Assembly (NCBI GenBank): GCA_963803145.1
Contig: CAWDLW010000008.1
Coordinates: 1-64,000 of the forward strand
Length of the DNA stretch: 64,000 nucleotides
Direction: 5' to 3'
From: Methanotrichaceae archaeon
GTDB taxonomy: Archaea > Halobacteriota > Methanosarcinia > Methanotrichales > Methanotrichaceae
Shown here: positions 1-64,000 of the stretch, piece by piece
Numbering within the stretch: the stretch's first letter is position 1
How the letters are laid out: every line of letters begins with the position of its first letter
The notes under the pieces: generated by a model
The model's input: only the letters and a program-made list of their open reading frames with translations
What the model was told of the DNA's origin: nothing
Databases searched by the model: none
Made by a program: the position numbers and the translations under genes

Positions 1-61
1 TCTTATATCATTTATTTGCCTTCCGTTAACTTCATCTCATATCATGCATTAAGAAAATTTC

Positions 62-2446
62 ATGGGCGATAGCTACAATAGCATATTCATCAGCTATGCA
101 TGGGAGGACGTAGAATTTGCATTAAGACTTTATGATGATTTACGTAACGCTGGTGCAGATGTTTGGCTTGATAAAAAGGAAATGTGTACTGGACAAAAAT
201 GGAAACCTGCTATCAGGAGTGCTATCAGAAAGAGCCGCTACTTCCTAGCATTACTCTCTAGCAATTCAGTTAAGAAACGTGGCTTCGTTCAAGCGGAAAC
301 GGCAGAAGCATTGGATATGCTTAAAGAGTTTCCTGAATCTGAAATATATATTATTCCAGTTAGGATCGATGATTGCGATCCATCTCATGAACGTCTTCAT
401 GAGATCCATTGGACCGATTTGTTCCCTTGCTGGAAGAAGGGTTTTACAAGGCTATTGCTATCTCTTCAAATTCAACCCAATATCCCAAATTCATTGCTGG
501 AAACGGGTCCCAGTTCTGCTCTTGCATGGTGTGTGGAAGGTCGCAATTACTGGGACCAAGACAAATATGATGAATCAATTAAATATTATGATAAAGCTAT
601 TGAAATTGATCCACGGTTTATATTAGCCTGGATCTATAAAGGCGACTCTCTTGGAAGTCTGGAAAGGTATGATGATGGAATCCAGTGTTATAATAAGGCA
701 ATTGAAATTGACCCACAGGATATTGATGCCTGGATTAACAAAGGCTATGATCTTAATAAACTTTGTAAGTACGATGAAGCAATCCAATGTTGTGATAAAG
801 CTATAGAGCTTGATCCTCAAAATGCAAATGCTTGGGGTATCAAAGGCTCTATTTTTCAAAATCTAGGCAAGTTCGATGAAGCACTCCTATACTATGATAG
901 GGCTATTGATCTCGATCCGAAAGATATGGTAGTTTGGTATTCAAAAGGTGACGTTCTAAGAGATCAGGGCAATTACGATAAGGCTATTCACTGCTACGAT
1001 AAAGCCATCGAGATCGATCCCAAAAATCCACTTTCTTGGGGCTTAAAAATAGACATACTTAATACCCAAGGCAGATACGATGAAGCAATCCAGTGTAGCG
1101 ATAGGGCTATCGAGATCAATCCCCAAAACGCATGCGCATGGGGGGGTAAGGGTGATGCTCTTAATGATATGGGCAAGTATGACGAAGCAATCATGCATTC
1201 TGATAAAGCAATTGAAATTAATCCTGGATATTCCAGAGCCTGGGTTACAAAAGGAGAAGCTTTCAATAGTCTAGGCAAATACAACGAAGCGATCTATTGT
1301 TTTGATAAATCTCTTGAGATTAATCCGCAGAATTTGCGTGCTTTGTGTATGAAAGGATATATATGTAATATATTAGATAATTACGGTGAAGCGATCATGT
1401 ATTTTGATAAAGCTTTAGAGGTAAACCCACAGCAAACGGATGGATGGTTCGCTAAAGGTTGTATCCTAAAAAAAATGGGCAAATATGATGAAGCAATCTA
1501 TTATTGCGATAAAGCTATTGAGATAGATCCCCAACATGACGCTGCTTGGTCTGCTAAAGGCGATGCTCTTGAAAGTTTGAAAAGGTATGATGAGGCGACC
1601 TCATGTTTTGACAAGGCTTTGGAAATAAATCCTCAAGATACAGATACTTGGTTTGCTAAAACGAAAATTTTTCTGGAGAAAGAAAAATATGAGGAAGCGA
1701 TTTGTTGTCTTGATAAGGTCCTTGAGATTAATCATAAGGAGGGGGATGCTTTGTATGGCAAAGGCTGTATCTTATTTAAATTAGGCAAATACGATGAAGC
1801 AATCCAGTGTAGTGATAAAGCCATTGAGATCAACCCGTTAAATACAGATATATGGTATCTAAAAGGCAAAGTCTTCAATAGCCTTGGCCAGTACGATGAA
1901 GCCATACGGTGCTATGATAAAATTATAAAAATTAATCCTTATGATGTAGATGCTTGGTGCTACAAGAGTAGTAATCTCGATGATCAAGGCAGATATGATG
2001 AAGCTATCCAGTGCTGCGATAAAGCCCTAAAAATCAATCCAGAAGATGCTGAGATCTGTAGTTTAAAAGCATATATTCTCAACAATCAGGGCAAATATGA
2101 TAAAGCCCTTGAAGTTATTGATAAGGCAATCCAGATAGATCCAAATTCTGCATCGCTCTGGGATAATAAAGGTTATGTACTCAATGGATTGGGTAAATAT
2201 AATGAGGCTCTTGAGGCTTATGAGAACGCTATTGGTCTTGATCCAAAATTCGCTAGACCTTGGAATGGTAAAGGCAGCACTCTTGCTAACCAGGGTAAAT
2301 ATGGTGAGGCATTAGAAGCTTATGAGAAAGCTATTGATCTTGATCCAAAATTCGCTGACCCTTGGAATGGCAAAGGTAGCGTTCTTAAATTACTTAAGCG
2401 GGGTAAAGAGGCAGATGCTGCTTTCGCTGAGGCCAAGAAATTTTAA
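62..2446 (+). CDS. TIR domain + long TPR array protein
   Basis: N-terminal TIR_2-like motifs (IFISYAWED, VWLDK, FVQAE, IIPVRIDDC) followed by about 19 consecutive 34-aa TPRs (consensus YDEAIxCxDKAIEIDP). Confidence 0.9.
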   Translation: MGDSYNSIFISYAWEDVEFALRLYDDLRNAGADVWLDKKEMCTGQKWKPAIRSAIRKSRYFLALLSSNSVKKRGFVQAETAEALDMLKEFPESEIYIIPVRIDDCDPSHERLHEIHWTDLFPCWKKGFTRLLLSLQIQPNIPNSLLETGPSSALAWCVEGRNYWDQDKYDESIKYYDKAIEIDPRFILAWIYKGDSLGSLERYDDGIQCYNKAIEIDPQDIDAWINKGYDLNKLCKYDEAIQCCDKAIELDPQNANAWGIKGSIFQNLGKFDEALLYYDRAIDLDPKDMVVWYSKGDVLRDQGNYDKAIHCYDKAIEIDPKNPLSWGLKIDILNTQGRYDEAIQCSDRAIEINPQNACAWGGKGDALNDMGKYDEAIMHSDKAIEINPGYSRAWVTKGEAFNSLGKYNEAIYCFDKSLEINPQNLRALCMKGYICNILDNYGEAIMYFDKALEVNPQQTDGWFAKGCILKKMGKYDEAIYYCDKAIEIDPQHDAAWSAKGDALESLKRYDEATSCFDKALEINPQDTDTWFAKTKIFLEKEKYEEAICCLDKVLEINHKEGDALYGKGCILFKLGKYDEAIQCSDKAIEINPLNTDIWYLKGKVFNSLGQYDEAIRCYDKIIKINPYDVDAWCYKSSNLDDQGRYDEAIQCCDKALKINPEDAEICSLKAYILNNQGKYDKALEVIDKAIQIDPNSASLWDNKGYVLNGLGKYNEALEAYENAIGLDPKFARPWNGKGSTLANQGKYGEALEAYEKAIDLDPKFADPWNGKGSVLKLLKRGKEADAAFAEAKKF

Positions 2447-2763
2447 TTGCAATGATAGTGTCGCGTGTGATTACACGTTAAATGATTTTTATGATATTCT
2501 TCATAGAGCAAGGGATCATGTTCTATATCACAGTCATATAATGATTCTTCTAGAGTGCTGTTATAGCCCGAAGCTGAAATCACTATCCCCGCATATAGGC
2601 ATATTTCATAAAATCGCAGTCAGAAGGATTATTTATCTAGTTTGTGGATTTAATGTTACTAGTAAAACCTAGGACATATTGAATGTTTTGAGTTTTCTCA
2701 AATTGCCATTGGGCAAGGGATATCCACACGTTTTTGCCAAGTTTACGATCCAGAGGGATTAAT

Positions 2764-3039
2764 CCCACATCCCGCAGGTAGGTCATTAAGAATTCTGAAT
2801 TTTCCAGTTTTACAAATTGGGAGTTAGGATTTAATTATAGACGCATTTATGGTTAGAATAAATATAAATAATTAAAATAGAGTCCAAGCATGTCAACACG
2901 TCTTCGGGGTAATTGATGTTATAATTATTAGAAAATATAATTCTAGCTCAAGATTAAGTGATCGCTTCTATGTGATTTTTCAGAAAACCGTTATCAGGAA
3001 AAATGCTAGGTTTTGGAAGTTGCACCTGCGGGATGTGGG
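2764..3039. mobile_element. MITE, 276 bp, non-autonomous; ends resemble IS1634 family
   Basis: Perfect 16-bp TIR CCCACATCCCGCAGGT (2764-2779) / ACCTGCGGGATGTGGG (3024-3039), flanked by ATTAAT at 2758-2763 and 3040-3045; AT-rich interior with no ORF. Family assignment is from recalled end similarity. Confidence 0.8.
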
Positions 3040-3194
3040 ATTAATCGCAAATCCAAGAGGAATAGAGAACGACCTAAGTCGGGACGAAGGGAATCTTTAT
3101 GTGCGGATTTTGATTAGACCATGAATAAGGACATTAAATATCTCGTGCGTATTCTTCTTTTTCCAACAACTCAGTATAGATAAACTACCCACGC

Positions 3195-4220
3195 ATGGGG
3201 CAGGAGCATAATAGTTTTGTATTTAATACTTCGATATCCTCCTTTATGTGTAGGGGGTGTGCTCTGTCCAAGAAACTCATTCTTTTAGCCCTGGTAATGT
3301 TGCTTTTACTATCCCAAAGCACTCTGGCAGAGCCTTCGAACCTGCCCTACCAAGTCGCAGGGAGCTCAGAGGGAAAGCCGATCATAGGAGCCTACTTTTT
3401 GATATTTGATGAGGGCTACGATCAGACGATGACAGTTCCTGACGCCATCCCCTGGAATAAGATCAACCGCCTCTATATCGCATTTGCAACCGTCAAAGAT
3501 GGCGTCCTGACAGATGCGACTGCTGATGGCACAACAGCTGAGCAGGCGGAAGAGAAGATAAGGAATGTTGTCAATCTGTGCCACAACGGAAATCCGGATG
3601 CAGAAATCTTCATCGCATCTAATTTCGGCGACCAATCTATGGATGACCAATATCTTGAAGCTGCAAGAGACCCCCAGAGGTTTGCCGACAGCGTCCTTGA
3701 TTACCTGCAAAAGTATGATCTTGATGGCTACGATATGGATTGGGAGACACACCAGATCAATGATTATGCGTGGGAACTCCAGACACTTCTCTCGACATGC
3801 AGTGCCACTCTGAAACAGGCGGGCCCAAATCCCCATGGCAAACCCTACAAAGTAAGCCATACCATCTGGCCTGGCGTGCACTCGCCAGAGACGGTCGCAA
3901 GCTTGAAAGATTGCGTTGATAACATCAACCTGATGACTTATGGGGCACAGAGCGGTGATGATCTCCGATCATATGCACAATCGTATCATGATGCAGGTTT
4001 CCCATACGAGAAGATGATCGGAGGAGTGGAGAGCGAGATTGATTACTCTGAGAACGGAGGGCAGGACACCCAAGATTCTATACAAGAAAAGTGCGATTTT
4101 GCGATAGAGAACAATCTGGCTGGCATGTTCTCATGGCGTCTTGACAACGATATGCGGACCCCAGGCAGCCCGCCCACCTTCCAGGTAGCTAACTGGCTTT
4201 ATGGGGCGATGTCTAGCTGA
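3195..4220 (+). CDS. Secreted GH18 glycoside hydrolase (chitinase-like); true start probably ~3246-3264
   Basis: Catalytic DxxDxDxE motif (DGYDMDWE), INLMTYG, GMFSW; signal peptide KKLILLALVMLLLLSQSTLA. Confidence 0.85.
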   Translation: MGQEHNSFVFNTSISSFMCRGCALSKKLILLALVMLLLLSQSTLAEPSNLPYQVAGSSEGKPIIGAYFLIFDEGYDQTMTVPDAIPWNKINRLYIAFATVKDGVLTDATADGTTAEQAEEKIRNVVNLCHNGNPDAEIFIASNFGDQSMDDQYLEAARDPQRFADSVLDYLQKYDLDGYDMDWETHQINDYAWELQTLLSTCSATLKQAGPNPHGKPYKVSHTIWPGVHSPETVASLKDCVDNINLMTYGAQSGDDLRSYAQSYHDAGFPYEKMIGGVESEIDYSENGGQDTQDSIQEKCDFAIENNLAGMFSWRLDNDMRTPGSPPTFQVANWLYGAMSS

Positions 4221-4306
4221 GAACTCGTAAATCCAACAGGAAAGTCGTACATTAAGCTTATAACTATTGGAATTAGTATTATATGTAAACCGATCTTCTA
4301 GGAGCA

Positions 4307-4603
4307 TTGATGATGGCAAAGTTACCTCCGAGGTCTCAAAAAAGCCCTCTCGTTGAACTGAGCGAAAAAAATGCAAATAGGTGTTTATGCCCTGGTTGTC
4401 CAACTTACAACTCCGATCCATGTCCGAACAAGAAGAATGAAAGAATATATTGCTCGATAGGACTGACCGATTGTAAGCTGCAGCAGAAAGGCTGCATCTG
4501 TCCCGATTGTCAGAATTTCAAGGAATATGGCCTGAAGGTAGGGTATTTCTGTGTCAAGGGAGAGGCAATGCAGGATGGGAACCCTGCACAAATGGGCAAG
4601 TGA
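4307..4603 (+). CDS. DUF2769-like Cys-rich small protein
   Basis: CLCPGCPTY...YCSIG...GCICPDC...YFC cysteine pattern typical of this methanogen family. Confidence 0.7.
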   Translation: MMMAKLPPRSQKSPLVELSEKNANRCLCPGCPTYNSDPCPNKKNERIYCSIGLTDCKLQQKGCICPDCQNFKEYGLKVGYFCVKGEAMQDGNPAQMGK

Positions 4604-4712
4604 ATATAAGAATTTTTTAACATTTTAAGAAGTATTTCTTATAGGCTAAAGAATATCGAAATCTATGAAGATGTCTAAGAGATGATTGAAGCTTAAGGCA
4701 TAGAATAATCCA

Positions 4713-5408
4713 TTAGTAGCCGGGAAAATATTCCTGCTTTATCTGCTTCTCTTGTACCCTTAGGTCTCTTAGAATAGAAACCATTACATCCACCATCTTC
4801 TGTGGACCACTGGTATAGAATACCCGCTCAGAATAATCAGGCATAAATTTCCTAACCATTTCGGCATCGATCCTCCCAGTCGCCCCCTTCCAGCCGGATC
4901 CTGGCCTGGTGATTGTATTAATCACTTTTATGTTAGCTCTTCGCTCCTGTATCTCTGCTAGCTCCTTCCCAAAGACGATATCATTTTCGTGGCTACTAGA
5001 GTAGAGCAGGATTATACTAGCACTCAAATTCTTATCGATCGAATACTTGATCATGCTTCGCAGTGGCGTTATTCCTATACCGCCCGTTAGCATGCCAACC
5101 TTTTCGTGCTCTCCTTGAAAGGTAAACTCGCCATAAGGACCTATTATAGAAACCTTATCTCCTTTCTCCAGGCTAGCCAGAGCATTGGCAAAGGGATGGC
5201 CTGTAAGCCTCTTTGTAATCTCAAGGAAGCCTTCAGTGGGGCTGCTGGATATGGTAAAGTGTTTGGTCATCTGGTCGGAATCGCTGCCCAAGGTTATGAA
5301 TAGGTATTGACCTGGCAGATAATCGAATTTCTGAGGTTTTGTAAATCTTATGCTTTTCACATCTGGTGTTCTCAGAACCGTCTCAATTAAATCGGTTTCA
5401 AAATTCAT
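4713..5408 (-). CDS. FNR-type FAD/NAD(P)-binding oxidoreductase
   Basis: PGQY, HFTISSSP, GPYGEF, GGIGITP, SGPQKM, EYF motifs. Confidence 0.9.
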   Translation of the reverse strand: MNFETDLIETVLRTPDVKSIRFTKPQKFDYLPGQYLFITLGSDSDQMTKHFTISSSPTEGFLEITKRLTGHPFANALASLEKGDKVSIIGPYGEFTFQGEHEKVGMLTGGIGITPLRSMIKYSIDKNLSASIILLYSSSHENDIVFGKELAEIQERRANIKVINTITRPGSGWKGATGRIDAEMVRKFMPDYSERVFYTSGPQKMVDVMVSILRDLRVQEKQIKQEYFPGY

Positions 5409-5557
5409 TATCTCCCCATTGCTGATTATTGGCTCTATTGATTGCTTATGGAATATATCTTCCCATTGGTTTAATCGTTTTGGAAGTTAGAGACTTTATC
5501 GTTTTATAGGATGGCATATCTAATAAAGTAATTAGGATTTCCTTATGAGGTGAAAAT

Positions 5558-7522
5558 ATACCTAGAGAGACCTTAATAAGTAATGGCAGGCTCGCCATCG
5601 GCTTTGATAATCAATCAAGGATCAGGGATCTCTACTATCCTCAAGTCGGCCTGGAAAATCATGTCGGAGGCCACATCTTCAGAAACGGCATCTGGGCAGA
5701 TGGATCTTTTAGTTGGATAGATGCTGACTGGGGTGTCAAGATGGAATACATGCCCGAAACTCTGGTCAGCAGGACAAAGGCAAGCCATCCTGGGCTCGGA
5801 ATATATTTGGAGACCAATGAGGGAGTCCACAGCTCTATAGATGCTTACTTGAAAAGGTTGATAGTACGTAATCTTAGGGATTATAGAAGGAAAATCCGTC
5901 TCTTTTTTAGCCACGATTTCCATATCTATGGAGATGCGTTCGGCGACACTGTGATGTATGATTCTGCCCTAAATTCCCTTATTCACTATAAACGTAAGCG
6001 ATATTTTCTCATCGGCGGCATTACGAGTCAAGGAAAGGGTGTCTACCAATTCGCTACGGGTACCAAGGAGATACCAGGCATATCAGGCACCTGGGTAGAT
6101 GCAGAAGATGGCGTTCTTGGCAACTTTCCAATTTCTCAGGGTTCTGTGGACTCAACGGTCTCCTTTGAAATAGATCTGCCGCCAAGGTCTGATGAAGAGC
6201 TGTACTACTGGATAGCCTGCGGCCAGAACATGGAGGATGTCCAAAAGCTGGATTCCAAGATTAAAAGGATAGGCGTGTATCAGCTTCTTCTGGAGACGGA
6301 GAACTATTGGGCTGCCTGGGTGAATAAAAAAGACTTGAATCTCAGCATACTTCCTAAGGAGGTAATTAGGATGTTCAAGGAGTCGCTGCTTGTAATGAGG
6401 GCCGGAATGGATAACGGCGGCGCAATAATTGCCTCATGCGATTCGGATAATCTTCAATTCAATAGGGACACTTATGCATATATCTGGATGAGAGATGGGG
6501 CACTCATAGCCAGTGCCCTGGATCTTGCTGGCTTCCAGGATGTATCCAGGAAGTTCTTCAGGTTCTGTAATGATACTGTAACCGATAAGGGATACTTCCA
6601 TCACAAGTATGCTCCGGACGGCTCTGTAGGCAGCAGCTGGCTTGCATCCATCGGCCCAAACGGCAGAGTGCAGCTCCCTATACAGGAGGATGAGACTGCT
6701 TTGGTTCTCTATTCGCTCTGGAGGCATTTCGAGAAATATCGCGACATTGAGTTCATTAAGGGAGTTTATGATAAGCTGGTGGTGAAGCCATCTGAGTTCC
6801 TTCTGGATTATATAGATCCGAGCACTGGGCTTCCGAGACCTTCCTTTGACCCCTGGGAGGAGAAGGTAGGAACCTCCACCTGGACTACTTCAACTGTCTA
6901 TGCGGCCCTCATGGCAGCCGCCAGTTTCTCGAAGATCTTCTTCGACCGCGATCGTCAGGAGACGTTAAGCAGAGCTGCGGCAGATATCAAGAGAGCCATG
7001 TTGACCAACCTATACAACAATGATAGTCGCAGATTTGCCAAAGCAATCTATGAAGACGGATCTCGGGATATGACTCTAGACAGTAGTATCTCTTCGATCT
7101 TTTTGTTCCGAGTCTTTGGCGTAGCAGATAACGTCGTAGAGGAGACTATGAATGCTGTAGCAGAGAGGCTTTGGGTAAGGACTGATATCGGAGGTATGGC
7201 ACGCTATGAGAATGATGAATATTTTAGGGTTTCGAGAGATGTTACTGGAAATCCCTGGTTCATATGTACTCTGTGGCTCGCCAGATGGAATATAGCCAAA
7301 GCTGCCAGCATCGATCAGCTCAAAAATGGATTGGATCTGCTTCTCTGGGCAGCAAACCATTCTCAACCATCTGGAATGATGGCAGAACAGATACACCCAT
7401 ATACCGGAGCTCCTCTATCGGTCTCGCCTCTCTCCTGGAGCCACGCTGAATTTGTAATTGCAGTCTACGAATACCTGGATAAATATCAGGAGATAATATC
7501 TGCTGCAATTAGCCCAATCTAG
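5558..7522 (+). CDS. GH15 glucoamylase/trehalase-like glycoside hydrolase; frame extends 61 codons upstream of the track ATG to an ATA codon
   Basis: GH15 motifs YIWMRDG, QEDET, DPWEE, AEQ, PLSWSHA; in-frame upstream translation IPRETLISNGRLAIGFD...RDLYYPQVGLENH looks like the family N-terminus; SD GAGGTGA at 5547-5553. Confidence 0.85.
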   Translation: MPRETLISNGRLAIGFDNQSRIRDLYYPQVGLENHVGGHIFRNGIWADGSFSWIDADWGVKMEYMPETLVSRTKASHPGLGIYLETNEGVHSSIDAYLKRLIVRNLRDYRRKIRLFFSHDFHIYGDAFGDTVMYDSALNSLIHYKRKRYFLIGGITSQGKGVYQFATGTKEIPGISGTWVDAEDGVLGNFPISQGSVDSTVSFEIDLPPRSDEELYYWIACGQNMEDVQKLDSKIKRIGVYQLLLETENYWAAWVNKKDLNLSILPKEVIRMFKESLLVMRAGMDNGGAIIASCDSDNLQFNRDTYAYIWMRDGALIASALDLAGFQDVSRKFFRFCNDTVTDKGYFHHKYAPDGSVGSSWLASIGPNGRVQLPIQEDETALVLYSLWRHFEKYRDIEFIKGVYDKLVVKPSEFLLDYIDPSTGLPRPSFDPWEEKVGTSTWTTSTVYAALMAAASFSKIFFDRDRQETLSRAAADIKRAMLTNLYNNDSRRFAKAIYEDGSRDMTLDSSISSIFLFRVFGVADNVVEETMNAVAERLWVRTDIGGMARYENDEYFRVSRDVTGNPWFICTLWLARWNIAKAASIDQLKNGLDLLLWAANHSQPSGMMAEQIHPYTGAPLSVSPLSWSHAEFVIAVYEYLDKYQEIISAAISPI

Positions 7523-7531
7523 GAGGATATC

Positions 7532-7834
7532 ATGTATCTCAAATTATGTGATATCAAGGATGTTCCAGATGGCAGTATTAGGCAGTTCGATCTCAGAGAT
7601 AATGAGTATTTGGTGATCAACTTAAAAGGCCAGTTCTTCTGTCTCGACGGCAGATGTACACATGCAGGCGCGCCTCTTGCAGAGGGGACTTTAAAAGGAG
7701 ATATTCTCACTTGTCCTTGGCACTACTCTCAATTCAATATCAGAGATGGCTCAGTAGTCAACGGACCAGCGAAAAACCCTCTCAATAGTTACAAATATAT
7801 AATCAAGAACGGCCAGATGATGATAGAGTTTTAA
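7532..7834 (+). CDS. Rieske [2Fe-2S] ferredoxin
   Basis: CTH...CPWH Rieske motifs; SD AGGAGG. Confidence 0.9.
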   Translation: MYLKLCDIKDVPDGSIRQFDLRDNEYLVINLKGQFFCLDGRCTHAGAPLAEGTLKGDILTCPWHYSQFNIRDGSVVNGPAKNPLNSYKYIIKNGQMMIEF

Positions 7835-7926
7835 CTGTAATAATAGCTAGCCTTCAGTTTAGCTGGCTCTTTAGGCTGCTACCTTCATAAAGTTCAAATA
7901 AAAAGTCCATTACAGACAGATAACCT

Positions 7927-8571
7927 ATGAATAAGCTATTGGCTTTATTATTAGTCTTCATATTAATAAAAGTCGCTATTGCGTTGCCAGATGAGGCCAT
8001 CGGACGCGTGGTCACCGTTGTTACAGGTGATACCTTTGGTATAGAACTAACGAAGCCAGATCCTAGGGCACGGCATATAGATCAGGTAAAGCTTGCAGAT
8101 GTAGTCGCCCCATCAACTTTGACGCCTGAAGGGAAAAATGCTAAGAAGTTCACAACATCTCTCCTTAATAATAAAACCGTATTTCTTGACATCGATAATA
8201 GCACTCCTAGCGGGAGGAACGATGTAGGCCAACTTGTATGCGTTGTTTATCTAATGGACTCCAATTCTCGCCCTGAGTGGCCATGCGTTAACAGGATTCT
8301 TGTGGATTCCGGCTATGCGGTCCTCAGCGATGATAAGCATAACGAGTTTAACACAACTACTTGGTGGCAGTCTCCTCCAGCTATGAAAGTGAGAAATCCA
8401 ATCGTTGCAAATAGCTATAAAGAAACTAGTGGCGATGAGTCCTCTATCCTGAAGACATCTCCGAATTCTACTATGGTCGATATAGCATATCGTGTACCTA
8501 AGGCCACAAACGGACCTAGTTCCAATGATGAAGCCAACATACCTATTCCGGTACTCTGTCAAAGCAAATGA
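7927..8571 (+). CDS. Secreted thermonuclease (SNase-fold)-like protein
   Basis: Signal peptide; VVTVVTGDTF, VKLADVVAP, GQLVCVVY, VNRILVDSGYA resemble SNase motifs; catalytic residues look degenerate. Confidence 0.65.
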   Translation: MNKLLALLLVFILIKVAIALPDEAIGRVVTVVTGDTFGIELTKPDPRARHIDQVKLADVVAPSTLTPEGKNAKKFTTSLLNNKTVFLDIDNSTPSGRNDVGQLVCVVYLMDSNSRPEWPCVNRILVDSGYAVLSDDKHNEFNTTTWWQSPPAMKVRNPIVANSYKETSGDESSILKTSPNSTMVDIAYRVPKATNGPSSNDEANIPIPVLCQSK

Positions 8572-8727
8572 CCTGGCAGACGCCGATAGCTATCCGCCTA
8601 AGAATAAAGGCATAAATCCATGGGCCATAAGCCTACAGGCTACAAGCCAATAGACGCCAGCGTTTGCTTCACAGCCCAGCTCTTATTTTTAGCCTGCACC
8701 GGATTTTGTCTGTTTCCCTGATTTCGG

Positions 8728-10398
8728 CTAATTTTCTTTTTCCATCTCAATGGCCAGGGTATTCGACCAGCTTGAAATCGACCCTTTGTTATCCATAGCG
8801 GCGACCTTAATCCGAAAGGTTCCTGGGTCCGTCCATTTATGGAATACTTTCATTTCCTGTCCCGATTTTACAAAATCAAGTCCAGTCCACGAGGTTGTTC
8901 CATCTCCCCAATCGAACACATATTTCACTTGATCTCCATCAGGGTCTCTTGCAGAAGTGATATATCCGTAGGTCCTTTGACACTGACCAGAGGTCGGACC
9001 AGACGGCCGGGCAGGAGGATCAGGCGAATCGTTGACAGCTATGGTGATCAGAAAGGGCCCGGACCAATTAGAAGGCGCGCCTTTGCAATCTACTGCATCG
9101 GCTTTGACAGCATAATTCCCTGCTTTGCCCCAGGTGTGCGATGCATTCTCCACTGATCCGGACTCAACATACTCCGTAGTAGATGTCTTCCCATCGCCCC
9201 AGTCTATGACATATTTGACAGGATCTCCATCAGGATCTTGCGCCATAGTAAAGTAGGTATAAGCGATCCCGGTATAGCCTGACCGGAGCCCGTAAAGGTC
9301 TCGCGGCTTAGCCGGCTGATCATTTGCAACTATGGTAATGCTTGTATCCTCAGACCAAATTGTCAGGCAGCCCATGCTATCCACAGCATTAGCGCGTATA
9401 CGATAGGTTCCGGGGATATTCCATGTATGCGTTGAGCTTACACTGATTCCGGATTCGGTGAAGTCGGATATATCCGATGTTCCATCGCCCCAGTCAAAGG
9501 TGTAAGCCAGAACATCATGATCAGGATCGGTTGATGATGTCAGGAATCGATAAGGTACTTTGGCATAACCGGATCGAGGCCCTGATGGATGAGATGGACG
9601 GTCAGGAGGTGTATTTATGATTATCGTTATAGGTCCTGACCATTGGGAAGATGAGCCTCTGCAGTCTGTGGCATAGGCGTTCACCTGATAAATCCCTGCC
9701 TTGGCCCAGGCATGTGATGAGCTCTCCTTATTATCGGACTCAGTCCAATTTGTTGTAGAGAACGATTCATCTCCCCAATCGAAGGTATACTTCACTCGAT
9801 CTCCATCGGGATCATTTGCAGATGTTGTGAAGGAGTAGAAATACCCAGGCCTGCCCGAGGTCTGACCTCTAGGCGCAGAAGGCCTGCACGGTTGTGAATT
9901 GATGACAACGATAAGTGGGTCTGACCACTGTGAAGATGAGCCATGGCAATCTGTGACCCTGGATTTGATCCGATAGGTCCCCGCCTTGTTCCATCTGTGA
10001 TTGAGGAAAGTCTTCGTTCCTTGGCTTGATACGCATAGCGTTGAAGCTGTTCCGTCTCCCCAATCAACAGTGTAGCTCAACTGATTTCCCTCCCAGTTGG
10101 TTACAGATATGGAATAGCTGTAGGGCATCGCTGGCATGCCGGAAATCGGGCCCTTTGGCTTAGGAGGCGTTTCGGGAGGATGATTAAAGGCTGCAGGAGG
10201 GATGATGGGATGATCCAGCCAGTCGTGCTTAATTGACTCGCCGATATCGAAAATTTGGCTATTCATGACGAAGATCCCATTTTCGTTATGAGACTGAGCT
10301 TGAACTGAGATCGGGGAGGATAAAAGCAGTATAAGGATAAAGAATTCTTCACCTGTTATGCCGCCTCTCTTCAATCTCACGCTTTTATTGATAGCCAA
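8728..10398 (-). CDS. Surface protein with five PKD-like domains
   Basis: Five repeats of YxxDWGDG...HxWxxxGxYxI; N-terminal hydrophobic segment. Confidence 0.85.
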   Translation of the reverse strand: MAINKSVRLKRGGITGEEFFILILLLSSPISVQAQSHNENGIFVMNSQIFDIGESIKHDWLDHPIIPPAAFNHPPETPPKPKGPISGMPAMPYSYSISVTNWEGNQLSYTVDWGDGTASTLCVSSQGTKTFLNHRWNKAGTYRIKSRVTDCHGSSSQWSDPLIVVINSQPCRPSAPRGQTSGRPGYFYSFTTSANDPDGDRVKYTFDWGDESFSTTNWTESDNKESSSHAWAKAGIYQVNAYATDCRGSSSQWSGPITIIINTPPDRPSHPSGPRSGYAKVPYRFLTSSTDPDHDVLAYTFDWGDGTSDISDFTESGISVSSTHTWNIPGTYRIRANAVDSMGCLTIWSEDTSITIVANDQPAKPRDLYGLRSGYTGIAYTYFTMAQDPDGDPVKYVIDWGDGKTSTTEYVESGSVENASHTWGKAGNYAVKADAVDCKGAPSNWSGPFLITIAVNDSPDPPARPSGPTSGQCQRTYGYITSARDPDGDQVKYVFDWGDGTTSWTGLDFVKSGQEMKVFHKWTDPGTFRIKVAAMDNKGSISSWSNTLAIEMEKEN

Positions 10399-10707
10399 AT
10401 TGTTATTTAGATTTTTCTACAGACATTTTATTATTCATAAATTCCCATAGTATATCTTATTTACATTTGATGCAAAGTAGACGCTTTTTAATAAAAAGGA
10501 TCTCCTATCGCTCTTCTGTGGACTTTTTTGGAGAAAATATTCGAATACAGTTATTATAGCTCAGTATGCAGCAATGCGTGATCCAACAATCCGCGATTAA
10601 TTCGAATGATTTCTACATATTACGGCGAAGAATGAAATACCGATAATCTGTCGTCTTGATTTAATAGGGTTACAGGCAGTCAATGAATTCTAGCATAACG
10701 ATTTAAA

Positions 10708-11116
10708 TTATTCACGCAAAGTTGTGACTATGAAGTACATCCTCCAAGAGTTCCTCTTAGTTTTCCATTTAAACGACGCAAATCCTGCAGCTTTAAGCAA
10801 TTCTTGCATTTCTCTTTGAGAGTACATTCTTACTTCCCCATGCCTATTAAACGGAGACTTGATAATTAAATTCGCAAAAAATCTCAATGGATCTGGTATT
10901 GACGCTAAATTTTTTCAAGATAATTGACAAAAATATACCCGTTCCGCATCCGACATCTAATAGGGTCGAGAAATTCATTCCCTCTAACTCTTGTATTACA
11001 GCATCGTGCATGGGCTCGGTATACTTGCCTGCATAAGTGTCAGAATAATGCGAAGATGCCTCTTCGAAATGAGCTTTTGATTTCTCTTTATATTCGTGAG
11101 GGTTTTGTTTATCCAT
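10708..11116 (-). pseudogene. Class I SAM methyltransferase with internal deletion and frameshift
   Basis: 5' part carries motif I (LLDVGCGTG); a different frame immediately gives a C-terminus-like PDPLRFFANLIIK...EVRMYSQREMQELLKAAGF...stop at 10708; the middle of the domain is missing. Confidence 0.7.
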
Positions 11117-11294
11117 TCTATCTCCAGCAATATAATTGGTCTATGGACTTATCTAAAACTTATAAGTATTTAATTTAGGCTACAATCGAATGATCTATTT
11201 CTTGGTTGATTCTCATTGGATTTCAAAGTTAGATTAAAATAAGCTATATATAAAAATACTCGTGGGGTAAATGTCTTTATATGGCATAAAATAG

Positions 11295-11316
11295 TGCGGA
11301 GAGCTATATCTCCGCA
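11295..11316 (-). terminator. Hairpin downstream of amidohydrolase
   Basis: TGCGGAGA-GCTATA-TCTCCGCA, perfect 8-bp stem, about 22 bp past the stop codon. Confidence 0.4.
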
Positions 11317-11338
11317 TATCAGTAGTGCGAGCCGATGC

Positions 11339-13252
11339 TCAGGACGGCATCTTTAGATTGTTGTTTTTATAAATCGCCCCTCCTCCCAACTCAGCTAACA
11401 ATCCATTTGCCTGCTCGATATCCTCCGGCGCTACATCCTTAAATAGATCTTCATAGAGATTTGATAATACCTTCATCTGCTCAGCATCGAGAGATATTGT
11501 CGCATTATCCTTGAAGGCACCGTAAACCTCTCTTCCTTCCAATATGGTAGTCAATACCTCAGCGTTGTTAATATTCCCCGGCGGAACTTTGAAGATGTCT
11601 CTATCAAGAACTATTAAATCGGCAAGTTTGCCAACCTCTAAAGATCCTATCTTATTCTCAATAAAGCCTGCATAGGCCCCGTTGATGGTTGCGCACTCTA
11701 TCATGGTCTTGAGGTCGACCCTCTCTTCGGGCCAGTATACTTTAGTGATGTTATTGTCCGGCGGCAGAGGCAGCCTGGTTACTCCAGTCTTGATCTCATC
11801 AAGGGGATTCATTGTGGGGTAATCTCCGCATGCGGGGAAGTCAGTTCCTATAGCGACAATAGCTCCGCTATCAATGAAACTCTTCATTGGCATCATATGT
11901 TCGGCCCTCTCAGGCCCGAGGTAAGCGAGATTATTCTTCTCGAAGGTCGCGTCGTAGTAGAACCAGTTGGGCGATGGCACTGGAATCACCCCCAGATCCT
12001 TGAAGCGCGGCAGGTCCTGAGGCGATACAACAACGACATGAGCTATCTTATGCCTGGAGTCTCTCTTGCCATTCTTCTCCATGGCCCTCTGGTATGCATC
12101 AAGCGTCATGCGGATTGCTCCATCTCCAATCGCATGTACCTCAATCTGAAATCCCGCCCTATCCAGAGCGGTTATAGTATCATTGAATGTCTCAGGGTCC
12201 CAAATTGGAGCGGACTTGAATCCTGGCCGATCAATGTAGGGCTCCAGAAGAAGAGCGGTATGTCCTTCAACAACGCCGTCCATGAACAGCTTGGCAGTTT
12301 TCATCTGTACGAGATCTGAAGAGTAATTATTTCTCTCTGAAACGAGAGCCGGGATCTGCTTAACACCCAAGCTTGGATCGAGCACTTGCTCTCCCAAGAT
12401 TCTCACATCAAGCTTTCCTTCCTTTTCAAGGTATGAATAAGCTTTCATTAAGCTTTCATTAAAGACACCGGAATCATGAACAGTGGTGATCCCGAATCCT
12501 TTGGCCACATCTAATATTCTTATCATGCCTTGCATAATCTCTTCTTCACTTAATGGTGGAAGCTTGCTTATGACCAAAGCAGCAGCAGATGGTTCTCTCA
12601 GGGTTCCTGAGGGATTCCCCGAGGAATCACGCTCTATAACGCCGCCCGATGGATCTGGCGTCTTGTTGGTAATATTGGCTATCTCCAGGGCTTTGGAATT
12701 GACCCATGCAGAATGTCCATCCAAAGCAAATAGAATTACTGGCTTATCGGGCACAATGGAATCAAGGAGTTCCTTGGTTGGCCCTTTTGGACCAAAGGCA
12801 GGATGATTCCAGCCAAAACCGCGGATGACTTTGGCATTTGGATTTTTCGAAGCGTACTCCTTTACCAGCTTCAGATAACCATCGCTGGTAGTAGCATTGA
12901 AAAGGCTAACTCCAGCCAAAAGAACTGCCGCTCCGCTTGGATGCATGTGGGCCTCTATGAATCCAGGGAGAACCATCTTGCCTTCGAGGTCCACAATTCT
13001 GGTTCCCGGACCTATGAAGTCCTTAGCGCCTGAGTCGTTGCCAACATACGCGATTTTCTTTCCAGCTATGGATATTGCTTGCTGGGGCTGTTTATCCCAG
13101 TTGACCTTTTCATTTACGGTGTATACTGTACCATTAAGCAATACAAGATCAGCTTTGATTGCCTGAGGTTGCGATAGTGCGGAGATGCTCAAAGAAGCAA
13201 TTACTGCTAGAGCCAGCACGGCGTCGAGCAGAACTCTACTAGATTTTCTCAT
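11339..13252 (-). CDS. Secreted amidohydrolase-3 (YtcJ/NfdA-like) metallohydrolase
   Basis: PGFIEAHMH, HAIGD, GTDFP, GSLEVGKLADLIVLD; N-terminal signal peptide. Confidence 0.9.
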   Translation of the reverse strand: MRKSSRVLLDAVLALAVIASLSISALSQPQAIKADLVLLNGTVYTVNEKVNWDKQPQQAISIAGKKIAYVGNDSGAKDFIGPGTRIVDLEGKMVLPGFIEAHMHPSGAAVLLAGVSLFNATTSDGYLKLVKEYASKNPNAKVIRGFGWNHPAFGPKGPTKELLDSIVPDKPVILFALDGHSAWVNSKALEIANITNKTPDPSGGVIERDSSGNPSGTLREPSAAALVISKLPPLSEEEIMQGMIRILDVAKGFGITTVHDSGVFNESLMKAYSYLEKEGKLDVRILGEQVLDPSLGVKQIPALVSERNNYSSDLVQMKTAKLFMDGVVEGHTALLLEPYIDRPGFKSAPIWDPETFNDTITALDRAGFQIEVHAIGDGAIRMTLDAYQRAMEKNGKRDSRHKIAHVVVVSPQDLPRFKDLGVIPVPSPNWFYYDATFEKNNLAYLGPERAEHMMPMKSFIDSGAIVAIGTDFPACGDYPTMNPLDEIKTGVTRLPLPPDNNITKVYWPEERVDLKTMIECATINGAYAGFIENKIGSLEVGKLADLIVLDRDIFKVPPGNINNAEVLTTILEGREVYGAFKDNATISLDAEQMKVLSNLYEDLFKDVAPEDIEQANGLLAELGGGAIYKNNNLKMPS

Positions 13253-13709
13253 TCGTTCCCTCCTCGGCTTATGATTTCTTACATCAGCGATTATTTATTA
13301 TGATTGATTTATTCTCCCTATTGATGATTCCATCCTCCGTTATGGGAAGATTTTTAGAGTGAGATATGACCGGATCAAGGCCGTTTATCTGAGTCATACC
13401 TGCAGTGGCGGTGATAAAAAAAGGCACCGTAAATGATATTGCTCCCACTGCATTGGATTTTAATGACACATATATTAAAAAGATACTGTGCTATATAATC
13501 TTTTTCCTCACACATGTTTCGAAACATTTTATATTTGGCAGCGTTTATGCAATTGATAAATTAGCAAAGATATTATAATTATGTAAATTAAACACGCATT
13601 AACATATAGATACCTATCGATACATTCAGATTAATTTCCCATCTTATGAGATTTTTTCGAAATATTTATTAACATAAAATCTGAATGGGTCTTAGGGAGG
13701 AACTTATGG

Positions 13710-14756
13710 ATGAAAGCGAAAACAGCATTCGTTTTATGGTTAATATTATTTGTCATTTCTATATCAGCTTCCGGGCAGCAACTGGCATCCGGTTTGCATA
13801 ATAACGGCGTTGATTCGGGCGTACAGGGCAACTACGATCAGGATACACAGGCTTCTAACAGGATCCTCGAGATTGATCCCCAGTATGCAGATGCCTGGAA
13901 TGACGAAGGCTTTGATCTCGCGGCTGCTGACCAAGCTGGTGGAGTCTCTACTACTGAAGCTTCTAGTCCAGTTGATATGGCGAAGGAAAATGCCCTCAAT
14001 CAGCCCCTCTCAAATCTAAGCGCAGTTAGTTCAAACGAAACACAAATGAAAACCATCGGCATCATTGGTGGAGTAAGCTGGGTGTCATCAATCGAGTATT
14101 ACCGGCTGATGAATGAGATGGTCAACAAAGAGCTTGGAGGCTTGCATTCAGCAAAGATACTGATGTATTCTATTGAATTCGGAGACTTTTCGAACCAGGA
14201 ACGATTGGCGGAAAAGGGGAACTGGAATCCTCTTAATAAAACAATGATTGACGCAGCAAAAAGCCTTAAAAACGGCGGTGCGGATTTTATAGTAATTGCC
14301 TCGAATACAATGAACTCGCGTGCGGATGATATTCAAGCAAAGGTCCATATCCCTGTTCTCCACATTGCCGACGCAACCGGTGAAAAAGTTAAAGAAAGCG
14401 GGATAAAAACTGTTGCGCTGTTGGGTACTAAGTACACCATGGAGCAGAACTTTTATAGAGACCGGCTGGAGAAAAAATACGGGCTCAAAGTGGTTATTCC
14501 CAATCAAACAGAACGAGAGTACATCAACTCGGTGATATTTGATGAATTATGTGCTGGAAAGTTCTATAACACATCAAAAGAGCGGTTCATCCAGATCATT
14601 AATCGTCTTGTGGATGAGGAGGGTGCACAAGGAGTCATACTGGGATGCACCGAGATACCATTGCTGATCAAACAGGAAGATGTAAAGGTGCCTGTTTTTG
14701 ATACCACGAGGATACACGCAGAAGCAGCGGTAAAATATGCCCTGAATGAAACTTAA
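13710..14756 (+). CDS. Asp/Glu racemase family (YgeA/RacX-like) with signal peptide and N-terminal extension
   Basis: MKTIGIIGGVSWVSS, IASNTMN, LLGTKYTM, LGCTEIPLL; first ~110 aa are a signal peptide plus linker. Confidence 0.9.
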   Translation: MKAKTAFVLWLILFVISISASGQQLASGLHNNGVDSGVQGNYDQDTQASNRILEIDPQYADAWNDEGFDLAAADQAGGVSTTEASSPVDMAKENALNQPLSNLSAVSSNETQMKTIGIIGGVSWVSSIEYYRLMNEMVNKELGGLHSAKILMYSIEFGDFSNQERLAEKGNWNPLNKTMIDAAKSLKNGGADFIVIASNTMNSRADDIQAKVHIPVLHIADATGEKVKESGIKTVALLGTKYTMEQNFYRDRLEKKYGLKVVIPNQTEREYINSVIFDELCAGKFYNTSKERFIQIINRLVDEEGAQGVILGCTEIPLLIKQEDVKVPVFDTTRIHAEAAVKYALNET

Positions 14757-14884
14757 TCCTTTTAATCCTAATACTTTTTTGAAGTGTTAGAATGCTTTGA
14801 TCTTTTGTACCTGGGCGAGATCTTCTTACTAGCTTCAATATCCAAGTTAATCTTCGATTTAAAAAAAGAGAGCAATGTCTGGGT

Positions 14885-15346
14885 TCATATCCTAAATATA
14901 AGCGTTGCATTGGAGAGTTGCTGCCCTCCTTGGATATAATCCAATTTAAATGCATGAGTCCCAGTTATCCATGGAGAGGTCGGGACTATCGATAGCCAAT
15001 AGTCGCATGTCATCGGTTGGTTTACAGCGACCGCTGATATGGGATAGATATTCGATATATAAGCCGGGCCTTCTATCTTAAAATTGGATGCATTCAAACC
15101 ACAAATATCTCGTTGAGTGACTCTCGATGTAACATTTACACTGACGCTCACCGGATTGCTATTTCCGGGGGCGGCCGGAGCCACCTTTATCAAATTAACG
15201 TGGATATATGGCGCGAATAGCTGGGAATTCACTGACGGCTTTATCATTGGGCTAGATAATTTACCGGCTTGTGGAACTGCATTAACCATACTCACAGCTA
15301 AAATAAGCATTACAATAAAGGCTAGATATGCTTTTGCTATTTTCAT
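14885..15346 (-). CDS. Secreted hypothetical protein
   Basis: Signal peptide; SD GAGGTG upstream. Confidence 0.65.
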   Translation of the reverse strand: MKIAKAYLAFIVMLILAVSMVNAVPQAGKLSSPMIKPSVNSQLFAPYIHVNLIKVAPAAPGNSNPVSVSVNVTSRVTQRDICGLNASNFKIEGPAYISNIYPISAVAVNQPMTCDYWLSIVPTSPWITGTHAFKLDYIQGGQQLSNATLIFRI

Positions 15347-15629
15347 GATTTAGCACCTCACTTCCGAGGAAAACCCTGCTGTTGAAAATTATGTAGCAAT
15401 GGGTTCCGGGGCACTTGGATATAGAGCTAAGTTATTTATTAAGGCTGTGGGACCACTTACTGGAGCGAAAAGCTGGATTCACATGCTAGGTTTGAGATGA
15501 TCGAAAACGTAATTGAACTTAGCATGGATACTATGTATCCTAAATCTTTCTTTCACTGCCAATTTAGCGCCTAAAAAGCAAAGGATTTATCATAGATACA
15601 CCTTCTGCATGCTGGAGGCAGGAGTAGCG

Positions 15630-16898
15630 TTGAAGAAAATGCGTGCTGCTTTGTTTCTTCTTATAATGGCAGCTTTAACGGCGGGAATTGCTCATGGATC
15701 TCAAACCCTTAGAGAGGTCCATGCGAGCGATGTGCTGGAAAAGATTGCAAGGGGCGAAGAGATAAACTATGATAGAGCGATTATAACCGGGAACCTAGAC
15801 TTAGGCGATTTGAATCTCACCCGGGATGATTTTGGAAGAAGAGTTATAGCCTCCAAGATATGCATCAACAGCTCACTAATAAATGGAGATGTCGATTTCG
15901 ACAACTTAAGGTTCATAAGCAAGATAGACTTTGGGGGGACGACTTTCCGCGGGAATGTTAGCTTCTCTAATAGCCATTTCGTCAGCATAGCCTCTTTCAG
16001 GAATGCATCGTTCTTGAAGCAGGCCGACTTCACCTATGCGGAGTTCGAAAACTTGTTCGATCTATCAAAAGCCGTCTTCTCCAAAGATGCCCTTTTTGAC
16101 CATTCCGAGATCTTCGCGTTTGGTAATCTCAGCTTCGCCAGCTTCAAAGGACACGCTAGCTTTAAAGATGTTGTCTTCAGTAGCTATGCCTTCCTCAATG
16201 GAGCTCAGTTCGATAACGGAGTGAGCTTTTACAGGGCAGAATTCCATCGTGAGACCCGCTTTTTTAATGCAAGATTTCTTGGTTACATCAACTTCAACGA
16301 CTCGAGATTCAGCGATTATGCTTACTTCACAGGCGATGAATTCCAGGGGCCTATATCCTTGAATAATTCCAAGATCCCAGATTGGATGGTCGACTGGAGT
16401 TCGATAGAAGGCCACCTAATTTACAATGAGGACGCTTATCAAGCCTTATTGCAGAGGCTCTGGAATTTAGGAAATTTCGATGGCTACGATAATTGCTATT
16501 ACCAGTATCGATGGCAGAAGCAGTCGTATGAGCCCTTGGGAATCCCCAAGGCCGTCGATATTTTCGCCTGGATATCATGTGGCTATGGTGTGAGGCCCCT
16601 GAGAACCTTAGCACTTGGCTTCATGATGATAATCCTATTCGGCATCATCTATTGGAAGGCAAAGCTGGTTCCGAGATTTCATGGCGCCAAACTGGATGAT
16701 AGTCATAAGCGTGAAGATTCAATGATCTCGGCCATGTGGGATGCTATGTACTTTAGTACAATGATGTTTGTAACCCGTCCGCCTTACGGCCTTTATCCCG
16801 TAGGGAGATGGAGGTATTTGATGGTTCTCGAATACATCTCAGGCTGGTTGATCATGGCCCTCTTCCTGGTCGTCATGGCAAGGCTGATGATACGATAG
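15630..16898 (+). CDS. Pentapeptide-repeat protein with C-terminal two-TM ion-channel-like domain
   Basis: AxFxx-type pentapeptide repeats; CGYGVRPLR and DAMYFSTMMFVT pore-like segment lacking GYG; start chosen at the TTG after GGAG (track starts at 15513). Confidence 0.8.
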   Translation: MKKMRAALFLLIMAALTAGIAHGSQTLREVHASDVLEKIARGEEINYDRAIITGNLDLGDLNLTRDDFGRRVIASKICINSSLINGDVDFDNLRFISKIDFGGTTFRGNVSFSNSHFVSIASFRNASFLKQADFTYAEFENLFDLSKAVFSKDALFDHSEIFAFGNLSFASFKGHASFKDVVFSSYAFLNGAQFDNGVSFYRAEFHRETRFFNARFLGYINFNDSRFSDYAYFTGDEFQGPISLNNSKIPDWMVDWSSIEGHLIYNEDAYQALLQRLWNLGNFDGYDNCYYQYRWQKQSYEPLGIPKAVDIFAWISCGYGVRPLRTLALGFMMIILFGIIYWKAKLVPRFHGAKLDDSHKREDSMISAMWDAMYFSTMMFVTRPPYGLYPVGRWRYLMVLEYISGWLIMALFLVVMARLMIR

Positions 16899-17250
16899 GT
16901 TACCAGATGATAATGGAGATATACGCAACTGGATTTACAATTCGCGAATATCTATTTTTGCTACTTAGTGGGAGCAAATATTGATCAGAAAGCGAGAAAT
17001 TTCTCGGGATTCGTGCTTTCTTGGATAGCCCTTACCTTATTTCAAATTTCTGAATTCGGGTCAGGTATGTCATTTATTGAATTGGCACTCTAAGGATCAA
17101 CAGTTCTTTTAGGCTCCAAACGTGGGCTCTGTTGAATATTGTGATGGCAGATGCCCTTAGCAAGATTCCTCACAAAAGGAAAATAGGACTCGAGGAAATA
17201 AAAACGATATAAGTGCAGGATATACTTTATCAAATCAATACATCTTTTTC

Positions 17251-17347
17251 TGGGGGGGTGCCCGCGCGCGGTTAAACGCGCGAGAGCTAAACGGGGCTGT
17301 CGCTCAGTCGCCGCGACGGGCTAACGTTGTTGATTCGATCTCCCGCT
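17251..17347 (+). ncRNA. Candidate structured RNA / GC-rich multi-hairpin element
   Basis: GC-rich island with stems CGCGCG/CGCGCG, GTCGC/GCGAC, GCCC/GGGC; TATA-like TTTATCAA about 25 bp upstream. Confidence 0.3.
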
Positions 17348-17492
17348 TGAAACCCGCGTTCTTTGCCTTGTCGGACCTCTTGAAGCGTGGCTTTCTCTGT
17401 ATTTACGTAATGTGAAGAACCGTCATAATCCAGTTATAAGAGAGTTCTAATTCTAAGTTAAAACGAGACCCCTTGCAATAGATAACGAGATT

Positions 17493-17934
17493 TACCCCTC
17501 TTCAAAGATCCACTTTCTAAACCTATGTTTCAATGGAAATTTAACCATCTTCTTACCGATTTTGGAGTTAATTAAGAATTAACTTGTGGGACAACATTTG
17601 TTTAGGAATTTGGATCTAAGTTAATGGTTTTAAGCCGTTTACACTCTCGGATCGATGCTATTAATATATATCGCAAAGTTACTATAAATATAAGTTTAGC
17701 TTGATATAACCGATAGCAGTGAGATTCCTATTTGAGATAACTTATAATGTCGGCTGAATCTGAATAATCAGCAGTATATCAGAACTAAATGCTGAGATAT
17801 TAGAAAAAATCGATTATTTCGTGAATTAAGCCTTGTCCCACAAGTTTTTTCCTAATTTATCAATTGAATTTGAAATTATCATCAGATAATCGAACCAAAC
17901 CGTACTTTGCGAAATCGATTTTCGAAGAGGGGTA
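17493..17934. mobile_element. MITE, 442 bp, with long TSD and an internal inverted-repeat pair
   Basis: TIR TACCCCTCTTC / GAAGAGGGGTA (imperfect to ~23 bp); direct repeat ATAACGAGATT at 17482-17492 and 17935-17945; inner IR AACTTGTGGGACAA (17581-17594) / TTGTCCCACAAGTT (17833-17846). Confidence 0.8.
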
Positions 17935-18675
17935 ATAACGAGATTAGTTGACAAATATGCCTTATCTATTCACGACTAATTAGAGCAACTGGCATTAGAT
18001 ACGTTATAATCGTAATCGTCGTATATTTTCTCTTATATCTCGTGTAGTCGGATGGTTATCACCAAGAAGCCTCTGGCAAATTTTTAAAGCTAATTTCAAG
18101 AGATCTTCGGCTACATCTACATCAAGATTAACTGCCTCATTTAAGATTATGGTGAGGTTGCTAAGGTATACTGCCACTTCTGGATGGTTAAGGCCATATG
18201 CCTTTTCACTAATCTCTAGCGCCCTACCTGCACATTCTAAAGCCTTATCTAAATCTCCTGCGTCTGCAAGTGCAGCTCCCAAGTTGCTAAGATATAATGC
18301 CAACTCGGGATTACTAGGCTCGAAGAATCTTTCACCAATCTCTAGAGCCCTCTTAAAGCATTCTATGGCTCCAGCTAGATTGCCTAGGTCTTGTAGAGCC
18401 ATACCAAAGTTGCTGATGTGAGAGGCTACATCATGAGGGTTGAGAGCAGTAGCCTTCGCATCTGCTGTTATAGCTCTTTGAAAGCAATTCTTGGCTTCTG
18501 CATAGGCATTTAGTTTTCTAAGAGCTAGTCCAAGGTTGTTATGGTATACTGCCACTTTAGGGTGATCCGAGCCATATTCTTTCTCACCAATTTTGAGGGC
18601 TTGCTCAAAGTAAATTTTTGCTTTTTCAAAATAGCCTAAATCATATAAGACAAGGCCAAGATTATAGTTAATCTC

Positions 18676-19203
18676 CTAGCTTTTTGCACTAAGAAATCGC
18701 TCCACCCAGGACTTTGAATATCCATCCTTTTTGGAATAAAATATTTCTAAAGCGCAATCTTGGCTAGCTATAATAGCTTCATCGAAATCAGTGTATTTGG
18801 CGATCTCTCTTTTGAAATCCTTCCAACCGAATTCTATAGGATTCAAATCTGGTGAATAGGGGATATTATAAATTAAGTGAATATCGATTTCCTCAGCTAG
18901 TTTTCTAAATTTCTTGGCCAAATGAATTCTAGCATTATCTAAAAGTATACAAATTGGCCTCATAATATTATTATTTCTTATATTTTGAGCAAATGCCATC
19001 AACGCTTCCTTCTTAGAGGAGTTGGAAACCATAACCTCATCATTGCCATTTAATGCTATAAATCCAAAAATAGTTCTTGATCTAACCTTTCCAGGTTTAT
19101 AATTTATTAAATGAGTGTTTAAGACTCTACGTGTATTAGGGCGCTGTTGTAAAGAGCTTTCATCAAGAAATCCTATAACAGGATCAGTAACAGTGGTCAG
19201 CAC
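18676..19203 (-). CDS. IS630 transposase OrfB (DDE)
   Basis: FLDES, LDNARIH, PYSPDLNPIE motifs. Confidence 0.9.
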   Translation of the reverse strand: MLTTVTDPVIGFLDESSLQQRPNTRRVLNTHLINYKPGKVRSRTIFGFIALNGNDEVMVSNSSKKEALMAFAQNIRNNNIMRPICILLDNARIHLAKKFRKLAEEIDIHLIYNIPYSPDLNPIEFGWKDFKREIAKYTDFDEAIIASQDCALEIFYSKKDGYSKSWVERFLSAKS

Positions 19204-19681
19204 TGATTTTATCCTTTTTTAAAAAACTTTCTGCATCTGCAGGCCTCTTTTCATTTCTGATGTATGGTTTCCCATACTTAACTTTTTTCACTACTCTTAA
19301 AATTCGCCAGCCATATTTATATGAAAAATCTATACCTCTTGTATCCCTTACATATTTTAATACGTCTTTTATCGTCATTCCTTTGTCTTCAATTTCTTTA
19401 ATAACTCTATCCCATTCATCAAGAGACATCTTTGGCTTTTTGCCATTTCTATTCTTTGGTGTCAATCCATTATAGCCTTGATTATTCCATCTGCTTAACC
19501 AATATTTTATTGTCCTCTCGCCCCTTTTTAAAATATCAGCTACCTCATATACGTTTTTCCCTTCATATAAATGTATTATTGCCAATAATCGTTCCTTAAT
19601 CCTTAGATCAGTCTCTTTTTTATATAATTTATCAAGGTCTATCTTTGATATATGCCTAATTATTATAGGTTTTCTACCCAT
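19184..19681 (-). CDS. IS630 transposase OrfA (HTH)
   Basis: ERLLAIIHLYEG...VADIL...YWLSRWN HTH pattern. Confidence 0.85.
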   Translation of the reverse strand: MGRKPIIIRHISKIDLDKLYKKETDLRIKERLLAIIHLYEGKNVYEVADILKRGERTIKYWLSRWNNQGYNGLTPKNRNGKKPKMSLDEWDRVIKEIEDKGMTIKDVLKYVRDTRGIDFSYKYGWRILRVVKKVKYGKPYIRNEKRPADAESFLKKDKISADHCY

Positions 19682-21846
19682 GCCTATGTATTTTCACGCA
19701 TTAATTATTAAATGTATCTATAGGGCAATAAGCTCAATGATTAACTATACTAGCCCTGATAGCTACATTGGGATGGTTAGAGCCGTGTATGTCCTCCTCG
19801 ATCCTAAGAGCTCGTTCAAGCACAAATTTAGCTTCGGTTAGTCTTGCATACCTTTTTAAATACAAGCCAACCTCGTTTAGAAGATGACTAGTAACTTCTA
19901 AGGCTACATTAAATTCTTCTGCGTAACCAGATGCCGCTAGGGCATGTGGTAATAAGACGGAGCATTCCTTCCAAGTTTGCATACGATTGGAATCATAGAT
20001 AAAAGAGTTATTAAGTAACGTGATTGCAGCGTGGGACCATCTCCTTTGGTTATCCTCTTCAAGCCTATTTCTCGTTATGACCTGAACTAACCTGTGGATT
20101 GATAGGCTAGTGGAGGTTATGTTGATCAATGAGTAGCCCCTTAGTGTCTTTATAATATTATCGAACTCAAATTCATCACTAATCCCGGAGGCAAGTGGCT
20201 CAGGTAACAATTTTGTGCTATTTTTTAAGAGGGATCGAGGTATATTTTCAGGTGCCAAAAAGGAACATAGGTTGAGTAGATCTGCAGATGCCTTTGATTT
20301 TTCCTGAACTGCTCGGAAAGAGATCTCCCAAGTGGTGGCGATTGTATCGTTATAATTAATTAGCTTGCCGTGTTTCAAGAGTTTGAGATGGTATTTCTTG
20401 AAGCGTTCAAGGTAGTCTGTAAGAGAAATCCCGGCCTCTATGATATAGGCTCCGGCCTGTTCTAGGGCTAGGGGTAGATCTCCCAGAGCATCAGCCAAAT
20501 CATAGGCATCTCCTGTCCTCTTTGTCCGTTTTCGGAGAAATTGGGTTGATTCTGCTCTATCGAAGGTTCTGACGGGGATCGTACCTCCAACACTTTCCCA
20601 ATTAGGATTTCTGGAGGTAATAATTATGTGGCCTTTACCGCCCCGAGGTAGATACCCCATGACATCTTCGGGCTTAATGGCATTATCGAAGATAAGAAGC
20701 CAGCCTGAGCTATGTTCAAGCCAATGCCTCACAGAATTAACGATAATCATCTGATCCTGGGAGTTACTCTCTGGCAAACCCAGCCTACCTGCCAGGGCAG
20801 CATAATCTGATGCCATAACTATGGGCTCTTCGGATCTCACCAACCAGCCTGCTTTACTATAATCTGCAACATAACGGTAAGCATATTCAATGGCGATTTG
20901 AGTCTTGCCGATACCACCCAGCCCCCATAGAGCTTGTCTCCATGCACCAGGCAGACTTAAGGTTAGGGCTGCCCTAAGATCCGCTATGATCTCCTTGCGG
21001 CCCGAAAAGTTGGGGTTCCTATCAGGCATATTCCAGACTTCTGGCAGTGATCCTGGAAATTGTGGCCCTTGAGTCGAGCTCGGGAATGCAGGTTCTCTTG
21101 CAGGCTTTGCTCTATCATTGCTTATCCCTTCGATCAGTTTCTCTCTAGCAACCGTTTCATCTAGCCCTATCAGATCGATGTATATTATGGTCTTTCTAAG
21201 CCCTTCTAGCCTACATTCCCTGACCTTTATTGGTAGAAGCTTGCCTTTTGTACCTAAAGGATCTTCTGCAAAGGCTGCATTCCATTCAGCGCAAGCATAC
21301 TCGGAGGAAAGATAATCCGGAGATATGACAGCAATGATCCTCTCAGCATTGAGAAGAGCGCGGTGCATTTCCTCTATGAAGTTTAACCCAGGATGAAAAT
21401 CCCAGGCTTGGATAATTGTAGAATAGTTGGATTCTTCGAGTTGCCAGGCAATCCATTCCGCCCAGGCTGCATCAACTTGATTATAGCTAATGAAGAAATT
21501 CTTCATTGGAGATCTGTAAATACGGTCATTCATATAAGGCTTGATGTCTTATGGCGTAGTTATATGTGGATGCAATAGTTATTATTTATAAAACAGGGTG
21601 TACTATCATAGAAGTAGCAACTGATAGATCAATCCACTTTTCAAACATTATGGATAACTCTCATCAGGTATTCTTTACCTCGCCACAAACTCCCTCATGT
21701 AGAATTCCATCAGATCCTTGTAAGTACCTTTAGATAAGTTAGCCTTAAGAAACCCTTAAATTCAATAGGAAATATTATCACGGAAAATAGGAGGAAAAGC
21801 TACGAAGAGCTCTATAACTGTCGGACTAGCCATCATATCTATCCTC

Positions 21847-22044
21847 TTGGCACTCTCTTTAGGAGTGGTTTTTGCAGAGGTATCAAAAGACAAGGCTAGC
21901 ACTCTAAGCCCAGCGAGCACAGACAATACAACTAATAATATCACCAATGTTACCTCCATCAATATCACAAATGATACTATGCCTCTAAACGCAACCAAGA
22001 ACGTGACCAATCCGTTCAAGGAAATAAAAGGCTGTATGATTTGA
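21847..22044 (+). CDS. Small secreted Asn/Thr-rich protein (start uncertain)
   Basis: Hydrophobic N-terminal region, many NxT sequons, ends NVTNPF. Confidence 0.45.
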   Translation: MALSLGVVFAEVSKDKASTLSPASTDNTTNNITNVTSINITNDTMPLNATKNVTNPFKEIKGCMI

Positions 22045-22503
22045 ATTGTGATAAGAATCCTATATTAATTTTTATAGGTTGCTTGGATACGGCAGAGTTA
22101 GGAGTACAGCCCTTAGAATAGCAAAGGTTAGGTTTTCTCTATATATATCGTATCGCGATGGATAGGGTAGTTGCACCAATATAGCTTGAAAAGTATCATT
22201 AGAATGGATTATTTGGTCATCATTAAAGCTGGTTGTACCAGTACTCTGATTCTCTTCCTTTTCTTAATCCTTTGATTGAGGTGTAATATCCAGTTAATCG
22301 GACTCTCGAGATATCTCAATCTGTCTGCTCAAGTCATAAAAAGCGCACTGTCAACTCTACATGAGACTCGTGGAGATCTCATATGATGTTTACCTTCTTA
22401 TCCTCGAAGTGTAATTACGGATTGTAATCACAAATGCAAAAGCAATAGGACAAACACTAATTAGAGAAAAACATAAGAGAAAATCGATACCAGGTGATAA
22501 GAA

Positions 22504-23082
22504 ATGACAACTAAGGATATATCGGGGTTCTTATTCGCTGGCCTTTGCATTGCAATCATCCTCACCGCTGGAATGCTTGCAAATGGCACGGCTCAGAGTT
22601 ACTATTATCCTAGCTCTAATATCGCCCTTCAAACTCCACAGGAGCGGGAAGAACTGTTTAAGGCGTTCCAGAGTGCAGAGAAGAATACATCTCAAGCTAC
22701 AGTCTTGGCAAATCCATATAATGCACTTCAGAATCCATATGCATATACTGGTCCTCAAGCTGCATTGGAGCAGGCAAATGCAAATAAAATGATTCAAAAA
22801 TTGAATGGTATTTACCAAATCCCTGTAGGCGATGATAGCTGGTATTACTGGACCAATATGTGGCTAAACAGTCCTCTGGAAGCAGCAAATTCCGGGGCTT
22901 CATTTAGCACGGCAAATCCATATAATGCACTTCAGAATCCATATGCATATACTGGTCCTCAAGCTGCATTGGAGCAGGCAAATGCAAATAAAATGATTCA
23001 AAAATTGAATGGTATTTACCAAATCCCTGTAGGCGATGATAGCTGGTATTACTGGACCAATATGTGGCTGAACAACCCCTAA
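22504..23082 (+). CDS. Secreted hypothetical protein with internal duplication
   Basis: Signal peptide, SD AGGTGA, duplicated ~54-aa unit. Confidence 0.7.
   Translation: MTTKDISGFLFAGLCIAIILTAGMLANGTAQSYYYPSSNIALQTPQEREELFKAFQSAEKNTSQATVLANPYNALQNPYAYTGPQAALEQANANKMIQKLNGIYQIPVGDDSWYYWTNMWLNSPLEAANSGASFSTANPYNALQNPYAYTGPQAALEQANANKMIQKLNGIYQIPVGDDSWYYWTNMWLNNP
22707..23069 (+). repeat. 159-bp exact direct repeat, period 204 bp
   Basis: 22707-22865 is identical to 22911-23069. Confidence 0.9.
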
Positions 23083-23727
23083 ACTCGAGGGCTCGATAAG
23101 CCTCCATTTTCATTTTTCTCTTTCTAGTTTTGTTAGCGTGCCTACAATGAAAGGAAATTCTGTACTGCTATATTGGTTGGCAGGTTGATAGAGATATATC
23201 TTTGTAGGTAGGATTCTTCAGAACTCCGCCCACATAAACCCACAGCTTGCTACGGATGGGATAAAGAGCATCCTTATCTAATTTAGGGGTAGATCTGTTA
23301 ACTGACTGCGACTTAATGCGAAGTGTTGCCGTTGTTTGGGTTATAGGTAGACTTGGGGCCTCCCTATGAAAAAGGATACGGCTGCAGCAAAAGGTTAAAA
23401 TTCGTAGTACTTAAACGCTCAGAATACTCAGAGCAAAAGCGGCTAGTACAGTTATATTTATCACCGATATAGTTACTTGAAGAAGCATCAACAGTTTTGC
23501 TCTTTGCGATAGTGGCAGGGTATCCGTAGGCCCGAAGGTGAAGGTAGTGCTGAAAGCCAAAAACAAGTAATCGAAATACTCTGGAACCCAGTTGTCGAAT
23601 TGAGGAATCGCGAACGATCTCTGGGGGAAAAGGAAATCCCAGGGCTCAAGTTTCCGGTCGTGTATGCGTTCCGATGAAATAGTTATATGTTTATAATGAT
23701 ACATTCTTTAAAAGGGATGTATCAAAA

Positions 23728-24144
23728 ATGTCTGATATTACATTGTCCGATTACTGGTGCCATCATGAAGGCTGCCAGGATTATGGCATAAACGATAAAG
23801 GCAACATAGTGATAAAAGATCACTATGGAAAGAACAACCGTGCGCTCTTGAAGTGTAGAACATGTGGTCATTGTTTCAGCGAGACTCGCGGAACAATATT
23901 TTTCGGTTTAAGCACATCAGATGAGGAAGTCTTAGATGTCCTGGCCCAATTGGTAGAAAAAGGCAGTATTCGTGGTGTTGCAAGATCTACAGGTCATGAT
24001 AAAAATACAATCTGCCGATGGCTCAAAAGGGCAGCGGATCATTGCAAAGAGGTCAATGATTACTTCCTGAACCATCTTCATCTTACACAAGTGCAGATAG
24101 ATGAAATATGGTCATTTTGTAAAAAAACAAAAAAATGTAAGTAG
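23728..24144 (+). CDS. IS1 transposase N-terminal part (Zn ribbon + HTH)
   Basis: C...C...CRTC; SIRGVARSTGHDKNTICRW; QIDEIWSF. Confidence 0.85.
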   Translation: MSDITLSDYWCHHEGCQDYGINDKGNIVIKDHYGKNNRALLKCRTCGHCFSETRGTIFFGLSTSDEEVLDVLAQLVEKGSIRGVARSTGHDKNTICRWLKRAADHCKEVNDYFLNHLHLTQVQIDEIWSFCKKTKKCK

Positions 24145-24865
24145 CTATGACTCAAAAGACGTTGGTGACGTATATAGTCTGACAGCAATAAATGCTGAAT
24201 CAAGGTTACTAATCTGCCATCATGAAGGTGGCCGAACTATAGAAGATGCAACTGCCTTATTTAGTGACTTAGAACATAGACGGGCGACAGGCACACCTCT
24301 TCCGGTATTCGTTTCCGATGATTGGGATCCATTTTCCAATGCCCTCCTTGAAGTCTACGGTGTCAAGGAGACGCCTGAATACAAAGGACTAGGCAGAAAA
24401 CCAAATCCTATACTTGTTCCTCCTCCTGACCTTAAATATGCTCAAATTGTGAAAAATAAAAAGAATGATGAAGTGGTTAACACATTTGAACGGATTGTAT
24501 ATGGTGACCCGAAAGATGTGCTTGAACTGCTTTGCCCAACATCGAAAGAACATATCCAGACATCCTACGTCGAACGAATGAATCTCACTTTCAGGAATTA
24601 TCTGGCCAGGTTTATACGTGAGTCTATGAACTTTAGTAAAGATAGGCAAATTCATACCGGCGCAATAGACTTTTTCCAAGCTTGGTACAACTTCGTTAAG
24701 CCGCATGATTCTTTAAAAATTGAGATAAACCTTGACATGGAAGAAGTGGGATTCGCTCTGAATCCTAAAAAATGGATCCCTCGAACGCCTGCGATGGTTG
24801 AATTGATTACCGACCATATTTGGACTATGAAGGAGTTAATGACTTGGAGGATCCCATTTCAATAG
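24101..24865 (+). CDS. IS1 transposase C-terminal DDE part
   Basis: FVSDDW, TSYVERMNLTFR, YNFVKPH, RTPAM motifs. Confidence 0.85.
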   Translation: MKYGHFVKKQKNVSSYDSKDVGDVYSLTAINAESRLLICHHEGGRTIEDATALFSDLEHRRATGTPLPVFVSDDWDPFSNALLEVYGVKETPEYKGLGRKPNPILVPPPDLKYAQIVKNKKNDEVVNTFERIVYGDPKDVLELLCPTSKEHIQTSYVERMNLTFRNYLARFIRESMNFSKDRQIHTGAIDFFQAWYNFVKPHDSLKIEINLDMEEVGFALNPKKWIPRTPAMVELITDHIWTMKELMTWRIPFQ

Positions 24866-25239
24866 GTCACATACACAACCAAGTTTCCTTGAGGTCCACT
24901 TTATTAGATTGGGAGAATCTATGACCCAATACCACATGGAAGAGATAAGAATGTTAATTGTCATTATCAGAAAGGTATCCCTTATCAATTGATTTAGATG
25001 CGATGAATTTTCGGCGCCTATGAGAATACAAATAAAACGGTTCGAGTTTCATGAATTTCTATCTTTGATCTAAGTTTTAATAATTTATCGTATATTGAAA
25101 ATAAACCCATTATTACAGGACTTAGATATTCTCTTGTTTATTTCTTAACATTTTGATTATATTATAATGAAAAGTATCCAAAAAGATTAAATAACTGAAT
25201 GCTCATCCACCTGACCGTTTAAAAATTTGAGGTGAGGAG

Positions 25240-25737
25240 ATGGCAGAACTAGTAGCAATCGTTTATCCTGACGAGGGGCGTGCAGTTGAGGTTATGGCTA
25301 AGCTCAAGGAGCTTTCAAGCCAGTATCTCATCGATCTAGAAGACGCAGTTTTTGTGACCAAGAACACTGAAGGCAAGGTCAAGATCCACCAGTCGGTAGA
25401 CCTTACTGGAGCTGGCGCAGTCGGCGGGGCCTTCTGGGGAATGCTAATTGGGCTTTTATTGTTCATACCTATTGGAGGAATGATCATTGGGGCCATTGCA
25501 GGAGCGATCGGAGGCAAACTTGCAGACTATGGAATAGATGACAAATTCGCCAAATCACTGAGCAATGAAATGAAGCCAGGAAGTTCGGCCATCTTTATGC
25601 TGGTCCGAAAGGCCACAACAGATAAGGTTGAGCCAGAGCTGGCCAAGTTTGGCGGCAAGATTCTGCATACCTCTCTCTCTAAGGATGCTGAGGCCAAGCT
25701 ACAGGCTATGTTGAATGAGGCCAGCAATCCTAAGTGA
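25240..25737 (+). CDS. DUF1269 family glycine-zipper membrane protein
   Basis: LIDLEDAVFV, GAVGGAFWGMLIGLL, DYGIDD, PGSSAIF; SD GAGGTGA. Confidence 0.85.
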   Translation: MAELVAIVYPDEGRAVEVMAKLKELSSQYLIDLEDAVFVTKNTEGKVKIHQSVDLTGAGAVGGAFWGMLIGLLLFIPIGGMIIGAIAGAIGGKLADYGIDDKFAKSLSNEMKPGSSAIFMLVRKATTDKVEPELAKFGGKILHTSLSKDAEAKLQAMLNEASNPK

Positions 25738-25948
25738 GGGTCTTTTGTTCTGAGGGGGATACTCTCAAGTGAACCCTCCAATTTTTTGATAATCCAAATC
25801 CCATGCTTTAGCAATGTGTCCTGCTGGTTTGACTTATACTTCAATATGGTCTTGGAACCCTGAATAACCTTTAATCATGCAGAGATGTGCACAGCATACG
25901 GAAAACGTTAAAGAGGCAACGAGGATTTATATTTTAAAAATATAATCT

Positions 25949-27127
25949 TTATAATATCTCTTTTGCATCCTTCATTCCCCATAATAGCAGCGCTGCCAGT
26001 GCAGATACTGCTGCGCCAAAAAGGAATGTAGCCGCAGGACCGAACAGTGCCCATAGCTCTCCTGCAATCAGACCTGAGAATATCGACGCTACTCCGACGG
26101 CACTGTAATAGACTCCTAATGATGTCGATCTCAAAGTTGCCTGGCTGAGGTCGGATACGAATGCCCTCTGGGAAGCGTCAATTATGGCAAAAACAAGCCC
26201 ATAGAGAGCGAAGAGAAAAACCAAACCTGCTGCCGATGTGACGAAGGCGAAGCCCACAGCAGTCGCGGCAAAGAGAGCAAAACCGAGGGTGAGCACATTC
26301 TTTCTGCCGATTCTATCCGACCATATTCCAATAGGCAGTGAAAACACGGCATAAACCACATTGAAGAATGCGTATAGAAGAAGAGGATCGCCAATGGAAG
26401 CCATGCCTGTGAAAAACTCCTGGGCACGCAGGATGAAGAACATATAGCTGAAGTTTCCTATCGCGAAAAGCGATGCAATTGCCACGAACTTTCTTAGTTC
26501 GGGCGTTAGATCGGAGATGCTGAATGCAGAGAGCGATTTAGGCAGGGCAAATCCTTCTCTGACGTAAATAAACGGCAAAAGTGTCACTACTGCCAGGATT
26601 CCGGCGATGATAAAGATCATCCTGAAATCAAGGCCGCCTTTCCAAAGAGCATATGCCATAACGGAGCCAATCACAGCTCCCAGAGTATCCATCGCCCTAT
26701 GGAGTCCAAAGCCTCTTCCCCTCGCCTCTTTCACTGCAGACTCGGAGATCATTGCATCTCTTGGCGCAGAGCGTATGCCTTTCCCGGTGCGATCCGCTGC
26801 CCTTAGGATGAAGACCTGCTGCCAAGCTGCTGAGAGAGGAAACAAAAGCTTCGCAATCGCGGAAAGTGCATAGCCTCCAACCACCAGAGGCTTTCTTTTT
26901 CCAAGGCTGTCGGACCAGTAGCCTGAAAAGACCTGGATGATGCTCGGCAGCCCATCGCTGATGCCGCCGACGAGGCCAACTGCAAGACTCCCGCCGCCAA
27001 GGGATGTTATAAATATAGGCAATATCGGTTGGATAATTTCGCTGCTGATATCGTTGAGAAGGCTGACAAACCCTAGCAATAGTATATTTTTGCTTGTCTT
27101 AGGATCTTGATCCGATGAGGGTGCCAT
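25949..27127 (-). CDS. MFS transporter (true start ATG 27127; the track extension runs into IS630)
   Basis: LLNDISSE, SDSLGKRK, DRTGKGIRSAPRDA, about 12 hydrophobic segments. Confidence 0.9.
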   Translation of the reverse strand: MAPSSDQDPKTSKNILLLGFVSLLNDISSEIIQPILPIFITSLGGGSLAVGLVGGISDGLPSIIQVFSGYWSDSLGKRKPLVVGGYALSAIAKLLFPLSAAWQQVFILRAADRTGKGIRSAPRDAMISESAVKEARGRGFGLHRAMDTLGAVIGSVMAYALWKGGLDFRMIFIIAGILAVVTLLPFIYVREGFALPKSLSAFSISDLTPELRKFVAIASLFAIGNFSYMFFILRAQEFFTGMASIGDPLLLYAFFNVVYAVFSLPIGIWSDRIGRKNVLTLGFALFAATAVGFAFVTSAAGLVFLFALYGLVFAIIDASQRAFVSDLSQATLRSTSLGVYYSAVGVASIFSGLIAGELWALFGPAATFLFGAAVSALAALLLWGMKDAKEIL

Positions 27128-27135
27128 CGCAAATA

Positions 27136-28218
27136 TAGTTAATCTCCTAGCTTTTTGCACTAAGAAATCGCTCCACCCAGGACTTTGAATATCCATCCTT
27201 TTTGGAATAAAATATTTCTAAAGCGCAATCTTGGCTAGCTATAATAGCTTCATCGAAATCAGTGTATTTGGCGATCTCTCTTTTGAAATCCTTCCAACCG
27301 AATTCTATAGGATTCAAATCTGGTGAATAGGGGATATTATAAATTAAGTGAATATCGATTTCCTCAGCTAGTTTTCTAAATTTCTTGGCCAAATGAATTC
27401 TAGCATTATCTAAAAGTATACAAATTGGCCTCATAATATTATTATTTCTTATATTTTGAGCAAATGCCATCAACGCTTCCTTCTTAGAGGAGTTGGAAAC
27501 CATAACCTCATCATTGCCATTTAATGCTATAAATCCAAAAATAGTTCTTGATCTAACCTTTCCAGGTTTATAATTTATTAAATGAGTGTTTAAGACTCTA
27601 CGTGTATTAGGGCGCTGTTGTAAAGAGCTTTCATCAAGAAATCCTATAACAGGATCAGTAACAGTGGTCAGCACTGATTTTATCCTTTTTTAAAAAACTT
27701 TCTGCATCTGCAGGCCTCTTTTCATTTCTGATGTATGGTTTCCCATACTTAACTTTTTTCACTACTCTTAAAATTCGCCAGCCATATTTATATGAAAAAT
27801 CTATACCTCTTGTATCCCTTACATATTTTAATACGTCTTTTATCGTCATTCCTTTGTCTTCAATTTCTTTAATAACTCTATCCCATTCATCAAGAGACAT
27901 CTTTGGCTTTTTGCCATTTCTATTCTTTGGTGTCAATCCATTATAGCCTTGATTATTCCATCTGCTTAACCAATATTTTATTGTCCTCTCGCCCCTTTTT
28001 AAAATATCAGCTACCTCATATACGTTTTTCCCTTCATATAAATGTATTATTGCCAATAACCGTTCCTTAATCCTTAGATCAGTCTCTTTTTTATATAATT
28101 TATCAAGGTCTATCTTTGATATATGCCTAATTATTATAGGTTTTCTACCCATGCCTATGTATTTTCACGCATTAATTATTAAATGTATCTATAGGGCAAT
28201 AAGCTCAATGATTAACTA
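27136..28218 (-). mobile_element. IS630-family element, copy 2 (1083 bp)
   Basis: Same TIRs and TA duplication (27134-35, 28219-20); only one synonymous difference noticed versus copy 1 (19589 T / 28060 C); ORFs 27655-28152 and 27147-27674. Confidence 0.95.
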
Positions 28219-28334
28219 TATTTCAGATCTTCATTTAGTATTAGCTTTCGGTTAGCGGATATATTGTAATTCATCCCTGGCTGACGAAAGGATAAAATGC
28301 TTGTACACCTTTGATTGGGTGTGAAGGAGATTTC

Positions 28335-29912
28335 ATGAAAGTACTTGTCAGCGACTCATTGGCAGAGGAAGGAGTAAGAAGGCTTGAGTCAGGGGCAGAG
28401 GTCGATATTATAACCAATCTCTCGCCCGATGAGCTTGTTAAGAAGATCAAAGATTATGACGCCCTTGTAATCCGAAGTGGAACGAGAGTCACTGCAGATG
28501 TGATCAATGCAGCGGATCATCTGAAAGTGATAGGAAGGGCAGGCGTAGGGATAGATAATGTGGATGTTGAGGCCGCAACGAAAAAGGGTATAATCGTACT
28601 CAACACCCCTGGAGGGAACACAATCTCAGCTGCCGAGCATACGATCGCAATGATGCTCGCCATGGCCAGGAATATCCCCCAGGCTAATGCGGCTCTACAT
28701 AAAGGCGAATGGAATAGGAAGAAGTATACAGGCGTCGAGCTATTCAACAAGACCTTGGGGATTGTTGGTCTTGGCCGCGTAGGTGCAGAGGTCGCGACGA
28801 GGATGAAGGCATTCGGCATGCAGATATTGGCCTTTGATCCTTTCATAACAGAAGTAAAGGCAAAGCAGCTTGGAATCGTTCTTGCGCCGCTGGAGCAGGT
28901 CTTACGTGAGGGCGACTTCATAACAGTGCATACGCCTCTGACGAATGAGACCAGGAACCTGATAGATGAGGATGAGTTCAATATTATGAAGCCTGGCGTT
29001 CGCATCGTAAACTGCGCTAGAGGTGGAATCATAAACGAGGCTGCCCTGGCCAAAGCTGTATCTACGGGCAAGGTGGCTGGCGCGGCAGTAGATGTTTTTA
29101 CAAAGGAGCCGCCGGTTGGCAACCCATTGCTTGAGCAGGAGAAGGTCATCACAACGCCACACCTCGGAGCATCCACGGCAGAGGCACAGGTGAATGTCGC
29201 TCTGGCCGTGGCTGATCAGATACTGTTAATAGCTAAGGGCGGACTCCCGACGAACGCCATCAACATGCCTGCCATATCGCCCGAGACACTGGCGGTAATG
29301 GCTCCTTACATGAAGCTTGCGGAGAAGATGGGAAGCCTTGCAGGGCAGCTTGAAGGCGGCAGTTTCAACACATTGGAGATAGTTTACGGCGGTAATATAC
29401 CGGAGAAGGACACGCGCGCCGTTACAATCTCTGCGATAATGGGCCTCCTGGGATCCGTCATGGGGCGTGAATACATCAATTTCGTCAATGCGCAGAGCCT
29501 CCTGAAGGAGAGCGGAATCAAGCTTCTGGAGAGCAAAACAGAGTCGGCAGATGGATATAGCAATGTTATAACAATCACCCTGCGAGCCAATGGAGATACG
29601 ATATCGCTCCAGGGAACTGTCTCTGGCAACAAAGAGAAGAAAATAATCCAGCTCAACGATTACGAGATCTACATACCATCTGAAGGCAACATGGTCATAT
29701 CAATAATTGAGGACAAACCGAACATCATAGGCCCATGCTGTGTTGCGCTTGGCGAGGATAAAATCAATATCGGCGGAATGCACGTCGGCCGCATATCCGA
29801 GGGCAAGCCGCAGATCATGGTGTTAAGCGTTGATCAATCGGTGCCGGAGAGTACAATTAATAAGATAAAAGCAGTCCCTGGTGTTATAAGCGCCAAGAAC
29901 GTTACACTCTAA
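28335..29912 (+). CDS. serA: D-3-phosphoglycerate dehydrogenase
   Basis: RAGVGIDNVD, GLGRVG, NCARGG, TPHLGAST, ASB and ACT domains; ATG after AAGGAG. Confidence 0.95.
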   Translation: MKVLVSDSLAEEGVRRLESGAEVDIITNLSPDELVKKIKDYDALVIRSGTRVTADVINAADHLKVIGRAGVGIDNVDVEAATKKGIIVLNTPGGNTISAAEHTIAMMLAMARNIPQANAALHKGEWNRKKYTGVELFNKTLGIVGLGRVGAEVATRMKAFGMQILAFDPFITEVKAKQLGIVLAPLEQVLREGDFITVHTPLTNETRNLIDEDEFNIMKPGVRIVNCARGGIINEAALAKAVSTGKVAGAAVDVFTKEPPVGNPLLEQEKVITTPHLGASTAEAQVNVALAVADQILLIAKGGLPTNAINMPAISPETLAVMAPYMKLAEKMGSLAGQLEGGSFNTLEIVYGGNIPEKDTRAVTISAIMGLLGSVMGREYINFVNAQSLLKESGIKLLESKTESADGYSNVITITLRANGDTISLQGTVSGNKEKKIIQLNDYEIYIPSEGNMVISIIEDKPNIIGPCCVALGEDKINIGGMHVGRISEGKPQIMVLSVDQSVPESTINKIKAVPGVISAKNVTL

Positions 29913-29936
29913 GTATGCGGGGAACACCCGCATACT
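29912..29936. terminator. Perfect 10-bp hairpin between convergent serA and mfnB
   Basis: AGTATGCGGG-GAACA-CCCGCATACT. Confidence 0.55.
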
Positions 29937-29966
29937 AATTGTATTGCATTTTTATACTAAAAAGTA

Positions 29967-30683
29967 CTAAAGATTTTTTGGTTGAGAGATAGCTATCTTC
30001 AACTTCTTTACAAGATCGGCTTGTATTGCACTTTTTCGATCTCCACCGCAGACTATTCCCCGAACTCCGATTATATCGGGCTCCAGCATCTTGAGCATAC
30101 CAATATGTTCAAAGCCGATAGTTCCCGCGATGGCTACCTCGAGGCCTTTGGCCTGGCCCAGATCTATGAAATCTCTTAACACGGATTCGCTCATAAATTG
30201 GAAGGTTGATCGACCATCCTTTACGGCCGTATCCACCATAACGAGGTCTGCACCTGCCGCTGCTGCCACCTCGGGTAAAAGCATCGGCGATATTGAGCCG
30301 ACACGTAAGTGGTCTGAATAGCCTGCAGCCACTACCTTCTTGTTTTTATCTAATCCTTTGACCGCCCTCACTATCTTATCAAGCATATCCTCCGCCTGAT
30401 AAGGAGTCTTTACGCCAAGGAGGCCAGCTTTGATGTATTCAGCGCCTGAGACCGCAGCACCCAACGCGGCGAGGCTGGCGGTTCCTGGCTTGTAATCAAG
30501 ATCTCCAATCGTAGCGCTCACTGGTACGCGGCCAGCAGCCAGAGCCACTATGGCCCTGATGGCCCAAGGAAAGTTTGCGCCTAAAGAGCCTTCCGCGGGA
30601 TTCTTAATATCCAGGATATCTGCGCCGCCGTCAAGAGCGATTTGCGCCTCTTCGATATTCATTGGGCTAACCAATAACCTCAT
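29967..30683 (-). CDS. mfnB: (5-formylfuran-3-yl)methyl phosphate synthase (methanofuran biosynthesis)
   Basis: MRLLVSP, DIKNPAEGSLGANFPW, SATIGD, DTAVKDG, GVRGIVC. Confidence 0.92.
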   Translation of the reverse strand: MRLLVSPMNIEEAQIALDGGADILDIKNPAEGSLGANFPWAIRAIVALAAGRVPVSATIGDLDYKPGTASLAALGAAVSGAEYIKAGLLGVKTPYQAEDMLDKIVRAVKGLDKNKKVVAAGYSDHLRVGSISPMLLPEVAAAAGADLVMVDTAVKDGRSTFQFMSESVLRDFIDLGQAKGLEVAIAGTIGFEHIGMLKMLEPDIIGVRGIVCGGDRKSAIQADLVKKLKIAISQPKNL

Positions 30684-30708
30684 ATTCATCCTATCCTGAG
30701 GGGATACG

Positions 30709-31398
30709 GTGCGATGCATCTTTGTTCTTGATCTATTTAATGGTGCGGTAGTTCATGCAGTTCGTGGCGAGCGAAGCCGTTACGAGGCCGTAGAGAGATT
30801 CAGCCAAATAGTTTCTTCTTCGAATCCAATAGAGATGATTGGAAAGATCAGGCCAAAGGATATCTACATTGCAGATTTAAACATGCTCACAGGCAAAGAT
30901 GATAACCTAGATATCATCAAAAGTATCTCCTGCCTCGCAAAGACAATGGCCGACATAGCAGTCTCGAAAATTTCGGATCTGGGCAATTTGCCTAATGATA
31001 TCAGCCCTATTTTAGGGACTGAAACAGCATCCTTAAGGTTGATACAGGAAGCGTCCCTGTTAAGAGACATCACAGTAAGTATCGATATTAAGAATGGGAA
31101 GGTTCTGTCGGAAGATCCCGGGCAGATGTTGCAGGAGCCTTTGGATTTCTTGCGCAGGCTAAACGAAGTCCGTCTTGATGCCGTCATCCTGCTGGATCTT
31201 GATCGAGTGGGTGTATCCGCTGGCCTTAACAAAAAGTTTCTGGAAAATGCGGTCTCAGTTAGTGATCATCCGCTGATTTTAGGAGGCGGGATCAGCGGGA
31301 TAGAGGATTTGCAATCGCTGGAGGATATAGGTTTCAAGGGTGCGCTGACTGCGACGGCAGTGCATAATGGAAGGATTCCACTGGAGATGTTACGCTAG
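30709..31398 (+). CDS. HisA/HisF-related TIM-barrel protein (methanogen/methylotroph C1-cofactor cluster type)
   Basis: VLDLFNGAVVHAVRGER, YIADL, LDLDRVG, GGGI, ATAVHNG. Confidence 0.85.
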   Translation: MRCIFVLDLFNGAVVHAVRGERSRYEAVERFSQIVSSSNPIEMIGKIRPKDIYIADLNMLTGKDDNLDIIKSISCLAKTMADIAVSKISDLGNLPNDISPILGTETASLRLIQEASLLRDITVSIDIKNGKVLSEDPGQMLQEPLDFLRRLNEVRLDAVILLDLDRVGVSAGLNKKFLENAVSVSDHPLILGGGISGIEDLQSLEDIGFKGALTATAVHNGRIPLEMLR

Positions 31399-31524
31399 AA
31401 AGGCGCTCTTCTTCTGGCTTAATGCGTTTTAAAAAACATAAGTAGGACTGACAACTTATAAGGCAGTCCTTTGGATTCTCAGCCAATAAAGTCTGTTCTA
31501 GGACTTGTTAGGTTTATTAACCTT

Positions 31525-32325
31525 CTAAGTGCCTGCCGAGTGAGGCATAGGCATCCCGCCGTAGAATGCTCTTTGTACTGGATCCATAGATGCTATATCT
31601 TTAGTAATTGGGGCCTTTGAATCTTTAAGCGTATCTGCATTATCTGATGAATCGGTATTTCCACTTGTCGTTATGCTATCTATTATGGCCTTTACAATCT
31701 CTCCATTTGTAATCTTATTGTTCGCATTGGATGTTTTATTGGCGCAATCTGGGCATGAATCGTCTGAAACAGTTTTCACCGTTATTGGTAAGGTAGGTAT
31801 GGTTGGAATGGGCACGTTCACTGCAGGCAAGGTTGGTGCCGATGGAATGGGCACGTTCGTTGAAGGCAATGTAGGTGTCTGTGGAACTGGGCATCCGATA
31901 CATGGTGATGGCTGTGGTTGAGGCTGTGGCTGAGGTTGTGGTTGAGGCTGTGGCTGAGGTTGCGGTTGGGGCTGTGGTTGAGGCTGCGGAGTCGGCGTGG
32001 GTGTGATAGGTGTTGGTATTGGTGTAATAGGTGTGGGTGTTGGCGTAATCGGTGTAGGTGTTGGCGTAATTGGAGTGGGCGTCACAATTGGGTAGACTCG
32101 CTGTGGAACCACTGCCGCATGCTGACAAGTTTTTTCACCGCAGCTTTGTTCGCATATCATCTGGTGCGGGCCATAGGTTATAGCTGGGCAGAATTTCCAA
32201 GGATCAAGGTTTACGGGAGGATAGTAATCTTTATCGTAGCTGTATGATGTACATGTCGCTACTGCCCATGAGGTCAGTAACAATAGCGGTATAATTATTA
32301 ATGCTAAGGTTGTTCTGTTTTTCAT
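31525..32325 (-). CDS. Secreted Pro-rich protein with PT/PI and PQ repeat linker
   Basis: Signal peptide, Cys-rich N-domain, (PTP)n and (PQ)n low-complexity tract at ~31910-32085. Confidence 0.75.
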   Translation of the reverse strand: MKNRTTLALIIIPLLLLTSWAVATCTSYSYDKDYYPPVNLDPWKFCPAITYGPHQMICEQSCGEKTCQHAAVVPQRVYPIVTPTPITPTPTPITPTPTPITPIPTPITPTPTPQPQPQPQPQPQPQPQPQPQPQPQPQPSPCIGCPVPQTPTLPSTNVPIPSAPTLPAVNVPIPTIPTLPITVKTVSDDSCPDCANKTSNANNKITNGEIVKAIIDSITTSGNTDSSDNADTLKDSKAPITKDIASMDPVQRAFYGGMPMPHSAGT

Positions 32326-32775
32326 AGGACACTCTTCCTTAAAGATTTATGGAAGAATATTAAGCATTTATACATTAAAATGGTTACTGTAATATAATTA
32401 CTGATGTGATATAATGACGTCAATAAAGCATGCCATGAAGCTACTATTATACATATATCGCCTGAGCATATAGAGCACTAAGTCTCTTCGCCATTTATAC
32501 TAGCGGTATTAAGATAACGGCTAGCCTAAATTAAATAGCAGTAACCCGTCAAAATGATCTGCTCTGTTATGCCCATGCCCCTTGAAGCCGATCAGTAACT
32601 TAAGCGCTGAGAATATCCCTTTTTCTCGGCGGCCTTTTCTACAATTACAAAAAGTAGATCTCCCACTAAAATACGAGTAACTTCGCACTGCCTTTGACTA
32701 TAAAAATGATTTATGTGCCCTCCCTTCCACCTCTACGAGATAAGCTTATTTTCCAGAAAAACATAAACAATTAAG

Positions 32776-33291
32776 GTGGATAATATGCTGGATATACTAA
32801 GAAAAAGGCGGAGCATACGAAAATACAAGGATAAAAAAATCGAACCAGATATTGTAGATCAGCTGAAGGAGGCCGCCTTGCGCTCGCCTTCCTCCCGCGG
32901 CATCGGGCCCTGGAGGTTCCTTTTTGTTACAGATAAAGCTAGACTGGATGAGCTCTCCAGGGCAAAAGAACACGGCTCTAGCTTCCTGAAGAGCGCAAGC
33001 TTGGGAGTGGTCGTTTGTGCTGATGAGACCGAGTCGGATGTCTGGATTGAGGACTGTTCCATTGCCTCAATAATTATGCAGCTAACAGGCCAGAGTCTAG
33101 GTTTGGGATCCTGCTGGATCCAGATAAGAAATAGATTGCATAGAGATTCCATGGCCTCGGAGGACTTCATCAGAATGGTGCTCAATTTATCGGATAATAT
33201 AAGGGTTGAATCGATTATTGCCTTTGGGTATCCTGACGAAGAGCTGCCTTCTGTCCCTAAAGAGCAGCTGGAGTATGACAAAATCCTCTAA
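32776..33291 (+). CDS. Nitroreductase family protein
   Basis: RRSIRKY, SPSS...PW, GLGSCW, FGYPDE. Confidence 0.92.
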   Translation: MDNMLDILRKRRSIRKYKDKKIEPDIVDQLKEAALRSPSSRGIGPWRFLFVTDKARLDELSRAKEHGSSFLKSASLGVVVCADETESDVWIEDCSIASIIMQLTGQSLGLGSCWIQIRNRLHRDSMASEDFIRMVLNLSDNIRVESIIAFGYPDEELPSVPKEQLEYDKIL

Positions 33292-33483
33292 GACAAACAA
33301 TTAGCAAATGGGCCTGTATACTCGTATTATTAACAATACTAGAAAGTTATGGGCAGAGTCTACATTATTGAGGGCTAAAAGCGTTTACATTTTTTACTTT
33401 TACTTTAATCGACTATTTTATATTTTAACGCATGAAAGGTTGATATACGAAGAACGAACGTGTATCATCAGGAATGATTAATT

Positions 33484-33751
33484 ATGGATGATACCACAAT
33501 TGCTAATCTGAATAATTTTAGGCAATTGGTAGAACTGATGGAGACAAGTTGCTTTTCTAAGGTTCCTCCTCATCAAATGGTACCACCTATATACTTGGCA
33601 AGTCTGAGCTTGCTCGAGAAATCCGAAGATATAATAATAATTTTTGATACTGATGGAAGATACCTATATTATAATGGGTCGAGTAAATATAATCTTACAG
33701 CAAATGATGGACATAACCGAATACAAGCATACGGAGATGGAGCTGAGGTAG
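33484..33751 (+). pseudogene. Degraded N-terminal PAS region of the downstream kinase
   Basis: PAS start (DIIIIFDTDGRYLYYN) abuts, out of frame, a PAS end (DITEYKHTEMELR) followed by an in-frame TAG at 33749-33751. Confidence 0.6.
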
Positions 33752-35902
33752 GTGCGGAGCGGGCTAGAGCAGAAGGTTAATGGTAGAACCGAAGACCTCC
33801 TAATTGCTTACGAATCGCTGAATGCTATGATTGAAGGGCATAAGAGGGCTGAAGGATTATTAAGGCGGCAGCGCGATTTGGCAGTCGCCTTAAGCTCTGC
33901 TAGCGATCTGAAGTTAGCGTTGAGCCTTATCTTGGATGCTGCTCTCCAAATTGATGGTTTAGATGGCGGCGTCGTCTATATCGTAAATGAATCTAATGGT
34001 GAATTGGATCTAATACTGCATAAGGGTCTATCAGAGCATTTTATAGAGAGTTTCTCTCATTGCGATGCTGATTCGCCCCGAGCTCGAATTATTAAATCTG
34101 GTGAATTAATCTATTGGGATTATACAGATATTTCCAGATACCCTTGCAGAGATCTCTATGAAGAGGGATTAAAGTCATTAGCAGTTCTTCCAGTGAAGTA
34201 TAAAGCCGGAGTCATAGCCGCCCTAAATCTGGCTTCTCGCAGTTACAGCCAAATACCGTTAGGTGTTCGAAATACTCTAGAAGCCTTTGCTGCGGATATT
34301 GCAGGAATTATTGCCAGGATCAAGATAGATGAGGAGATCAAACAGAGTGAAGAGAGATTCAGAGCAATCTTCGATACTGCCAAGGACTCGATTTTTATCA
34401 AGGATGAATCTCTTTGTTACATCCAGGCCAACCCTACTATGGAGAGGCTTTTCAATCTACCAACATCGGAGCTCATAGGAAAAACCGATATGGATCTCTT
34501 TGGCAATGAGGCGGCTGAGAAAATACGGGAATCCGATCTTAAAGTGTTGAGCGGCGAGATCGTTGAAGAAAAGCGCACTAAGCCTGTAAATGGTATGTCT
34601 ATGACATTTCATACAATCAAGGCGCCTATGAGGGATAGATCAGGGAAAATCATAGGTCTGTGCGGGATTGCCAGGGATATCACCGACTTAAAGCTGGTTG
34701 AGAATGAGCTAAAGCGGGCAAAAGGAGAGGCTGAGGCTGCAACTAAGGCTAAATCCGAATTCCTGGCAAATATGAGCCACGAGATACGCACACCCATGAA
34801 TGCAGTTATAGGCATAACAGGTTTGCTTCTAGATACAAATCCTACCTCTGAGCAGCGGATGCTTATTGAGACTATTCAGACCAGCGGAAATGCATTGATC
34901 TCTATTATAAACGATATTCTTGACCTCTCAAAGATAGATAGCGGTAAGCTAAAGCTTGAAGGCAGGATCTTTGATCTTGAGTCCTGTATAGACGATTCTC
35001 TTGAGTTAGTGGCTCAAAGTGCATCGGAAAAAAGTTTGAACCTATCCTATAGGATAGATGAAAGCACTCCTAGGATAATCTCTGGCGATCCGACGAGGCT
35101 GCGCCAGGTTATGGTCAATCTCTTAAATAATGCAGTTAAGTTCACAGAAACTGGGGAGATACATCTCTTTGTGGACAGCAAGAATTATGGTAAAGGATAC
35201 GAGATTTATTTTGAGGTCAAAGATACAGGGATTGGAATCCCTGAGGATAAAATTAAAAATCTCTTTCAATCCTTCAGCCAAGTTGATGCATCGACTACTC
35301 GGAGATATGGCGGGACTGGTCTTGGGCTCGCCATTAGCAAGAGATTGGTAGAGCTAATGGGAGGAAGAATCTGGGTTGAAAGCATCCCCGGAATGGGTTC
35401 TACCTTCTGTTTCACAATTCTGTCCGATCAAATTGTTAACAGTCTTTCAGAGGCCAAAGAGCCATCCTGCCGCTTTGAGACTCATTTGGATAGGGGGCAA
35501 GATCGAACATTAAAAGATCGGACATTAAATATACTGCTCGCAGAAGATAATTCGGTTAACCAGATGGTAATGCTGCGAATGCTGAAGAAGATAGGGCATA
35601 AAGCAGACATAGCTGCTAATGGTCTGGAGGTACTGCGTGCTCTAGAGAATTCTTCATATGATGTCATACTTATGGATATACAAATGCCAGAGATGGATGG
35701 GCTCGAGGCTACAAGGATTATTCGTCAGCGCTGGCCTGATCACAAGCCAAAGATAATAGCCATAACAGCCTACGCTCTTAATGGTGATCGGGAGAGATGT
35801 CTGAAAGCAGGTATGGATGACTATATCAGCAAGCCTGTGCAGTGCAGTGAGCTTGAAAATGCATTGAAACGGCATCAATATGTGGGATCAAAGAACGGTT
35901 AG
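33752..35902 (+). CDS. Hybrid sensor histidine kinase (GAF-PAS-HisKA-HATPase-REC)
   Basis: [50 protein letters not shown]. Confidence 0.92.
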
Positions 35903-36018
35903 GAGATGGCTAATAAACTGTAGCTAACAAATTATGGCCGATAAACTATAGTACATAAATATAGCATAACAAGTCTTGATTTTACTATATTGATATCCAA
36001 TAGCTAAAAATCAAAAGT

Positions 36019-36939
36019 TCAGGCCTCATCGATCTCCCAGCCAAGTCTCTCTTTTATTATCAGATAGCTCATTTCAGGTGAGATCGCACCCACCTCTGTG
36101 CAGATCAAATCGATATATTGATGAGGCGTTACATCAAAGGCTGGATTGCGGACATGAACATGCTTGTACTTTTGGAAATCGGGCAGGATCTCCTTGGGAT
36201 TCCGCTCCTCGATTGGCACCAGCTCACCAAGGATGGTCATGGGGCTGAATTTGTATGTCTCTGCAGCCACCATAAAGCTAGTCCTTGCCTCATGAGCGCA
36301 AAGGGCGATCTGGGCAGTGCCTATTTTATTTACAAGAGTACCGTTAGCCGTAACCACGTCAGCTCCTACTACCACAAGATCGACCTCATTCATTACGCTT
36401 CTGACTGCAGAATCAACTATAAGCTCCGTCTCAATACCCAGCTCATCCAGGATTCCAATCGTCAGGATGCCCTGATACCTCGGCCTCGATTCGGTGGCAA
36501 TGACCTTAATCATCTTGCCCGCTTTGTGGGCTGTGCCAATGACGGAGAGCGCCGCCATTGAGTTACAATGTGTGAGAACAGTATCGCCGTCTCTAATTCG
36601 GCGGCTGCCTATTTCGCCGATCCTCTCGACCGCCCTTTCAGAGCTCTCAATGAACTTTTCGGCATTGGATATAACAGCTCTGCGGGCTGACTCGATATTA
36701 TCGGCTTTATAGTTCATGACCATCCTGATAGCGTTAGAAAGGGATACGGCGGTCGGCCTGGTATTAAGAAGAACGTCTGCTGCATTTTTCATCTCCGAAT
36801 TGAACTCGTCGAGACTTTTTACATCCAGGCTAATAGCAAAATCCTTCAGTGCCTTAGCAGCAGCCCTGGCGATCTTTCCAGCACCACGAATCTCCATGCT
36901 GCTTATCTTCTCTGCAGTTTCAAGCACTTGATTTATCAT
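36019..36939 (-). CDS. Ribose-1,5-bisphosphate isomerase (eIF2B-like)
   Basis: MEIRGAG, RPTAVSL, THCNS, ESRP, NKIGT, NPAFDVTP. Confidence 0.92.
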   Translation of the reverse strand: MINQVLETAEKISSMEIRGAGKIARAAAKALKDFAISLDVKSLDEFNSEMKNAADVLLNTRPTAVSLSNAIRMVMNYKADNIESARRAVISNAEKFIESSERAVERIGEIGSRRIRDGDTVLTHCNSMAALSVIGTAHKAGKMIKVIATESRPRYQGILTIGILDELGIETELIVDSAVRSVMNEVDLVVVGADVVTANGTLVNKIGTAQIALCAHEARTSFMVAAETYKFSPMTILGELVPIEERNPKEILPDFQKYKHVHVRNPAFDVTPHQYIDLICTEVGAISPEMSYLIIKERLGWEIDEA

Positions 36940-36993
36940 GATTGGGCTTTTCCGCTAATTAAGGATATATCGGTTTTCAATTGAACTACGGGT

Positions 36994-37473
36994 TCAAGCT
37001 GCCAGTTTTTTTGCGAGGTTAGCGACCCTCGATCCTATCTGTCTACAGGCCTCAAGTGCGCTTTTGTTCGGCTCGCCAACAGCAATTGCGCCATAATGGC
37101 CGCCGGACGCCATTGGATCTCCCACTACTATCATCGAGTGGATGAGCATTGCTTGGAGAATTGAAAGCAATGTTGTCTGGTTTCCGCCATCGCAGCTGCC
37201 TGAGGATGTGAATGCTGCACCAACTTTATTTTCCAATTGGCCGCGAACGTCCGTTGATCTATCAAAGATCTGCTTTATCTCCGCCGCCATCTGACCGTAG
37301 TAAGTAGGAGACCCTATGATTATGCCATCGGCTGCCTTGAGATCCGCCGAAGTAACTTCTGGGGCTTTCTTCACTGTAACATCAGCACCTGCAGATTTAG
37401 CACCATCTGCCACTGCTCTGGCCATTTTCTCTGTGTTGCCAGTCATTGAATGATAAGCTATCAGTATTTTCAT
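36994..37473 (-). CDS. WrbA-like flavodoxin/NAD(P)H:quinone oxidoreductase
   Basis: YHSMTGNT, GSPTYYG, KVGAAFTS, GGNQTTL. Confidence 0.88.
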   Translation of the reverse strand: MKILIAYHSMTGNTEKMARAVADGAKSAGADVTVKKAPEVTSADLKAADGIIIGSPTYYGQMAAEIKQIFDRSTDVRGQLENKVGAAFTSSGSCDGGNQTTLLSILQAMLIHSMIVVGDPMASGGHYGAIAVGEPNKSALEACRQIGSRVANLAKKLAA

Positions 37474-37518
37474 GATAATACCTCACTAAACCTTCATAAA
37501 AGTTTTTTAGAATACGTT

Positions 37519-37872
37519 TCATATTCTATTTAACACTATCTTATCTCCAGCATTTACATTTTTGAATATTTCTATTCCTTGAGTTACGCTTCCCAAATGG
37601 TTTACGGGCGAGTAAGGTTGGGTTTCGCCAAAAAATATACAGAGTGCACATCCAGGAGACCAGTACGATACATCCCCTTTGATGGCTGAGGGGGATGCGT
37701 TCTCATCGGTGGCCTTTAGGGGGATCTCAAAGTAGATCTCTTCGCCCCAGAGGTTCCCCCTTGCCTCAATCGGAAGCATCTGATAAAGCTCTTGTGAAAT
37801 TTGCGGATTCCTCTCATCCAGCTCTATAGTTGCTTTCCCAATGCCAGGAATATTGATCTCTATACGTTTCAT
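37519..37872 (-). CDS. Cyclophilin-like fold protein (DUF369/UPF0310)
   Basis: WGEEIYF, GDVSYWSPG, CIFFG; ATG at 37872 preferred over track start 38007. Confidence 0.8.
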   Translation of the reverse strand: MKRIEINIPGIGKATIELDERNPQISQELYQMLPIEARGNLWGEEIYFEIPLKATDENASPSAIKGDVSYWSPGCALCIFFGETQPYSPVNHLGSVTQGIEIFKNVNAGDKIVLNRI

Positions 37873-38244
37873 GCTTACCACATCGCTTGATAATATTGAA
37901 AAGGGCTTCTTAAGCCATAATACTTTTCGGAAATCTCCAAAATACATGTACCCAATGGTAATTAATGCGGAGAATACTTTCGCCCTACGCTCGGATAAGA
38001 TATTCATAGCTAATATTACTACTATGGCTTGGTCCGCTCGCTAGAACTCTTTTGCTACTCCCTGCGAGCGGTTTCATCCCCCTAGGTGGATATTGGTACA
38101 CTTCCTATACTGATTATAAACAATTGGAAAATTTATATACATGACACATTGATACTCTATTTTGCTTAACGCTGAAATAGTCCAGCTCTTGATATCGCGA
38201 GCCTGGATAATCGCTGGATTCTCCTAATTTGGAAGTGCGCTAAC

Positions 38245-38925
38245 ATGATTGGTAAGTGTGAGCTGGTCGGCATCGAGGGTGTAAAAGGTATAATCTTCGA
38301 CTGCTATAATACTTTGATAGAGATAAGGACCGATGAGGACGATATTGCTACGTACCAGCCTGTCAGCAGGTGGCTGATGTATAAGGGTGTCAGGATTATG
38401 CCTGAAGATCTGATGAGGGAATACAAGAGCTCAATAGATGCAGAGATGAAGGTAAGATGGGAAAAGTACCCTGAAGTTCGTGTGGAGCTAGTGCTGGGGC
38501 ATATCTGCAAACAGCATGAGCTTTGGGATATCGACGAGGATGCGATTGGGGTTGAGGCAGCACGCGCATTCAGAGCGGTGTCCCTTAGGAAGATAGATGT
38601 CTTTCATCAGAGTGAACGGCTCCTAAAGGAGCTTGAGGACTATCCAAAAGTTATACTTTCCAACGGCCAGAGGGTGTTTTCTGAGCTGGAGCTGAAGTAT
38701 TTCGGCCTTTACGATAAGTTTAAAAGCGTTATCTTCTCCTCAGATTTCGGTTATAAGAAGCCCGATCCAAGGATTTTCCTGGAGGCTGCTAAGGCGCTCG
38801 GGTTTGAACCTGAGAATATACTGTGCATAGGGGATAACTTCGAGAACGATATCGTCCCCTCCGCGAAGCTGGGGATGAAGGCATTACATATAGAGGAGGC
38901 CTGGAAGCTTTTCAATGTATACTAA
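38245..38925 (+). CDS. HAD-family hydrolase
   Basis: IFDCYNTL, SNG, KPDPRIF, GDNFEND. Confidence 0.88.
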   Translation: MIGKCELVGIEGVKGIIFDCYNTLIEIRTDEDDIATYQPVSRWLMYKGVRIMPEDLMREYKSSIDAEMKVRWEKYPEVRVELVLGHICKQHELWDIDEDAIGVEAARAFRAVSLRKIDVFHQSERLLKELEDYPKVILSNGQRVFSELELKYFGLYDKFKSVIFSSDFGYKKPDPRIFLEAAKALGFEPENILCIGDNFENDIVPSAKLGMKALHIEEAWKLFNVY

Positions 38926-39282
38926 AGAATAAATGGGTATTATTAATATAAATTAATCTTATTTTAATATAGGGCACTTCCATTACACCCTTATTTTTGC
39001 CTCCTGATTCAATAATTTTATATACTTTCTGTAGTCTCCAAGTTTTTGATTTTGCATACAAAATATAAACAATCGGCTGATAAAATAATACTATATTTTA
39101 TGATGATAGCACGAAATAGGTATACAACATTATCTAATTATGTTAAAATTAAATTCGGTTTATAAAGTTGGCGGTTGCAGCTAAAAACTTGGAAACTACA
39201 GTACTTTGTAGAAATTTATATTAAACTGCAATATATCGGGAATTGTTTACGGCAATCTATCCTGCCAAGAGAGCAGAGGATC

Positions 39283-40242
39283 ATGAGTTCAGAAAAAAGG
39301 GTAAGCACTTTGAAGCCAGGAGACGTTTTCAGAGACTGGCTGTTGAATATCCTGGGGGACAGAATACATAATAAGAATTGTAAAGTAGGGGTTTATAAAT
39401 TTCGCCCAGCCTCTCATACAGTTTGCAGATATGAGTTCGACGGTGAGGGATATAGCGTAGTTGCAAAGTTCTTCGCAGAGCCGATCGGCTGGAAGAGAGA
39501 CTATAATCCAGTCAGGTCTCTTGAGAGGGAGTTTGGTATACTCAAGAACGTCGAGCAAATTATCGATATCCCTAAGCCCATCGCGATGAAAAGGAGGTTT
39601 AACTGCGCTCTAGTGACAGAGTATGTCGAGGGGAGTCCCCTCTATAGATACATAAAGACTGAAGATGGCCTGTACGATAGGCTCACTGCAGTAGCCCAAA
39701 CCCTCCGTAGGCTCCACGACAATACCAGATCTGACTACAGGAAGGATCGGGAATTTGCCATGTTCCATAAGATCTTAGACCAGCTCGGGCTTGATCAAAC
39801 GACAAGGTCAAAGTATAATCATCTGCTTGGCGAGTGGTGGTATAGTCCCCTGATAAACCAGCCATATGGCTGTAGGATTCATAATGATCCCAATCCAGTC
39901 AACTACCTATTCAACCACAGAAAGCTCTACGCCATAGACTTCGAAAGCTCGTGGGAGCATGCCAACTTCGTGCATGACTTGGGGATTGTTGCTGCAGAGC
40001 TGAAGCATTACTTTGCTATACATAGGGGCGATGATCAGTTGGCTGAACCCTATATTGGCCACTTTCTCTGGCACTACAGCAGGAACGAGGCTGAGTTCTA
40101 TAGAATAACGCGGGCGCTTCCATTCTTCATGAGCCTGGGACTTCTCAGGATGGCTAGAATTGGGCTGGGACAGAGGCACAGTGCCTACGTATACAGGGAG
40201 GCTATGGCCTGCCTAAGTGCAGCAAGAGCAAATGGATATTAG
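39283..40242 (+). CDS. Aminoglycoside-phosphotransferase/choline-kinase-like protein
   Basis: VVAK, LRRLH, IHNDPNPVNYL, IDFE; ATG after GAGGA. Confidence 0.8.
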   Translation: MSSEKRVSTLKPGDVFRDWLLNILGDRIHNKNCKVGVYKFRPASHTVCRYEFDGEGYSVVAKFFAEPIGWKRDYNPVRSLEREFGILKNVEQIIDIPKPIAMKRRFNCALVTEYVEGSPLYRYIKTEDGLYDRLTAVAQTLRRLHDNTRSDYRKDREFAMFHKILDQLGLDQTTRSKYNHLLGEWWYSPLINQPYGCRIHNDPNPVNYLFNHRKLYAIDFESSWEHANFVHDLGIVAAELKHYFAIHRGDDQLAEPYIGHFLWHYSRNEAEFYRITRALPFFMSLGLLRMARIGLGQRHSAYVYREAMACLSAARANGY

Positions 40243-40258
40243 CCCTATATTTTAGACT

Positions 40259-40858
40259 TTATCTGCATCTTAATCTTATGTGCAGCCGATCAGAGTAGTT
40301 CATGCCCAGCATCAGTGCGAGGTTCCAGGCATCTTCTGCATATCTCAGTCCAGGATCAGTCCCAAACGGCATCAGCCAAATTCTCTCACAGGGAAGTGTT
40401 GGAGCTAGCTTTTCTAAGGTTTCCTGAGGCCAGCACCAAACTTTCGGGCCTATAACGAACTTCAAATGAACGTTCTCCTTTGAGGACCAGTATGCGAGAT
40501 CCACTTTTGAGCCATACTTAGGGCTGATAACTACACAATGAAGCTTCATCAGATCCTCATCAGGTATAGGATTGGTCCCATTGGCCTCAATGTGAGCTTC
40601 TTTGCCCTCTTTGGAGAGCATACAAAGCAGCTCGGATAGCTCAGTCATCTGTAGAGTCGGCTCACCCCCAGTAATGACTGCGCGTTTACAATTGATCTGG
40701 CTTAGAATCTCCTTGGGCGTTAGCTCTACCCAATCTTTGAAGTAAGTATCGCACCCCTCGCACCTCAAATTACAGCCTGCAAGTCTGACGAATGTTGCAG
40801 GCCTACCCATTGCAGGGCCCTCTCCCTGGATAGAGTCGAAGATCTCAGCTACACGCAT
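40259..40858 (-). CDS. queE: 7-carboxy-7-deazaguanine synthase, radical SAM
   Basis: EIFDSIQGEG, FVRLAGCNLRCEGCDT, ITGGEP, ISPK, RLH. Confidence 0.88.
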   Translation of the reverse strand: MRVAEIFDSIQGEGPAMGRPATFVRLAGCNLRCEGCDTYFKDWVELTPKEILSQINCKRAVITGGEPTLQMTELSELLCMLSKEGKEAHIEANGTNPIPDEDLMKLHCVVISPKYGSKVDLAYWSSKENVHLKFVIGPKVWCWPQETLEKLAPTLPCERIWLMPFGTDPGLRYAEDAWNLALMLGMNYSDRLHIRLRCR

Positions 40859-41034
40859 TAGATCTCAGGATGTGGTTCTTAGTAATAATATGATCCCTTG
40901 ATCTTAATATTATATGCTATTCCGAGTATCCTATACGATTTTCGATATCTTCGTAGAAATAGATGATCGATTAAAAGAAATTATTTCATCGATAAATTAT
41001 ATATATGGTAATGACATATATGGCAAGCTAAAGG

Positions 41035-41430
41035 GTGAGTAGCATGGCAACAAAGAAATTTATATGCAATAACTGTGGGGCTGTGAACATGGCAGAGATA
41101 ACCGCACAGGACCTGTCGGATCCTAGTGATGATGACTGGCTTCCTTGTGTACTTCCCACCGGCTTTGAGTGGTCTCTGCCTGCAGGGAAGATAACACCTG
41201 TAGTGGGAGATCCAATATATATCTCAGGTAACGGCGAGCAAATGAGTAGGGATGATTATATCCTGAAATACAATATCGATCCTGAGATCGCATATCAGCT
41301 GATGAGAGGAAGGATCACCAAAAGCTCTGCATACACGGCAATGAGCTCACAAATGAAAGAGCGTGCAAAGGCTAGCGTTAGCCGAGTATTAAAATTAAAT
41401 ACGGCGGATGATGACGACTGGACTGCATAA
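41035..41430 (+). CDS. Hypothetical protein with N-terminal CxxC
   Basis: FICNNCG; upstream TATA-like TTATATAT. Confidence 0.65.
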   Translation: MSSMATKKFICNNCGAVNMAEITAQDLSDPSDDDWLPCVLPTGFEWSLPAGKITPVVGDPIYISGNGEQMSRDDYILKYNIDPEIAYQLMRGRITKSSAYTAMSSQMKERAKASVSRVLKLNTADDDDWTA

Positions 41431-41717
41431 AGCAGTCCAAGCTGTCTTCACCATTACCTTTTCTTGTGTATTTATTGCCGCAGATACGATGGCAATATTC
41501 TTTTCAATATCAATCTATTATATTGATGTTATATAACTGTATGCACATCTATTCGATACAGCATTAACTTATTATCTAAGTTTTCTGGTTCATAAATTTC
41601 ATAAAGATAAGATTTTCGGGAGATACATTCAAATATGGGGTCTCTGGAGTTCATTCGCAAAGGTTATTCCTCGATAACCATGTAGGATCGAATGCGAGTA
41701 TAAGCTAAGGGATTAAG

Positions 41718-42278
41718 ATGAAGGAAACGCTGGAAGAGATTGGGGCACGTCTTCGAGAGCTGCGGGAGCTGTCGAAGGTTACAGTCGGGGAGATGTCAAA
41801 TTATCTGAAGATACCTGAGGGGACGTATAACTGCTACGAGGAGGGAAAGCTGGACATCCCTGCAAGTGTCCTGATTGAGGCCGCGCGAAGGCTGGATGTC
41901 GATGTAGGACTTCTGCTGACGGGCCAAGAGCCAAAGATGAATATATACACAGTAACTCGGAGTGGCGAAGGGACTGAGGCAGAGCGCAGGAAGCAGTATA
42001 GATACCAGAGCCTCGCGGGGAAGTTCATGCATAAAAAGGCTGAGATCTTCATCGTGACTGTCGAGCCGAGGATTGGCATGGCGGTTGATAAGCCGTCTAT
42101 TTACAGCCATAAAGGGCAGGAATTCGATTACGTCCTGGAAGGAACTATTAAGATACATATCCGAGATCAAGAGGTAGTATTGAACGAGGGAGATTCCATA
42201 TTCTTCGATTCTTCATACGGCCATATAATGGAAGCCCTCGATAATAAACCGGTCAAGATGTTGGCTGTTGTCATGTAG
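41718..42278 (+). CDS. XRE-family HTH + cupin transcription regulator
   Basis: [13 protein letters not shown]; [20 protein letters not shown]. Confidence 0.9.
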
Positions 42279-42294
42279 AAGAAAGGGATATAAA

Positions 42295-44205
42295 ATGTCA
42301 ACATTGCTAAGTAGATTCGTCTCAAGGGTAGATTTCGAATCATACGATGATTTCGAAAACAATTTCAAGATAATTGTACCGGAGAACTTCAATTTCGCCT
42401 ATGATGTTGTGGATGTATATGCAAAAGAACACCCTGAAAAGATCGCACTCGTATGGTGTAATGATAATAATGAAGAGAAAATCCTCAACTTCAAGGAATT
42501 GAAGCTTCTGAGCGATAAAGCTGCAAATCTATTCAAAAAATACGGAATAAAGAAGGGCGACACTGTAATGCTCACCCTGAAGAGCCGATGGGAGTTCTGG
42601 GTATGCATGGTCGGCCTGAACAAAATTGGAGCAATATCAATTCCTTCCACCCACATGCTGAAACAGAAGGATTTTGTCTATCGCATCAAGAAGGCAGACT
42701 TGAAGATGATCGTTTGTATTGCGGGAGACGGGGTGCCGGAGGAGTTTGATGCTGCATATAACCAGCTGGGCAGACCGGCCTTGACCCGCGCCTTAGTTGG
42801 AAGTCCTGATCTGTTGAGAGATGGCTGGATTAACTTCAATGCCGAGCTTGAAGAGATGTCCTCCGATTTCCCGAGGCCTACAGGCGAAGAGGCCACTAAG
42901 AACAGCGATATAATTCTCGCCTACTTCACATCAGGCACGACTGGCTATCCCAAGATGGTAAGGCATGATCAGACCTATCCTCTGGGACATATCCTCACCG
43001 CAAAATACTGGCAGAACGTAGGCGATGACGGCCTGCATTACACCGTAGCAGATACCGGCTGGGCAAAATGCGCCTGGGGAAAGATCTATGGACAATGGAT
43101 CGCAGGATCGGCAGTCTTCACATATGATTACGACAGGTTCGATGCCGGAAGGATGATGGATATGATGGCCAAATACGGGGTCACAACCTTCTGTGCGCCG
43201 CCGACGATCTTTAGATTCATGATCAAAAGCGATATGTCAAAGTATGATTTCTCTACCCTAAAGTATGCTGTGACTGCAGGAGAACCTCTGAATCCGACGG
43301 TCTATGAAAAGTTCCTTGAGACTACGGGCTTAAAGCTGATGGAGGGTTTCGGCCAGACAGAGACCGTCGTCTTCATAGCAAATTATCCCTGGGTCAATCC
43401 CAGGCCTGGATCGATGGGCAGGTCCGCTCCCGGATTCGATATAGTCTTAGTTGGCAAGAACGATAAAGTCTGTGAGGTGGGCGAAGAGGGCGAGATAGTC
43501 ATTAAAACCGACAAAGGAAAGCCCGTCGGCGTATTCACAGATTACCATTTAGATCCCGATAAGACAAAGAATACCTGGCATGATGATTACTATCATACCG
43601 GCGATACAGCATGGAAGGACGAGGATGGTTATTTCTGGTTTGTCGGCCGGACAGACGATATGATAAAGACCTCAGGCTATCGTGTAGGGCCCTTTGAGGT
43701 TGAGAGCGCTCTAATGTCGCATCCCGCTGTTTTGGAGGTAGCCATAACTGGGGTTCCAGATTCTGTAAGGGGGCAGGTAGTCAAGGCAACTGTAGTCCTT
43801 ACCAAGGGCTATACACCCTCAGAGGAGCTGAAGAAGGAGCTTCAGAATCACGTTAAAAGTGTGACTGCCCCATACAAATATCCACGAATTATTGAATTCG
43901 TTGAAGAGCTGCCGAAGACAATCAGCGGAAAAATAAGACGTGTTGAGATCAGAGAGAAAGATAAGCCCTATCCTTTGATCAACGTGAAAGAGTGCAAAGC
44001 ATGCGAGAGATGTATCGTAGATTGTCCTGCGAACGTTCTGAAGCTTAGCAATGAGTTAAACGAGAGGGGCTACCGCTATGCTGTCTACTCCGGGGATGGC
44101 TGCATAGGCTGCGGCGCTTGCTTCTATACATGTCCTGAGCCGCTAGCTATACAGGTCCATATCCCACAGAAGGAGAGAGTCGAAGCTCTGGAGAAGGCGA
44201 GTTGA
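42295..44205 (+). CDS. Medium/branched-chain acyl-CoA synthetase fused to C-terminal 2[4Fe-4S] ferredoxin (VorC-like)
   Basis: [32 protein letters not shown], then [12 protein letters not shown] and [12 protein letters not shown]. Confidence 0.9.
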
Positions 44206-44206
44206 A

Positions 44207-45250
44207 ATGGCTTCCAAGTTAGTTGCAGGAAACAGCGCAGTAATAATCGGAGCAATGTATGCTGGCTGTGATTGCTTCTTCGGCTATCCAATAACCCCGG
44301 CGAGCGAGATATTGCAGGATGCATCCCGCTACTTTCCGCTGGCAGGCAGGAAGTTTGTGCAAGCGGAATCTGAAGAGGCAGCGATAAATATGGTCTATGG
44401 CGCAGCTGGCACAGGCCACAGAGTCCTGGCCGCTTCGTCTGGGCCCGGCATGAGCCTGAAACAGGAAGGCATAACTTACATAGCGGGAGCTGAGCTGCCC
44501 TGTGTTATCGTAGATATTTGCCGTGCTGGTCCAGGTCTCGGAAATATTGGGCCGGAGCAATCGGACTACAATCAGGCATGTAAAGGTGGAGGACATGGCT
44601 GTTATAATAATATCGTTCTAGCTCCGAACAGCGTTCAAGAGATGTGCGACATCACAATGAAAGCGTTTGATCTGGCCTTTAAGTATCGCAATCCGACCGT
44701 AGTCCTTGCAGATGGCGTCTTAGGCCATATGGTCGAGCCCCTCAGGTTCCCGGAGATTGCTGTAGAGCCGACCATTGATACCTCCTGGGCTGTGAGCGGT
44801 AACGCCAGTACCCGCAAGAACCTCATTACATCTATTGCGTTGGACTTCGATGAGCTGGAGGCGCATAACCTCAAGCTCCAAAAAAAGTATGAGGAGATAA
44901 AAAAGAATGAGGTTGCCTATGAGGGCTATAGATTGGACGATGCAGAAGTAGTGCTCGTGTCCTATGGAATCAGCAGCCGCATCGCTCGATCTGCAGTGGA
45001 TGCTGCAAGACGCGAAGGCATCAAGGCTGGCCTCTTCCGGCCAATTACGCTTTTCCCATTCCCGGAGAATGAGATTGAAGCTCTCGCGAATAAAGGCTGC
45101 AAATTCATATCTGTAGAGATGAGCAACGGAATGATGCGGGATGATATCCGATTAGCTGCAGCCTGTGCCCCAGTAGAATTAATAAACCGCTACGGAGGGC
45201 GTCTCGTTCAGATTGACAAGCTTATGGATAAGATAAGGGAGGTGGCCTGA
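44207..45250 (+). CDS. vorB: 2-ketoisovalerate:ferredoxin oxidoreductase, alpha-type subunit
   Basis: [35 protein letters not shown]. Confidence 0.88.
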
Positions 45251-46696
45251 ATGGCGGCCAAAGAAAAGCTTATCGGAGGACCTCGCGGAATTTATGAGGA
45301 GTTTTCCAGGAAAGGTGGGGCAGCGCCCACTGCTACTCATTACTGTCCTGGATGTGGACATGGTGTACTGCATAAGCTTATCGGCGAAGCCATGACTGAT
45401 CTGGGCATACAGGATCGCTGTATAGTCTTAAGCCCAGTGGGCTGTGCGGTGTTCGCATACTATTACTTGGATTGCGGTCATATGCAGTGCGCCCACGGCA
45501 GAGCTCCGGCAATAGCCACAGGCATATCCAGGGCAGAGGATAATGCAATAGTCATGTCCTATCAGGGAGACGGCGATTTGGCATCGATTGGACTTAACGA
45601 AACGATACAAGCTGCCAACAGGGGAGAGAAGCTGGCTGTCTTCTTCATAAATAACACCGTCTACGGTATGACTGGCGGCCAGATGGCGCCTACAACTCTG
45701 ATAGGCGAGGTGACAGCCACAACGCCTGTTGGGCGTAATCCCCAGGACATGGGCTATCCTATCCATATCTGTGAGATTCTAGATACGTTAAAAGCGCCTG
45801 TTTTCATTGAGCGAGTGTCGCTTTCAGACATTGAGCACGTTCGGAAGGCCAGGCGCGCAGTCAGAAAGGCATTAGAAATCCAGAAGGATAAAAGGGGCTA
45901 CGCGTTTGTGGAGTTCCTCTCGCCATGTCCGACTATTCTGAGGATGGATGTTAGAGGTGTCCGGAAGTTCATCAATGAGCAGATGGAAAAGGAGTTCCCG
46001 CTCAAGAAATTTAGAGATAGATCGTCAGAGGCCCAACCAATCGTGAGACAGCAGAGCGATTTCTCTAAGGAATCCCTGGACAAGGTCTTTGGATCTAAAG
46101 AGCATTTATCTGTGGACTTTGCGAACGACCCGGACTTTGAGCTGAAGGGTGTGAAGATTGCCGGCTTCGGCGGTCAGGGAGTGCTCAGCATGGGCCTGGC
46201 TCTAGCGCAGGCAGCTTTTGGGACAGGCAGATATGTCTCATGGTACCCCGACTACGGCCCTGAGCAGCGAGGTGGCACGTCTAACTGCTCTGTCACCATT
46301 TCAGGCCAGCCAATCGGCTCTCCCGTGATTGATCATCCAGACGTGCTTGTGGCATTCAATCGGCCTTCGCTGGATAAGTTTGCCTCAACTGTTAAGAAGG
46401 GTGGTCTGATCCTTTACGATTCATTAGCAGGTGAGTTCAGGCCGCCAGAAGGAATTAGAGCCATATCGGTCCCTGCAACTCAGATTGCGACAGAGAAGGG
46501 AATTCAGCAGGCAGCAAATACTGCCATGTTTGGCGCTCTGATGCAGGCAGGAAATCTGGGGCTGCCGCGTGAGGCATACGGCAACGCCTTTAAGGTGACC
46601 TTTGCTAAGAAGCCCGAGCTTATATCTCTGAACTTGGAGATAATGGAGGCAGGTGCCCAGGCAGTGAAGGTGCTGGAAATGGTTGCCCGCAGATGA
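45251..46696 (+). CDS. vorA: 2-ketoisovalerate:ferredoxin oxidoreductase, fused beta (TPP)/gamma subunit
   Basis: [13 protein letters not shown]...[23 protein letters not shown]. Confidence 0.88.
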
Positions 46697-46697
46697 G

Positions 46698-46735
46698 AAA
46701 GTATATCTACTCCTGAAAGGGAGTGAATATACTTT
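46698..46735 (+). terminator. Hairpin with GAAA loop after vor operon
   Basis: AAAGTATAT.ACTCCT-GAAA-GGGAGT.ATATACTTT directly after the stop codon. Confidence 0.5.
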
Positions 46736-47068
46736 TAATAATTTTAATTTAATGCTAAGAGTACTTTATCGTAATACTCCGATGCTATGCAGTGAGGATA
46801 AAATGCTCATAGTGCAATTTGAGGTTTGATAAGTTAGCTTGTTTGCATCATTACTATCTTAATACTATTAAATTAATAGTTGCTAGAGTTATCTATTGCT
46901 ATACTTACCTCCCTTGAATGAACCATTAATTAGCATTCTATTCAAATCTTTCTTGTGATATTTTCACCAATGTATTAGACATATCTCTTGTTTTTTAGTA
47001 ATACAGTAAAATATTTAACCTAGAACTTTAAACTTATAACTAAAGAATTATCTGAAAGGAGTAGTACT

Positions 47069-50000
47069 ATGTCAATGAAAGAGGCTTTGAAGGGGGGAGC
47101 TATTACGGTCTTGGTATTGCTGGCCTTGGTTGGGGTCACTTTGGCTCAGCAAGACCTATCCGTGACAAGCATCGCCTCTAAAGATAATGTAAAACCTGGT
47201 GAACAGATAATATATAATATTGGTGTGACGAACAATGGGGTTGGACCAGTTTATGATGTTACTGTGACAGATAAGCTTCCGCCAGAGGCAACCTATGTAT
47301 CAACTACCGCTGAAAAAGTTATAACGACACCTCAAGGCGGAGCACTTCCTACTAATACGCTGGAAGCGATCTTCGATGTAATTCCCGCCGGTCAGACAAA
47401 ATCATTTAATATCACAATTACTGCACCGACGGCAGAAGAGCCTGTGATTCTTTACAATTATGTCCTTGTTAGGGCTAGAAACGTTGATCAGAACATTTTC
47501 AAGGAGACTAAGACTATTGTAATGCCTGACTATAATAAGTTTAGGGCTGTGAGGAGTCTCCAGGATCTGCTTATTAATCAGTCACACCTTCTATTGAGCT
47601 TCGAGGATTTACTGCATATGGTATCTCAGAACAATACTGAACATGTATCGTTCCTTCAGAGCTTCGAGCAATTGCTGAAGACTCAGACCGTTTTGATATC
47701 TGGCTTCCAGAACCTGCTCTATTCACCTGATCAGAGCGGATGGACTAACGCATTCACGAATGAGCAGAAGATCGAATTCCTCATGTGCTATGAGGAGATG
47801 CTCAAGAAAGAAGCCTTCCTCTTCTCCAGCTTCGAGGATATCTTAAAGAAGAACTGGTGCAGTGCGGGCGATATAAACACTAAGAAGGAGTTTCTTGCCA
47901 GCTTTGAAGATCTGCTTCATAAACAAGTGACACTTTACAGCAGCTTTGAGACACTACTGCAGAGGCTAGGATTGAACGATAGCAGTGTGTATACATACGG
48001 CGGTGTTACAAAGACGGGAACCGCATGGAAGGTGCAGTTCCTTGGCAGCTTCGAGGCGCTTCTCAGGCTTCAGTCTGATCTGCTGCTGAGCTTCCAGGAA
48101 CTAATGAATGCCCCCCCATGTGACCCGGGAATTACGATAAATAAGACAGCAATTTGGAGCAAGTGTGATGATTGCAACCAATGGGTAATCTATACAATCA
48201 CAGTCACTAATACGGGCCCCAACAACATTACAGGAGCCAATCTTACCGATTATTACCCGGATGGTGCTCATTTCTCAAAGAAATATAATCCTAACTGGAT
48301 AAATAACGGAGACGGCACTCTGAGTTACAGTATCGGAACTATTGAAGTAAATAGAACCATGGTAGTGAGCCTGAATCTCTTTATGCCTCCTGGTTTGGGT
48401 CTAGGGCCATTTGTGAACAATGTCTGTGTTGATTCAAACGAGCGTGTGAGGGTTTGCAGTTCAGTGAGCATTAGCAGAAATAAGACATGTCCAGGAATTG
48501 TAGTGAACAAGACTGCCATTTGGGGCACGTGCAACAATGGTTTCCAGAATGCAATCTATACAATTAAAGTAGCCAATAAGGGATTATGTAACGCCACCGG
48601 GGTTAGGCTCATCGACACATATCCAGCCGGTGCAGGGTTCTCAGCGGCCGAGAATCCAGACTGGACAGATAATATGAATGGAACACTAACTTACAACCGT
48701 ACAGTTATACCTGTAAATACCAGTATTGCTGTACAATTAGTTCTCAACTTCTCCAATAGTATGGGACTTGGGCCATTCAATAACACAGTTTGTGCCTATA
48801 CAAATGAGTTTCCGAGAGTCTGCAGCTCAGTGAATATTAGAAGAGACAATGTATGTCCAGTTCCGGGAATTCAAGTGACCAAGACAGGTCAGTGGGGCGA
48901 TTGCAAGAATGGAGTCCAGAATGCGACCTATACAATCAAAGTCATCAACACGGGCAACACTACTATAACAGGAGTTAAGCTCCTCGATACATATCCAGCA
49001 GGTGCTACGTTCGACTCTGTACAGAACCCCCTCTGGACGAAGAATGTGAATGGCACATTGACTTACAGCCATGGAGATATAATAGCTCCAAGCAATACTC
49101 TTACTGTACCATTGATTCTCGGCTTCTCCAATAGTATGGGACTCGGGCCATTTGTGAACAAGGTCTGTGCCTATACGAACGAGATCCCTGGAGTTTGCGC
49201 CTTTGGAAACATCAGCAGAGATCAGTTATGCCCAGTTTCGAAGATTGAAGTTACCAAGACAGGTCAGTGGGGCAATTGTAAGAATGGAATCCAGAATGCG
49301 ACCTATACAATCAAAGTCATCAACACGGGCACCACTACCATAACAGGAGTTAAGCTCCTCGATACATATCCAGCAGGTGCTACGTTCGACTCTGTACAGA
49401 ACCCCCTCTGGACGAAGAATGTGAATGGCACATTGACTTACAGCCATGGAGATATAATAGCTCCAAGCAATACTCTTACTGTACCATTGATTCTCGGCTT
49501 CTCCAATAGTATGGGTCTCGGGCCATTTGTGAACAGGGTTTGTGCCTATACGAACGAGATTCCGGGAGTTTGCACCTTTGGAAACATCAGCAGAGATCAG
49601 TTATGCCCAATAATTGAAGTAACAAAGACAGCTGTTTGGAGCGATTGTAAGAATGGAGTCCAGAATGCGACCTATACAATCAAAGTCAGTAATATGGGCT
49701 CTACAACTGTAACAGGAGTTAAGCTCCTCGATACATATCCAGTTGGTGCTATGTTCGATTCTGTACAGAACCCCCTCTGGACGAAGAATGTAAATGACAC
49801 ACTGACTTACAGCCATGGAGATATAATAGCTCCAAGCAACACTCTGACTGTATCACTGATTCTCGGCTTCTCTAATAGTATGGGTCTCGGGCCATTTGTG
49901 AACAGGGTTTGTGCCTATACAAACGAGGTTCCGGGAGTTTGCGCCTTTGGAAACATCAGCAGAGATCAGTTATGCCCAGTTTCGAAGATTGGAGTTACCA

Positions 50001-50743
50001 AGACGGGTCAGTGGGGCGATTGTAAGAATGGAATCCAGAACGCGACCTATACAATCAAAGTCAGTAATACGGGCACCACTACCATAACAGGAGTTAAGCT
50101 CCTCGATACATATCCAGTTGGTGCTACATTCGATTCTGTACAGAACCCCCTCTGGACGAAGAATATAAATGGTACACTGACTTACAGCCATGGAGATATA
50201 ATAGCTCCAAGCAATACTCTTACTGTACCATTGATTCTCGGCTTCTCCAATAGTATGGGACTAGGGCCATTTGTGAACAGGGTTTGTGCCTATACGAACG
50301 AGGTTCCGGGAGTTTGCACCTTTGGAAACATCAGCAGAGATCAGTTATGCCCAGTCTCAGGAATTCAAGTGATTAAGACAGGTCAGTGGGTCCTATGTGA
50401 TAATTATACAGGGTATTGGATCACCGTCAGTAATCATGGCGATAAAGATGCAACCGGGGTAAAGCTCACAGATTATCCTCCAGCTGTTGCGGAGTTCGAT
50501 GGAGTTCAGAACCCTGGCTGGACAAAAAATAACACAGACGGCACGCTAACCTACAATCTATCAGACTTGCGTTCAAAAACGGATAGCTTCCCAGTGCCTT
50601 TGACACTCTTTATAAGCAAGATCTACGGACCTGGGCCTTTTATGAACAAAGTTTGTGTTGATACACATGAGTATGCTAGGAATTGCACTACATATAATCT
50701 CAGCAGGGTTGTTAGTTCCACAGGTGAATGCATAGATGGCTAA
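47069..50743 (+). CDS. Large secreted protein: DUF11-like domain, five SFEDLL helical repeats, seven Cys-containing DUF11-like repeats
   Basis: Signal peptide; YxIxVxNxG...VxLxDxYPxGA motif repeated; SD AAGGAG. Confidence 0.85.
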   Translation: MSMKEALKGGAITVLVLLALVGVTLAQQDLSVTSIASKDNVKPGEQIIYNIGVTNNGVGPVYDVTVTDKLPPEATYVSTTAEKVITTPQGGALPTNTLEAIFDVIPAGQTKSFNITITAPTAEEPVILYNYVLVRARNVDQNIFKETKTIVMPDYNKFRAVRSLQDLLINQSHLLLSFEDLLHMVSQNNTEHVSFLQSFEQLLKTQTVLISGFQNLLYSPDQSGWTNAFTNEQKIEFLMCYEEMLKKEAFLFSSFEDILKKNWCSAGDINTKKEFLASFEDLLHKQVTLYSSFETLLQRLGLNDSSVYTYGGVTKTGTAWKVQFLGSFEALLRLQSDLLLSFQELMNAPPCDPGITINKTAIWSKCDDCNQWVIYTITVTNTGPNNITGANLTDYYPDGAHFSKKYNPNWINNGDGTLSYSIGTIEVNRTMVVSLNLFMPPGLGLGPFVNNVCVDSNERVRVCSSVSISRNKTCPGIVVNKTAIWGTCNNGFQNAIYTIKVANKGLCNATGVRLIDTYPAGAGFSAAENPDWTDNMNGTLTYNRTVIPVNTSIAVQLVLNFSNSMGLGPFNNTVCAYTNEFPRVCSSVNIRRDNVCPVPGIQVTKTGQWGDCKNGVQNATYTIKVINTGNTTITGVKLLDTYPAGATFDSVQNPLWTKNVNGTLTYSHGDIIAPSNTLTVPLILGFSNSMGLGPFVNKVCAYTNEIPGVCAFGNISRDQLCPVSKIEVTKTGQWGNCKNGIQNATYTIKVINTGTTTITGVKLLDTYPAGATFDSVQNPLWTKNVNGTLTYSHGDIIAPSNTLTVPLILGFSNSMGLGPFVNRVCAYTNEIPGVCTFGNISRDQLCPIIEVTKTAVWSDCKNGVQNATYTIKVSNMGSTTVTGVKLLDTYPVGAMFDSVQNPLWTKNVNDTLTYSHGDIIAPSNTLTVSLILGFSNSMGLGPFVNRVCAYTNEVPGVCAFGNISRDQLCPVSKIGVTKTGQWGDCKNGIQNATYTIKVSNTGTTTITGVKLLDTYPVGATFDSVQNPLWTKNINGTLTYSHGDIIAPSNTLTVPLILGFSNSMGLGPFVNRVCAYTNEVPGVCTFGNISRDQLCPVSGIQVIKTGQWVLCDNYTGYWITVSNHGDKDATGVKLTDYPPAVAEFDGVQNPGWTKNNTDGTLTYNLSDLRSKTDSFPVPLTLFISKIYGPGPFMNKVCVDTHEYARNCTTYNLSRVVSSTGECIDG
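48866..50365 (+). repeat. Four near-identical in-frame tandem units of 369-375 bp
   Basis: AAGAC anchor recurs at 48881, 49256, 49625, 50000 and 50375, with near-identical DNA between. Confidence 0.9.
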
Positions 50744-50772
50744 ATCCATATAGCTATAGACGATAAAAGGTT

Positions 50773-50800
50773 AGGTTATCACTCTTCGGAGTGGTAACTT
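50773..50800 (+). terminator. Hairpin with C(UUCG)G loop
   Basis: AGGTTATCACTC-TTCG-GAGTGGTAACTT followed by a T-rich tract. Confidence 0.55.
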
Positions 50801-51292
50801 ATATTTTATTATTAACTAGTATTCGAGACTGCCAAGACACAAACAAAGCCCGAACGCCAGAGAGATGTTAATATGGTATCCAAAAGAGACAATGGTAAAT
50901 TGATTTCCCTTATCTTAAATTCATTGTTCATAAATGGCATTCTCACTATCTCTCAATCATATTTCGCTCTATTTATCGAAAGGTGTGAACTAGTTCTGAA
51001 ATTGCTCTTTCATTCTTTTGGGAATATACTCGTTAGGAATATACTGGTTGATTTGTCCGTTTTGATTCGTTACAGGTATCTTAGAATCGATGATCGCGAT
51101 ATTATGCCAAATTCTATATCAGATTACAATTTAGATCGCTCCATAACGTATGTATTAGCTATCTTAAATCCTCCTCAAAATGGATTGAATAACTCTTCAA
51201 AATCATATTTATATCAAGTTAAAAGTTTGAGGAATTTGCATGAACAATTATTACGGCCATCGCCTTTAGAAGCAATCATAGAAAGCCATTAT

Positions 51293-52771
51293 ATGCTGTA
51301 TAAAGCATTTTGTGATGTTATAAAATTCACCTTGATATTAGGGATATCAACAGCTGTATTCAGCCAGAATATGATCATTCAAGATGCGAGTGCTGCCTCA
51401 GTCGATTCTTCTTTTATGGACAGTCTTGGGGATCTGCTGAACGATGAGGCAAATCTTTTGTCCAGTTTCGACTACCTCATTCATAATACTACGACAACTA
51501 CTGAGGAGAGGGTAGGATTCATTGATAGCTTCGATGATCTGCTCAGGAGACAGGCTACGCTTTTCAGCGGGTTCGATGATCTTTTAAAGACGCACTGGAA
51601 CAGCATGGATATCGAAGAGCAAGAAAAATTTCTAAATAACTTCAAGGATCTCCTGAAGAGGGAATCAACCCTTTATTACAAATTAGAGAGTTTAAATGAA
51701 GAAAGCTGGCAGGATATATCTTCTGAAAAGCGTGTAGAATTGCTTGCAAGCTTTGGAGATTTACTGAAAAAGCAGGCCGATCTATTGATAGCTTATGAGG
51801 AGCTGTTGAAAAATAAAGTTGGCGGGCTAACAATAGCTAATTCTGTAAATAAGCCAATAATTGATCAAGGAGAGAAGGTAACTTATACTTATGTCATAAA
51901 GAACTGGTATAAAAAGGCTGTAAAGGATGTAGTTATCATTGATGATAAACTTGGGACAGTTGCAGATAAAGTCTCCCTGAACCCTGGAGAATCAAAGTCC
52001 TTTACAAAAAGTGTTAATATTTATGATGATGCCTGTAATACTGCTACCGTTTTAGGAAAAGATCCCGACGGCAATATCACTGCGGATGACAGCGGTTTAG
52101 TTTATGTGCGCGTGAGAGGTGGAGGACTATCTGAACCTGCACAATACGGCCAATATTGCGATTCTCAGAAGATTGTAGGAACCGGCACCGTTGATGTAAA
52201 TACGGCTATAGTTGATAAAGATATAGCTCTGGAATATCGCAACAACATGGCAGGAGATGGCGATATTGAGTATAATTCAGAACATGTCCTATCCGAGAAT
52301 GCCAGCAAGCTTCAGAGACCAGTTAATGGTAAAACTGTGCCCTTAAATTTCTTTGAAGAAAACAAATTATCCTACGCTGGATCCCATCCTTTAGCTGGCC
52401 AAAAGCAGATCAACTCCAGGGAGTTTGATGGAGGAATCGGGGCAAACGTAGAAGAGAATTTCCTAGCGAACCAGATAGACAAAGATCAAACAACCTTCTT
52501 TGCATCGACTGATCCTGCAGGCCATATTTCAAATTATACTCAGGCCAAAAAAATAGATAGGATCACTCCAGTGTATTTAATCGGCACGAATATTTCAAGC
52601 CAATTCAACGGAACCTGGGGAACTGGAACTACTTGGTATAATGTACTGAAGAAGAAAATATTTGATCGCCAGAGTTTCACAGGCAACTTCGAAGCTCAAA
52701 AGCTGATAGAGATTCATGAAAGCCCCAGACCTGAGCCTCAGGCTACGCAATGTGAAGGCATCGACTGCTAA
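51293..52771 (+). CDS. Secreted protein: four SFEDLL helical repeats, one DUF11-like domain, beta-rich C-terminal domain
   Basis: Signal-like segment after ATG 51293 (track start 50873 looks like a spurious AT-rich extension); GEKVTYTYVIKN motif; ends CEGIDC. Confidence 0.75.
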   Translation: MLYKAFCDVIKFTLILGISTAVFSQNMIIQDASAASVDSSFMDSLGDLLNDEANLLSSFDYLIHNTTTTTEERVGFIDSFDDLLRRQATLFSGFDDLLKTHWNSMDIEEQEKFLNNFKDLLKRESTLYYKLESLNEESWQDISSEKRVELLASFGDLLKKQADLLIAYEELLKNKVGGLTIANSVNKPIIDQGEKVTYTYVIKNWYKKAVKDVVIIDDKLGTVADKVSLNPGESKSFTKSVNIYDDACNTATVLGKDPDGNITADDSGLVYVRVRGGGLSEPAQYGQYCDSQKIVGTGTVDVNTAIVDKDIALEYRNNMAGDGDIEYNSEHVLSENASKLQRPVNGKTVPLNFFEENKLSYAGSHPLAGQKQINSREFDGGIGANVEENFLANQIDKDQTTFFASTDPAGHISNYTQAKKIDRITPVYLIGTNISSQFNGTWGTGTTWYNVLKKKIFDRQSFTGNFEAQKLIEIHESPRPEPQATQCEGIDC

Positions 52772-52825
52772 ACTAGGCAAATCAGTATGAACTTCGGCTG
52801 ATTATCGATGATTATCGATGATATC

Positions 52826-54856
52826 TTATAAAGAGAGTGGCGCCGATTTTCGTGGCCTTAAGCCCTCTGTGGTGGGCTTGGTCCTCGCTAGCGCGAGAGC
52901 AATAATGCTGGCGAATGCCTCCAATAATCTTCTCTGCTCCGGTCGCAAGGGGTGGCCTGATTGCCCTAGGCGCACACCCATGACTCCGAGTGGTATCTCT
53001 TCAGCCTTAAGGGGTAGATAGAACATAGATGCAGATGAGAGGGTTTCTGTTCCGCATCCAGCAGGCTTGCCGTGCTGAAACACCCAGGTAGCCACACCAA
53101 GTTTGCGCTCATCGAATATCAGAGTTTCACCCATCTGGGCTCGTGGGATAAGCTGTCCAGATTCATTGGGGAGCAGAATCAATACCTCGCACTGAAATGC
53201 TCCGGCAATCTCTTTGGTAGCATAACGCAGAAGCTCCTCCAAACCTTCAACCGCCATAAGGTCACGGCTGAATTCATAAAGGGACGAAACAAAACGCTCC
53301 CTTTCACGGGCATTCTCTCCCTGCCATCTGACCATATCTGCCAAAATGCTTGTCACCATTCCTACAACAATGAAAACCAAGAATACAGGCAGATAGCGAA
53401 TATCCCCAAGTGTCATACCGAGCCTCGGCGGCACGAAGAAGAAGTCGAGCGCTATTACTGCCACAAGGGACGTCACCAGACCGGAGCTTCTTCCCCAGGT
53501 CATGGCGCTGTATACTACTGGCAGAAGCAGTATCATGGCAACGTTGATTAAGCCCATATAGTCATGCAATATCCAGCAAAAACAAACTGTGACAGCCAGG
53601 CTCATAAGGCCGCCATAGAACGGTTTTAAGTTCTTTACTCCTTTTTCTTCTTCCTCAGATCCAGGTGAAACAATCGGTTTTTCTATCTTCTGGTCTGCTT
53701 CAGTACCGCCTATAACGAGGACGTGAATTGGGCCGCTTCTGCTGATGACTTCATTAATAACTGATCCTCTGAACCATCTGTTCCAGAAACTTTTTCGCGG
53801 CAGACCAGCGATAATGAGTGTTACGTTATGCTCTCTTGCGAAAGAGATTATTTCATCCGATATTTTGCGTCCGCTTAGAACCTCGACCTTGGCTCCCAGC
53901 TCCTCTGCAAGCATGGTGTTTCGAGCTAGCTGGTCGCGGGCAGCCTCTGTTGGAGGTCTTTCCTGGGGAGATTCGACGTAGACTGCAAACCATTCGGCAT
54001 CCAGATCTGCAGCCATTCTCTGCCCTATTCTCACTAGTCGCTCGGATAATGGGCTGGCGCTGACGCACACCATCAGTGTAGATCCTGCTGGCCAAGGTCC
54101 CAGGATGCCTTGCATCTCCATATAGGAGCGCATATCCTCGTCAACTTTATGGGCCGCGTGCCTTAGCGCCAACTCCCTCAAGCCGAGAAGATTGCCTTTG
54201 CGGAAGAAGCGGCGCATGGCAAGCTCAGCCTGTGCCGGGACATACACCTTGCCCTCCTTAAATCTTTGAATCAATTCTTCGGGAGGCAGATCTACAACTT
54301 CGATCTCGTCTGCAAGCTCCAGCACTTTGTCCGGAAGAGTTTCGCTAACATGGACACCTGTGATCTGATAGACGATATCATTGAGGCTCTCAATGTGCTG
54401 GATGTTCAGAGTAGTGTAAACGCTGATGCCTGCATCGAGAAGCTCTTCGACATCCTGATACCTTTTGGTATGCCGCAGTCCAGCGGCATTTGTATGTGCC
54501 AGCTCGTCTACCAATGCTATCGTCGGATGGCGTGCGAGGACTGCATCAAGATCCATCTCATCGAGCACTATGCCGCCACGATCTATGTGAAGACGAGGAA
54601 TTGTTTCCAGGCCGTTCAGCAGAGCCATGGTTTCAGGCCGACCGTGGGTCTCAGCTATGGCTAAAACAACATCAACACAGGCTTTTTTTAGTGACTGGGC
54701 CTCTTCAAGCATCTGATAAGTTTTGCCGACGCCTGCTGCCGCGCCCAGAAATATTTTGAGATGGCCTCGGCTGCTGCTGGCCTCCTGCTCTTCCTGCTCT
54801 ATATGCTGTATTCTCCGAAGCAGCGCGTCAGGGTCGGGTTGGCACTTATCTATCAA
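52826..54856 (-). CDS. kdpD: KdpD-like sensor lacking the histidine-kinase domains
   Basis: LKIFLGAAAGVGKTY, VDELAHTN, TTLNIQHIESLND, Usp domain, 4 TM (DFFFVPP), GAF, then stop; no H-box or ATP lid. Confidence 0.9.
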   Translation of the reverse strand: MIDKCQPDPDALLRRIQHIEQEEQEASSSRGHLKIFLGAAAGVGKTYQMLEEAQSLKKACVDVVLAIAETHGRPETMALLNGLETIPRLHIDRGGIVLDEMDLDAVLARHPTIALVDELAHTNAAGLRHTKRYQDVEELLDAGISVYTTLNIQHIESLNDIVYQITGVHVSETLPDKVLELADEIEVVDLPPEELIQRFKEGKVYVPAQAELAMRRFFRKGNLLGLRELALRHAAHKVDEDMRSYMEMQGILGPWPAGSTLMVCVSASPLSERLVRIGQRMAADLDAEWFAVYVESPQERPPTEAARDQLARNTMLAEELGAKVEVLSGRKISDEIISFAREHNVTLIIAGLPRKSFWNRWFRGSVINEVISRSGPIHVLVIGGTEADQKIEKPIVSPGSEEEEKGVKNLKPFYGGLMSLAVTVCFCWILHDYMGLINVAMILLLPVVYSAMTWGRSSGLVTSLVAVIALDFFFVPPRLGMTLGDIRYLPVFLVFIVVGMVTSILADMVRWQGENARERERFVSSLYEFSRDLMAVEGLEELLRYATKEIAGAFQCEVLILLPNESGQLIPRAQMGETLIFDERKLGVATWVFQHGKPAGCGTETLSSASMFYLPLKAEEIPLGVMGVRLGQSGHPLRPEQRRLLEAFASIIALALARTKPTTEGLRPRKSAPLSL

Positions 54857-54941
54857 TGCTGGCTTCTCCTTACAGGATCACTTAGTGTAATAGAGCGTGC
54901 TTGATGCATTTCTTCTCATCACAACTGAAATGGCATGGCTA

Positions 54942-55046
54942 TTATCTTTTGTGTTTAACTTTGGCGAGGTCATCAAGGAGTTTCTCCGAGAAGAAAGTCT
55001 TGACGCAAATCAGGCATTTGAACTCTTCCTGATTCGCTTTAGCCAT
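54942..55046 (-). CDS. 34-aa C2H2-zinc-finger-like mini-protein (not in ORF track)
   Basis: MAKANQEEFKCLICVKTFFSEKLLDDLAKVKHKR; GGAG upstream of ATG. Confidence 0.5.
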   Translation of the reverse strand: MAKANQEEFKCLICVKTFFSEKLLDDLAKVKHKR

Positions 55047-55131
55047 TGACTTTACTCCATCGCCATTGTCTAAACGGAATTTAAGAGTGATATTAAGGGT
55101 AATAGGGAATCTCTGGGTAACGCTTCCCTAT

Positions 55132-55731
55132 TCATCTTTTGCTTTTAGCCAGATCATCCAGCGCAATATTGAGTTTGAGCACATTCACTCTATCTTGACC
55201 AAATATGCCGAATTGAGGATGCTCAATATGTCGGTCTACCAATGCTTGCACTTCTGATTCCGGTAGCCCTCTCGCTTTAGCAACGCGTGATATCTGAATC
55301 TGTGCACCCTGTGGACTGATGTCCGGATCAAGGCCACTACCAGAGGCGAGCACTAGATCTGCGGGCACAGATGCATCTGCAGATAGATTATCTTCGCTCC
55401 TAACTTTTTGAACTCTCTCGCGTACCTCCTCCATGAGCTTGGCACTGGTTGGCCCCAGGTTGCTGCCGCCGGAGTTGCTGCCGTTGTAATCTACAGCAGA
55501 AGGCCGCCCGTGGAAGTAGCCTGGGCTCGTGAAGTTCTGACCAAATAGTTCAGATCCAACTACTGTGCCATTCACATAAATCAGGCTTCCATGGGCCTGA
55601 TAGGGCATTGTTGTATCGGCCACCAAGCTTACGAAAAATGGATAGGCCAGGCTGAGCAAACAAACCATCGCAAACAGCGATACACAGGTCTTCGTCTCCT
55701 TGATAATCTCTCTTTTATCCATTTTTCTCAC
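55132..55731 (-). CDS. kdpC: Kdp-type ATPase subunit C
   Basis: [42 protein letters not shown]. Confidence 0.95.
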
Positions 55732-57764
55732 TCCAGATGCAGCATTACTACCAGTATATCGATCAGCTTGATGCCAATGAAAGGAATAATCAATCCGCCA
55801 AGGCCGTAAACTACAAGGTTATAGCGCAGCAATGATTCAGTTGTAGCCGGCCTATAGCTGACTCCTCTCAAGGCCAGAGGTATAAGTGCAGGTATGATAA
55901 GGGCGTTGAAGATTACTGCCGATAGAACTGCGCTTGTGGGCGTTGATAGGCCCATGATGTTCAATGCTTCCAGCTGAGGATATGTGGCTGCGAACATTGC
56001 AGGCAATATGGCGAAGTATTTTGAGACATCGTTTGCCACGCTGAAGGTTGTAAGGGCGCCTCTGGTCATCAAAAGCTGCTTTCCGATCTCCACTATGTCC
56101 AGGAGCTTTGCGGGATTGGAATCAAGGTCAACCATGTTTGCGGCCTCTCTGGCTGCCTGAGTGCCGGCGTTCATAGCCACTGCCAGATCTGCCTGGGCAA
56201 GAGCAGGGGCATCATTGGTTCCATCTCCTATCATCGCCACCATGTGGCCATCCTTCTGGTATCTTCGAATGACATCCAGCTTGACTTCGGGTCGGGCCTG
56301 TGCCAGGAAGTCATCAATGCCCGCCTCGGCAGCTATAGCTGCAGCTGTTACTGGGTTATCGCCGGTAATCATGACGAAGCGTATACCCAGCTTGCGCATA
56401 TTGTTTAGTCGCTCTTTTATGCCCTCTTTTATTATATCCTTTAATCGAATGGCGCCCAGCATTTTTGGGCCAACGGCCACGACCAGCGGTGTTCCGCCAT
56501 CCCTGGATATTCTGTCTACTGCAGCTTTAATATCCTCTGGAGTACTCCCACCTTTTAATTTCACATAATTATACATTGAATCGGCGGCTCCTTTTCTGAT
56601 CTCCCGACCATCCATGTCTATCCCGCTCATGCGCGTCACTGCGCTGAAGGGTATGAATGTTGAATTCTCAGGAGGTCGAATATCCCTTCCCCGAACACCT
56701 AGAACCTGCTTACACAGATCCACGATGCTTCTTCCCTCAGGGGTATCATCAGCCAGAGAGGAGAGCATTGATGCATCTGCCAACTCTTCATTGGTTACTC
56801 CCTGTGCGGGGATAAACTCTGTTGCCATTCGGTTTCCGAGGGTGATGGTGCCAGTCTTATCCATCAATACCAGATCCACATTTCCTGAAGCCTCTACACC
56901 TCTTCCTGAGAGGGCAAGGACATTATTCTGAAGAAGCCTTTCCATGCCGGCTATTCCTATTGCAGGCAAGAGGCCGCCAATTGTAGTTGGAATTAGGCAG
57001 ACCAGAAGCGATATCAGCACAACTAAGCCTAGGCTCACGCCTATATAGTTAGAAAAGGGCACCATAGTAATAACCACAATAAGAAATATTGCAGTCATTC
57101 CTATGAGAAGTATCTCCAGGGCCCGCTCATTAGGCGTCTTCTGGCGTTTGGCATTCTCAACCATTGATATCATCTGGTCCAGGAAGGTCTCGCCTGGATT
57201 TGCAGTGATATAGATCTTGATCTGCCCTGAGATGACGCGGGTTCCGCCTGTAACCCCACATAAGGTGCCGGTTGGCTCACGAACCACAGGAGCCGACTCA
57301 CCTGTTATAGCTGACTCATCCACAAGTGCAGTTCCTTCTGCGATCTCGCCATCTCCGGGTATTATCTCGCCATCCCTCACTAAGACCAGGTCGCCCTTAC
57401 GAAGTCCCGTTGCAAAGATCTGCTCTATTCTTCCATCGTTCAGCAGTTTGTTCGCCATGGCTTCGCTTCTGGCTTGACGCAAGCTTTCGGCCTGGGCGCG
57501 GCCTCTGCCTTCAGCAAGGCCCTCAGAGAAATTGGCGAAGAGCACTGTGAACCAGAGCCAGATGCTGATCTGTATGTCGAACTTGAAGTTTCTGCCTGTG
57601 AATAAATCGCCTATGGCTATTAGAGTGGTCAGTGCAGCGCCGAGCTCCACCACGAACATAACTACGTTTCGTCGCTGGATGATGGGGTTCAGCTTCAGGA
57701 AGGAGTCTTTGACCGCCTGCTTTACTATATCTGATTGCCAGAGATTTGTAGTCTTGCCTCGCAT
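55728..57764 (-). CDS. kdpB: Kdp-type P-type ATPase subunit B
   Basis: [40 protein letters not shown]. Confidence 0.97.
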
Positions 57765-57777
57765 ATGTCATCCCCCT

Positions 57778-59478
57778 TTAGAACGTCCTTCCTGCCGTCA
57801 TCAGCAGATGCTCCAGAATTGGTCCGATCGTCGCTACAGGGAAGAATGCGAGAGCGCTCAATATGAAGACCACGAAGACCACTGTGATTATGAATAGCGG
57901 GCTTGCAACAGGCAGCGTGGCTGCGCTGACTGCTATCTGTCCCTTGCGAGCCATGGACCCGGCAATGGCAATGCCCACGAGTAGGGTGGAATACCTTCCT
58001 AGAAGCATACAGGGCGGGGTCATCAAACATATATATGTACTCAGGACGTTCAAACCTCCCATATATGAACCGTTGTTAATCGATGCCGAAGTGAAAGCAA
58101 AAAGCATCTCCGTTAGCCCGTGGGGGCCTGAGTTGCCTAGAGTTGCAAGACCTGCCACTGATATAATGGCAATGGCAGTAGTAACCAGCGATGAGAAAGA
58201 TGAAAATAGGAATGAAGCTCCGGCCAATATGATTTCACGTAGCTCGAGCTTCTTGCCTATAAGTTCTGGCGTCCTTCCTGTCATGAGCCCTGCCACAAAC
58301 ATGGCTACAATGAAGTAATGCATCATGGCTAGCGGCCCTTCTCCGATGCATCCGAATATCGGCGCTCCAATCACTATGAAAAAGATAATTTGCAATATGC
58401 TGAGGGGCATTAAACTGTCATGCTGAGAGATTGTTGAGCCATTCGCAGGAGCCATTCCAACTAAAATATACATTATATGCTCGAACATGGAAAAGCGCAT
58501 CTCTTTGCCCTCCAGGTTTACGCCGCCCTGAACTCCTAGCTTCTCTAGCAATGGGTTCGGCTGATTCTCAGCATAGAATGGAAGAGGCATGCAAAGCAGG
58601 AACATCACTATCATAACAGAGAAGAGCGCAATTGTTGTATCACGGCTGCGAGACAACTTTCCTATCATGACCACTATTGAAGCTGGCACGAACAATATGT
58701 AGCCCATGGTAAGCCAGCTGTTGAAAGGTGTAGGGTTTTCAAATGGATGTGCCATGCTATTGCCAAAATAGTTAGACCCATCTTCGCAAAACAGCTGATA
58801 TACTATTACCGAAGCAGCAGGCCCTCCCGGTATAAGCTGCACTCCTCCTTCGAGCGTGTGAGCTACAGTATAAGGATCGAAGTTCTGTACAACGCCTTGT
58901 GAGATGAGTGGAAACACTAAGATTAACGAGAGTGGTATCCAGACATATAGGATAACCCTTATCAGATCAACCCAGAAGTTGCCTATAGTTGGGGAGTGCC
59001 TGCGGCTGAAGGATCGTGCCAAGACTATAATAGCCGAAAAACCAACCGCAGGACTGATGTACTCCTGAACATGCGTCCCAAGCATCTGCGACATATAGCT
59101 GAATTCATGCTCACCAGTGTAAGCAATCCAATTGGTATTCGTGATATAGGAGAATGCTATATTCACAGCTAAATCCCATCTAATTGCGCCAAGGCCTTGA
59201 GGATTGAGGGGAAGCACGCCCTGTAGCGATAAAATCACAAATGTAAATATAACACCGATAAACTCAAAGCCCATCAGCGTCCCAATATATTTCTTCCATG
59301 TCATCTCACTCTTCTCATCGATGCCGCATATCTTGTGGATACCTTTCTCGACGGGCCGTAAGATTGGCGAAAGAAGAGTGCGCTCTCCACTGAAGACCTT
59401 GGCCAGGTACCCTCCAAAAGGCACCGCCAATATTATAGTGGCTATAATAATAAAAGCATATGCCAATTCCTGTAACAT
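57778..59478 (-). CDS. kdpA: Kdp-type ATPase subunit A with divergent selectivity filter
   Basis: TNTNW, GNFWVDL, HPFENPT, EGKEMRF, GRTPE, NNGS, GPILEHL; SD GGGAGG. Confidence 0.93.
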   Translation of the reverse strand: MLQELAYAFIIIATIILAVPFGGYLAKVFSGERTLLSPILRPVEKGIHKICGIDEKSEMTWKKYIGTLMGFEFIGVIFTFVILSLQGVLPLNPQGLGAIRWDLAVNIAFSYITNTNWIAYTGEHEFSYMSQMLGTHVQEYISPAVGFSAIIVLARSFSRRHSPTIGNFWVDLIRVILYVWIPLSLILVFPLISQGVVQNFDPYTVAHTLEGGVQLIPGGPAASVIVYQLFCEDGSNYFGNSMAHPFENPTPFNSWLTMGYILFVPASIVVMIGKLSRSRDTTIALFSVMIVMFLLCMPLPFYAENQPNPLLEKLGVQGGVNLEGKEMRFSMFEHIMYILVGMAPANGSTISQHDSLMPLSILQIIFFIVIGAPIFGCIGEGPLAMMHYFIVAMFVAGLMTGRTPELIGKKLELREIILAGASFLFSSFSSLVTTAIAIISVAGLATLGNSGPHGLTEMLFAFTSASINNGSYMGGLNVLSTYICLMTPPCMLLGRYSTLLVGIAIAGSMARKGQIAVSAATLPVASPLFIITVVFVVFILSALAFFPVATIGPILEHLLMTAGRTF

Positions 59479-59624
59479 TTTATTCCTCCCTCACGGGTAA
59501 TTGCCAGGTGAATTAGTTTCATTTTGCGAGCTTGATCCAAGAAATGAATCAATGCTTCGATATCCGATGCTCTGGATCTTCGGTTCAGGACCCCCTTTTG
59601 AATTGAAACAAAGCAGCCATATTT

Positions 59625-59789
59625 TCAAGATGCTATCCCTCCTCCGAAGAAAATTGCCACTATCGTCCACCATACAATAAAGAAAGATACAATTATAAAT
59701 ATAGCTCTTATTATTTCTTTACCTTCTGCTTCCGAGATTTCTCGCAGTTCTGCGATAATTCTCGCGTCTTCCTCACTCGAACTAGGCAT
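59625..59789 (-). CDS. 54-aa single-TM protein at the kdpF position (not in ORF track)
   Basis: MPSSSEEDARIIAELREISEAEGKEIIRAIFIIVSFFIVWWTIVAIFFGGGIAS; strong SD GGAGTGAGG. Confidence 0.7.
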   Translation of the reverse strand: MPSSSEEDARIIAELREISEAEGKEIIRAIFIIVSFFIVWWTIVAIFFGGGIAS

Positions 59790-60045
59790 TTGCCTCACTC
59801 CTTTTATTCAGCATCAGATAGTCCTTCCTTCTATAATATAATCATAAACAAATAATTTAATAGCCTTGTTAAAATCAGGCATAAGAAGTTTATCGTAAAA
59901 TACGCCTTGGATATTGCGCTTCTTTAACCTTGATATCCAAGCCACATAGAAAGGCAATGCTCTTTGAATGTTCTATTGCCGTGGCGGGATTGATGCAAAC
60001 ACTGGTTGCAGTCATCTGAGCCCGCTTCATAAAAGCTCATAATAT

Positions 60046-60154
60046 TTAAGAATATCCCTTAAACTTTAAGAACACTTAAGAATATCCCTTAAACTTTAAG
60101 AACACTTAAGAATATCCCTTAAACTTTAAGAACACTTAAGAATATCCCTTAAAC
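60046..60154. repeat. 30-bp perfect tandem repeat, about 3.6 copies
   Basis: Unit TTAAGAATATCCCTTAAACTTTAAGAACAC at 60046, 60076, 60106, partial at 60136. Confidence 0.95.
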
Positions 60155-60213
60155 GCAAGAATACCTAATGATAGTTCACTGAAGAGAAGCATGTTATGAA
60201 GGAGGAAAAAAGG

Positions 60214-60753
60214 ATGGACAAAAAACTGATGTTCGTGTTGGCAGCAATCCTTGCTACCAGTTTGAACTGTTGCATGGCAGCGACGTATACTGCCAATGTA
60301 GGCAACTTCAATATACAGGTAACGAGCGATGAGGCCGTACAAATTAATGATAAATTCGCCCCAAGTTTTTACCCCGACTTCACAGCTTATCTTGTTGATT
60401 TGTGGATAGGCAATGATTTGTTTGAGGCGATTATCCAGGATTATGGCACCAGCACGAATGTGTCGGAAGATGCGCTAAAACGTGCAAACCAAATAAGTTA
60501 TCCAATGGAGAATCCCAACGCAAAATCCTGGGTCTATACGGACATTGGAGGCCAGAAGGGATTAATTGCTAATGTCCAGATACCTGCAAGCATCCCCCAG
60601 TTTGAGGCTGTTTATTCGCCTGATGCCTCTGGCAATCAGGGAACAATAATCGTAACAATTACAGCTTATACAGCGGATGAGAAGAAGGTTCGAGGATGTG
60701 CTAAAGACCCTCAAGATTCATCGAATTACCCAGTAATGCTTAAGATAAGGTAG
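60214..60753 (+). CDS. Secreted hypothetical protein, possibly frameshifted near the 3' end
   Basis: Signal peptide MDKKLMFVLAAILATSL; alternative frame gives FEDVLKTLKIHRITQ* ending 60736. Confidence 0.6.
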   Translation: MDKKLMFVLAAILATSLNCCMAATYTANVGNFNIQVTSDEAVQINDKFAPSFYPDFTAYLVDLWIGNDLFEAIIQDYGTSTNVSEDALKRANQISYPMENPNAKSWVYTDIGGQKGLIANVQIPASIPQFEAVYSPDASGNQGTIIVTITAYTADEKKVRGCAKDPQDSSNYPVMLKIR

Positions 60754-61218
60754 TCGAGATAATTCAACTTCGAATGGAGGCATAAAGAGGGATTGGCGGA
60801 GGATGTAGTGGATGTTAAATCCGCTACCCAGGGGCCGACACTATTTTCGCCATGGAGTGCCGAGGCAAAGGACTCCGCCAAGCCTTCAACGATAATCCCT
60901 CGAAGCCTGATAGGATATCCTTTGACTTTCAGGCTATAAATCTTGATCATTTTATTCTTGATCCTTCTCCATTTTCGATAAAATCCTGCATACATCCATC
61001 ACGGCTGTTGCAATCAGGCGAATATCCTCTGGGCTATTCTTATTGATGATCCTATCCTTTATCTGCTCTTGCACGAAATAGAGTCTTGCCCTCTCCTGTT
61101 CATTCAAACAATATGCCATCATTGGTCACAGATATCCCGTAAGCAGCCCGAATTAATAATTCTATTTGTGTGAAGATCTAATCTGTGCATTTGCTATAAA
61201 AACATGTTAATATATCTT

Positions 61219-61536
61219 TCAATCCAGCCTCTCCTCAAAATTGATTTCGCCGTCCATTAATTGTCTCAAAATCTTGCATTGATATCTTCGGCAGGCGCTC
61301 GGACGATTCAGGTATATGGAGCATTTATCATTGCTATACTTTGGGCAAGGCAAACTGAATGCAAAGTCCCTCTTTCCAAATGTGAAATATCGAAGCCCAA
61401 TACTCTTTGCAAGGCTTATCTCATCAGAATCACGTGAAGCACGATGAAATATTGCTCCCCTACAGCATAGCCCGCAGGATACACATAATTTGTTGCACTT
61501 TATGCTTGAATGCCCAATCTCAATCGAGCTGGACAT
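61219..61536 (-). CDS. YkgJ/CxxCxxCC cysteine-cluster protein
   Basis: CVSCGLCC...CPKY...CSIYLNRPSACRRYQC. Confidence 0.8.
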   Translation of the reverse strand: MSSSIEIGHSSIKCNKLCVSCGLCCRGAIFHRASRDSDEISLAKSIGLRYFTFGKRDFAFSLPCPKYSNDKCSIYLNRPSACRRYQCKILRQLMDGEINFEERLD

Positions 61537-61771
61537 AACTTGTGGATCAAGAATTTTAATATTTAGGCCTTTCTGTTTATATAGAGCTCAACAATCTAAA
61601 TTTTAGCAATGATCTTGCTGGAATTAAATTTTTCCATTAGTTTTTGGTAAATAGTATTCAATTACATTGGATTATTTCACTGGCTTTTGGAAAGCTTTAT
61701 CTTCAAGAAGCTGATTGTTGTTTAAGATCCGGGATGTGACCATTGGTCGAACCGGCTTTGGGTGAAACTAA

Positions 61772-62359
61772 ATGAGATCTTTTTACGGCTACATAGGCGA
61801 TGCCTGGAATGCTCCAAAGGAGAGCTATGTAGGTGCGCTGAGACAAGATAGGCTCAGATCCTGGAGGCAAGAGCTGACAGTGCAGAGGATCGAGAGGCCT
61901 ACTCGCCTCGATAGAGCGCGGGAGCTCGGCTATAAGGCCAAGCAGGGCATAGCAGTCGCTCGCGTCAAGGTAAGGCGCGGCGGACGCAGAAAGTCCAGAT
62001 ATGAAAGGAACCGAAAGACAAGCAAGATGGGCACCAACATGATGACCATGGCCAAGTCCATCCAGAGAATTGCTGAAGAGAGAGCAGGAAGAAGGTTCCG
62101 CAATATGGAGGTCCTCAACTCCTACTGGGTTGGAGAGGATGGAAAGCATAAGTGGTATGAGGTCATACTCATTGATCCCTGCCATCCTGCAATACAGAAT
62201 GATAAACAGCTCAGTTGGGTAGTTGATGATGTTCACAGGGGACGAGCTGTAAGAGGCAAGACAAGCGCTGGCCGCAAGGGCCGCGGAATGAGGCATAAGG
62301 GATTCGGCACGGAGAAGACACGCCCTGGCATCAGGGCACATAATGGCCGAGGAAAGTAA
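61772..62359 (+). CDS. rpl15e: 50S ribosomal protein L15e
   Basis: [42 protein letters not shown]. Confidence 0.98.
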
Positions 62360-62365
62360 AGAAAA

Positions 62366-62782
62366 GTGCTCCACAGGATCACTTTTAGGGCTTTTGTTGC
62401 AGCGACGGAGGCTGAGGAGCGAGTATATAAAGCTCTCAGCATCTTCGTCCCCCTTGATAGCATAATTGCTACCGCTGCCAAAGGTCATTTCGATAATGAT
62501 ATCAAGATCCTTGAGGCTACCCTTAGGAAAAAAGACGGCTTAATCTTTTTTAGGATACTAAGAGAGCAGCTTCCTAGAGAGGATTTGCTGAGGTTGCGGA
62601 GAGAATTATCTGCCAGGGTTGATGATTCCTGCCATTTCCACCTGCGTCTGGACAAACAGGCTGCCTATAAGGGCCTGGTACACTTGACCGACTCCAAAGA
62701 TGCGATAGATGTCACAGCCTCCATTGCAACATATCCTGCAAATCGAGCGGAGGCCATGAGGCTCGCTGGAGAACTTTTATGA
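62366..62782 (+). CDS. DUF54 family predicted RNA-binding protein
   Basis: ATEAEERV, GHFDNDI, LRLDKQAAY; conserved position after rpl15e. Confidence 0.88.
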   Translation: MLHRITFRAFVAATEAEERVYKALSIFVPLDSIIATAAKGHFDNDIKILEATLRKKDGLIFFRILREQLPREDLLRLRRELSARVDDSCHFHLRLDKQAAYKGLVHLTDSKDAIDVTASIATYPANRAEAMRLAGELL

Positions 62783-63459
62783 GCTTCTACGAATGGGACA
62801 TTAAGGCTCTCCCAGAGGGCTCAGACTCAGTGAGCAGATTAGGCTTGGCTGCTAAGCATTTAGGCTATGATGGGATAATCATCTGTAACTTAGAGCCTAG
62901 AAACATCTTCAGGCCCGATGCTTCCAAGAAAATAAAAGGCATCAGCATATCATTTGGTGCTCGGGTGGTTGCGAATACTCCCAGATCCATGATAAATTGT
63001 GTCGAGAACTTACGTGCAAGATATCCATTCATTGCGGTCCATGGGGGCTCTAAGGAGATTAACCGTGCAGCTTGCGAAAATCCAAATGTAGATGTTCTGC
63101 TCCACCCAGAGGATGGAAAGTATATCCTTGAAATCTCATCAGCCAGGGCGGCAAAGCTCAACCAGGTGGCTATAGGCATTGATCTCAGCCCGTTAATTCG
63201 GCTCCGTAGCAGCAGCAGATCAAAATGGCTGGATATCCTCAGGCGTAACCTAGACCTCATCAGGAAGTTCGATCTTGATATTATGATAACTGCAGGGTGT
63301 AGATCGCATCTGGATCTCAGGGCGCCCCGTGATCTCTTGGCCCTTGCTGAGATTGCAGGCTTTGAGCCCTCGGAGGCCGAGAGAGCTATGTGCCTTCCTG
63401 CCAAAATTCTTGATCTAAATATGCGTAGCTGGGCCGGTCCCGGAGTGGAGCTTCTTTGA
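62779..63459 (+). CDS. rnp3: Ribonuclease P protein component 3 (Rpp30)
   Basis: INRAACEN, VDVLLHP, LDLRAPRDL; operon context. Confidence 0.9.
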   Translation: MSFYEWDIKALPEGSDSVSRLGLAAKHLGYDGIIICNLEPRNIFRPDASKKIKGISISFGARVVANTPRSMINCVENLRARYPFIAVHGGSKEINRAACENPNVDVLLHPEDGKYILEISSARAAKLNQVAIGIDLSPLIRLRSSSRSKWLDILRRNLDLIRKFDLDIMITAGCRSHLDLRAPRDLLALAEIAGFEPSEAERAMCLPAKILDLNMRSWAGPGVELL

Positions 63460-64000
63460 GAAGCAGGCTGCCTGTTCTTCGCATGCGAAGGCGGTATTTG
63501 GCCTTTGAGCTTGATTCCGAGGAGGCAGTACTGCATAAGGAGCTGATGGTGGAGATATATTCATCTCAAGTATCTTTATTCGGGGATTTAGGATCCGCCC
63601 AAAACAGATTGCGGCTGATATCCTTCAACGGCAAATTTGGACTTCTACGCTGTAGCCACAAGCACATAACGGAGACGAGAGTAGTCCTGGCTACAATCTG
63701 TTCGATTGGTGGTATTAGAGCCGCTCTGCGAGTAAAAGGCGTCTCGGGCACCATCAAATCTGCTACAGAAAAGTATATACCGCAACTGAGCCAAATAAGT
63801 GCTGGACAGAACGGAAGAAGAATCGAGCTGGATGAAGTTTCTGGGTGTATTATTCACACCCATGGGCGCGGGATCGATCTTTATCCGGACGATCGCGACA
63901 CGACCAAAGGATCAGATACCAGATACCTGGGACTGACCTCTTTTGATTTATGTGGAGGACATGACGATGCAAATGGCACCCCAGATGGGTTACGACAGGG
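63456..64000 (+). CDS. rnp2: Ribonuclease P protein component 2 (Pop5), runs off the window end
   Basis: TTG at 63456 overlapping the rnp3 stop; LRMRRRYLAFE, LFGDLG, GLLRCSH, GVSGTIKSA; no stop before 64000. Confidence 0.88.
   Translation, partial: MRSRLPVLRMRRRYLAFELDSEEAVLHKELMVEIYSSQVSLFGDLGSAQNRLRLISFNGKFGLLRCSHKHITETRVVLATICSIGGIRAALRVKGVSGTIKSATEKYIPQLSQISAGQNGRRIELDEVSGCIIHTHGRGIDLYPDDRDTTKGSDTRYLGLTSFDLCGGHDDANGTPDGLRQ
63967..64000 (+). CDS. psmA: Proteasome subunit alpha, N-terminus only
   Basis: MQMAPQMGYDR matches the conserved alpha-subunit N-terminus; expected next gene in the superoperon. Confidence 0.8.
   Translation, partial: MQMAPQMGYDR

Follow-up and report, generated by a model that had tools for sequence, protein, structure and literature searches.

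A stretch of 64,000 nucleotides from a Methanotrichaceae archaeon (hereafter the window) is best explained as encoding a complete, functional Kdp-type P-type ATPase complex, made up of KdpA, KdpB and KdpC together with a small membrane peptide and a KdpD-like sensor. Its KdpA belongs to what is apparently a rare, conserved and undescribed branch of the family (our literature search found no paper describing this clade), and the sequence points to an intact pump, probably with altered ion handling. We hypothesize, with slightly better than even confidence, that this is a working pump, most likely for K+ uptake, that departs from the canonical pump of its lineage in affinity, selectivity margin, pH dependence or regulation.

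The genes at the locus run in the order kdpA-kdpB-kdpC-kdpD-like, with kdpB and kdpC adjoining a full-length kdpA (Table 1), and the kdpA-kdpB-kdpC set and order, the KdpA length and the fold-level alignment resemble E. coli KdpFABC (PDB 5mrw, 6hra, 7nnl). KdpA, KdpB and KdpC each exceed the curated profile cut-offs. KdpA (P0001) scores 503.5 bits against TIGR00680 (cut-off 387.7), its residues 6-558 falling on positions 8-560 of the 563 in the model; PF03814 is precomputed for it, and HMMER aligns residues 8-558 of 566 to E. coli KdpA of PDB 5mrw (E 8e-119). KdpB (P0002) gives 868 bits against E. coli KdpB. These scores and full-length alignments uphold the original prediction for this locus, which had described a full-length KdpA in an otherwise intact ATPase.

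Table 1. Features of the variant kdp locus, in coordinates of the window.
Feature	Position	Strand	Remarks
kdpA, variant clade, subtype A	57778..59478	-	566 aa, P0001; TIGR00680, PDB alignment, clade membership
Pore loop 1, TNTNWI	59125..59142	-	residues 113-118; Q116I at filter mouth
Pore loop 2, CEDGSN	58771..58788	-	G229C, T230E, N231D, G232 kept, G233S, G234N
Pore loop 3, APANGST	58432..58452	-	residues 343-349; G345 kept
D3M2 intramembrane loop/vestibule segment, IGAPIFGCIGEG	58336..58371	-	residues 370-381; E370A, V371P, G375C, S378E
Pore loop 4, SINNGSY	58063..58083	-	residues 466-472; N466, N467, G468, S469 kept; A470Y
kdpB, P-type ATPase subunit	55728..57764	-	678 aa, P0002; TIGR01497 1001.7 bits, cut-off 527.9
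kdpC	55132..55731	-	199 aa, P0003; NF001454 223.6 bits, cut-off 178
KdpD-like sensor without histidine-kinase domain	52826..54856	-	676 aa, P0004; Pfam
54-aa single-pass membrane peptide	59625..59789	-	acidic N-terminal helix; tblastn companion of subtype-A kdpA
30-bp perfect tandem repeat, 3.6 copies	60046..60154	none	operon upstream region

The KdpB motifs TGES, DKTGT, CLIPTT and ANDVSKYF (D583/K586), which had been picked out as preserved, are all kept in the alignment to E. coli KdpB, and every catalytic and binding-site residue is retained at the window locus, the F232 tunnel gate among them. The same holds for S162, F232, P264, T265, D307, D583, K586 and N624 in six subtype-A and five subtype-C partners of variant KdpA. 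The window KdpB departs from that of E. coli in carrying L228M and A82S. L228M occurs in all 11 variant partners, against L in all eight canonical Methanotrichaceae partners and in E. coli (for the role of L228, in the proximal binding site, see PMC8385062); A82S is also specific to partners of variant KdpA. Overall, the variant partner is as close to E. coli KdpB (62% identity) as canonical partners are (62-63%), whereas identity to E. coli KdpA falls from 49% for canonical Methanotrichaceae KdpA to 37% for that of the window.

The KdpD-like protein (P0004) has the Pfam domains KdpD, Usp, DUF4118 and GAF_3, and the Pfam scan found neither HisKA nor HATPase; it scores 588.9 bits against the KdpD model PRK10490, below the cut-off of 1123, over positions 5-647 of 895. 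Unlike in E. coli, the operon ends in a kinase-less protein with no adjacent kdpE. At two subtype-B metagenome loci, an upstream open frame of about 900 aa is 43% identical to the KdpD-like protein; the archaeal ones have about 680 aa. An unusual pore next to a kinase-less KdpD-like protein leaves room for a non-transporting complex that acts as a sensor or regulator, but we regard this as very improbable: KdpB keeps all its catalytic motifs and ion-site residues, kdpA is under purifying selection comparable to that of canonical genes, and the canonical operons of the family carry the same kinase-less gene, so that this feature is not special to the variant.

The five motifs on which the original prediction was based (TNTNWI, LFCEDGSNYF, APANGST, IGAPIFGCIGEG and SINNGSY) are all present in the translation, with LFCEDGSNYF at residues 229-238 of the window protein. 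Substitutions are given in E. coli numbering, from HMMER alignment to the KdpA of PDB 5mrw and MAFFT alignment to E. coli K-12 KdpA (NC_000913). Both methods return the loop 1 and loop 2 changes (Q116I; G229C, T230E, N231D, G233S and G234N), and both confirm the proposed Q116I, E370A and new Glu at S378. Loop 2 had been read as rewritten, which is true of T230E, N231D, G233S and G234N, but the critical G232 is retained. The remaining differences are S343A, C344N, A346S and V347T in loop 3, E370A, V371P, G375C and S378E in the tunnel segment, and A470Y in loop 4; further differences from E. coli are N137D, T340M, A342P (canonical majority T) and V387F (canonical majority A). N112, G232, G345, N466, N467, G468 and R493 are kept, in line with the filter glycines and asparagines of E. 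coli.

Part of this divergence is ordinary. Loops 3 and 4 had also been proposed to differ from those of E. coli, and they do, but loop 3 and most of loop 4 fall within normal KdpA variation: among 195 canonical sequences N is the commonest residue at 344 (59) and S at 346 (80), A occurs at 343 in 23, and the only clade-specific states around loop 3 are the preceding M340 and P342. Q occupies position 116 in 185 of the 195, against I in 11 of 13 subtype-A sequences, and where canonical proteins have G229 (187), T or S at 230 (171), N231 (180) and E370 (146), the window reads C-E-D and A370. Changes had been said to concentrate at ion-contact sites; when the columns with at least 80% conservation in canonical rows are counted, a moderate enrichment is indeed seen (5/24 replaced in pore segments vs 4/95 outside, Fisher p 0.016), but it fades at stricter cut-offs (p 0.04 and 0.26) and the test is post hoc, since the pore segments were drawn from the motifs of the original prediction. 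An AlphaFold2 model from a 32-row clade alignment (mean pLDDT 62.6, pTM 0.71) falls below pLDDT 50 at 230-249 and 341-380, i.e., at the filter and loop, and is unusable for side-chain geometry there.

The pore changes are shared by a clade. In an alignment of 238 full-length KdpA rows (500-650 aa), 43 variant rows form a single group apart from 195 canonical ones, with SH-like support of 100 (FastTree, 97 rows), and the same clade is recovered, again with support of 100, when all motif and diagnostic columns are removed (IQ-TREE quick tree, 46 rows). D231, A370, P371 and C375 are found in 43/43 variant rows and E230 in 41/43; among canonical rows D231 occurs in two, E230, A370 and P371 in about 1% each and C375 in none. 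These motif states stay constant across members down to 49% identity. The clade likewise keeps N112, G232, G345, G468 and N467 (43/43 each) and N466 (41/43), R493 is R in 40 and K in 3, and S469 is invariant or nearly so. The stem branch leading to it is long (0.38 substitutions per site) and specific to KdpA. The proposal of a subfamily is therefore borne out, with an EDG-type filter kept in a monophyletic clade with fixed motif states and under purifying selection.

Three subtypes (A, B and C) can be told apart, with subtype A, that of the window, the most derived. Subtypes B and C have in common with A the changes G229C/A, T230E, N231D, N137D, E370A, V371P, G375C and T340M, together with P342. 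Unlike A, subtype C keeps Q116 and the GGG of loop 2 but has N114E (TNTEWQ); subtype B reads EDGxAWS, partly with TNSNYQ. E378 is absent from B and C except for one subtype-C cluster and the C-like copy of genome G072, which read WGEG. One subtype-B protein is labelled 'Chloroflexota bacterium'; a search of 401 Chloroflexota genomes with it gave 101 KdpA matches, none of them above 43% identity, and no clade member (the tally takes in one unpublished genome, G451, on which the claim does not depend). A search for related loci in the genome contigs gave at least 80 loci and, among the matches listed, only one that was clade-like as judged by identity (L003, 50%), which lies in genome G107 in the same contig range as a motif-verified subtype-C copy. 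A copy in G003, also at 50% identity, resembled subtype C by score but is canonical by motif.

Purifying selection on variant kdpA matches that on canonical kdpA, with dN/dS of 0.037-0.128 (21 subtype-A pairs) vs 0.064-0.127 (28 canonical pairs). The substitutions are not confined to this genome, and dN/dS is not relaxed; together with the intact KdpB, KdpC and KdpD-like sensor, this agrees with the original prediction that the locus does not reflect decay. A decaying pseudogene, or an artefact of alignment or assembly, is hardly credible even though a sister paralogue on contig C12 is frameshifted near codon 30: the window kdpA is an uninterrupted frame of 566 codons with a ribosome-binding site, close relatives occur in 7 of the 105 genomes of the order and at eight metagenome loci, dN/dS is about 0.1, and two alignment methods agree. 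As far as can be judged from sequence, the relatives, dN/dS and metagenome loci refute that reading.

Canonical Methanotrichaceae KdpA (such as the copies in G010, G056 and G074) has the same operon layout and kinase-less sensor as the variant, reads TNTNWQ / GTNGGGFF / GEVIFGGVG and is 46-48% identical to the window KdpA; the KdpB of these operons is 73-76% identical to the variant partner. Variant and canonical KdpA co-occur in G009, G010 and G072, in G010, G072 and G002 a variant operon sits in tandem with a canonical one or with another variant operon, and each kdp cluster examined terminates in a KdpD-type sensor. Genome G011 (87% complete) has variant KdpAs only, and neither TrkH nor Kup was found in it with the queries used. 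The genome of the window itself also has a subtype-C kdpA, the frameshifted copy on contig C12. We considered that it might have no canonical kdpA and rejected this: the first 48 nt of C12 are the end of a kdpA with 91% identity to the canonical gene of G010, and the kdpB that follows is 96% identical to the canonical partner in G010, which indicates that the canonical kdpA is truncated by the contig end and is not absent.

The variant clade, we hypothesize, descends from canonical KdpA through a burst of change that affected KdpA alone. The ion would enter the KdpA filter, pass through the vestibule and the intersubunit tunnel and be pumped in by KdpB; since N112, G232, G345, G468, N466/N467 and the KdpB binding site are kept, we infer that the ion path through KdpA persists. 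What would change is the electrostatics of the membrane core: E370, the only acidic vestibule residue of canonical KdpA, is gone, and new carboxylates would sit at E230 and D231, at the base of and behind pore loop 2, at D137 on D1M2 and, in subtype A, at E378 on the D3M2 loop; D137 and D231 may possibly form a pair. The filter mouth lacks Q116, and the outer glycines G233/G234 are replaced. Gene integrity, conservation of the clade, purifying selection, the occurrence beside canonical pumps and the dedicated partners are shown by the data, whereas the route of transport, the identity of the ion and the way in which the kinetics shift are inferences.

Laboratory mutants of E. coli KdpA hit the same three places. 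According to the available text of PMC12629597, the KdpA filter governs selection and KdpB is promiscuous; E370Q/H raises Km about 20-30 fold with Vmax not lost, G232D alone leads to coupled Rb+ and NH4+ transport, and the mutants Q116R, G232D and E370Q/H/K together indicate that affinity and selectivity are set at the mouth, loop 2 and the vestibule while KdpB coupling persists. The variant is unlike these mutants in keeping G232, in having a hydrophobic and not a basic residue at 116, and in joining the loss of E370 to new carboxylates at 230, 231, 137 and 378.

That the re-tuned pump still serves K+ is a reading with its own difficulties. KdpD-type sensors, and canonical kdp operons often in tandem, agree with a role in K+ handling no less well than with a new ion. 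However, T230E introduces a carboxylate at a position where the backbone carbonyl in E. coli is one of the S3 K+ ligands, as stated in the available part of 10.1101/2025.03.04.641403. G229C, G233S and G234N, moreover, take away all but one of the four glycines that flank G232. The three or four extra buried acidic residues are also unusual for a K+-selective SKT-type filter. The presence of as many as three or four kdp operons in a single energy-limited methanogen argues that they are not redundant. A search for RNA sequencing runs with the gene listed none, a blank that weighs neither way.

It is possible, if somewhat unlikely, that the substrate itself has changed, the filter admitting NH4+, Rb+/Cs+, Na+, H+ or a divalent cation instead of or besides K+, and that a promiscuous KdpB pumps it. 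The placing of clade-specific changes on and beside the S3/S4 portion of loop 2 as well as within the vestibule loop, the net gain of one to three acidic residues in the membrane core, L228M in the KdpB partners of variant KdpA and the co-occurrence of variant and canonical pumps in three genomes would all be consistent with this; the neighbouring G232D mutant, as described in the accessible text cited above, makes a broadened or shifted specificity plausible. Against it, none of the backbone filter positions typical of K+ selection has changed, the operons come with KdpD-type sensors and stand in tandem with canonical ones, and a Pfam scan of the neighbouring genes found no pointer to another ion or substrate. 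The unchanged hydrophobic F232 constriction and D583/K586 site argue specifically against divalent cations. An extended form, which we consider unlikely, is that the 'EDG' clade has shifted specificity (for NH4+, another monovalent, or K+ where the canonical filter fails), the charges having moved from E370 to loop 2, in subtype A with the help of a previously unknown 54-aa subunit.

Conversely, the complex could be equivalent to canonical KdpFABC, the changes being compensated or the neutral drift of a duplicate, with ion handling not meaningfully changed. According to the available text of PMC12629597 (citing Huang 2017), many KdpA, those of about 50% of organisms, have a neutral residue at position 370. 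Loops 3 and 4 differ within the ordinary range, and E230 or E378 could stand in for the charge of E370. We nonetheless hold equivalence to be improbable, in view of the long stem branch, of new states strictly fixed over deep divergence, which is typical of a functional shift and not of drift, of paralogues retained beside canonical copies, and of the dedicated small peptide of subtype A.

This 54-aa peptide lies upstream of kdpA, which sets the operon apart from that of E. coli. By tblastn it is matched in 14/14 subtype-A loci and in 0/22 other kdp loci, subtypes B and C lack it, and it was not found upstream of canonical Methanotrichaceae kdpA; among the 105 genomes of the order it occurs in eight, in nine copies, each 80-151 nt upstream of a subtype-A kdpA. 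The upstream 57-codon ORF, the only small upstream ORF scanned, has no Pfam match, KdpF included, even at E 10. A complex prediction of the peptide with KdpA gives an ipSAE of 0.59 (best control 0.00), a weak support, and in the protein atlas the peptide has only matches of 0.85 or less, to unnamed clusters. We regard it as a candidate for an extra or KdpF-replacing subunit. Further upstream, blastn matches the repeat region several times over to its counterpart in G002, and the 30-bp repeat may possibly be a regulator-binding array; an Rfam search of the sequence upstream of kdp at three loci (L113, L116 and L083) found no RNA family with an E value of 0.1 or below.

KdpFABC is the standard example of a P-type pump fed by a channel-like filter. 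To our knowledge, what is understood of how its affinity and selectivity are set comes from a small number of laboratory mutants at Q116, G232 and E370. Here a natural clade alters exactly these regions jointly, with the KdpB machinery kept and beside a canonical pump in the same cells. Paralogues from one organism could show how charge placement at S3/S4 and in the vestibule controls ion choice and affinity, and whether P1A ATPases pump ions other than K+. KdpFABC is described in the available part of PMC10654040 as having perhaps the highest ligand specificity among P-type ATPases; if the reading of shifted specificity were true, no P1A ATPase other than a strict K+ pump would have preceded it. 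The 54-aa peptide that strictly accompanies subtype A may represent a novel accessory subunit. In terms of methanogen physiology, one may ask what leads acetate-limited Methanotrichaceae to keep as many as three or four ATP-driven pumps.

The variant KdpA proteins are a clade and not an accident of one genome. A search of 5.8 billion proteins gave a graded series of relatives, and a search of 50%-identity representatives gave the wider family; with the second kdpA of the window's genome, these made up an alignment of 238 rows (500–650 aa). A rewritten loop 2 and D3M2 loop are shared by 43 rows; 41 of them are database clusters and the other two are the window and the second kdpA. All remaining rows are canonical (TNTNWQ / G[TS]NGGGFF / GE[VI].FGG / NNGSA). 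In a FastTree phylogeny of 97 rows, the 43 variants are one side of a single branch (support 100, stem of 0.38 substitutions/site), nested, under midpoint rooting only, beside canonical Methanothrix-type KdpA. Support is also 100 in a 46-row IQ-TREE "quick" tree built without the five motif segments and other diagnostic columns, so both trees, one of them motif-free, bear out the original prediction that the rewritten filter may define a conserved clade. Subtype A, that of the window (TNT[NQ]W[IT] / CEDG.N[YF]F / GAPIFGCIGEG / SINNGSYM), is poorly supported as monophyletic (44 and 76). Subtypes B ([AC]EDG.AWS / GCIGTG) and C (TNTEWQ / CEDGGGFF / GCWGTG) have supports of 98 and 99–100, respectively. 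No description of this clade was found in full-text literature searches or in the available portions of four Kdp papers.

The five KdpA motifs first read by eye were all found in the window translation, and their coordinates were re-derived. Alignment to the solved E. coli KdpA (E 8e-119, residues 8–558) and to the E. coli K-12 protein from NC_000913 gives the substitutions Q116I, G229C, T230E, N231D, G233S and G234N in filter loops 1–2, S343A, C344N, A346S, V347T and A470Y in loops 3–4 and E370A, V371P, G375C and S378E in the D3M2 loop, while N112, G232, G345, N466, N467, G468, S469 and R493 are retained. Thirteen columns are diagnostic of the clade, with a residue shared by ≥90% of its 43 rows and by ≤5% of the 195 canonical rows: N137D, G216, T230E, N231D, P296, T340M, P342, E370A, V371P, G375C, F387, T398 and S420; G229C/A is likewise clade-wide. 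Q116I/T, G234N and S378E are specific to subtype A (13/13 rows), and Y470 occurs in all 13 of these rows plus two of subtype B. In the original comparison with E. coli, the novelty of loop 3 was overstated, since A343, N344, S346 and T347, together with the variable position 465, fall within normal variation among the 195 canonical rows.

The original prediction also held that the changes concentrate at ion-contact sites. With pore segments that were its own, picked after the fact, 5/24 columns inside these segments vs. 4/95 outside are replaced when conservation among canonical rows is set at 80% or more (p 0.016), 4/21 vs. 3/74 at 85% (p 0.04) and 2/17 vs. 2/50 at 90% (p 0.26). Two of the outside replacements, Q222I and I225F, sit a few residues ahead of pore loop 2. 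The contrast weakens at the stricter thresholds, and the concentration of clade changes at the pore is real but moderate.

On the minus strand of the window, a small ORF, kdpA, kdpB, kdpC and a KdpD-like gene follow one another. KdpA, KdpB and KdpC score 503.5, 1001.7 and 223.6 bits against NCBIfam curated cut-offs of 387.7, 527.9 and 178. KdpB retains, as first read, TGES, DKTGT, CLIPTT and D583/K586 in alignment to E. coli KdpB, and also F232, T75 and N624. The KdpD-like protein has KdpD (KdpD-N), Usp, DUF4118 and GAF domains, and profile and Pfam scans found no kinase domains in it. The KdpD homologues of all Methanotrichaceae kdp clusters fetched are without a histidine-kinase domain, with no adjacent kdpE.

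Features of the window kdp operon and its surroundings
Feature	Coordinates	Strand	Remarks
57-codon ORF	59798-59625	-	probable start ATG 59789, giving 54 aa
kdpA	59478-57778	-	566 aa
kdpB	57764-55728	-	678 aa
kdpC	55731-55132	-	199 aa
KdpD-like gene	54856-52826	-	676 aa; 275-nt gap before it
Tandem repeat	60046-60154		perfect 30-bp repeat, 3.6 copies, 100% matches
DUF11/DUF7507 gene pair	47069-52771		two large adjoining genes, repeat proteins of 1224 and 632 aa
Fusion gene and the two genes after it	42268-46696		fusion of an AMP-binding enzyme with a 4Fe-4S dicluster domain, then two oxidoreductase subunit genes

The 30-bp array precedes the small ORF by ~250 nt. It seems conserved, since repeated blastn matches come from the equivalent region in a genome of the same genus (locus L114), and it may bind a regulator. 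The DUF11/DUF7507 genes are convergent with the KdpD-like gene and likely encode cell-surface proteins; genes for two 2-oxoacid:ferredoxin oxidoreductase subunits come after the fusion gene.

Nei–Gojobori pairwise dN/dS is 0.037–0.128 for subtype-A kdpA (21 pairs, seven genomes) vs. 0.064–0.127 for canonical kdpA of the same family (28 pairs, eight genomes), in line with the purifying selection named at the outset as a check; subtype C gives 0.090–0.164 (10 pairs). Many pairs are near saturation (dS > 1), and the closest ones (dS 0.10–0.34) give 0.04–0.11. The divergence is specific to KdpA: identity to E. coli KdpA is 49% for canonical Methanotrichaceae proteins and 37% for the window protein, and identity to E. 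coli KdpB is 59–62% for partners of variant KdpA and 62–63% for those of canonical KdpA. Compared with eight canonical partners and E. coli KdpB, the variant partners (six of subtype A, five of subtype C) differ at 20 otherwise invariant columns, five of which are common to both subtypes (A82S, L183I, L228M, D300N and L512M), and their catalytic and canonical-site residues are all unchanged. In the available part of PMC8385062, L228 lines the proximal binding site, adjoining D583, and L228R abolishes transport in E. coli.

The small ORF encodes a peptide whose N-terminal helix is acidic and whose single transmembrane helix has GGG(I/W)AS at its end, and it matched no Pfam family. It was found upstream of 14/14 subtype-A loci and 0/22 other kdp loci; within the order, 8/105 genomes hold nine copies, each 80–151 nt upstream of a subtype-A kdpA. 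Complex prediction of peptide and KdpA scored 0.59, against 0.00 for the best of three controls, a verdict of "weak support" for a putative interaction, with ≥97% of contacts common to the runs and a partner pLDDT of at least 73. The mark is met by 58/80 solved complexes and 2/110 mismatched pairs, and at scores of 0.60 or less by 7/80 solved complexes and both passing mismatched pairs; these counts apply only roughly here because our own alignments were used. A different 57-codon frame, MRISPGSI...IPSTFVSGQRTR, forms a conserved stretch ~95 nt upstream of kdpA in loci L115 (~2950-3140), L122, L116 and L124. It is present in canonical and subtype-C operons and not in subtype A or B, matched no Rfam family and could represent either a leader peptide or an RNA element.

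KdpA matches occur in 35/105 genomes of the order. Subtype A (79–89% identity) is in seven (G000, the window's own, G001, G002, G009, G010 with two copies, G011 and G072), with an additional fragment in G071. Subtype C, with motifs checked, is in G000, G002, G010, G011 and G072, and canonical kdpA also in G009, G010 and G072. The operons are often tandem: G010 has canonical kdpABC, subtype-C kdpABC and kdpD-like, and G072 has C-like kdpABC, peptide plus subtype-A kdpABC and kdpD-like. A family search of G000 returned two variant kdpA genes only. The absence of a canonical kdpA from this genome was considered and rejected: its contig C12 (L113 1-2691) opens within a kdpA, of which the final 48 nt are present, 91% identical to the canonical gene of G010, followed by intact kdpB and kdpC, with kdpB 96% identical to the canonical-partner KdpB of G010. 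Because C12 starts inside a canonical-type kdpA, the third kdp operon of this genome, a canonical one, is truncated by the assembly and not missing. G002 contig C2 begins within the same kdpB. Compared with the intact copy of G002, the subtype-C kdpA on C12 is frameshifted near codon 30 (L113 3350-3450), through either a sequencing error or a recent breakage of the gene. Elsewhere, the kdpB beside a canonical kdpA in G003 C5 (L125 5023-7012) occupies three overlapping frames, probably because the gene is broken or misassembled, and a Syntrophorhabdaceae kdpA match (L133, G106 C41 12398-14086) has one in-frame TAG.

An exact-pattern scan of metagenome contigs found GAPIFGCIG in 18 loci, 14 with a long KdpA frame (eight subtype A, six subtype B), two with fragmented frames and two with none detected. 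Two subtype-B loci carry a ~900-aa open frame with 43% identity to the window KdpD-like protein (archaeal ones are ~680 aa), which suggests that bacteria may also have members of the clade; the 401 Chloroflexota genomes sampled yielded none.

Carbonyls of N112, T113, T230, S343, C344, N466 and N467 make up the high-affinity S3 site of the E. coli protein (10.1101/2025.03.04.641403, available part). According to the accessible portion of PMC12629597, E370 sits at the tunnel entrance, and E370Q/H raises Km from ~0.02 to 0.5–0.8 mM without loss of Vmax; Q116E is like wild type and Q116R lowers affinity electrostatically. Throughout the variant clade E370 is lost and E230, D231 and D137 are gained, with E378 further gained in subtype A and E114 in subtype C. 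As judged from the alignment, the carbonyl scaffold is kept and the core electrostatics are rebuilt. The geometry of such a "relocated charge" is an idea drawn from sequence, since the AlphaFold2 model of the window KdpA is unreliable in exactly the pore and D3M2 segments.

The main rival reading is a true change of transported ion. The accessible portion of PMC12629597 has the ion selected by the filter and KdpB promiscuous, and reports for G232D a lower affinity with coupled Rb+ and NH4+ transport possible. K+ is the most probable ion: the sensor is of KdpD type, variant operons stand in tandem with canonical ones, and G011 has variant pumps only, with neither TrkH nor Kup found, the last a weak point as that genome is 87% complete. 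We hypothesize that ions would pass, as before, from filter to vestibule, tunnel and KdpB. The variant pump is most probably still working, for K+, and a change is expected in its affinity, its margin of selectivity or its behaviour with pH.
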